Source: Methylorubrum extorquens
Lineage (GTDB): Bacteria > Pseudomonadota > Alphaproteobacteria > Rhizobiales > Beijerinckiaceae
Direction of reading: 5' to 3'
DNA: 32,000 nt
Assembly (NCBI GenBank): GCA_900234795.1
Contig: LT962688.1
Location: 1,980,001 to 2,012,000 of the forward strand
Made by a program: the position numbers and the translations under genes. Each line of letters begins with the position of its first letter. Position 1 is the first letter of the stretch. Below the pieces are notes generated by a model that worked only from the letters and a program-made list of their open reading frames with translations, was not told the origin of the DNA and searched no databases. Positions 1 through 32,000 of this stretch are shown in pieces.

Positions 1-46
1 GTCTGACCGATCCGCTTCCTAGATCGCTCAGACCCGGACCTTTCCC

Positions 47-1423
47 ATGTCACAGTCTCTCCAGGGCGGCGCGACGGCGTTTTCCGCCGTCGTCGTCGCG
101 CGCCCGGCGCAGGACGCCGTCTACCGCGCCGTCTGGCGCTGGCACTTCTACGCCGGCTTGCTCTGCCTGCCCTTTCTGATCCTGCTCTCCGTCACCGGCT
201 CGCTCTACCTCTTCAAGGACGAGATCAATGGCAGCCTGTTCGCCAACCGGACGACGGTGGCGCCAAAGGCCAGCCAGCCTCTCAGCCCGGACGTCCTGCT
301 CTTCAACGCCTCAGAGGCCGTGCCCACGGGCGTGCCGGTCTCGCTTGCCGACCCAGCCGACCCGACCGCTGCAGCCGTGGCGACGATGGCTGAGGGCCCT
401 CGCAGGACACTCGTCTACCTGAACCCCTACAACGGTGACGTGCTCGACCGGACCGACCGCGACGGCGAGTTCATGATGGTCGTGCGGCGCCTGCACAGCC
501 TCGCCTACTTCGGCACGCTCGCGAACGCCGTCATCGAGGTCGTGGCCGGCTTCGCCATCATCCTCGTGGTCACCGGCACCTACCTCTGGTGGCCACGCCG
601 GCAGGACGGTGGCGTCGTCAGTGTTCGTGGAACGCCGCGCAAGCGCGTCTGGTGGCGCGACCTCCACGCCGTCACGGGCTCGGTAGCCGGCGCCGGCCTG
701 TTCTTCCTCGCCGCGACGGGCCTGCCGTGGTCGGTCTGGTGGGGCCAGCAGTTACGCACCCTGTCCAACGAGGGCGGCGTCGGCCAGCCGCGGGCTCTGT
801 GGGCCAACAAGCCTGTTTCGAACGTGCCGATGCAGGAGATGCTCACCACGACGGGGTGGGCGATGGAGGACGCGCCGGTCCCGGTCTCGCAGCCGAGCTT
901 GGCGAGGCCCATCGGCCTTGCGCGCGCCGTCGAGATCCTGCGCGGTCTCGGGATGCCGCGCGGCTTCGAGATTTCCCTGCCGGTGGGTGAGACCGGCGTC
1001 TATGCCGCGGCAGCCTACCCAAAGGACGTGGCCGGGCAGCGGATGATCTCGCTCGACCAGTACACGGGAAAGCCGCTCGTCGATGTGCGCTTCGACGACC
1101 TCGGCGGGGTCGCCCGGGCCATCCAGTACGGCATCGGCATCCACAAGGGCGAGCACTGGGGCCGGGCCAACAAACTCGCGATGCTGGCCTTCTGCCTCGC
1201 CACCATCCTGCTGTCGGTGACGGCTGCGGTGATGTGGTGGAAGCGCCGGCCCGCCGGCCGCCTCGGCGTTCCGCCTTGGCCGCGCGACCGGCGCGTCGCC
1301 ACGACCGTGACCATGATCGTGCTCGGCCTCGGCGCGCTGTTCCCGCTGACCGGTCTGGCAATCCTCGGCATGATCCTCGTCGACCTCACCGTCCAGGCCC
1401 TGCGCCCGCACCTGGCGCGCTGA
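47..1423 (+). CDS. PepSY-associated TM-helix protein (PiuB/FoxB-like inner-membrane protein)
   Basis: 458-aa ORF. It has an N-terminal WRWHFYAGL motif followed by a TM helix, further hydrophobic helices and a C-terminal WWKRRP motif, all typical of the PepSY_TM family. It lies directly upstream of a TonB-dependent receptor, the usual context. Confidence 0.8.
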   Translation: MSQSLQGGATAFSAVVVARPAQDAVYRAVWRWHFYAGLLCLPFLILLSVTGSLYLFKDEINGSLFANRTTVAPKASQPLSPDVLLFNASEAVPTGVPVSLADPADPTAAAVATMAEGPRRTLVYLNPYNGDVLDRTDRDGEFMMVVRRLHSLAYFGTLANAVIEVVAGFAIILVVTGTYLWWPRRQDGGVVSVRGTPRKRVWWRDLHAVTGSVAGAGLFFLAATGLPWSVWWGQQLRTLSNEGGVGQPRALWANKPVSNVPMQEMLTTTGWAMEDAPVPVSQPSLARPIGLARAVEILRGLGMPRGFEISLPVGETGVYAAAAYPKDVAGQRMISLDQYTGKPLVDVRFDDLGGVARAIQYGIGIHKGEHWGRANKLAMLAFCLATILLSVTAAVMWWKRRPAGRLGVPPWPRDRRVATTVTMIVLGLGALFPLTGLAILGMILVDLTVQALRPHLAR

Positions 1424-1530
1424 CCGCGCGGCCGGGGCCGAAGGCGCCCCGCCCCCCCCTGCACCCTTCGCTTCTCCTTTCCCGGTCGCAGCGGTCGCAT
1501 CCGCCTGCCGCCATCCGACGAGCATCCGTC

Positions 1531-3864
1531 ATGTCCCACCGCCGTTCCGGCCATCGTGCCCGCGCGCTCAGCCTGATCCTGGCCGCTAGCCCGCTAGCTA
1601 TCACCGCCGCGCAGGCCCAAGGTGGCCAGGCTGTCGCCCTGGAAGAGATCTCCGTCACCTCGGAGGGCAACGGCGGCTCCGGTAGTGCGCCGACCGCGGC
1701 GGCCGGTGTCGCCAGGCCCGGCCTGCCGCTGGTCTCCGCTCCAACACCCTTGGACAGACCGGTGGGTGAGGTCGTCACCAGCGTCGGGCGCGAGGGCGTC
1801 ATCGACAATCGCGCCGCCACGAGCGTCGCGGACATCCTGCGGAACAGCCCCGGCGTGACGGTGCGGCAGGGCAATGGTCCCCGCGACGTCGTTGTCTCGA
1901 TCCGCGGCAACAACGCCCGCGCCACCGGCGTGTCGCGCAACATGGTTGTGCTGGAGGACGGCTTCCCCGTTACCCAAGCGGACGGCTCCTCGCGCTTCGA
2001 CCTCGTCGACCCGCGTGCCTACTCGCGCATCGATGTCTTCCGCGGCCCCCAATCTCCCTTTTTCGGCAACTTCGCCACAGGTGGCGCGCTGAACTTCGTC
2101 ACCCGCCGCGGCTCCGAGATCAACGGCGTCGAGTACGGGGTGGACGCCGGCAGCTTCGGCTACCTCAACAACTACGCCACCTTCGGCGGGGTCAGCGGCC
2201 CGTTCGAGTACAGCCTGTTCACCAGCGACACGCGCGGCAACGGCTTCCTCAGCCACAACTCGTTCGATACCCAGACCATCAACTTCCTGGGCACCTACGC
2301 GCCGACGCCGGACGACCGCTTCACCCTGAAAATCATCAACAACGAGGTCTCCACCGACCTGCCCGGTCGCGGCTCACTCAACCAGTTCCGGCTCAACCCC
2401 TTCCAGCGCGGCTGCGCCTCGGCCGCCGCGGCCGCACCCGGTTGCGTGACCTACAACCTGTTCCTCAACGGCCGGAACGGCGCCACCGTGCCGGTCACCG
2501 CCGACGAGGGTGCATTTTTCCGCGGCGACCGGCGCACCATCGTCGGCGGTCGCTGGGAGCACGACTTCGACGCCTTCACGACCTGGCGCACCCAGCTCGT
2601 GTTCGACGACCGCCAGATCAACCAGCCTTTCTACACGAGCTCAGGTCGCGGCGACTTCCCCGGCTTCAACTTCCTCACCGACGTGACCCGGCGCGGCGAC
2701 CTGTTCGGCCTGCCGGCGACCGGCTACGTGGCGCTCGCCTACAACACTCTGGACAGCCACAGCCTGACCTACAATCGCGCGCCCTACGGCGGGGCGCGGC
2801 TCGGCGCCCTGACCGCCGACCTTGAGGCCACCCAGGCTAACCTCGGCGGGCGCGCCCGCGTCGAGCTACAGCTCTCCGAGCAGTGGATTGCGGTGGCCGG
2901 TATCAGCGCCGAGAACACAACGATCCAGGGGCGCAACATCACCTACGGCTTCCCGGCCGCAGGCGGCGTCACCACCACGCTGGCCAACATCGACCGCAGC
3001 TTCCTGAACGTGGCTCCCGAGCTCTCGCTGCTCTACCGGCCCGACACCGACTGGCAGTTCCGGGGTCGGGTGGCGACCGGGTACGCCACGCCCTCGACCT
3101 CGAACCTCACCGTCACGTCCGCTGGCGTGCCGGGCAACAACGGGCAGCTCCAGACTCAGGAAAACCTCGGTTTCGATGTTGGGGCCGACTGGACGCCGCT
3201 ACCCGGCGTCCGGTTCAGCGTGACCGGCTTCTACGAATTCTTCCACAACGAGCTCGTCACGCAATCGCCCGGCGCCGGCCTCCTGAGCTACACCTTCAAC
3301 GCACCGGCCTCCGAGCATCGCGGTATTGAGGTCGGGGCGGACTGGGCCTTTGCGCCCGGCTGGCGGGCGACCGCCGCTTATACCTTCGACGACCAGATCT
3401 ACACGAGGTACGTCGAGCAGCTCAGCGCCGGCAGCCTGACTAGGCGCTTCGACCGGGCGGGCAACCACATCCCCGGCGTGCCCGCTCACCAGCTCCTGGC
3501 GCGCGTGGGCTACGAGCAGGCCACTGGCCCCCTGGCGGGCCTGGGCGGCTACGTGGAAACGGTGTTCCAGGACGACTTCTTCATCGACAACCCCAACCTG
3601 CTGAAGGCGCCCGGCTACGCCATCGTGAACCTCAACGTTCACTACACGACGGAACTTGTCGGCTACGCCAAGCGCCTGAACCTGTTCTTCGAGGTGCGGA
3701 ACGTCTTCGACAAGACTTACATCGCCTCCGCCCAAAACCTTGCCAACTCGATCAGTGCCACCTCTGGCCTGCAGAACGGCGCGAGCGTCCTGGCCAACAC
3801 CACCGGCTCGGCGTTCGCGGGCGCCCCGCGCAACTTCGTCGGCGGCATGCGGCTGGCGTTCTGA
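1531..3864 (+). CDS. TonB-dependent (siderophore-type) outer-membrane receptor
   Basis: I start it at ATG 1531 (MSHRRSGHRARALSLILAASPLAITAAQAQ signal peptide), not at the ORF-track start 1234. It has a TonB-box-like ALEEISVTS, a plug-like region (DILRNSPGVTVRQG...), a long beta-barrel-like Gly/Tyr/Asn-rich body and a terminal aromatic residue (GGMRLAF). Confidence 0.9.
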   Translation: MSHRRSGHRARALSLILAASPLAITAAQAQGGQAVALEEISVTSEGNGGSGSAPTAAAGVARPGLPLVSAPTPLDRPVGEVVTSVGREGVIDNRAATSVADILRNSPGVTVRQGNGPRDVVVSIRGNNARATGVSRNMVVLEDGFPVTQADGSSRFDLVDPRAYSRIDVFRGPQSPFFGNFATGGALNFVTRRGSEINGVEYGVDAGSFGYLNNYATFGGVSGPFEYSLFTSDTRGNGFLSHNSFDTQTINFLGTYAPTPDDRFTLKIINNEVSTDLPGRGSLNQFRLNPFQRGCASAAAAAPGCVTYNLFLNGRNGATVPVTADEGAFFRGDRRTIVGGRWEHDFDAFTTWRTQLVFDDRQINQPFYTSSGRGDFPGFNFLTDVTRRGDLFGLPATGYVALAYNTLDSHSLTYNRAPYGGARLGALTADLEATQANLGGRARVELQLSEQWIAVAGISAENTTIQGRNITYGFPAAGGVTTTLANIDRSFLNVAPELSLLYRPDTDWQFRGRVATGYATPSTSNLTVTSAGVPGNNGQLQTQENLGFDVGADWTPLPGVRFSVTGFYEFFHNELVTQSPGAGLLSYTFNAPASEHRGIEVGADWAFAPGWRATAAYTFDDQIYTRYVEQLSAGSLTRRFDRAGNHIPGVPAHQLLARVGYEQATGPLAGLGGYVETVFQDDFFIDNPNLLKAPGYAIVNLNVHYTTELVGYAKRLNLFFEVRNVFDKTYIASAQNLANSISATSGLQNGASVLANTTGSAFAGAPRNFVGGMRLAF

Positions 3865-3950
3865 TGCCCTGAACCAGCGCAGCGCCGGTGGCTTGGCAGG
3901 CCTCTATGGTGCGTGCCTGGCGTGCGGCCATCGCGGTGGCCGCACTGTGG

Positions 3951-4058
3951 CGGCCCGCGTTCTACACACGGCGCACGCACCACTTCCTCCGGCGTCTTGC
4001 GGGCGAACGTCGTCAGCGGTCCGATGGTGATCTCGGAGCGAGCGTGAGGACGATCGCC
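3951..4058 (-). other. Relic copy 1 of a conserved 36-aa C-terminal coding module (GDRPHARSEITIGPLTTFARKTPEEVVRAPCVERGP)
   Basis: It aligns codon by codon with 4814-4921 on the other strand: 32/36 residues are identical, and of the 21 differing codons 17 are synonymous. There is no stop at the homologous position and no homology upstream of GDRP. Confidence 0.6.
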
Positions 4059-4452
4059 CGGCGCAGTCATGACCGGGCTGATGCGCGTGCTCGTTCCGAC
4101 GCACAGGCAGGCGCCGGCGTCCTTGGCCGACTTCCCGCCTGCATAAACAGGTGCTTACGCAACGGCGGGTCGGACCATTCGTCTTCTTCACACTGCGCCC
4201 CCCCCCCCGACCCGCCGCCACCCCGGAAGCAGGCTAAGACAAGTAGGATGACGGCGCGGCTTAACGCAGGGCTCCACGCGCGGAAAGTTGCCCGAGCACG
4301 GTACTTCCCTCGACATCGGGGAAAACACCATGGCCGCCGCCTCGTTCGAAATTGTCATGCCCTTTGTGTCCGAGCTCGCAGAACATGATTGACGAGCGCA
4401 CTCTAGGGCTTAATCTTCGCCGTGAAGAGTAATCCACCCCGGCGCGCCCCCC

Positions 4453-4614
4453 ATGCCTGAGACCTTGATAGATAGGTGGCATCGGGACAACACAGCAGCG
4501 CAGAGGTCGCCGTCGATCCTGCGGCAGTGTGTAAATGGAGCAATTAGAGGTGCCCTTCTAGGAATTGCTCTGCTTGCTCTGCTCTGGCTGATCTATTGGG
4601 CTGGGCTGCTCTGA
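4453..4614 (+). CDS. Possible 53-aa tail-anchored small membrane protein
   Basis: ATG 4453 to TGA 4612-4614, found by hand because it is below the ORF-track cutoff. Sequence: MPETLIDRWHRDNTAAQRSPSILRQCVNGAIRGALLGIALLALLWLIYWAGLL. It has a polar N-terminus and one strongly hydrophobic C-terminal helix. It sits in the lower-GC segment between the inverted relic copies. No homology was recognised. Confidence 0.25.
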   Translation: MPETLIDRWHRDNTAAQRSPSILRQCVNGAIRGALLGIALLALLWLIYWAGLL

Positions 4615-4813
4615 GGCAGTGACTTTGGTGAACACGATCTGACATATAGCAATCGGAAATTGATGCCGTGATCCAGCGTGGCGGAAGCGCCTGGATGCAT
4701 CCTGGAGTGCGGTCTTCGAGGTCGTGGATCTCGCCGGACACTACGCCGTCTTTTCGGAATTCGGCGCGGTAAGCCATACCGGGGACATGGCTGGCTTGAA
4801 GGTAGAAACCAAG

Positions 4814-4927
4814 GGTGACCGGCCGCACGCACGGTCCGAGATCACCATCGGGCCGCTGACGGCGTTCGCGCAAGAGGCGCCAGAAGAGGTGGTGCGAGCG
4901 CCGTGCGTGGAGCGAGGACCGTCATAG
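4814..4927 (+). other. Relic copy 2 of the conserved C-terminal module (GDRPHARSEITIGPLTAFAQEAPEEVVRAPCVERGPS-stop)
   Basis: It is part of ORF 4724-4927. The reading frame is open back to 4664 but has no recognisable domain. It ends in TAG at 4925-4927. Confidence 0.6.
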
Positions 4928-5141
4928 TCGCGCCTTTTCCGTCTCCGTCCCATCGGCCCACTCAATACGCGGGCACGGGATCTTTATTCGGAACTTAAGC
5001 AGAAATTGGCTCAGCGACGATAGTCTGTAGCTTGCAGCCGGTTCGAGCGGCTATGCCACCATAATCGGAGTGCAACTGATAACCGTCATGCGCTCGATTG
5101 CTGCGCGCAATGACAGAAGATCTACACTTGTCGCGCCGTGG

Positions 5142-5444
5142 CTAAGTGTTTTCGATTGGCATACCAGCAAGTAGATTTGTTAGATGCGCTAGCGTCCTGC
5201 GCATGCTTGCAATCTCGCCGCGACGATCTGTAATTGTTTTCTCCAATATTTCATTGCAGCGTTTGCCGCTCATAGGCTTCAATAACTCAGCGCATTGTGT
5301 TGCCTCCGCCACAATCGCTTCATGTGCTGCAATTTGACGTGCTAATAGCATCATCAGCTCCACAATTTCAGATCGCAGCTGCATAATATATAACTTAAAG
5401 CGGTTTTTCGATATAATATAAGGCAGCCCCATCTCAAGCAACAT
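5142..5444 (-). CDS. Hypothetical protein (about 80-100 aa, helical), low-GC
   Basis: This is the only long ORF in a markedly AT-richer patch (about 5140-5460). The sequence looks like a helical or coiled-coil protein. No family was recognised and the start is uncertain (M1 or MQLRSEIV). Confidence 0.4.
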   Translation of the reverse strand: MLLEMGLPYIISKNRFKLYIMQLRSEIVELMMLLARQIAAHEAIVAEATQCAELLKPMSGKRCNEILEKTITDRRGEIASMRRTLAHLTNLLAGMPIENT

Positions 5445-5477
5445 ACATTAAAAATACGTGACTTCAGTCAGCCTGCC

Positions 5478-5635
5478 GGATGTCGGCCCGGCGATTGAGC
5501 AAACCCGACCCTACGTCGGCGATTGGTGGCGGACGGAGGGGATCTGGAGCGGCGGGCCAGCGCCAGGGTGAAGCTATTCCCCGCCGTTGACGATCTTAAT
5601 TCAGCCCCGCCAGTCCCTGCCGCGCGGAGCTTTTT
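5478..5635 (+). repeat. Dispersed repeat module R1 (paralogue of 8152-8350) ending in a degenerate GC hairpin plus T-run
   Basis: The first ~60 nt (TCGGCCCGGCGATTGAGC...CGTCGGCGATTGGTGGCGGACGGAGGGG) align with 8155-8215. Both copies have a short frame ending in APG-stop. The hairpin and T5 lie at 5603-5635. Confidence 0.55.
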
Positions 5636-5801
5636 GCTGGCGATCATATACCCCGCAAATCAACTCTCATAAGTAGTTCCTTCAATTTGGTTGCGCGTAG
5701 CGGTTCGGCGCGTATGCTGAGGCTATCGCTGGCTACGAATCACGGGCACCAGCGGCTGAGAGAGAAGAGTGCTCCCGCCTGGATGGACATGGAGCATTCC
5801 G

Positions 5802-6030
5802 ATGCTCGAAGTGCATCTGCCGCTCAACCCTGACGAGCCGACCGCCTATCGCACCCTTACACTGAGTGAGAACGGGCTCGTTCCAGCGCGCGCCACTCGA
5901 AGCGCGTGATGACGACGAAGCGCTCTCGCGCGCCATGGCAATGGTTCGCAGAGCAGGCGTTGAACTTTGGGACGGCTTCCGCTTCATGGCTCATTTCGGA
6001 CCAGAGCCGCTGCCGGCCACGGGTAGCTAA
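5802..6030 (+). pseudogene. Small DDDEA-motif protein, apparently frameshifted
   Basis: Frame A (ATG 5802) gives MLEVHLPLNPDEPTAYRTLTLSENG. Frame B (open from 5866) gives SFQRAPLEARDDDEALSRAMAMVRRAGVELWDGFRFMAHFGPEPLPATGS-stop. Together they resemble the small proteins of the YR..LD..G......DDDEA......VELW type common in Rhizobiales (from memory). A 1-nt shift is needed near 5870-5880. A GTG start at 5866 is the alternative. Confidence 0.35.
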
Positions 6031-6083
6031 GGGGGCGCTTGCGCCGCTGCGCTTGCTGCAGCTGTAGCCCCACATCACCCCCC

Positions 6084-6106
6084 GCCCGGTCCGCCGCCGG
6101 GCTTTT
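6084..6106 (+). terminator. Intrinsic-terminator-like hairpin (GCCCGG-N7-CCGGGC + TTTT)
   Basis: Perfect 6-bp GC stem followed by a T-run, 55 nt after the stop at 6030. Confidence 0.55.
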
Positions 6107-6132
6107 CGTATCCCTACCAGCGACAGTCAGCG

Positions 6133-6166
6133 GATTTGGGACGCTTGGGCAGCGATTTGGGACGCT
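6133..6166 (+). repeat. Two perfect 13-bp direct repeats GATTTGGGACGCT with 21-bp period
   Basis: Repeats at 6133-6145 and 6154-6166, both preceded by CAGCG. The spacing is two helical turns and the region is intergenic. Confidence 0.5.
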
Positions 6167-6501
6167 CAGTCAATTGCGTTCTGGTTTCAGTCTCGGAACC
6201 GAATTGGCTTCTCCGTCATTTCATTGCCCCCAAAGCCGACGGGAGCATTCATGATGCTGAGCAGCAGGGAACCAGCGCACGTGATGCCTGTGCGTCATGA
6301 GGCATGGATCGACAGGCGTTCACCGCGCACGGCGGAGTTGATCCGAGACGCGAAGGGAAGATGAAGTCGGCCGCCAGCGGTCTTCGATCCTCCAGCAACA
6401 AGCGACAACGTGAAGGTTCATGACGATCTCGCCCGGGCGAATTAGCCGCCCATCGCCATCCGCCTACCTCACAGCTACCCTGTTGCGGGCGTGCCTTTAG
6501 A

Positions 6502-6531
6502 CCCGCCCGGCTCAGCCGGCGCGGGGTTTTT
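6502..6531 (+). terminator. GC hairpin plus T5, member of the CCCGCCCGGCTCAGCCG..GGGG-TTTTT repeat family
   Basis: CCCGCCCGGCTCAGCCGGCGCGGGG TTTTT. About 45 nt upstream (CGCCTACCTCACAGCTACCCTGTTGCGGGCGT) is homologous to 8268-8300. Confidence 0.55.
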
Positions 6532-6626
6532 GTGCCCGAGAATGGTCCGGTATCGAACCAAGCCTGAACAATCTACGGAACACCTCGTTACACCCATGAC
6601 GACTCTCCGTCGTTACCTTCGACGAA

Positions 6627-6663
6627 CCCCGCCCGGTTGGCCCCCGACCGCGGCGGGGTTTTT
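6627..6663 (+). terminator. GC hairpin plus T5, same repeat family
   Basis: CCCCGCCCGGTTGGCCCCCGACCGCGGCGGGG TTTTT. It lies 125 bp after the previous one and abuts relic copy 3. Confidence 0.55.
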
Positions 6664-6732
6664 CGTGCGCGTACATCGCCGGAGGAGGTGGTGCGAGCCC
6701 AATGCGTAGAGCGTGCGGCAAAGGAGATGTGA
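6661..6732 (+). other. Relic copy 3 of the C-terminal module (FRARTSPEEVVRAQCVERAAKEM-stop)
   Basis: It aligns with FARKTPEEVVRAPCVERGP of copies 1 and 2. Only the last ~20 codons are retained, fused directly to the hairpin T-run. Confidence 0.45.
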
Positions 6733-7003
6733 TCAGACAGCGATGCAGGGTCCGATCTCGACCCACTGCGGACCTTTACGGGCGGCACTGGTAGAAGCCC
6801 ATGGAAGCATTGCGCCTCCGGCCAGAAAGTCTCAGTGTTGGATCCACGCCTCAGCCTTATCACCCTCGGTGTCGCCGACCTCGACCGAGCAACCTCATTC
6901 TACGAGGGGCTGGGATGGCCTCGGCGCGTGCGGTCTGCGCACGGTGTCACCTTCTTTCAAATCGGCGGGTTAGGACTATCGCTGTATCCGCGCGCTGAAC
7001 TAG

Positions 7004-7844
7004 GTCCTGTTGTCACTTGATCCAATCGAGCGTTGCGGCAAGGCAGAGAACGCCGGTGAAGCTGAGGGCGGTCTTCTCGTATCGGGTTGCCACGGCCCGC
7101 CACTCCTTGAGGCGCGCCCAGAGCCGCTCGACGATGTTGCGGTTGTTGTAGACCCAACTCGGGCAGGCGACCGGGGCCTCGTTGCGTTTGGTCGGGATCG
7201 CGGGCCGGGCGCCTGCCTTCCAGATGTGGTCGCGGAAGCCGTGGCTGGAGTAGCCGCGGTCGCCCACCACCCACTTCGGCACACCGGGCAATTGGTCGAG
7301 CAACGGGATGGCATGGGGCAGTTCGTGCGCCTGCCCCGGGGCGATGCGGAAGGCGACGGCGCGGCCCGCTCCGTCGGCGATCACGCAGGCTTTGGTGCCA
7401 TAGCCGCCACGTGAGCGGCCAAGCGCTTCACGATGGTCTCGCTCGGCCGCAGATCCCCCCTTTTTGCAGCGCCCGCCGCCTTCTGATGAGCCCGCACGTT
7501 GCTGCCGTCGAGGAAGACCATGCCCAGTGCGAGACCGCGCTCCTGCACGCGGTCGAGCAACCGCTCCCACACCCCGGCGCGCGCCCACCGGATGAAGATC
7601 TGAGCAGCGCGCCACCAAGGGCCCAATTCCTCGGGGATGGCCCGCCACTTGGCCCCGTTCTGATGCCGCCAGAGGATGGCCGAGATCGTGCGCCGAAGCT
7701 CCTGAGGCGGCGTCTTGGCCTTTGGGCGACAGGCCTCGATCAACGGCTCCAACTCATCCCACTGCGCGTCCGACAGCATCACGCCTCCTCACTTGAAAAC
7801 GAGAAAACGCCAGAGTTGGCAATCCGTTCAAGCGACAACAGGCC
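7004..7844 (-). mobile_element. IS5-family (IS427-group-like) insertion sequence, 841 bp, CTAG target duplication
   Basis: The terminal inverted repeat GTCCTGTTGTCACTTGA (7004-7020) matches the reverse complement of TCAAGCGACAACAGGCC (7828-7844). It is flanked by CTAG at 7000-7003 and 7845-7848. It carries two overlapping transposase frames. Confidence 0.85.
7013..7782 (-). CDS. IS5-family transposase, orfA (7381-7782) fused to orfB (7013-about 7465) by a -1 frameshift
   Basis: OrfA starts MMLSDAQWDELEPLIEACRPK. OrfB ends NRNIVERLWARLKEWRAVATRYEKTALSFTGVLCLAATLDWIK, a typical IS5-family C-terminus. The slippery run on the coding strand is GCAAAAAGGGGGG (+ strand 7455-7467). Confidence 0.85.
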
Positions 7845-8151
7845 CTAGCCAAGGACGCTGGCGTTCCCCCTGGCGAACAGTCCCTCACAAGGCTTTACGC
7901 TAGCCTACAACACGCGCAGCCGCGACGAGGTGAGCAAGGTGCTCGCGCAGGCGGAAGCGCTCGGCGCGCAGATCACGCAGCATGCACAAGATGCTGTCTG
8001 GGGTGGCCATCATGGGCACTTCTGCGATCTGGACGGTTTCCTGTGGGAGGTCGCTTGGAACTCGAGTTTCGTTCTTGAGGACGATGGGAGCCTTATCTTG
8101 CCCGCGTAGTCTTGCTTCCGCCCGCAGCGGTGTCAGGGTTCCACCCTCTGT

Positions 8152-8350
8152 AGACATCGGCCCGGCGATCGAGCGCGCGGCCCGACATCGGCGACTGATG
8201 GCGGACAGGGGGCTTCCGTTCGGAGGAGGCGCGCCGGGCTGAGGCGGACTATCCGCTGGCCGCTAGCCGTCTACCTCATGCCCACCCTCCAGCGGGCGTT
8301 TCACATCGATCCATACTTGCCCCGCCCGGCTCAGCCGCGGCGAAGCTTTT
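8152..8350 (+). repeat. Dispersed repeat module R2 (paralogue of 5478-5635 and, in its 3' half, of 6460-6531)
   Basis: See R1. The 3' hairpin at 8320-8346 has a mutated right arm (GGCGAAGC instead of GGCGGGG) followed by TTTT. Confidence 0.55.
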
Positions 8351-8401
8351 CGTTTTAAGGAGGTGCGATCATCGAAGGAGGCGGAAAAGCTACCCAGGGC
8401 A

Positions 8402-8620
8402 TCAGCGTCGCCTACGATTGGACTGGATGCTCGCGGACATCAGCATGGTCAGCCCGGCGCTTGAGACCAGGGAGAGCGCCGCGAGGATACCTGCCTCAGT
8501 ATCCATGCCGGCTGGTAGAGACCGGCCTGTGACGATCGGCCATGCGTGCAGGCATGCCGCGGCAGCAGGAGCGGCGAAGGCCACGACGCAGATAATTCCG
8601 AAGATCATGCGGGGCATCAA
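8402..8620 (-). CDS. Small membrane protein (about 71 aa)
   Basis: MPRMIFGIICVVAFAAPAAAACLHAWP... It has two hydrophobic segments and a basic tail (NRRRR). It starts 2-5 nt after the stop of the upstream small ORF. Confidence 0.4.
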   Translation of the reverse strand: MMPRMIFGIICVVAFAAPAAAACLHAWPIVTGRSLPAGMDTEAGILAALSLVSSAGLTMLMSASIQSNRRRR

Positions 8621-8622
8621 TC

Positions 8623-8805
8623 CTACCCCCGCCGCCGTGACCCAAGCGCCATAAAGGCCAGTGAGCCGCCGGCAATCAATCCGAGCACGAACCCGGCACC
8701 AAAATCGCTATCATGTCGGTGGGTGCCCAACCAGAGGCTACCTACGACCAGGGACAGAATTAGCGTGAGAACGGCGGGATCGACAAGCCGACGGAAGCGG
8801 GACAT
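8623..8805 (-). CDS. Small membrane protein (60 aa)
   Basis: I start it at ATG 8805: MSRFRRLVDPAVLTLILSLVVGSLWLGTHRHDSDFGAGFVLGLIAGGSLAFMALGSRRRG. It has two predicted TM helices. The longer ORF-track start (8919) runs through relic copy 4. Confidence 0.4.
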   Translation of the reverse strand: MSRFRRLVDPAVLTLILSLVVGSLWLGTHRHDSDFGAGFVLGLIAGGSLAFMALGSRRRG

Positions 8806-8861
8806 GCCAAGACCGTAGCATGGGCGACGCCATCCTCGAAGCGAGCCCTCCGTCGATGCAT

Positions 8862-8921
8862 GTTCGGCAAACGCCATAGGAGGTGGTGCGGGCGCCGTGC
8901 GTGGAGCGAGGGGCGCCATGA
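8862..8921 (+). other. Relic copy 4 of the C-terminal module (VRQTP-TAG-EVVRAPCVERGAP-stop), degraded
   Basis: EVVRAPCVERG is identical to copies 1 and 2. The codon homologous to the first Glu is TAG (8877-8879). Weaker nucleotide similarity upstream requires indels. Confidence 0.45.
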
Positions 8922-9019
8922 GGGCGAAGAGTACGGTTCCATACTAAGGAAATCAGGCATGAACACCGCCTGCATGACCCGGTTACCCTAGTGAACCTGT
9001 TGGTTCCTCCCCAGACTTG

Positions 9020-9050
9020 CCCCGCCCGCCTCAGCCGCGGCGGGGTTTTT
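9020..9050 (+). terminator. GC hairpin plus T5, same repeat family
   Basis: CCCCGCCCGCCTCAGCCGCGGCGGGG TTTTT, followed by CGTTTCAGG, which is shared with the copy at 10589-10629. Confidence 0.55.
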
Positions 9051-9071
9051 CGTTTCAGGATCGACGCCGCC

Positions 9072-9356
9072 TCAGAACACCAGCGCTTCCAGCTTCGCGA
9101 TCTGCCGCCTCAGCCTTTCGATCTCGGCAACGCGCATGTCCTCGGCGCGGGCAAGCGCGGCCTCGCGAGTGACGTACCGCTCGCCTCTGCCTACGCCCTC
9201 CTGTCCTCTGCTCGACCCTTCCCATTTGATCTGGATGATGTTGTCCCAGCCCGGATCCGGGACGACCTCGCACTCCTAGATGCCCGCGCTCAGCGCGTAT
9301 TTCGACACCCATACAGTTTTCGGGGCTTCGGGCATCATGGTCTCCATGGGTAGCAT
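9072..9356 (-). pseudogene. Small conserved-looking protein with an in-frame TAG
   Basis: MLPMETMMPEAPKTVWVSKYALSAGI-TAG(9276-9278)-ECEVVPDPGWDNIIQIKWEGSSRGQEGVGRGERYVTREAALARAEDMRVAEIERLRRQIAKLEALVF-stop. It reads as one coherent protein apart from the stop. No family name was recognised. Confidence 0.45.
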
Positions 9357-9958
9357 TCAGCCGCGCGCATCCGCTTCCGCACCTCGGCCATGCGGTCTTT
9401 ATCAATGGGCCTGATTGCTCGATAAGGCCGGAAGTACGCGCCGGATGCACCGCGGCCCGCGCCGAAGCGTTCCAAACTGCTGTCGACAGCTCATCGAGGC
9501 GCACTGCAAGTGGAAAAGACTGCGTCGTCCTGCTTGCCGAAACATCCAGCCTGCCGCATGGTGCCGTGCTTGAGTTGGTGCGAGGTCGGCCGTGGTCAGG
9601 GATTGGATACGATCTGCGTTTGACCAATTATGCGTTCTCATAAATCGGCGTGCGCGTAGGGTGACGGCCAATCAGCCAACCCTTCGCGAGTTGTACGAGC
9701 GTGCCGTCGATATAGCGGAAGCTGAAGCAGCAGCGGAGTGGCGCCGCTGCTTCGATACAACTGCTGAAATGCGCAGGCGCTGCGTGGTACTCGGGACGAA
9801 TTCACAGTCCCTCATGGCCGAATCGCTACAACTCATAGAGCCATCTTCGGAAGTTCACGGGAGAGAGTCGCACGACTGGTCAGCGCCGGTTGTGCGAGAA
9901 ATTCCCACCGCTAAACGCAACAGCATCCCAGCCGGCGGCCTCGAAGGTTTCACGCAGA

Positions 9959-10042
9959 TCAGCCTCGCGTAGGCTGAGAACCACGGCCGAAGCCGAATAG
10001 GCCGCGCATCTCGGCGGCTGATTGTGCGGAGGCGTCAGTCAT
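9959..10042 (-). CDS. 27-aa ORF MTDASAQSAAEMRGLFGFGRGSQPTRG, probably a truncated remnant
   Basis: Its ATG overlaps the stop of the upstream 77-aa ORF (ATGA at 10039-10042). Its N-terminus is paralogous to MTETTERSTAEVRGLLRFAQG, which starts at 11075. Confidence 0.3.
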   Translation of the reverse strand: MTDASAQSAAEMRGLFGFGRGSQPTRG

Positions 10043-10272
10043 AACCGTTCTTGATCCTGGACGACGAACCAAGTCGCGAGGAACATCGCCGCTTCCTCCC
10101 GTGACGCTCTGCGGCCCAAAAGCTGGCCGCCCTGATCCCACGCTTTCCAGAGGCCGGGATACTCACTGTCGTCAGCAACGGTCCCCGCCACGCTCCCGTC
10201 CACTCTGACGAGGAAGCCGCCGTCGGGCCTCGGCTCGATGATGTGTTCTGGCGCGCTCACGTCAGGGGTCAA
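10039..10272 (-). CDS. Hypothetical 77-aa protein
   Basis: Sequence: MTPDVSAPEHIIEPRPDGGFLVRVDGSVAGTVADDSEYPGLWKAWDQGGQLLGRRASREEAAMFLATWFVVQDQERL. The composition is protein-like. Its TTG start overlaps the stop of the upstream small ORF and its stop overlaps the next ATG. Confidence 0.5.
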   Translation of the reverse strand: MTPDVSAPEHIIEPRPDGGFLVRVDGSVAGTVADDSEYPGLWKAWDQGGQLLGRRASREEAAMFLATWFVVQDQERL

Positions 10273-10421
10273 CCATTACGGAGCTTGCAGGCAGTGCCGG
10301 CAATCGTGGACACGGCCATCTGTCCGTCAGGGCAACCCTTATTCGGAGAGAGCACCCGCATCAGGAGTAGCACGGCAACAATGGCGATGGCCGCCATGAC
10401 TAGCTTCGCTCTTATGCCCAA
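10269..10421 (-). CDS. Small secreted/membrane peptide (42-50 aa)
   Basis: Found by hand: (M)GIRAKLVMAAIAIVAVLLLMRVLSPNKGCPDGQMAVSTIAGTACKLRNG. A strong GGAGAGGAG Shine-Dalgarno sequence lies just upstream of TTG 10421 (alternative ATG at 10397). It has a hydrophobic N-terminus. Its stop TGA overlaps the TTG start of the next ORF. Confidence 0.4.
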   Translation of the reverse strand: MGIRAKLVMAAIAIVAVLLLMRVLSPNKGCPDGQMAVSTIAGTACKLRNG

Positions 10422-10588
10422 CTGCTCCTCTCCGCCTCAGTCCCCGAGATCGAATCGACCGGGCGCCTAGCTAGGGCGTGCGGCTAGGAATGTGGACCTG
10501 AACTTTCGTCGCAGCAGGTCCGGATTAGGAGCGTGATGGCGTGGTGGGCACTCGTACCCTTCCCGTGCGCCCAGTAAGGAGAAGTTCA

Positions 10589-10620
10589 GCCCCGCCGGCA
10601 CCCGCCGCGCGGGGCCTTTT
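10589..10620 (+). terminator. GC hairpin plus T4, same subfamily as 5603-5635
   Basis: GCCCCGCCGGCACCCGCCGCGCGGGGCC TTTT followed by CGTTTCAGG. Confidence 0.5.
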
Positions 10621-10624
10621 CGTT

Positions 10625-10717
10625 TCAGGCTTCCCACGCCGCCGCGAGCATCCGCTTCCGCACCTGGGCCATGCGATCGTTGTTGCTGGCGTATCGGTCT
10701 GGAACTCGCCTAGCCAT
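10625..10717 (-). CDS. 30-aa ORF MARRVPDRYASNNDRMAQVRKRMLAAAWEA
   Basis: The DRMAQVRKRM segment is paralogous to DRMAEVRKRM encoded at about 9360-9400 (minus strand). It may be a remnant rather than a gene. Confidence 0.25.
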   Translation of the reverse strand: MARRVPDRYASNNDRMAQVRKRMLAAAWEA

Positions 10718-10738
10718 GCTCAGCGTCAAGGCGACAGG

Positions 10739-10984
10739 TCAGTGAACGATGCCGGCACCGCCAGAAACGTCCTCTTCCGCTTCGTCTCTCGCGACCCGTC
10801 GTTCGAGAATGCACGCGTTGTCGTCAAACTCGTCAGCCATGTCGCGGAGCTTCAATGCGACCTGGTCGTGCTGAGAGCCCAGCGCTTCTGCCAATACGCG
10901 GCAAAGCTCAGCCTTCTGGCGGAAATAGGAAGCTGCGGCACGCATGCCGTCTAAATGACGAAGTTCGCGTAAAACGCGAGTCAC
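10739..10984 (-). CDS. Hypothetical 81-aa helical protein
   Basis: VTRVLRELRHLDGMRAAASYFRQKAELCRVLAEALGSQHDQVALKLRDMADEFDDNACILERRVARDE... A degraded, stop-containing paralogue lies at about 9800-9890 (minus strand). It may originally have been fused to the MTETTE ORF starting at 11075. Confidence 0.4.
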   Translation of the reverse strand: MTRVLRELRHLDGMRAAASYFRQKAELCRVLAEALGSQHDQVALKLRDMADEFDDNACILERRVARDEAEEDVSGGAGIVH

Positions 10985-11120
10985 AACCGCGTGTCGCCTC
11001 GTCCAAGCCGAGGCCTTGCGCGAACCGGAGCAGGCCGCGCACCTCGGCGGTGGATCGTTCGGTGGTCTCGGTCATCGGCCTACCGGACCGCGATCTCAGC
11101 AGGAGCGGCTGGAGTGAGCT

Positions 11121-11190
11121 GCTGACCCCAAGCGGACATTCGTGGCGCTGTCGCTGCAGGTCCGGATGGGGTGGGTAGCGGACATTCGCC
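11121..11190 (+). repeat. About 70-bp dispersed repeat (GACCCCAAGCGGACATTCG ... GGTCCGGATGGGGTGG ... GCGGACATTCG)
   Basis: About 75% identical to 18622-18690. Partial copies lie at 10487-10529, 15345-15372 and 18548-18592. It contains the conserved inverted pair CGGAC-N22-GTCCG. Confidence 0.6.
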
Positions 11191-11299
11191 GGATGCTCGA
11201 CGAACGTCCGGGGTTCCTACAAAGCAGACGAGTTCGCTGCTCAGTTCGAGACCTTTCCTCCCTCGTGATCGGCCCCCACGCGGTGGTCCAAGTTCTAAG

Positions 11300-12169
11300 T
11301 TAGTGCAGGGTCGGCCTTTGCTCCACGGGTCGCTTGGCCGGCGGAGCCGACCGGGTGAGCGCAGCCGGCCAAGCGGTGAAGGCCGGCACGAACACCTCCG
11401 GGGCCGGTGGTCGGTAGCCGAGCGAGGCGTGCGGGCGCACGCTGTTGTAGTGTAGACGCCAACTCTCGATCACGATCTGCGCCTCCTTGAGCGTGTAGAA
11501 GATCTCACCGTTCAAAAGCTCGTCCCGTAGTCGTGCGTTGAAGCTCTCGACGTAACCGTTCTCCCATGGCGAGCCGGGTGCGATGTAGGCTGTTCTGGCG
11601 CCGACACCGGTGATCCAGGCCTGCACGGACTTGGCGATGAACTCCGGACCGTTGTCCGAGCGGATATGGCCGGGCACGCCGCGCAGGATGAACAGGTCGG
11701 ACAGCACGTCGATCACGTCCGCCGCCTTCAGCTTGCGTGCGACGCGGATCGCCAGGCACTCCCGCGTGAACTCATCGACCACGTTCAGCATCCGGAACTT
11801 GCGGCCCTCGTGCGTGCGGGCTTCGACAAAGTCGTAGGACCAGACGTGATCGCGACGCTCCGCCCGCAATCGCAGGCAGGAACCATCCCCGTCCCAGATG
11901 CGGCCGCGCTTGGGCTGCCGAGACGGGACCTTCAGCCCCTCGCGCCGCCAGATCCGTTCGACCCGCTTGTCGTTGACGAACCAGCCCGCCGCCTTCAGCA
12001 ATGCACCGATCTTCCGGTAGCCGTAGCGCCCGTACTGGCGAGCCAGTTCCACGAGGTCGGCTGTCAGCGCGGCCTCATCCTCTCTTCCCCGCGGCACCTT
12101 GCGCTGCGTCGAGCGATGCTGCCCGAGCGCCCGACAGGCGCGGCGCTCGGAGACGTCTAGGACGTTCAT
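11300..12169 (-). CDS. IS3-family transposase orfB (DDE integrase core)
   Basis: [18 protein letters not shown] ... SDNGPEFIA ... [22 protein letters not shown] ... [15 protein letters not shown]. The frame stays open upstream to the GGGGAAAC site at about 12205-12215, where a -1 shift from orfA would give ...[21 protein letters not shown]... Confidence 0.9.
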
Positions 12170-12207
12170 GACATGCGCGATGCAGGCGCGTCGGCGCGCG
12201 GGGCTGG

Positions 12208-12513
12208 TCAGTTTCCCCGAGCGGCCTCCTGCAGGATCAGCTTGTCGAGGGTGAGATCCGCAATCGCCTTGCGCAGCCGCTGGTTCTCAACCTCCAAGTC
12301 CTTCATCCGTCGAACCTGATCGCTCTTCAGGCCGCCGTACTCCTTGCGCCAGCGGTAGTAGGTCACTTCCGTCACGCCGATGGCCCGGATCGCCTCCGCC
12401 ACGCTCTGGCCCTGCGAGACCAGAACATCCACCTGCCGCAGCTTGGCGACCACGTCTTCCGGCTTGTGCCGCTTCGTTCCCATCTGTCCGTCCTCATCTG
12501 GCTCAAAAGCCAT
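12208..12513 (-). CDS. IS3-family transposase orfA (HTH)
   Basis: 101 aa: [85 protein letters not shown], the classic IS3/IS407 orfA pattern. Confidence 0.9.
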
Positions 12514-12536
12514 ACCTCAGGGCGGACCACTTCAGT

Positions 12537-14289
12537 GGCTCTTCGTCGGGTTTGGTGGATCACGCTGCGAGGAGGAAGCGGCGACGCAGGAGGTCGAGCT
12601 TGGCGCGGCCATACATCGAACGCTTCAACAGCTTGAGGCGGTTGACCTGCCCCTCGTCCTGTCCGCTGCTCCAGGGCAGGCGAAGGCCTGCACGAACAGC
12701 GGCTCCATCCTGAGCGAGGCTGACGGCGAAGCTCTCGACCACCCGCACACCGCAGGCACGGGCGTCGGACAACCAAGCGTCGAAGGCGGTGGTGATGCCG
12801 GGCTTGGCCGGCGCGGCGCTGCAACGGCTGCGAACGATTCGACAGAACCGCCGACCGAGCCCGACGACCTTGGCAGCCTCGTCATCCTGCAGCACGCGCG
12901 CGACCAGTGCTGCGGCGTCGGCGTCGAGGTCATCCGGCTCGCGCAGGAGGTGCCACGACAACTGCTTCGGCGAGGGCAGCGGCGGCGACGGGGGCGCGAC
13001 CTGCGCCATGGGCGACGGCGTCTGGAGGCGCCAGATCGTGGTCCTGGCGGGGCGCGTGCGCCGCTCGGACAGCCAGCGTCTGACCTGCTTGACGGTGCCG
13101 GGAAAGCCGCGATCCCGCAGCTCGCGCCAGAGCTGCATGGCGTTCTCGCACCCGCAGCCTGGCGAGCGTGCAGGTGATCGAGATGAGGATCGAGGATGCT
13201 GCGCCCTGGCCCGCGCCCGTCATGGCGCGGGAAGCCCTCGGCGAAGGCGTACTTGCGCACCGTGGCGCGAGCCAAGCCGGTCTCGCGATTGATGAGCCGG
13301 AGCGACTGCCCGGCCGCACGGCGGCGACGGACATCGTCGTAGAGCTCCTCCCACCGACCGACCGCTGCAGCGCGGGCGAGCGTCTCGGCGGGTGCACGCG
13401 GATAGGCTCTGGTGCGCCGGGTCGAAGGCGCTGGCGCCGTGATCGGCGGCAAGAGCTTCAGGCGCGGGTGGACACGGGCGAGCCAACGCTCGATCATCTG
13501 GCGGGTGTTGAGCAGGAGATGCCACCGGTCAGCGACCTGCACGGCCGCCGGCGCGCCAAGCGTGGTGCCGCGGGCATACTCGGTCGAACGATCGCGCGCC
13601 ACGAGCCGGATCTGTGGCTGGCAGCGGAGCCATGCGGCCCAGGTCTCGGCCGAGCGGTCAGGGAGCAGATCGAGAGGGCGATGGCGTTCGAGGTCGACGA
13701 CGATCGTGCCGTAGGTCCGCCCTTTGCGCAGCGCCCAGTCATCGACGCCGACGACACAGGGTCGAGGCGCCTTCGGCAGCGGCACTCCCCGGATCGTCCG
13801 CAGCAGAGTCGTGGCGCTGGACGGCATGGCCAGGTGTGCGAGCAACCGGGCAGCTGGCTGTCCGCCGAGTGCGAGACCGGTCCGGGCCTGCGCCCCGGCC
13901 AGCCGGCGGGTGCGTTGGGCATGGCGGGCGAGTAGCTTCGGGAACCGTTCGGCGAAGGTTCGGCGGGGGCAGGCTGGGTCGCAGCAGTAGAAGCGCCGAA
14001 CCTCCAACTGCAGCCGAACGGCCTTGCCGCTGGCCGGCAAATCGGCAGGCCGTCGCCGATACCGGCTATGGACCGACGTGCTGATGGCTCGGCACGTCGG
14101 GCAGCGGGCGTGGTCGGGCTTCGCTTCGGCGACGAGGGTGAGGGCGGTGGGGCCGTCCCGCGCGACGCGGACGAGGCGGCAGCCAGGCAAAGGGATGAGC
14201 TGGGTCATGCCCCGATCTGCGAGGCTGAACCGACCACGCCAAGACCCCAACCGTCACGCACCTCGATCCACCAAACTCGGCGATGAACC
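12537..14289 (-). mobile_element. ISL3-family insertion sequence (1753 bp) with 8-bp target duplication ACTTCAGT
   Basis: The inverted repeat GGCTCTTCGTCGGGTTTGGTGGATC (12537 onward) matches the reverse complement of the other end, GGTTCATCGCCGAGTTTGGTGGATC (ending at 14289). The direct repeat ACTTCAGT is at 12529-12536 and 14290-14297. It is inserted 12 nt from the tip of the IS3 inverted repeat. Confidence 0.85.
12560..14208 (-). pseudogene. ISL3-family transposase, apparent single frameshift
   Basis: The N-terminal frame from ATG 14208 starts MTQLIPLPGCRLVRV...CPTCR...RRFYC, a zinc-finger-like region. The C-terminal frame is ORF 12560-13138 (MQLWRELRDRGFPGTVKQVRRW...GQVNRLKLLKRSMYGRAKLDLLRRRFL). 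The frames switch near 13140-13200. In the ORF track, the last third of the 541-aa ORF is out-of-frame Arg/Ser/Pro junk. Confidence 0.8.
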
Positions 14290-14306
14290 ACTTCAGTGGG
14301 GGCGGA

Positions 14307-15107
14307 TCAAACGGCGTCGAGCCATCCGTAGCCTTCGCCCTCGCGCAGCGTCTGCCCCGTGAACTCGTACCAGCGCGCGTTGAGGTAGGTGCAGAAGCCG
14401 CTCGGATCGGTCACCCACATCATCACCGGCGCATTATCGGCCATGTTGCGGAAGCGAGTCTCACTCTCGCTCACCGCTGTCGCCGTAGCCGTCGCCGTCG
14501 CCGTCGCCGTCCGTGTTAGCTCAGCAGTCTTGCGGCGCAAGTCGAGCAGCATGGTAAGCTGCCGAGCCAGGGCGCGAAGGGTTTCCTGCTGGATTTCGGT
14601 CAACCCGGCTGGACGGGGCTTGATGTCGATTACGCATAGGCCACCAATCGTCACCCCTTCCGGCGTCCGTAACGGCGCTCCTGCATAGAAGCGGATCAAC
14701 GGCTCGCCGGTCACAGATGGGTTGGCTTTCGTGCGTGGGTCCAGGGTCAAGTCCGGGATGACCAGGACATCCGGCTCGGCCAGGACGAGTCTACAGACAG
14801 ACCTGTCGAGATCGGTTTCGCAATCGGGGAAGCCGATGCGGGCCTTGAACCACGGCCGGTCTCGATCGATGAGACTGACGAGCGCCACAGGCGCTTCGCA
14901 AATCCGCGCCGCGAGCAGTGTCAGGTTCTCAAAGCTCTGTTCGGCCGCGGTGTCGAGGATTTGGTACTCGTTGAGCGCAGCCAGCCGCGCATCGGCATCC
15001 GACCAGGCCAAGGGGTCCGTGCCCTGGCGCTCAGACACGATCTTGAAGCTGCTTTGCAGGTGCCATGCCCAAGGGCAGACCCGGTTCACGGGTTTCGTCG
15101 CGCTCAA
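14307..15107 (-). pseudogene. GAF-PAS sensor protein, 3'-truncated by the IS3 element
   Basis: It has ARLAALNEYQILDT...FENLTLLAARICEAPVALVSLID (GAF), a (Thr-Ala)6 linker, then the PAS start ETRFRNMADNAPVMMWVTDPSGFCTYLNARWYEFTGQ...GYGWLDAV. The stop TGA is supplied by the last 3 nt of the IS (14307-14309). The true start is uncertain (TTG 15107, or GTG near 15050). Confidence 0.8.
14479..14511. repeat. Hexanucleotide tandem repeat (GTCGCC/GTAGCC) x5.5, encoding (Thr-Ala)6 on the minus strand
   Basis: GTCGCC GTAGCC GTCGCC GTCGCC GTCGCC GTC, located inside the sensor gene between the GAF and PAS domains. Confidence 0.9.
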
Positions 15108-15231
15108 TCAAGCGCAAGGCTGCCCGCACGACTTCGTTGGTACTCGCGAAGCACCCGGAGTGCAGGCACGCCCGGATGAGGTCGTCCTGTTCCCGGGTGA
15201 TCGAGACGGTGATTGTTCTACACACAGCCAT
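15031..15231 (-). CDS. ParD-like ribbon-helix-helix antitoxin (66 aa), orphan and possibly 3'-rearranged
   Basis: From ATG 15231: MAVCRTITVSITREQDDLIRACLHSGCFASTNEVVRAALRLIERDE matches the ParD/COG3609 pattern (..SGRY.SASEVVRAGLRLLEE.E). The tail after ERDE has no resemblance and overlaps the sensor ORF. No ParE-like ORF lies downstream. Confidence 0.55.
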   Translation of the reverse strand: MAVCRTITVSITREQDDLIRACLHSGCFASTNEVVRAALRLIERDETREPGLPLGMAPAKQLQDRV

Positions 15232-15591
15232 GAGCCAGCTATGCCGTGTAAGGGGATACCTTGAAAGCGAATTATGTGTCGCAGTCTCTCTAAACCACCC
15301 CACCGTAAGTCTGCTTTCTGTTCAACTTCAGATACCACATCCTACAGGATCGAAGGTCCGGAATGGGTTGACACCAGACGGTACCGCGCCTCAGGCTTTG
15401 ATCGGTAGCCGATAAAAGGAAGCCCAAGAGGACCGCAGTGCCCGGCGCCACAGGCGGCATCGGAGAGCCGCTCGTGGACAGACTGGCGGCGAACAGGCAC
15501 GCCGTCACGGCGGTCTCCCGCGCAGCAGGTACGGGTAGATAAGCCACCGACGTCTCCCGACCTTCGTCTGCCCGGCCAGTGACCGGAAAGG

Positions 15592-16521
15592 TCATCCCAG
15601 GCTGCCGGCGAACCGCTCCGCCAGACGCCCCGCCTTGAACGCCTCTCCCACCCAATCGACGAAGGCCCGCGTCTTCGCCGGCAGATGGACGCGCGAGGCG
15701 AAGTAGAGAGAGATCGCACCGGCATCGGCGTACCAGCGCGGCAGTAGGCGCACGAGGTCGCCCCGGTCCAAGTCGGGGCGCACGTCGGGTACTGCGACGA
15801 GCGTGACGCCGAGGCCTAGCAGCGCCGCCTCGCGCATTGCGTTGGGGTCGTTGACGACGACGCTCTCCCGCTGCTGGGCCACCGCCTCGCAGCCGGTGGC
15901 GTCGCGCATAGCCCAGTGCCGGATGCGGCCGGTCTGTAGCGACCGCATGACGATGCCCTCGAACGCCTGGAGCCCTGCCGGGTCGGAGGGCGGCACCCGG
16001 CCCCGCATGTAAGCCGGCGACGCCACCGCGATGATGTGGGCGGGTGCCAGGGTCCGGGCGACGACGCCGGGGGACAGCGCGAAGCCGCCGCCGATGGCGG
16101 CGTCGTACCCTTCGGCGACCAGATCGACTTGGCGGTTCTCGAAGTGCCATTCCGGCCGGACACGCGGGTAGCGGGCCAGGAAGCCCGGCAGGAGCGGCAG
16201 GACGTGGCTCACCCCGAACGTCGGCGGCAGGCTGACCTTGAGCGTACCGACCGGTTCGCCGCCATCGGCGGAGATGCCGGCAATTGCGGCTTGCAGCCCT
16301 TCCAAGTTACCGACGACCGCCTGGCGGAAGCCCTCGCCGGCCTCGGTCAGGGTGAGCTTGCGCGTCGAGCGGTGGAACAGCCGCACGCCGAGGTTCCGCT
16401 CCAGCATGGCCACGTTGCGGCTGACCGCGGCTGGTGTCAGCGATAGCCGCCGGGCGGCTTCGGAGAAGCTTCCGCACTCGGCGCTGCGCACGAAGGCTTC
16501 GAGATTGGCCAAACTTTCCAT
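15592..16521 (-). CDS. LysR-family transcriptional regulator
   Basis: I start it at ATG 16521: MESLANLEAFVRSAECGSFSEAARRLSLTPAAVSRNVAMLERNLGVRLFHRSTRKLTLTEAG, a canonical LysR HTH, followed by a substrate-binding-like domain of about 200 aa. It is divergent from the SDR operon. Confidence 0.9.
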   Translation of the reverse strand: MESLANLEAFVRSAECGSFSEAARRLSLTPAAVSRNVAMLERNLGVRLFHRSTRKLTLTEAGEGFRQAVVGNLEGLQAAIAGISADGGEPVGTLKVSLPPTFGVSHVLPLLPGFLARYPRVRPEWHFENRQVDLVAEGYDAAIGGGFALSPGVVARTLAPAHIIAVASPAYMRGRVPPSDPAGLQAFEGIVMRSLQTGRIRHWAMRDATGCEAVAQQRESVVVNDPNAMREAALLGLGVTLVAVPDVRPDLDRGDLVRLLPRWYADAGAISLYFASRVHLPAKTRAFVDWVGEAFKAGRLAERFAGSLG

Positions 16522-16530
16522 GTCGGCACC

Positions 16531-16547
16531 TTCAACGATCCGTTGAA
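16531..16547. promoter_or_regulatory. Perfect palindrome TTCAAC-N5-GTTGAA, candidate LysR box (T-N11-A type)
   Basis: It lies in the 109-bp divergent intergenic region, 10 nt upstream of the LysR ATG. Confidence 0.4.
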
Positions 16548-16630
16548 AGCGTAACAACCCACTCGCGGCTAAACCAGGTGGAGTTCCCGGGCCATCCTCA
16601 TCCTCATCGAACAAGCGATGGAGCGATGAC

Positions 16631-17390
16631 ATGACCCAGGTATCCCACCCCCTCGCCGGCAAGGCGGCGCTCGTGACCGGCGGATCGCGCGGCATCGGCG
16701 CGGCCATTGTCCGACGCCTCGCCCGCGACGGCGCCAACGTCGCCTTCAGCTATGTCCGCCTCGCGCGAGCGGGCCGAGGACATGGTCCGCGAGGTCGAGG
16801 CCCTCGGTCGGCGGGCGGTCGCTATTAGGGCGGACCAAGCCAGCGCCGCCGAGGTCGAATCCCTCGTGCGGGAGGCCCACGCCGCGCTCGGACGCCTCGA
16901 CATCCTGGTTAACTCTGCGGGCGTATTCGTCACCGGCATGGTCGGCGACCCCGGGGCCGACCGCAATGCCTTCGACCGGCAGCTCGACGTCAACGTCAAG
17001 GGCGTTGCCGCGGCAGTTCGTGCCGCCGTGCCGCTGATGGCGGAGGGCGGGCGGATCGTGTCCATCGGCACCACCGGCGCGGTCCACGTCCCGTTCGCCG
17101 GCGCAGCCGACTACGTCGCTACCAAGGCCGCGGTGGCGGCCTACACCCGCGGCTGGGCCCGCGACCTCGGACCTCGCAACATCACGGTCAACCTGATCCA
17201 GCCGGGTGCAATCAACACCGACATGAACCCGCAGGACGGCCCCTTCGCAGAGACGCTGAAGGGCCTTGCCGCGCTCGGGCGCTACGGCCAGCCGGAGGAT
17301 GTCGCGGCGGCGGTCGCCTTCCTGGCCGGGCCGGATGCCGGATACGTCACCGGCGCCACGCTGAACGTCGATGGCGGCCAGTCCGCCTGA
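16631..17390 (+). pseudogene. SDR-family oxidoreductase with a 1-nt frameshift
   Basis: Frame 1 gives MTQVSHPLAGKAALVTGGSRGIGAAIVRRLARDGANVAFSYV. Frame 2 continues (A)SRERAEDMVREVEALGRRAVAIRADQ...YVATKAAV...NVDGGQSA. TGxxxGIG and YxxxK motifs are present. There is an extra C around 16755-16760 (GTCCGCC). Confidence 0.8.
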
Positions 17391-17422
17391 ACCCTCGATC
17401 CAGCCACGCGAGAGACAGCACC

Positions 17423-18025
17423 ATGACCACCATCGGCATCATCGGCGCCGGGCAGATAGGCACCGCCATCGCGACCGCGCTCGCGCGGCACGGGATTCCT
17501 GCCACGCTCGCGAATAGCCGAGGCCCGGAAAGCCTGGCGGAAACCGTCGCCGCGCTCGGTCCGAGCATCACGGCCGGTAGCCGTGAGGAGGCTGCCTCGA
17601 AGGACATGGTCTTCGTCGCTGTGAACTGGTCGAAGCTGCCCGCGGCGCTCGCGGCGCTGCCGGAGTTCGGCGGCCGCATCGTCGTAGACGCCAACAATCC
17701 CATCGAGGCGCCGCTGTTCAAGCCGGTTGAGCTCGGCGGCCGCTCGTCCTCCGAAGCGTTCGCCGACTGGGTGCCGGGGGGGCGGGTTGTGAAGGCGTTC
17801 AACCACTTGCAGCCGCAACTGGTCGCTGGTGACCCAGCCAGCGATGGCGGACGGCGCGTGCTGTTCTACTCAGGGGACGACGCCGAGGCGAAGGCGCAGG
17901 TGGGCACGCTGATCGAACGGCTCGGCTTCTTCGGCATTGACCTTGGGCCGCTCGCGCTTGGAAGCCGCCTCGTTCAGTTCCCCGGCGGTCCGCTGACGGC
18001 GCTGAACCTCGTGAAATTCAACTGA
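17423..18025 (+). CDS. NADP oxidoreductase, F420-dependent-type (NAD(P)-binding Rossmann protein)
   Basis: MTTIGIIGAGQIGTAIATALARHG...VFVAVNWSKL...VVDANNPI...VVKAFNH...DDAEAK is the typical F420_oxidored (NpdG-like) layout, about 200 aa. Confidence 0.75.
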   Translation: MTTIGIIGAGQIGTAIATALARHGIPATLANSRGPESLAETVAALGPSITAGSREEAASKDMVFVAVNWSKLPAALAALPEFGGRIVVDANNPIEAPLFKPVELGGRSSSEAFADWVPGGRVVKAFNHLQPQLVAGDPASDGGRRVLFYSGDDAEAKAQVGTLIERLGFFGIDLGPLALGSRLVQFPGGPLTALNLVKFN

Positions 18026-18060
18026 CCCCACGGCTCGACCACTCCTGAAGGAGACATCCC

Positions 18061-18462
18061 ATGACCGACTCCAACGAGACCAGCCAAAGATCGGCAGAGC
18101 CCGATTACGACGGGCTGCTGCGTGCCAACCTGGAGCGCATCTTCAACGAGCATGATATCGACAGGCGCGCGGCTGCGCTGAACGAACTCTTCGTGGCTGA
18201 GCCGATCATGTATGAGCCGGCCAACGTCGTTCAGGGGCGCGCAGCCATTTCCGCGGTCGCCGGCAACTTGCTGGACCAGTTCGGTCCGACGTTCCGGTTC
18301 ACCCCAATAGGGGGTGCAGTCGGCCATCACGGCCTGGGAACGCTGCAGTGGCAGGCGGGCCCAGAGGGTGGACCGGTTACAGTCACCGGTGCGGACGTGG
18401 CCGAAGTCGTGGACGGCAGGATCGCGCGCCTCTGGGTGCTGCTCAACCCACCTACAGCCTGA
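18061..18462 (+). CDS. NTF2/SnoaL-like domain protein
   Basis: 133 aa. The size and pattern (LERIFNEHDIDRRAAALNELFVAEPIMYEP...GADVAEVVDGRIARLWVLLNP) fit the NTF2-like fold. The assignment is by pattern only. Confidence 0.6.
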   Translation: MTDSNETSQRSAEPDYDGLLRANLERIFNEHDIDRRAAALNELFVAEPIMYEPANVVQGRAAISAVAGNLLDQFGPTFRFTPIGGAVGHHGLGTLQWQAGPEGGPVTVTGADVAEVVDGRIARLWVLLNPPTA

Positions 18463-18547
18463 GCCTGCGACGTGGCGTGGACTGCCGCATGGTGAGGACG
18501 TTGTGGCCGCCGGACCAACCATTCCATTTCAACGACAGCTGTTGGGC

Positions 18548-18690
18548 TCCAAGCGGTCATTCCAGTGTCTTCGGTCGAAGGTCCGCTGATGGCGCGAAGC
18601 CGACAAGTCGGCATGCGAACTCCTGACCCCTTGCGGACATTCGACCCGCCCTCGCCGAAGGTCCGGATGGGGTGGAAAGCGTCCGCTCTC
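18548..18690 (+). repeat. Two tandem copies of the ~70-bp dispersed repeat (see 11121-11190)
   Basis: 18622-18690 is the good copy (CTGACCCCTTGCGGACATTCG...GGTCCGGATGGGGTGGAAAGCGTCCGC). 18548-18592 is a weaker copy (CCAAGCGGTCATTCC...GAAGGTCCGCTGATGG). Confidence 0.55.
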
Positions 18691-18752
18691 CCTGTCGATC
18701 GGGAGCTCGGAACGCTGCCGTTGCCCGAGCAGAGGCGGTGCGAGGAAGTGGC

Positions 18753-19208
18753 TCAGACCTTTGCCGCAACCGGGAGCCGAAAAGGCGCTCCGAGCCGGTT
18801 GAACGCGTTCATCGCCGCGATGGTGATCGTGAGGTCCACGAGATCCTTGGGCGTGAAGGCCGCGCTTGCGGCCGCATAGGCTTCGTCGGACGCGTGCGTC
18901 TCGCTGACACGTGTGACTTCCTCCGCCCACGCGAGCGCGGCGCGGTACTGGTCAGAGAGCAGATGGGGGACCCCGGCCCAGACCGGAACCAGGGCGACTT
19001 TCTCGAACGGCATCGTCTTTAGGAGGTCGCGGGTATGTTTGTCGATGCAATGCGCGCAGCCGTTGATCTGAGACACGCGCAGGAAGACGAGGTGGATCAG
19101 TTCTTGGGGCAGGTTGGTGCCGGTGGTGATATAGTGGTGGATGCTGAAGAGTGCCTTCGCCCCCTGCGGCGCCACCTCGTTCCAGACCAGCCGTGTGTTC
19201 TCGCTCAT
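18753..19208 (-). CDS. Carboxymuconolactone decarboxylase (CMD)/AhpD-like family protein
   Basis: 151 aa with the AhpD-type motif RVSQINGCAHCIDKH (CxxC). Preceded by an ECF41-type promoter. Confidence 0.85.
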   Translation of the reverse strand: MSENTRLVWNEVAPQGAKALFSIHHYITTGTNLPQELIHLVFLRVSQINGCAHCIDKHTRDLLKTMPFEKVALVPVWAGVPHLLSDQYRAALAWAEEVTRVSETHASDEAYAAASAAFTPKDLVDLTITIAAMNAFNRLGAPFRLPVAAKV

Positions 19209-19255
19209 AACAACTCTCTAGCCTCGAAACGCCGGAGATCGACGTTTGAAGCCAT

Positions 19256-19282
19256 GACGAACCGACCGGCCAGATTGTGACA
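19256..19282 (-). promoter_or_regulatory. ECF41-type promoter TGTCACA-N16-CGTC driving the CMD gene
   Basis: On the minus strand, TGTCACA is at 19282-19276, the spacer is exactly 16 nt and CGTC is at 19259-19256. The -10 element lies 48 nt upstream of ATG 19208. Confidence 0.7.
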
Positions 19283-19403
19283 TGCCACGCGATATTTTCC
19301 TTCGACAGAAGTCCAATGCAGCTTGCTCACATTCGAACGTCCGCTCGGGGGAGGGCTGATTGCGTCATCCGACGACCGAAGCGCAGAAATAAGATCCAAC
19401 CGA

Positions 19404-19430
19404 TGTCACATCCGGCCGAAGCGCATCGTC
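19404..19430 (+). promoter_or_regulatory. ECF41-type promoter TGTCACA-N16-CGTC driving the membrane-protein/sigma operon
   Basis: TGTCACA at 19404-19410, 16-nt spacer, CGTC at 19427-19430. The -10 element lies 34 nt upstream of ATG 19464. Confidence 0.7.
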
Positions 19431-19463
19431 ACCCTTACGGACCAACCCCTTGGCGAGAGTGCG

Positions 19464-19859
19464 ATGAGCAGAGCTATTCCGATACTAGCTGGCCTCTTTG
19501 GCGCGGGACTAGCTGCCAACGGCATCTTCATGCTCGCCTCACCTGAGGCATGGTACTTCGCAGTGCCGGGTGTGACCACGACGGGCCCATTCAATCAGCA
19601 CTTCCTGCGCGATATCGGTCTGATCTTCATCCTGATCGGGTCAGGGTTTGTATACGGTGCGGTGAGACCCGGCTCGCGTTTGCTGATTTGGAGCACGGGT
19701 GCGATCTGGCTCTCTGGGCATGCGTTGTTCCACTTCTGGGAGGTTGCCGTGGGAATTTGCGGGCCGGAGGTTCTCCCCCGCGACTTCCCCGCGGTGACAC
19801 TTCCTGCGCTTATTGCGGTTGCCCTTAGCATCTGGTCGTTTCGCCATGCCGACCGTTGA
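19464..19859 (+). CDS. Integral membrane protein (131 aa, about 4 TM helices), co-transcribed with the ECF41 sigma factor
   Basis: I start it at ATG 19464 (MSRAIPILAGLFGAGLAANGIFML...). It has four hydrophobic segments. Its last 14 nt overlap the sigma-factor start (19846). Confidence 0.7.
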   Translation: MSRAIPILAGLFGAGLAANGIFMLASPEAWYFAVPGVTTTGPFNQHFLRDIGLIFILIGSGFVYGAVRPGSRLLIWSTGAIWLSGHALFHFWEVAVGICGPEVLPRDFPAVTLPALIAVALSIWSFRHADR

Positions 19860-20745
19860 TGATCCCACCCTTGTCTTCGAACAGGAGCGGGCGCGACTCA
19901 TCCGGCTCGCCTACCGCATGCTCGGTTCATTCGGCGAAGCCGAGGATGTCGTACAGGACGCCTGGCTCCGTTGGCGGCACGTCGACCATGCCGGTGTGGC
20001 TTCTGCCGGTGCCTTCCTGTCGCGCACGGTCACTCGGCTCTGCCTTGACGTCATGAAGTCCGCCCGAGTGCGGCGGGAGACATACTTTGGGACCTGGTTG
20101 CCCGAGCCTGTTGCCATGGCCCCGGACGAAGCTCCTGGGGATGACCTGACACTCACGCTGATGCTTACCCTGGAGCGACTCTCACCCCTGGAGCGGGCGG
20201 CGTTTCTCCTGCACGACGTTTTCGCGATCCCTCTTGCGGAAATCGCAGCGACACTTCAGCGTGAGCCGCCAGCTGTCCGTCAACTCGCCGCGAGAGCCAG
20301 GAAACACGTGCAGTCGGCACGTCCGCGCTTCCCTGTCGAGAAGGAAGAGGGGGCACGCATCGCCAAAGCCTTCTTCGAGGCGTCGGCGACTGGCGACATC
20401 ACGGCGCTCCGCAGCATGCTCGCCGATGCCGTCGTTGTGCACTCCGATGGCGGCGGAAAGGTCCACGCATTCCCCCGGCCCATCGTCGGGATCGACAAAG
20501 TCACGCGCATGTTCGAGGGTGCTGCGCGCAAGTCGTGGATCCAGCGTGCCCAGAAGCTGCAGGACCTCTGGATCGATGGCCTGCCGGGCTACTTCAGCCT
20601 GGAGCCAGGCGGAACACTCCAGACCGTCGCCCTCGATATCCAGGGCGGCCTGATCGTCGGCATCTACTTCACCCGCAACCCGGACAAGCTCGAACGCATG
20701 GCAAGGCTGTTCGGAGGGGCAGCAGGAGCACCGATGCGTCACTGA
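19846..20745 (+). CDS. ECF sigma factor, group ECF41 (SigJ-like) with C-terminal SnoaL-like extension
   Basis: 299 aa. Region 2 is ERARLIRLAYRMLGSFGEAEDVVQDAWLRW. The signature linker is YFGTWLPEPV. Region 4 is LSPLERAAFLLHDVFAIPLAEIAATL. A C-terminal extension of about 120 aa follows (FFEASATGDITALRSMLADAVVVHSDGGGK...), as in ECF41 proteins. Confidence 0.9.
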   Translation: MPTVDDPTLVFEQERARLIRLAYRMLGSFGEAEDVVQDAWLRWRHVDHAGVASAGAFLSRTVTRLCLDVMKSARVRRETYFGTWLPEPVAMAPDEAPGDDLTLTLMLTLERLSPLERAAFLLHDVFAIPLAEIAATLQREPPAVRQLAARARKHVQSARPRFPVEKEEGARIAKAFFEASATGDITALRSMLADAVVVHSDGGGKVHAFPRPIVGIDKVTRMFEGAARKSWIQRAQKLQDLWIDGLPGYFSLEPGGTLQTVALDIQGGLIVGIYFTRNPDKLERMARLFGGAAGAPMRH

Positions 20746-20748
20746 GCC

Positions 20749-21189
20749 TCAACGCCGGGCGATCGCGAGTTCTTTGCGGCAGACCGCCGAAAATGCGCAG
20801 AGCGGGTCGAGGTCGCCGGAGTGGTGAATGTCCGCGTAGGCGGAGAGATCCTTGTTCGGAGCGAAGTAGGTCGCGCCGATGCGCTGCATGACACGCTCCG
20901 CCTCTTCAAGCGTCTCCGGCTCTCCGAAAAGCCGGATCTTGTTGACGATGGCATAGAGGTTCACCAGTTTGGCCGGGTCGTCGAGGGCATGCTGGAAGGC
21001 ATCGCCGAACAAGGTCGACGCCTCCCGAATGAACTCGCCGTAAAGCGTTTCCCGTCGCGCGCGATCCTGCACCAGCAGAGTTGCGCGCTCCTGGTTGCGT
21101 AGCGTCAGCCATGTGGTCGCGAACGAGGCCATCGCGCCGATGGCGGAACCTGCAAGCGCGGAAAGCGCCGAGACGTAGGCCGCATTCAT
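20749..21189 (-). CDS. Hypothetical protein with N-terminal TM helix (146 aa)
   Basis: I start it at ATG 21189 (MNAAYVSALSALAGSAIGAMASFATTWLTL...), 13 nt after the NmrA-like stop, so it is probably in the same operon. No family was recognised. Confidence 0.55.
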   Translation of the reverse strand: MNAAYVSALSALAGSAIGAMASFATTWLTLRNQERATLLVQDRARRETLYGEFIREASTLFGDAFQHALDDPAKLVNLYAIVNKIRLFGEPETLEEAERVMQRIGATYFAPNKDLSAYADIHHSGDLDPLCAFSAVCRKELAIARR

Positions 21190-21202
21190 CGGCAGGCGTG
21201 CC

Positions 21203-21973
21203 TTAGGCCACGCGCTTGGGCTGCGCCGCCAGCCAGTCACCGTAGCGCCGCTGCGACAGCCACGCGTAGCCGGTGGGTGTTAGCCAGCGGTTTTCGAGGA
21301 GCACTCCGAAATATGGCGCGGTGTCGTCCGTGATGAATTCACGCGTTTCGCCGATGCCATCGAAGTGGCGCTTCACCAATTCGACCATCGGCAGCCGCAC
21401 GGGGCCGGCGATCTCGATCATGCCGTTTCGGGGTGGTGCGAGCGCGGCCTCGGCGACCTTTGCGGCCACATCGGCCGATGCGATCGGCTGAATCGACGCA
21501 GAGGTTACTCGCGCGACGCCGTCGATAATTGACGCTCCCGCAATCGTGCCAACGAACTCGAAGAACTGCGTGGCACGGACAACCGTCCAGGGCACGCCCG
21601 CGGAGGCGATCAACTCCTCCTGGGCCAGCTTGGCGCGGAAGTAGCCGCTGTCGAGCAGGAGCTCGGTTCCGACCACCGACAGCGCCACGTGATGCGGGAC
21701 GCCCGCAGCCTTCTCGGCCTCTGCGAGGTTCCGTCCGGCGCGGACGAAGAAATCCATCACGGCGTCGTCGGCAAAAGAGGGCGAGTTGGCGACGTCGACG
21801 ACAACGCCGGCACCCTGCAACGCATCTGCCAGCCCTTTGCCCGTGACAGCGTTCACCCCTGTACTGGGCGAGGCCGCGAGCACCTGGTGGCCGGCGCCTC
21901 TCAGGTTGGCGACGACCTGCGAGCCAATCAGCCCGGTGCCGCCAATGACGACGATCTTCATGTGACGCTCCAT
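21203..21973 (-). CDS. NmrA-like / NAD(P)H-binding SDR-type oxidoreductase-epimerase
   Basis: MKIVVIGGTGLIGSQVVANLRGAGHQV is a Rossmann GxxGxxG motif. The length (about 250 aa) and overall pattern fit atypical SDR/NmrA-family proteins. Confidence 0.85.
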   Translation of the reverse strand: MERHMKIVVIGGTGLIGSQVVANLRGAGHQVLAASPSTGVNAVTGKGLADALQGAGVVVDVANSPSFADDAVMDFFVRAGRNLAEAEKAAGVPHHVALSVVGTELLLDSGYFRAKLAQEELIASAGVPWTVVRATQFFEFVGTIAGASIIDGVARVTSASIQPIASADVAAKVAEAALAPPRNGMIEIAGPVRLPMVELVKRHFDGIGETREFITDDTAPYFGVLLENRWLTPTGYAWLSQRRYGDWLAAQPKRVA

Positions 21974-22009
21974 CTCGACTCCCGTCCCATCAGGACGGTC
22001 GTGCTCATG

Positions 22010-22037
22010 ACGAGCAGCGCCACTTGCGATGTGACAT
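22010..22037 (-). promoter_or_regulatory. ECF41-like promoter TGTCACA-N17-CGTC upstream of the NmrA-like operon
   Basis: On the minus strand, TGTCACA is at 22037-22031, the spacer is 17 nt and CGTC is at 22013-22010. The -10 element lies 37 nt upstream of ATG 21973. Confidence 0.55.
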
Positions 22038-22269
22038 CGGTGCGGAAGATCGATGCGCCCGACTTGGGCCTGGAAGCGCCTGACTTGTGGGATGCTCTTG
22101 GCAGGGCGGCCCCGAAAGAAGCCGTTCAGGTTCGAACCAGCCGAGACAGCGTGCGATTCTACGCAAGCGCATCCTCGGGACAGATCCCGAGGACGAACGA
22201 TTGTAAATGGGCAACCCGTACGCGAATCCCGGGTTCAACCGAAGACCGGGGTAGCACGGGTCCATGCGC

Positions 22270-23223
22270 TCAGTAGTCCCAGAACACGGGAACCCACCGA
22301 AAAGCGTTGCCATCGACCGCAACCCGACCGACGGACGGGAACGGCAGGTGCGTGGCGATCAACTGCTCGCCGGTCGCCGCGAGTTCACCCAGGAGCCGGA
22401 CGCGGACGCGAGCCGCCTCCTCGGGATCGTGTTCGAAGCCGTTGTGCCAGTCGGGGTGCTCGAACCCGACCGTGAACACGGCATCGCCAGCGAATGTCAG
22501 GCGGTCGCCGCCGGATGCGAGGCGGACCACGCTGTGCCCGGGTGTGTGGCCGCCGGTGCGTTGTACGATCACCCCCGGCGCGACCTCATGTTCCTCGTCG
22601 AACAGCCGCAACTGGCCGCGATACTCTTGCGCGAACCGCTTGGCGGCAGTCCGGAGCGCATCAGGGAAGCCCTGTGGCATGTTGACGTGAGTAAAGTCGG
22701 GCGCTTCCCAAAATTTGACCTCGGCAGCCGCCACGTGGATCTTCAGGTCCGGGCGCAGCCGCTCCTTCACACCGTCGACGAGGAGCCCGCCGACATGGTC
22801 CATGTGCATATGGGTTAGCACCACGTCGGTCACAGACGCGAGATTGATGCCAGCGGCCTGCAAACGCCTGACCAGTTGCCCGGCCCGCGACAGGTCTAGG
22901 TTCGGATCCAACCCCAACCCGGCGTCAATGAGGATGGTCTGGCCGCCACTGCGGACCAGAACCACGTTCAGCGACCAGTCGAAGGCATCCGGCGGCAGGA
23001 ACATGTCGTTCAGCCATGTCGCCCTTACGGCCGGTTCGACGTTGTGTCCCAACATCTTGGTCGGGAGCGGCAGCACTCCATCGCTGACGACCAGCACGTC
23101 GATCTTGCCGATCCGCACTGCGTAGCGCGAGGGCACCAATTCCTCACCCCCCACACGCGAAGGTCCAGCATATCCCGGATCGGTTCGTCCGGTATTGGCA
23201 GGTACTACAGTCGACATCGTCAT
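22270..23223 (-). CDS. MBL-fold metallo-hydrolase (lactonase-like)
   Basis: It has the HxHxDH motif (VLTHMHMDHVGG) and later GGHTPGHSV and D/H ligand positions. The start is set at ATG 23223 or 23217 (after AAAGGG), because the ORF-track TTG at 23286 lies only 1 nt from the predicted -10 element. Confidence 0.85.
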   Translation of the reverse strand: MTMSTVVPANTGRTDPGYAGPSRVGGEELVPSRYAVRIGKIDVLVVSDGVLPLPTKMLGHNVEPAVRATWLNDMFLPPDAFDWSLNVVLVRSGGQTILIDAGLGLDPNLDLSRAGQLVRRLQAAGINLASVTDVVLTHMHMDHVGGLLVDGVKERLRPDLKIHVAAAEVKFWEAPDFTHVNMPQGFPDALRTAAKRFAQEYRGQLRLFDEEHEVAPGVIVQRTGGHTPGHSVVRLASGGDRLTFAGDAVFTVGFEHPDWHNGFEHDPEEAARVRVRLLGELAATGEQLIATHLPFPSVGRVAVDGNAFRWVPVFWDY

Positions 23224-23287
23224 CCCTTTCGTGGGACGCGCGTGCATTTCGCTTGTCTGGTTCATAAAACGCGCGTCATGCCACAAG

Positions 23288-23314
23288 GACGAGGTTGGGT
23301 CGGCAGGTGTGACA
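23288..23314 (-). promoter_or_regulatory. ECF41-type promoter TGTCACA-N16-CGTC upstream of the MBL-fold hydrolase
   Basis: On the minus strand, TGTCACA is at 23314-23308, the spacer is exactly 16 nt and CGTC is at 23291-23288. Confidence 0.65.
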
Positions 23315-23346
23315 TGGGCGATAGGAAGGCGAACTTATCGCCCATG
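23313..23346. promoter_or_regulatory. Perfect 10-bp inverted repeat CATGGGCGAT-N14-ATCGCCCATG abutting the -35 element
   Basis: Arms at 23313-23322 and 23337-23346. The proximal arm overlaps the last two nt of the TGTCACA box. Confidence 0.4.
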
Positions 23347-23675
23347 AAAGATCGTTACTCCGTGATCTGCCCGGAGCGGAAGTTTCTGGGGTCCGCAATG
23401 GGTCGATTTCGATGAAAACGCGGGATCGGCCCGAAGCAGCACCGCTAGCAGCGGCTTCAGGAGAAAATCCTACTTCCGGTTTGCTCAGAATGCGCAGCTG
23501 TAGTGGCATCGCATCTCTTATGAGAAACAAAAATTCTCCAACCAACTGTGCTGCGCGACGCTTGGCGCACGGTCCTGAAGTTTTCCAAAAAAAACCGGTC
23601 GCAAGCAGTCCCTCGAATGGTCAAGCTGATTGGGTTCTGGTTCTAGGAAATGGTGAACGAAAAAGTCGTTCCCGC

Positions 23676-23969
23676 CTAAGCTTTGCCAAACACACGACAG
23701 AAGTGTACCCGACACCCAGCTACAAGAGTAGGCGCCGAAGGAAGCTCTCGTCTCGTGCAAAACTTGAAATCGTAGTAGGATGAGAAAAGGGCTTCATCCA
23801 ATACTGCTACGAACACGACCACCATCGGCCAATCTTCATCGACTTTAATGAGCATCATTTGCTTATAATCATCGAAGGCTGCAACCTGATCTTGGAACAA
23901 TAATTCGATGGATCGTAAGTCGCCACTCACGATGCGCTTCCACGCCCAAATCATATGCAATCCGTCCAT
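23676..23969 (-). CDS. Hypothetical protein (97 aa) in a low-GC patch
   Basis: It is the longest ORF in the AT-richer 23.4-24.0 kb segment. MDGLHMIWAWKRIVSGDLRSIELLFQDQVAAFDDYKQMMLIKVDEDWPMVVVF... No family was recognised. Confidence 0.3.
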   Translation of the reverse strand: MDGLHMIWAWKRIVSGDLRSIELLFQDQVAAFDDYKQMMLIKVDEDWPMVVVFVAVLDEALFSSYYDFKFCTRRELPSAPTLVAGCRVHFCRVFGKA

Positions 23970-24136
23970 TTCGTAGGCATTTGCTCTCTAACGCACCTCG
24001 CAGCAAGCCCCTCTTGAGCATTTCTCCCGTCGATGTGATCGCGGATTAAGCAGCCATATCGCTCGTAGCGGCCGTACTGCTTGAAAGTGCGCCAGACCAC
24101 GAAGCGGAATGGCGGGGCCCGGTTCTCCTACAAATA

Positions 24137-24400
24137 GATCGCAAGCCGCCGCTGAAGCCGAAGCACATCTGGGTCCTACGCACGCGCTTCCAGCTCGCCA
24201 ACCGCACGCGGGACCTTGCCCTGTTCAACCTTGCCGTCGACAGCAAGCTGCGCGGGTGTGATCTCGTGGGCCTGCGCGTGAGCGACATTCATCTGGGCGA
24301 CGCCGTGCGTCTTCGAGCGACCGTCTGCCAGCGTAAGACAGGCAGGCCGGTTCCGTTCGAGGTCACCGATCCGACGCGCGAGGGTCTCGCTGCTTGGTTG
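24137..24400 (+). pseudogene. Tyrosine recombinase (phage-integrase family) internal fragment
   Basis: DRKPPLKPKHIWVLRTRFQLANRTRDLALFNLAVDSKLRGCDLVGLRVSDIHLGDAVRLRATVCQRKTGRPVPFEVTDPTREGLAAWL matches the N-terminal/core-binding half of small integrases. The catalytic R..H..R..Y half is absent. Confidence 0.7.
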
Positions 24401-24559
24401 TCGGCGTCGGCGAGTTCAACGACGGCCTCGCCCAGGGCGGCGAGAACCGCTGGAAGTCGCGGTTCATCATGAATGTCGGCTATCATTTCTGACCTTCAGG
24501 TGCTGTCGAGGGAATTGCGGCGCATAGCCCCCAGCGGTACCCGCCTGACTCTGCTACGC

Positions 24560-24877
24560 GGAGCACCGGGTGCGATTCAGGTCGACAACGGGCCTGAGTT
24601 CGTCTCGAAAGCCCTCGACCGCTGGGCCTACGAGAACGGTGTCACGTTGAACTTCTCGCGCCCTGGCAAGCCGACCGACAACGCATTGGTCGAGTCGTTC
24701 AACGGCCGCCTGCGCGACGAGTGCCTGAACGCGAACTGGTTCTTGTCGGTGGCCGACGCGAGGAGCAAGATCGAGACGTGGCGGCGGCACTACAACGAGA
24801 GCCGTCCTCACACCGCCCTGGGGTGGCGAACGCCCCAAGAATTCGCCCTGGCGGCGGCCCTGCAGCCCGCCGAATGA
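24560..24877 (+). pseudogene. IS3-family transposase orfB, C-terminal fragment only
   Basis: IQVDNGPEFVSKALDRWAYENGVTLNFSRPGKPTDNALVESFNGRLRDECLNANWFLSVADARSKIETWRRHYNESRPHTALGWRTPQEF. No orfA or N-terminal part lies upstream. Confidence 0.85.
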
Positions 24878-24975
24878 GACCCGGTGGCTCACCTTTCGGC
24901 CGGACGAAGATCCGGGGGGCCCTCATGAAATCCGGAAGCTCACCTTTTGGCCGGACCAAAATCCGGGGATCCTCA
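24875..24975 (+). repeat. Tandem pair of ~50-bp TGA...TCA units (duplicated IS3-type terminal repeat)
   Basis: Unit A (24875-24925): TGAGACCCGGTGGCTCACCTTTCGGCCGGACGAAGATCCGGGGGGCCCTCA. Unit B (24926-24975): TGAAATCCGGAAGCTCACCTTTTGGCCGGACCAAAATCCGGGGATCCTCA. Unit A starts at the orfB stop codon. Confidence 0.5.
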
Positions 24976-25099
24976 ACCGACGATGCACTAACTTCGCACC
25001 CGGGCCACCGAATGGGAGCAGGCCAAGGGCCAGGGTCAAGCTTGGTGCAAATTACGCAAAGAAATATAGCTAACCCCAAACGAACCTGATGAGCACCTT

Positions 25100-26575
25100 A
25101 TGTCGGGCGGGAAAAACCGTGAGATTATCGAAGACCTCAGGCGGCGCTTAGCCACCGCTGAAGCCGCTGCTAGCGCATCACGCGAGAACGAAGAACGATA
25201 CCGCACATTCTTCCACGGCATGGGACAGGGCTACACCGAGCTGGAACTTGTGCGCGGCGAAGACGGCCAGGTTGTGGATCAGCGCTACATCTCCTTGAAC
25301 CCAGCCTTCGAACGACTGTTCGGCGTCGCTGTCACCGATGCTGTGGGGCGGACTGCAGGCGAAGTCTTTCCCAATCTTGAAGCATGGTGGCATGAAGCCT
25401 TCGACCGCATAGCTCGTCATGGCCAGCCCGAACGCATTGAAAACATCATGAGTTCACTGGGCCGCGCATTCGAGATTTTTGCGTACCCGGCAGGTGGCGA
25501 CCGGCTCACAGTCCTGTATGAGGACGTGACGGATCGCCGACGCATACAGGATGCTTTGCGCGAGAGTGAGACGCGCTATCGCAGTCTGGTTGAAGGCTTC
25601 GGTCAGGCGACGTGGGAGGCGGAGCCGGACGGACGCATCGTGAGCGATAGCCCGAGTTGGCGTGCGTATACCGGCCAGCCGTTGGACGAATGGCTCGGGA
25701 GCGGATGGCTGACTGCGATTCATCCTGATGATCGTACTCCCACACTCACGAAGTGGCTTGAGGCGGTTGAGGCAAGGCACGCCGTTGATCACGAGTATCG
25801 CCTATGGCACGCGCCCAGTGCGTCCTGGCGCTGGTCTAACGTTCGCGCGGTGCCAATCCTGGATACGGTCGGGGCGATACAGCGTTGGGTGGGCATCAAC
25901 ATTGATGTCAACGACCGACGCATGCTGCAAGAGAGTCAGCAGGTGATGGTCTCTGAGTTGCAGCACCGTACCCGCAACCTGATCAGTGTTGTCCGCGCGA
26001 TCGCTGGACAGACAATACGCGCGAGCATTACACTTACCGAGTTCGAGGCGGCATTCAATAATCGTCTTAACGCTCTTTCTAGGGTGCAGGGGCTGCTCTC
26101 ACGCTCGGACGATAAGCCGATCACGATAGGCGCGTTACTGCGTTCGGAATTGGAGGCACTAGGCGCGGCGGACAGGTCGGATCGATTGGTGGTAAGGGGG
26201 CCAGAAGTGCGCCTGCGCAAGGGCGCCGTACAGACTCTCGCGCTCGCGCTGCACGAGCTATGCACTAATGCCCGTAAGTACGGCGCGTTGACCAGAGAGT
26301 CTGGGCGGCTTCGGATTACCTGGAGAACTTATTCGGTGAAAGGCGAAGGCCTGCGCCTTATCCTGGAGTGGGTTGAAACCGGCCTCATCAGGGAGCCTGA
26401 AAATCAGAATCAGCTAACGAGGCAGGATGGATACGGACGTCAGCTGATCGAACGAGGCCTTCCCTACGCGCTCAACGCAAGAACAAGCTTCGAATTGGGT
26501 GCCACCGAACTTCGTTGCACCATCGACCTGCCACTTCCGAAGCGAGGCGCTCGTAACGGCCAACTCGGCTTTTGA
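25100..26575 (+). CDS. PAS-PAS sensor histidine kinase of the HWE/HisKA_2 type
   Basis: 491 aa. It has two PAS/PAC-like modules (EERYRTFFHGMGQGY... and ETRYRSLVEGFGQATWEAEPDGRIV...WLTAIHPDD). The H-box is SELQHRTRNLISVVRAIA. The ATPase region (HELCTNARKYGAL...GYGRQLIER) is typical of HWE kinases. No response regulator is adjacent. Confidence 0.9.
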   Translation: MSGGKNREIIEDLRRRLATAEAAASASRENEERYRTFFHGMGQGYTELELVRGEDGQVVDQRYISLNPAFERLFGVAVTDAVGRTAGEVFPNLEAWWHEAFDRIARHGQPERIENIMSSLGRAFEIFAYPAGGDRLTVLYEDVTDRRRIQDALRESETRYRSLVEGFGQATWEAEPDGRIVSDSPSWRAYTGQPLDEWLGSGWLTAIHPDDRTPTLTKWLEAVEARHAVDHEYRLWHAPSASWRWSNVRAVPILDTVGAIQRWVGINIDVNDRRMLQESQQVMVSELQHRTRNLISVVRAIAGQTIRASITLTEFEAAFNNRLNALSRVQGLLSRSDDKPITIGALLRSELEALGAADRSDRLVVRGPEVRLRKGAVQTLALALHELCTNARKYGALTRESGRLRITWRTYSVKGEGLRLILEWVETGLIREPENQNQLTRQDGYGRQLIERGLPYALNARTSFELGATELRCTIDLPLPKRGARNGQLGF

Positions 26576-26654
26576 GCCGGGACGGTCGATGACGCCGCTT
26601 TCACGCCCCAGAGCACGAGCGGAAAATTGTGCAGTAGGCTCCCGGTGCGTTTCG

Positions 26655-26840
26655 CTACGCCATGCACGGTCCGAATTCGGCCGTGCGGGCGACGGCCGGA
26701 ATGGTATTGGTTGCCGGCGTCAGCGCAACGCTAGGGTTGAGGATGTCAGCACGCGGGACAGGATGAGCAGCATCCAGGTCACACCTGGCCGGCGCCGACA
26801 GTCCCGTGGCGGTAAGGTACGGTAGCGTCGCTCGGGTCAC
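26655..26840 (-). CDS. Hypothetical 61-aa ORF, last member of an overlapping small-ORF chain
   Basis: Its GTG start overlaps the stop of the upstream ORF (GTGA at 26837-26840). GC3 is moderately high. No homology was recognised. Confidence 0.3.
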   Translation of the reverse strand: MTRATLPYLTATGLSAPARCDLDAAHPVPRADILNPSVALTPATNTIPAVARTAEFGPCMA

Positions 26841-27013
26841 CTGAATTCGTATTCGTGGATGCCGCCCTGCTCCTGCCCCGCTATCAACGGCACCTCCTCG
26901 ACCGGGGTCGCCACTAAGATCTCAAGTTGGCTAAGGTCCATGCCCGCGATGAACGGCGCGAACGCGACGGTTCGCGTCTGCAGGGCGGGCAGCGGCGCCG
27001 AGAAACTGATCAC
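26837..27013 (-). CDS. Hypothetical 58-aa ORF
   Basis: VISFSAPLPALQTRTVAFAPFIAGMDLSQLEILVATPVEEVPLIAGQEQGGIHEYEFR. GC3 is high in this frame. Its GTG start overlaps the upstream stop (GTGA at 27010-27013). Confidence 0.35.
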   Translation of the reverse strand: MISFSAPLPALQTRTVAFAPFIAGMDLSQLEILVATPVEEVPLIAGQEQGGIHEYEFR

Positions 27014-27512
27014 GCATCCCGAATCGACGCAAGCCGCGCCCGCAGTCGGAAGTTGAAGGGTGCGGCGAGGATGTAGCAGCGCCCTTCGCCGAAGCCGCTC
27101 AAGCCGCTCGAATACGGCTGCCCGCATCCGAAGCGGATGAGGAAACCGCAGCCACGTAGCCGCGCTCGAATGCTGCCCGGGACCGCCGGGCGGCGAACTG
27201 CGCCGAAGCGATGAACCATCCAATGGACCCGATCATGATCAGGGCGCCTGCACCGAGGAGAGGTATCGTCAGGATGCCGAGGATAGGGAATTTCAGGCCT
27301 TGGCCACGGAGGTAGCCGCTGTAGCCGTCGTGGTACCAAGCCTCCCGCACCGTCCTGACGCCATACGGATAGGCTCGCTCATCCTTGCCGGTCAGCCAGA
27401 GTTCGACCGGCTCGCCGCGGTCCATCGCCTCCGTGATGATGAGCGCGGCCTCGCTCTCGACGAGCATACCCTTGAGGAAACGGGACTTGCCGCCCTCGGT
27501 CCTGATCCGCAC
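27010..27512 (-). CDS. Hypothetical membrane protein, probably frameshifted near 27150
   Basis: Frame X (27099-27512) gives MRIRTEGGKSRFLKGMLVESEAALIITEAMDRGEPVELWLTGKDERAYPYGVRTVREAWYHDGYSGYLRGQGLKFPILGILTIPLLGAGALIMIGSIGWFIASAQF... and has good GC3 up to about 27150. After that the GC3 signal moves to frame Y (...GFLIRFGCGQPYSSGLSGFGEGRCYILAAPFNFRLRARLASIRDA-stop at 27010). Confidence 0.45.
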
Positions 27513-27706
27513 CCCGATCCATAATTCCAGCGCGTGTAGGTTGCCGACATGCTAATCCGATATGATTAATGCAAGAATTTATAGGTACTTGAAGAAAATC
27601 AGAAAATTTTCCGGAAATTCACGCCCGAAACCGTCAAGGTTCTCACAAGTATTTGTGTTTATTTCTTCAGGCCTCCTGGCAATCCCGCCGGATGGAGGCA
27701 AGACAG

Positions 27707-28078
27707 ATGCCCGCGTACCTACCTGAAGACCTCGCCGTCATGTTCAAGATGGCGACCCTAAACACCTCCCGCATCCGGGAAGCGGCGCATACTGGGGGGG
27801 ACCCCGTCGGGTTGATGAATGAGATCTTCGACGTCTCGATCGTCATCGGCATGTGGCGCGAGGAGCTAGGTGGCTATGGGCAGATGCCACTAAAGGGGAT
27901 CGATCACCTGGAGCGCATAGCCACGACGGGTCAAGCCGAGCCTCACGCCATCAGCTTTCTCGATACCGGCACGGAAGAGGCCGCGATAGGGATCTGCGAG
28001 GCCTATTGCGAGAACGCGGACGCACGCTGGGTCGAGGCGTTCGTCGATGGTCGCCCTGTAGGAATGGGTCTCGTGTAG
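27707..28078 (+). CDS. Hypothetical protein (123 aa)
   Basis: I start it at ATG 27707, preceded by GGAGG. Sequence starts MPAYLPEDLAVMFKMATLNTSRIREAAHTGGDPVGLMNEIFDVSIVIGMWREELGGYGQMPLKGIDHLERIATTGQAEPH... It is divergent from the small-ORF chain across an AT-rich 194-bp spacer. No family was recognised. Confidence 0.5.
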   Translation: MPAYLPEDLAVMFKMATLNTSRIREAAHTGGDPVGLMNEIFDVSIVIGMWREELGGYGQMPLKGIDHLERIATTGQAEPHAISFLDTGTEEAAIGICEAYCENADARWVEAFVDGRPVGMGLV

Positions 28079-28342
28079 CCGCGTTCGACCTTGATGATGC
28101 CCCGGGAGGCAATATGCGCCGGGGTCCTTAGATATAATTGGATCCCATCGCAGGGATCAGCTAAAATTGAGAACGCCTTCCTGATCCGTCTGCTCATTCG
28201 AAGGCCAGGAACTGACCTTCGAGCGAGGTATCGGGCCTTGCCCAGGCGATGCAACTGAAGTCCAGTCACGGCGAGAACAGCTACAAGGGCCCAGGCGCCT
28301 AGCCGATTGACGGGAATAAGGCATTTGGATGTGCTTCGCCGC

Positions 28343-28566
28343 TCAGAACATCCCGTTTGGCTTCACCTCGACCCGCTTACCCGGCCACTCACGTGCCATG
28401 CGCTCGAAGTACGCGACGAAGCCGTCCCTACTGGTCGCCACGTGCGGGTTGTGCTGGATGTAGTCAGCGCCGGCATACCGCTCGATCGTTCGCACGGCCA
28501 GCACTCGTTGAACATCAGCTCGTAGAAGGCGATCACGTTCACCTTGTCGCGCGCGAAATCGGTCAT
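28343..28566 (-). pseudogene. SnoaL-like (COG4922-type NTF2) protein, frameshifted and internally deleted
   Basis: [21 protein letters not shown] (frame 1, ATG 28566) continues in another frame as [47 protein letters not shown] and then jumps straight to PNGMF-stop. Family members normally carry about 55 more residues before the terminal N.MF (from memory). Confidence 0.6.
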
Positions 28567-28804
28567 GCCATCCCTCCGAGGGTGGTCTTGGGCGATCGGA
28601 CGATACGGTCGGAGCAAGGGCCGCAGCTAACGGCAACAGCGCGGGATGCCATGGGATATGCGCAAAGATCGATTTGCTCACAGGCCTTCACATGCCTCGC
28701 GTTGAGGTTGGTGGCAAAGTTTTATCATCTAAATCAATCGTTTATACCGTTGTCATGCGCACCCTGCCTATCTAAGATCGCTGAAGGATGAAAGGTCGGG
28801 GCAG

Positions 28805-30466
28805 ATGTCCGCAAATCCGGACTTTTTCGATTTCCTGCGCAAAACGCTCGGCGGCCGTCTGAGCGCCCTTGCGCGCGCCGGGGGGCATGTCGACGCGCTA
28901 AACATCGCCGCCTTGGCTGAAGAGATCGAATCGGAGGCTGCGGAGGCAGGGTTATGCGCCGAGATCGCTGCGGCCGACCGCGCAAGCGTCGTGTCTCGGG
29001 TCTGCGCTTTTTATGCCAAGAACTTCCGCGCCGGGCGGAGACGCGAGCCGACCAGTTCGAATACGGCTCTTTGGGCCTACCTGCGTCCACGGTCCCGGCA
29101 GCTCGCGCTCGCATCCGCACGCGCGAACGGCGGGGTTCCCGATCCCGGCGTCCTCGCCGTCAGGCTTCAAGAACTCGTCGATGCTTACCGCGCACAACCC
29201 GGATGTGCCGCGCTCGATGACGATGCAGAGGGGATCGTGGCTCGTCTTGTGGCGTACCGGTCGTCTTGGCGTCCGTCGGCGAGTGCTCTCAAGCCTGCCT
29301 CCGCGTCAAGGCCAGGTGCGACGGTAGCAGCCAGGCGAGCCTTAGAACGGGCCGTGACGAACGTTGTCGATCACACGTCTGGGCCGGACCCGGCCCTCTA
29401 CAAGGGGCTCCATAAAGATTTGCCCAGTCTGACCCTCTCGGTCGGCAAGAACCGCAAATTAAAGGGGCGGTTTGCCCATACCCTGCGGCCGTCTGTTGGA
29501 GCCATCCACAAGATCGTCAACGAGCGCGCGAAGGGGCAAAAGCGGCTGCAGCCAAGTCGTTCTGCAGTGGCGGCTACGGTCAGAAAAGCATACGGCGCGC
29601 CCGATCGCATCGCACGTTTGTCGGCTTTACCCGCTCCAGCTCGAAGGGTCTACGACATCCTCGCGGCTTCCCTACCCAACAAGAGGATCAATACGGTCAG
29701 AGCCTTCGACCTGGCGGAGCAGATCTGGGGCGAGGCAGCGTGCGCATCCACCAAGCGGAGCCAGCGGAGACGGCTGCGCGAAGTTCTCGACGTGCTTACA
29801 GATGCGAGGATTGACGTGAACGCCGCAATGATCGGTGAGATCGTCGTGGTCGGTCGCGGTAGAAAGCTGCCGATCGACGTGGAGGGGGCCGCAGAGAGCA
29901 TCGAGCCCCGCAATATAGACGCAAGGCGTGTGGCAATTAGTAGTGGGATTTGGAGTACGCCGGAGGGAGAGACGGCGAAATCGTACCTGCGTTTGCTCGC
30001 CGGGCGTGCGCGGGCGGATGACGTCGAGCGCCTGGAGCGCTTCCAAGTGAACGAAGTGACGGGCTTTGCGCGCGCTATTTCGCGGGCCAATCCCAACTTG
30101 CTGGAGACACCGGCGAATTTCTTGGAAGAGGTGGCTCGCGCCGCCCGCCATGTTATTCACCAGCCGACAGTCAAACAGCTTGAGCGTGGACTTGAGCCGC
30201 AGACGGGGTGGCCGGAAGCGATCACGGCAGCGCAGGATCTTCTGTCTGTTGTCGAGGCAGCCCTCGAAAGCAATAGCTTGATCGTAGGCTGGCGGAAGCT
30301 CTCGGCAGGCGCAAAGGTGGATCCGAGGGTCACCGATGCGTTGGGCCGCGTCATAGCCGAGATCCAGGATCCGGACGCGCTGGAGGCCTTTCTGGGGCTT
30401 GCTGATAAGGAGGTGGCCGAGCCTTCAACTCCTGTCCTAGCGGGCCGCCTGCGATCCCACCCCTGA
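28805..30466 (+). CDS. Orphan 553-aa protein, no recognised catalytic domain
   Basis: It is a clean long ORF with coding-like codon usage, at lower GC than the flanks. The N-terminus (DFFDFLRKTLGGRLSALARAGGHVDALNIAALAEEIESEA) weakly resembles DUF29. The middle is basic (KNRKLKGRF...KGQKRLQP) and has a possible winged-helix-like stretch (RRVYDILAASLPNKRINTVRAFDLAEQIWGE). No Walker, HNH or DDE motifs were seen. Confidence 0.75.
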   Translation: MSANPDFFDFLRKTLGGRLSALARAGGHVDALNIAALAEEIESEAAEAGLCAEIAAADRASVVSRVCAFYAKNFRAGRRREPTSSNTALWAYLRPRSRQLALASARANGGVPDPGVLAVRLQELVDAYRAQPGCAALDDDAEGIVARLVAYRSSWRPSASALKPASASRPGATVAARRALERAVTNVVDHTSGPDPALYKGLHKDLPSLTLSVGKNRKLKGRFAHTLRPSVGAIHKIVNERAKGQKRLQPSRSAVAATVRKAYGAPDRIARLSALPAPARRVYDILAASLPNKRINTVRAFDLAEQIWGEAACASTKRSQRRRLREVLDVLTDARIDVNAAMIGEIVVVGRGRKLPIDVEGAAESIEPRNIDARRVAISSGIWSTPEGETAKSYLRLLAGRARADDVERLERFQVNEVTGFARAISRANPNLLETPANFLEEVARAARHVIHQPTVKQLERGLEPQTGWPEAITAAQDLLSVVEAALESNSLIVGWRKLSAGAKVDPRVTDALGRVIAEIQDPDALEAFLGLADKEVAEPSTPVLAGRLRSHP

Positions 30467-30522
30467 GCCGACCGACGATCGTTACGACGTCATACGCTCG
30501 ACAAGCCGACACGACCCTCGAG

Positions 30523-30544
30523 TTGTTCACAGCTTCGTGAACAA
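30523..30544. promoter_or_regulatory. Perfect palindrome TTGTTCAC-N6-GTGAACAA
   Basis: It lies 57 nt after the stop of the 553-aa gene and upstream of the small ORFs. No T-run follows it, so it looks more like an operator than a terminator. Confidence 0.35.
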
Positions 30545-30785
30545 GCCCTAGAGCGGTGCTGTCGGCCTCGCTGGCCGGCTCATCACCAAGACACGGAAAA
30601 AGTGACACCGGGTAGCCGGACCTAGCATGGACGGTCCGATGCGCCCCACTCTCGGGCCTGATTTTCGCCTTTGCTGCCAAATCTCTCGGCTGCTTCGAGG
30701 CGGGCTCAACTTTTGAAAGACTTTGTAGACAGGTCGCTGAGGTGTGACATCATGATCTAAGTCGAAATTAATTTGGGTCTGCCGC

Positions 30786-30953
30786 ATGCTGTTCACACTA
30801 GAAGACATCCCGCAGATGACGCCCCCTGTAAAGGAGCACCCGAGGCCGAAGGCGCGACGCAAAAGAGCACGCAAGCCGCAGCAACTCTGCCTGCTTGACC
30901 TTCTCGCCCCGACAATGCTGGTGCCGAGGACGCATAAGCAGGTCATCAACTGA
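30786..30953 (+). CDS. Hypothetical 55-aa basic protein
   Basis: Found by hand: MLFTLEDIPQMTPPVKEHPRPKARRKRARKPQQLCLLDLLAPTMLVPRTHKQVIN. The next ORF starts 6 nt after its stop. Confidence 0.3.
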   Translation: MLFTLEDIPQMTPPVKEHPRPKARRKRARKPQQLCLLDLLAPTMLVPRTHKQVIN

Positions 30954-30959
30954 GGTTAG

Positions 30960-31241
30960 GTGACGCCAACAGTGGCGACTGGCGTCAACCGGATCCGCGT
31001 CGCTAACTGGCTGCTCTGGCTGCGCTTCCTCAAACGGGGCGGCGCCTGGCGGCTGCGCTGCATCCGTAAGGGGCGGCTCTCGGGCCGGATCCAGGGCACC
31101 GCCGAGGCGCCCGACGATCCTACCGCCGACGGGAGTGCCCGGTGCCGGATTTGCATCGCCGGGACCGGCTTCGCCGCGCTCTTTGAGCACTTCTTCTGGG
31201 GCGCGCGGGCCACGAGCCAGGGCGGGATCCCTGGCTTCTGA
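30960..31241 (+). CDS. Hypothetical 93-aa protein
   Basis: It has a GTG start preceded by GAGG. GC3 is very high in this frame, which favours it over the antisense 164-aa ORF 30798-31292. Confidence 0.5.
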   Translation: MTPTVATGVNRIRVANWLLWLRFLKRGGAWRLRCIRKGRLSGRIQGTAEAPDDPTADGSARCRICIAGTGFAALFEHFFWGARATSQGGIPGF

Positions 31242-31327
31242 GCCTCGTCGGCGCCACCGAAGGGTCCGCACAGTCTGCGGGCCCTTCATCACATCAAGGG
31301 GTTAGCCCCACCCAGGATACCTGCGGC

Positions 31328-31684
31328 ATGTTGCATATCATTTCTCCAGAGGACCGCCGCGCCGCCGAGCGCGACCGCCGGATCGCCCGTGCTCGGGCCG
31401 AGGCGCGCCCGTCCGCGCAGGCGCTCGTTGCCGAGGCCGGCCGCGCCGGGAACGGCGGCCCGCCCATGCTCGCCTCGGCGGCCGAGATCCGGGCGATCGG
31501 CGAGCTCCTCTACGGAAGGCGCTGGACGACCGAGCTCGCCGAGGCCCTTGGCGAGGACCCGCGCCAGGTCAGGCGCTGGCTCTCCGGCGAGGCCGCCGTT
31601 CCCGATCGGGCGGTCCGCTGGTCGCGCGAGGCCGCCCGGCGCCGGGCTCGGGAGATCCTCGCGCTCGTCGGCGACGAGGCCTAG
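31328..31684 (+). CDS. Hypothetical 118-aa protein with probable HTH (phage/plasmid regulator-like)
   Basis: GC3 is very high. The C-terminal half (EIRAIGELLYGRRWTTELAEALGEDPRQVRRWLSGEAAVPDRAV) looks like a Cro/Ner-style HTH. Its stop TAG shares the CTAG tetramer with the stop of the convergent gene. Confidence 0.6.
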   Translation: MLHIISPEDRRAAERDRRIARARAEARPSAQALVAEAGRAGNGGPPMLASAAEIRAIGELLYGRRWTTELAEALGEDPRQVRRWLSGEAAVPDRAVRWSREAARRRAREILALVGDEA

Positions 31685-32000
31685 AGCGCGAGGACGAGGG
31701 CGGGATCGAACGAGGGGTTTTCGAGCTCGACGATCCAGTCGCCGTTGCGCCGCCGGTGCGAGGTGTCGTGCCCGCGCGGGTTGGCGAGCACGCGCGTCCG
31801 GCCGACCCGATAATCCCTGCTCGCGTGCACGTGCCCGTGGATCCAGATGTCCGGCGCGTGCTCGCCCTTCAGGATCGAGGAGAGGTCCGAGGCGTAGGCC
31901 GCGTCGATGGGCTCGCGAACCTCGCCGTGCAGGAGCGACCTCGGGTGCGGCGCGTGATGCGTGACGACGATCCGTGGGCCGGCCCAAGGCTCCGCGAGGC
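31681..32000 (-). CDS. Metallophosphoesterase (calcineurin-like), C-terminal part; the 5' end lies outside the window
   Basis: Hand translation of the minus strand gives ...RIVVTHHAPHPRSLLHGEVREPIDAAYASDLSSILKGEHAPDIWIHGHVHASRDYRVGRTRVLANPRGHDTSHRRRNGDWIVELENPSFDPALVLAL-stop. It contains the HH.P and GH.H metallophosphoesterase motifs. It is absent from the ORF track because no start codon lies in the window. Confidence 0.75.
   Translation of the reverse strand, partial: LAEPWAGPRIVVTHHAPHPRSLLHGEVREPIDAAYASDLSSILKGEHAPDIWIHGHVHASRDYRVGRTRVLANPRGHDTSHRRRNGDWIVELENPSFDPALVLAL

Follow-up and report, generated by a model that had tools for sequence, protein, structure and literature searches.

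The promoter consensus of the ECF41 sigma factors, TGTCACA-n16-CGTC with a spacer of 16 +/- 1 nt, was derived from 285 sequences and confirmed experimentally in B. licheniformis and R. sphaeroides, through 5'-RACE and reporters; at near-consensus, imperfect sites of B. licheniformis a match was not enough to predict activity (Wecke et al. 2012, PMC3426412). The systems described there (Ecf41Bli/ydfG of B. licheniformis and Ecf41Rsp (RSP_0607)/RSP_0606 of R. sphaeroides) combine a sigma factor of the order sigma2-WLPEP-sigma4-fused C-terminal regulatory domain with a TGTCACA-N16-CGTC promoter, a carboxymuconolactone decarboxylase (CMD) target gene and no recognisable anti-sigma factor, an arrangement that recurs in the 32-kb stretch of DNA analysed here (the window). 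In both, no target could be detected beyond a single CMD(-sigma) operon, whereas in the window four promoter-bearing units surround one sigma gene. Loci with the motif before both the ECF and the COE gene (carboxymuconolactone decarboxylase, oxidoreductase or epimerase), as well as 'miscellaneous' hypothetical and cupin genes preceded by it, had already been noted (PMC3426412).

An alphaproteobacterial ECF41 system is available in RpoE9/SMb20029 of S. meliloti (Schlueter et al. 2013, PMC3616915; Lang et al. 2018, PMC6180224), whose promoter (CCATGTCACA...TCTCGTCATGG) has an extended context nearly identical to that of two of the window's sites (P1 and P3), and whose target has its transcription start site mapped 9 nt downstream of the motif. 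Overexpression of RpoE9 revealed a single target, the CMD gene that lies upstream of rpoE9 and is co-transcribed with it (PMC3616915; PMC6180224); in the window, by comparison, a membrane protein gene precedes the sigma gene, and CMD forms a separate, divergent unit. SigJ of M. tuberculosis (5xe7; Goutam et al. 2017, PMC5766207) resembles the window's sigma factor over its full length, SnoaL_2-like domain included, but is actinobacterial and lies in another genomic context. An earlier note on this DNA had given the consensus in its published form, and the contrast it drew with the usual single COE gene is a fair one, since Wecke et al. (PMC3426412) and the RpoE9 study (PMC3616915; PMC6180224) each report a single target operon.

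The sigma factor and its candidate promoters

The sigma factor clearly belongs, by its sequence, to the ECF41/SigJ family. It scores 355 bits against the NCBIfam SigJ model NF007214 (cut-off 271), contains the Sigma70_r2 and Sigma70_r4_2 domains, and aligns to M. tuberculosis SigJ (5xe7; E 1.4e-41, residues 11-282) through the SnoaL-like C-terminal domain, for which the Pfam SnoaL_2 match (22.9 bits) stays under the cut-off of 27. Together with the WLPEP linker, which is present, these matches bear out the hallmarks that had been claimed for it (WLPEP and a SnoaL-like C-terminus).

An exact search of both strands recovered the four TGTCACA-N{16,17}-CGTC copies reported in the earlier note (Table 1), and neither this search nor relaxed ones (looser -35, -10 or spacing) added a further site in the 32-kb window, as the note had also stated. 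TGTCACA occurs six times in the 32 kb (both strands); four copies belong to full motifs, whereas no CGTC accompanies those at 48 (+) and 30749 (-). The expectation from 100 dinucleotide-preserving shuffles was 0.05 matches on average, with a maximum of 1 and never 4, in line with the low chance level (about 0.03 under uniform composition) put forward before. All four sites are intergenic and lie on the strand of the gene downstream. Their placement upstream of gene starts on the correct strand thus stood, while the distances, given as 34-65 nt, measure 33-70 nt from the CGTC end to the start codon; likewise, the coordinates of P1, P2 and P4 were right and those of P3 had slipped by 1 nt (22036-22009, not 22037-22010). 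For the MBL and NmrA-like genes the start codons chosen were those conserved in orthologues.

P1 agrees with the extended consensus and with the mapped S. meliloti SMb20029 promoter. The 17-nt spacer of P3 is at the edge of the published range. No longer repeat surrounds P1-P4, the sole common flank being 14 nt between P2 and P3, and a simple scan of the four intergenic regions found no sigma-70-like promoter.

Table 1. Features of the ECF41/SigJ-type locus, in window coordinates
Feature	Position	Strand	Description
CMD/AhpD-like protein	18753..19208	-	Carboxymuconolactone decarboxylase, 151 aa, CxxC motif (CAHC)
P1	19256..19282	-	Putative ECF41-type promoter of the CMD gene, TGTCACA-N16-CGTC; context caTGTCACA...TCGTCATGG; CGTC end 47 nt before ATG
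P2	19404..19430	+	Putative ECF41-type promoter (N16) of the membrane protein-sigma operon; CGTC end 33 nt before ATG
MEM	19464..19859	+	131-aa four-helix membrane protein, uncharacterised family
ECF41/SigJ-type sigma factor	19846..20745	+	299 aa: sigma2, WLPEP linker, sigma4, SnoaL-like C-terminal domain
HYP	20749..21189	-	146 aa, N-terminal TM helix and helical bundle, uncharacterised family; second gene of the NmrA unit
NmrA-like	21203..21961	-	NAD(P)H-binding atypical SDR, 252 aa; 'epimerase' class of COE genes
P3	22009..22036	-	Putative ECF41-type promoter (N17) of the NmrA-HYP operon; CGTC end 47 nt before orthologue-conserved ATG
MBL-fold hydrolase	22270..23217	-	315 aa, intact HxHxDH motif (HMHMDH)
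Stem-loop	23224..23276	-	In the predicted MBL 5' leader; 8-bp ACGCGCGU/ACGCGCGU stem
P4	23288..23314	-	Putative ECF41-type promoter (N16) of the MBL hydrolase gene; CGTC end 70 nt before ATG

Genes of the four units

The CMD protein (Pfam CMD 40.9 bits; TIGR00778 ahpD_dom) has Atu0492 (2gmy) and PA0269 (2o4d) as its nearest PDB entries, and homologues 76-89% identical to it adjoin ECF41 sigma genes in Sphingomonadales and Rhizobiales. The gene of the membrane protein MEM shares the 14 nt at its 3' end with the beginning of the sigma gene. The protein has no Pfam or NCBIfam match but more than 2,700 homologues, with N44, Q45, H46, D50, H86, H90, E93 and C99 invariant; its AF2 model (pLDDT 88) is a 4-TM bundle without a fold match in the PDB, and in other genomes its gene is usually paired with an NmrA-like gene directly upstream. 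The NmrA-like protein (Pfam NAD_binding_10 31.9 bits, NmrA 31.2 bits) starts with MKIVVIGG, a start kept in orthologues, 7 nt downstream of GGAG. HYP is convergent with the sigma gene (stop codons 3 nt apart), and its AF2 model (pLDDT 77.5) also has no PDB fold match; homologues occur in ECF41 loci of Geminicoccaceae and other Alphaproteobacteria.

The MBL-fold hydrolase (Pfam Lactamase_B 92.7 bits) falls in the methyl parathion hydrolase/dihydrocoumarin hydrolase/AHL-lactonase clade, with PDB matches 7y7u, 5hif/6c2c, 4o98, 4zo2 and 1p9e at E 1e-30 to 1e-36, and scores 122.9 bits, under the cut-off of 360, with the NCBIfam AidB lactonase model. The stem-loop in its leader is tentatively conserved: in five closely related sequences two one-sided changes keep wobble pairing and one inner pair is compensatory. 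A short CCC/GGG hairpin after this stem would touch the ribosome-binding site.

Conservation and background frequency of the sites

The earlier note had proposed looking for the four sites in orthologous loci, and the footprint comparison (L001, L002, L027 and L003, from Methylobacterium/Hansschlegelia) gave a consistent picture. The -35 and -10 elements are invariant, with diverged spacers and flanks, in Methylobacterium sp. EM32, M. longum, Leaf123 and Hansschlegelia. With L172 added, P2 (spacers diverged) and P3 (both elements and the N17 spacing) are kept in all five loci, and P4 in L001, L002, L027 and L172. The block common to Methylobacterium species spans exactly P2 to P4, with P4 as its right-hand edge. 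On the M. radiotolerans plasmid pNYY1_1 the four exact sites are retained, and the CMD gene stands at the opposite end of the cluster, its own promoter having moved with it. These comparisons support the view that the four sites behave as functional promoters.

Among 80 sigma-anchored loci, 74 of the 76 exact sites precede, by at most 250 nt and in the same orientation, a member of one of the six window families (CMD 51, NmrA 11, MEM 6, MBL 3, sigma 3), which makes NmrA the second commonest gene 3' of the motif; the 433 kb of these loci more than 3 kb from the sigma gene hold two exact sites, both part of a second ECF41 locus. None occurs in 536,831 bp of MBL-anchored metagenome loci; in all, about 0.97 Mb of related DNA holds no exact site outside ECF41 loci. 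The 80 close MBL homologues from metagenomes (75-88% identity) have neither an ECF41 sigma gene within 5 kb nor an exact motif; hence, the support for P4 comes from conservation in Methylobacterium and from co-linear operons elsewhere, and not from broad conservation. Distant Alphaproteobacteria and a myxobacterium, too, have window gene families downstream of ECF41-type motifs.

A probable local regulon in four units

We consider it very probable, on sequence grounds, that the 4.6-kb cassette (18753-23314), a gene cluster of Methylobacterium type, is an ECF41/SigJ-type locus with a local regulon in four units, each with a perfect ECF41 promoter, and the sigma factor probably switches on these four neighbouring units rather than the single gene described for the family. 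The motif specificity and the C-terminal control of the sigma factor are taken from the literature. The SnoaL-like domain fused at the C-terminus would keep the sigma factor at low activity, a mode of control established in this family (Wecke et al. 2012, PMC3426412; 5xe7); once a signal relieves it, sigma-RNAP would bind TGTCACA (-35) and CGTC (-10) and start transcription about 9 nt downstream of the motif (a distance from the literature). P2 would then drive the membrane protein-sigma operon (positive autoregulation), P1 the CxxC AhpD/CMD-like protein, P3 the NmrA-like NAD(P)H-dependent reductase with the membrane-anchored helical protein, and P4 the lactonase-like MBL hydrolase. We infer that this sigma factor directs the transcription of all four units from P1-P4, and that the module may handle an oxidative, electrophilic or lactone-type compound. 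The cargo would make up a functional module, which is also found without a sigma gene (NmrA-MEM pairs; MBL beside NmrA and CMD), and in this Methylobacterium lineage the module has probably been broken into promoter-plus-gene units, with the common promoter type keeping them co-regulated.

Genuine ECF41-type promoters could also be read, mainly or additionally, by paralogous ECF41 sigma factors from elsewhere in the genome, the cluster being a node of a multi-sigma network rather than private to the adjacent sigma factor. We hold this to be possible, if clearly the less likely course: the same motif serves sigma factors only 52-66% identical, and Methylobacterium genomes hold ECF41 paralogues (L021, L022 and a second locus in L027; in Leaf123 two ECF41 loci are 4.5 kb apart), so the local sigma factor may not be the only or main reader. 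Moreover, exact motifs stand before an NmrA-MEM pair in Melittangium and, in Roseomonas, before a cupin-HYP operon, in both cases without a sigma gene within 4-5 kb, which indicates that action in trans is normal. Against this, the sigma gene lies inside the cluster behind one of P1-P4, and it remains linked to these units in every related locus examined.

It is improbable that only some of the sites (e.g., P1 and P2) are active, with P3 or P4 reduced to weak or silent relics and the NmrA and MBL genes expressed from other, unrecognised promoters. Such partial activity would fit the less common spacer of P3, the long, structured leader behind P4, the lack of ECF41 control for most MBL homologues elsewhere and the poor predictive value of near-consensus matches in B. 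licheniformis (PMC3426412). The failed B. licheniformis sites were imperfect, however, whereas P3 and P4 are perfect and invariant (P3 with its N17) in about five diverged orthologous loci; NmrA genes follow an exact motif in 11 cases, and no sigma-70-like alternative was found by the scan.

That the copies are chance matches, a dispersed repeat or a conventional transcription factor operator is effectively refuted: although TGTCACA is nearly palindromic (TGT-N-ACA), like many dimeric operator half-sites, the shuffles never gave four matches, about 1 Mb of background gave none, and no longer repeat surrounds the sites. Conservation extends to the central C, to the orientation of each site towards its gene and to the constant 16-17 nt that separate TGTCACA from CGTC, as fits a bipartite -35/-10 promoter rather than a symmetric operator.

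Comparison with known ECF41 systems

Relative to the Ecf41Rsp and Ecf41Bli systems, the local regulon proposed here adds to the cargo a lactonase-like MBL hydrolase and two uncharacterised membrane proteins; MBL genes receive no mention in Wecke et al. 2012 (PMC3426412). Close counterparts in content are L174 (Geminicoccaceae), L008, L175 and L176, where NmrA-like, MBL, HYP, CMD and sigma families stand behind ECF41-type motifs, as in the window. Each has two such motifs, L174 in the layout NmrA-cupin-HYP, then CMD-sigma, and the other three as NmrA-MBL-(cupin)-HYP, then CMD-sigma. These loci are co-linear with two promoters, whereas in the window the genes are distributed over four units and both strands; several of them use TGTCACT as the -35 and a cupin gene is usually included, whereas in the window MEM precedes the sigma gene and there is no cupin gene. 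We reason that the locus is a variant of the known ECF41 system, an expanded and modular local regulon, rather than a new kind of system.

Promoter motifs in the window

An exact search on both strands of the 32-kb window returned four matches to TGTCACA-N{16,17}-CGTC (three with 16-nt and one with 17-nt spacers), hereafter P1 to P4, the putative ECF41-type promoters of four units: CMD (carboxymuconolactone decarboxylase), MEM-sigma (a membrane protein and the sigma factor), NmrA-HYP (an NmrA-like protein and a membrane-anchored protein) and MBL (an MBL-fold hydrolase). All four are intergenic and lie on the strand of the downstream gene, 33-70 nt from the start codons (those of the NmrA-like and MBL genes, on which the P3 and P4 distances depend, were set by orthologue comparison). 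The earlier note had placed four such sites on the correct strand upstream of gene starts and had seen no other full match, which the exact and relaxed searches bore out; three of its positions were exact and the third site (P3) was 1 nt off, as corrected in the table. The consensus that it gave (TGTCACA-N16-CGTC) is the one of Wecke et al. 2012 (PMC3426412), where TGTCACA/CGTC with a spacer of 16 +/- 1 was derived from 285 upstream regions and validated in B. licheniformis and R. sphaeroides with reporters and 5'-RACE.

By comparison, 100 dinucleotide-preserving shuffles yielded a mean of 0.05 matches and at most one per shuffle, and loosening either promoter element or the spacing added no further site in the window. 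TGTCACA alone occurs six times (both strands), and the two copies outside P1-P4, at 48 (+, within the start of the PepSY_TM gene) and 30749 (-), lack CGTC at the proper distance. A simple scan of the four intergenic regions detected no sigma-70-like promoter. The only flank common to the sites is one 14-nt stretch between P2 and P3; as no longer repeated element surrounds them, a dispersed-repeat origin was rejected. A direct repeat overlapping P2 (CGrCCGAAGCGCA) was dismissed as chance because it is not kept in orthologues.

Coordinates of the promoter sites, cassette genes and insertion-sequence remnants
Feature	Coordinates	Strand	Description
DDE_Tnp_1	7013-7648	-	IS remnant
rve/HTH_21	11300-12169	-	IS remnant
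ISL3	12625-14250	-	IS remnant
CMD	18753-19208	-	CMD/AhpD-like; CAHC motif
P1	19282-19256	-	N16 exact motif; CGTC end 47 nt before CMD start codon
P2	19404-19430	+	N16 exact motif; CGTC end 33 nt before MEM start codon
MEM	19464-19859	+	131-aa membrane protein; no family match
Sigma	19846-20745	+	299 aa; ECF41/SigJ-type
HYP	20749-21189	-	146 aa; no family match; membrane-anchored helical bundle
NmrA-like	21203-21961	-	NmrA/NAD_binding_10 protein
P3	22036-22009	-	N17 exact motif; CGTC end 47 nt before NmrA start codon
MBL	22270-23217	-	MBL-fold hydrolase; intact HMHMDH (HxHxDH) motif
P4	23314-23288	-	N16 exact motif; CGTC end 70 nt before MBL start codon
rve_3	24473-24877	+	IS remnant

The sigma factor and its neighbours

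The ECF41/SigJ hallmarks previously read from the sigma gene were recovered. Pfam recognizes Sigma70_r2 (46.9 bits) and Sigma70_r4_2 (42.2 bits) above their cut-offs, giving a group 4 architecture of sigma2 and sigma4 domains only. NF007214, the NCBIfam model of the SigJ subfamily, matches residues 10-285 with 355 bits (cut-off 271). The linker is translated as GTWLPEPV and aligns with TWLPEPV of M. tuberculosis SigJ (5xe7); WLPEP in the sigma2-sigma4 linker is a hallmark of ECF41 (Wecke et al. 2012, PMC3426412). Pfam SnoaL_2 taken alone falls below its cut-off (22.9 vs 27 bits), and the C-terminal extension of ~100 aa with a SnoaL-like fold is recognized through NF007214 together with the 5xe7 alignment, which covers residues 11-282 and runs through the SnoaL-like domain to NPDK. 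The gene is linked to COE genes (carboxymuconolactone decarboxylase, oxidoreductase or epimerase) by the divergent CMD gene and the NmrA-like gene.

No anti-sigma family was matched (Pfam, NCBIfam) among the neighbours of the sigma gene, which is flanked by the uncharacterised membrane proteins MEM and HYP. That MEM acts as an anti-sigma factor is unlikely, since in other phyla it is constantly paired with an NmrA gene where no sigma gene is present. The 3' end of MEM, stop codon included, overlaps the first 14 nt of the sigma gene. Sigma (+) and HYP (-) are convergent, with stop codons 3 nt apart (20743-20751). Given this spacing and the failure of a simple scan to find a terminator between the two genes, the P2 and P3 transcripts should overlap as antisense pairs. 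A terminator-like hairpin is located on the + strand inside HYP (20915-20936).

Motif background and gene sets in other loci

The exact motif (N15-17) was absent from 536,831 bp of metagenomic sequence (80 loci anchored on MBL homologues). In another 80 loci, anchored on sigma homologues, 74 exact sites (N15-17) were no more than 3 kb from the sigma gene; the 433 kb lying farther away contained just two, both part of the second ECF41 locus that Methylobacterium sp. Leaf123 carries. The earlier note had conceded that a high genomic density of the motif would make four hits unremarkable; considering the near-absence of sites outside ECF41 loci, density is low within the MBL- and sigma-anchored loci sampled.

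The genes behind these sites are largely those of the window, as 74 of the 76 exact sites in the sigma-anchored loci lie at most 250 nt upstream, on the same strand, of a gene homologous to one of the six cassette genes (CMD 51, NmrA 11, MEM 6, MBL 3, sigma 3). Site-to-start distances in these relatives amount to 16-54 nt for CMD, 28-90 nt for NmrA and 63-64 nt for MBL. Most of the 80 loci carry one exact site (55 loci; none in 17, two in 5, three in 2 and five in 1), and those with three or more are restricted to the Methylobacterium group. Farther afield, a Geminicoccaceae MAG has NmrA-cupin-HYP and CMD-sigma co-linear with an exact motif before each, and three other distant alphaproteobacterial loci combine NmrA-MBL-(cupin)-HYP with CMD-sigma, each preceded by TGTCACT-N16-CGTC. 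In Melittangium boletus (CP022163.1; 3135-4417 of the retrieved locus) an exact motif stands before an NmrA-MEM operon, and in Roseomonas sp. (3689-5933 of its locus) before a cupin-HYP-acetyltransferase operon, both with no sigma gene within 4-5 kb. Hence, contrary to the notion that only an adjacent COE gene is controlled, ECF41 targets need not adjoin the sigma gene.

Neither an ECF41 sigma gene nor the motif was present near 80 close MBL homologues (75-88% identity, soil metagenomes), many of which still adjoin NmrA-like and CMD genes; broad conservation of ECF41 control over the MBL gene was thus not found in these metagenomic loci. In Mesorhizobium-like contigs MEM homologues follow an NmrA gene under a different regulator. 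Since MBL stays beside NmrA and CMD genes in places lacking ECF41, and NmrA-MEM occurs under another regulator, the cargo genes make up a functional module independent of the sigma factor, and the predicted ECF41 control of MBL through its own promoter is specific to the lineage of the window.

Conservation and rearrangement in Methylobacterium relatives

The closest sigma homologues belong to Methylobacterium sp. EM32 (94%), M. longum (92%), Leaf123 (92%) and a Hansschlegelia MAG (77%). P2, P3 and P4 are present in the first three and P2 and P3 in Hansschlegelia, and across all four genomes TGTCACA and CGTC are invariant while spacers and flanks have diverged, so that the proposed check on orthologous loci came out in favour of the sites; the 17-nt spacer of P3 is likewise kept in the orthologous loci. 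Nucleotide homology between the window and the three Methylobacterium species runs from 19379-19400 to 23342-23405, so that the -35 elements of P2 and P4 mark the limits of the shared block.

An identical sigma protein was found in at least 23 contigs (complete chromosomes included), and NCBI assemblies GCA_002117815.2 and GCA_030062705.1 encode it. With it the complete CMD-MEM-sigma-HYP-NmrA-MBL cassette is conserved, and the spacing of the four sites is unchanged. Left of CMD the strains differ, with a break at ~18493-18575: strains with cassettes ~99.8% identical (loci L161-L166) have wholly different left DNA, the alternatives being TetR/ABC/RND, LysR/SDR/F420-oxidoreductase/SnoaL_2, SMC-like and RND/DUF2955 clusters. 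Near-identical cassettes beside different left DNA indicate that the cassette sits at a recombination-prone junction.

Four exact sites are also encountered in a cluster (6010-10642 of the retrieved locus) on the M. radiotolerans plasmid pNYY1_1 (NZ_CP090580.1), where the CMD gene (89% identical) has moved to the MBL side and is divergent from MBL. It keeps its own promoter, again 47 nt from the start codon, with homology extending through the promoter and ~60 nt upstream; that P1 travels with the CMD gene is hard to explain unless the promoter is functional. The plasmid is mobilizable (658 kb), and genes for an integrase and a VapC toxin lie close to the cluster.

The second ECF41 locus of Leaf123 (NmrA-MEM-sigma, 4225-7368 of the retrieved locus) is situated 4.5 kb from the first and includes an exact motif at 5744 (-) before a membrane protein gene, whose product presumably has a class III adenylate/guanylate cyclase-like C-terminus (read from sequence motifs). 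By tblastn, the first sigma gene of this strain is split over three reading frames, which makes a pseudogene or assembly errors possible.

Cargo genes

The CMD protein belongs to the AhpD/CMD family with a CxxC motif (Pfam CMD 40.9 bits, cut-off 23; TIGR00778 36.3 bits, cut-off 27.8) and resembles the uncharacterised AhpD-like proteins Atu0492 and PA0269. MBL is a member of the clade of methyl parathion hydrolases, dihydrocoumarin hydrolases and AHL lactonases (PDB matches with E-values of 1e-30 to 1e-36), and its assignment as an AidB-family quorum-quenching AHL lactonase was rejected at 122.9 bits against an NCBIfam equivalog cut-off of 360. PDB relatives of the NmrA-like protein are weak. 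Judged by these gene families, the cargo could take part in the handling of oxidative, electrophilic or lactone-type compounds.

For MEM and HYP, Pfam (E-values up to 10) and NCBIfam returned nothing, and Foldseek searches of the PDB with AlphaFold2 models gave no significant fold match (best E ~1 for HYP, pLDDT 77.5, and 0.13 for MEM, pLDDT 88.2). MEM is confidently predicted as a bundle of four transmembrane helices with invariant N44, Q45, H46, D50, H86, H90, E93 and C99, and belongs to an uncharacterised family of >2,700 homologues (Alphaproteobacteria to Myxococcota), the gene of which is nearly always found directly after an NmrA-like reductase gene. The invariant polar residues within the bundle and this gene order suggest a membrane partner or cofactor-binding subunit of the NmrA-like reductase.

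The predicted 5' leader of MBL (23224-23276, -) contains an 8-bp stem (ACGCGCGU/ACGCGCGU) that is conserved; after it comes a CCC/GGG hairpin in contact with the ribosome-binding site (AAGGGA). Within five related loci two one-sided changes keep wobble pairs and one inner pair is changed on both sides, and folding of the single sequence gives a z-score of -2.8. The structure may affect translation or mRNA stability.

Surroundings of the cassette

Just left of the cassette (15592-18462) a LysR gene is divergent from genes for an SDR, an F420-type NADP oxidoreductase and a stand-alone SnoaL_2 protein (18061-18462, +). This cluster contains no ECF41 motif, and the stand-alone SnoaL_2 protein has no sequence similarity to the sigma C-terminal domain. 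A minus-strand ORF overlapping it (17974-18522) was discarded, having no Pfam/NCBIfam match; the real gene there is the plus-strand SnoaL_2 ORF. The window is rich in IS remnants (4400-14250 and 24473-24877), and GC dips to ~0.53-0.54 at 5-6 kb and 23-24 kb (the latter directly past P4). The flanking genes are unrelated: the left end (47-3864) encodes a PepSY_TM protein and a TonB-dependent receptor, and a PAS/HWE histidine kinase gene lies right of the cassette (25100-26575). Neither Rfam (gathering thresholds) nor a tRNA scan gave a hit in the window.

Proposed regulation and comparison with known ECF41 systems

P1-P4 display what is expected of ECF41-dependent promoters in their -35/-10 sequence, spacing (16 +/- 1), location and conservation of both elements in orthologues, and we reason, at the level of sequence, that the four units are a putative local ECF41 regulon, a reading that these features support. 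If the sigma factor behaves like the ECF41 proteins characterised so far, its fused SnoaL-like domain would restrain it until some cue relieves the restraint, whereupon the holoenzyme would initiate at P1-P4; in Wecke et al. 2012 the sigma truncated at its C-terminus is hyperactive. Transcription from P2 through the MEM-sigma operon would amount to positive autoregulation, and the P1, P3 and P4 units would supply enzymes and membrane proteins. Taking the 9-nt distance mapped in S. meliloti, starts are predicted near 19247 (-), 19439 (+), 22000 (-) and 23279 (-).

Cross-talk of ECF41 paralogues at P1-P4 may occur and is compatible with the local regulon. It is also possible that P3 or P4 is inactive, against which the strict conservation of both sites argues. 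Chance matches, copies of a dispersed repeat and a conventional operator are effectively excluded, as shuffling never produced more than one site, the sampled loci have no site outside ECF41 loci in the MBL-anchored DNA or far from the sigma gene, no longer repeat surrounds the four and their -35/-10 elements are invariant in orthologues.

Returning to the four-unit regulon, its recurrent cargo comprises CMD, the NmrA-like reductase, the lactonase-like MBL and two uncharacterised membrane protein families, and the substrates of the cargo enzymes are candidate inducers, for which P1-P4 offer four natural perfect promoters as reporters. A bolder and, in our view, improbable proposal is that the ECF41-linked set (NmrA-like reductase with its four-helix partner bearing invariant His and Cys, MBL, membrane-anchored HYP, CxxC CMD and, elsewhere, a cupin) serves one dedicated lactone-, coumarin- or quinone-type pathway, perhaps for a plant-derived compound, whose substrate or product is the ligand of the sigma SnoaL-like domain. 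Were this true, a plant origin of the compound would be conceivable for leaf- or soil-associated Methylobacterium, and the cassette would exemplify co-regulation kept while promoter-plus-gene units shuffle and move on plasmids.

ECF41 is among the largest ECF sigma groups (>12,000 members; Casas-Pastor et al. 2021 preprint, doi 10.1101/2019.12.11.873521). In S. meliloti, a single target was detected for the ECF41 factor RpoE9, namely the CMD gene upstream of it, with the start site mapped 9 nt downstream of the motif; for A. brasilense RpoE10 a broader role is reported, as cited in PMC8999054. Wecke et al. 2012 (PMC3426412) described loci where the motif accompanies the ECF gene as well as a divergent COE gene, and noted that some 'miscellaneous' genes (hypothetical, cupin) carry it too; MBL genes are unmentioned there. 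What appears new is the organisation, namely four promoter units, MBL and two membrane protein families as putative targets, and rearranged promoter-plus-gene units, the relocation of CMD pointing to regulon evolution through the movement of such modules. The locus extends a known system and overturns nothing, and its main use is as a clue to the signal that ECF41 factors answer and to their role. While published work has ECF41 controlling a single COE gene, in some Alphaproteobacteria its promoter would head up to four neighbouring units: the window combines a known family and a known promoter, but with four promoter-bearing units around one sigma gene.
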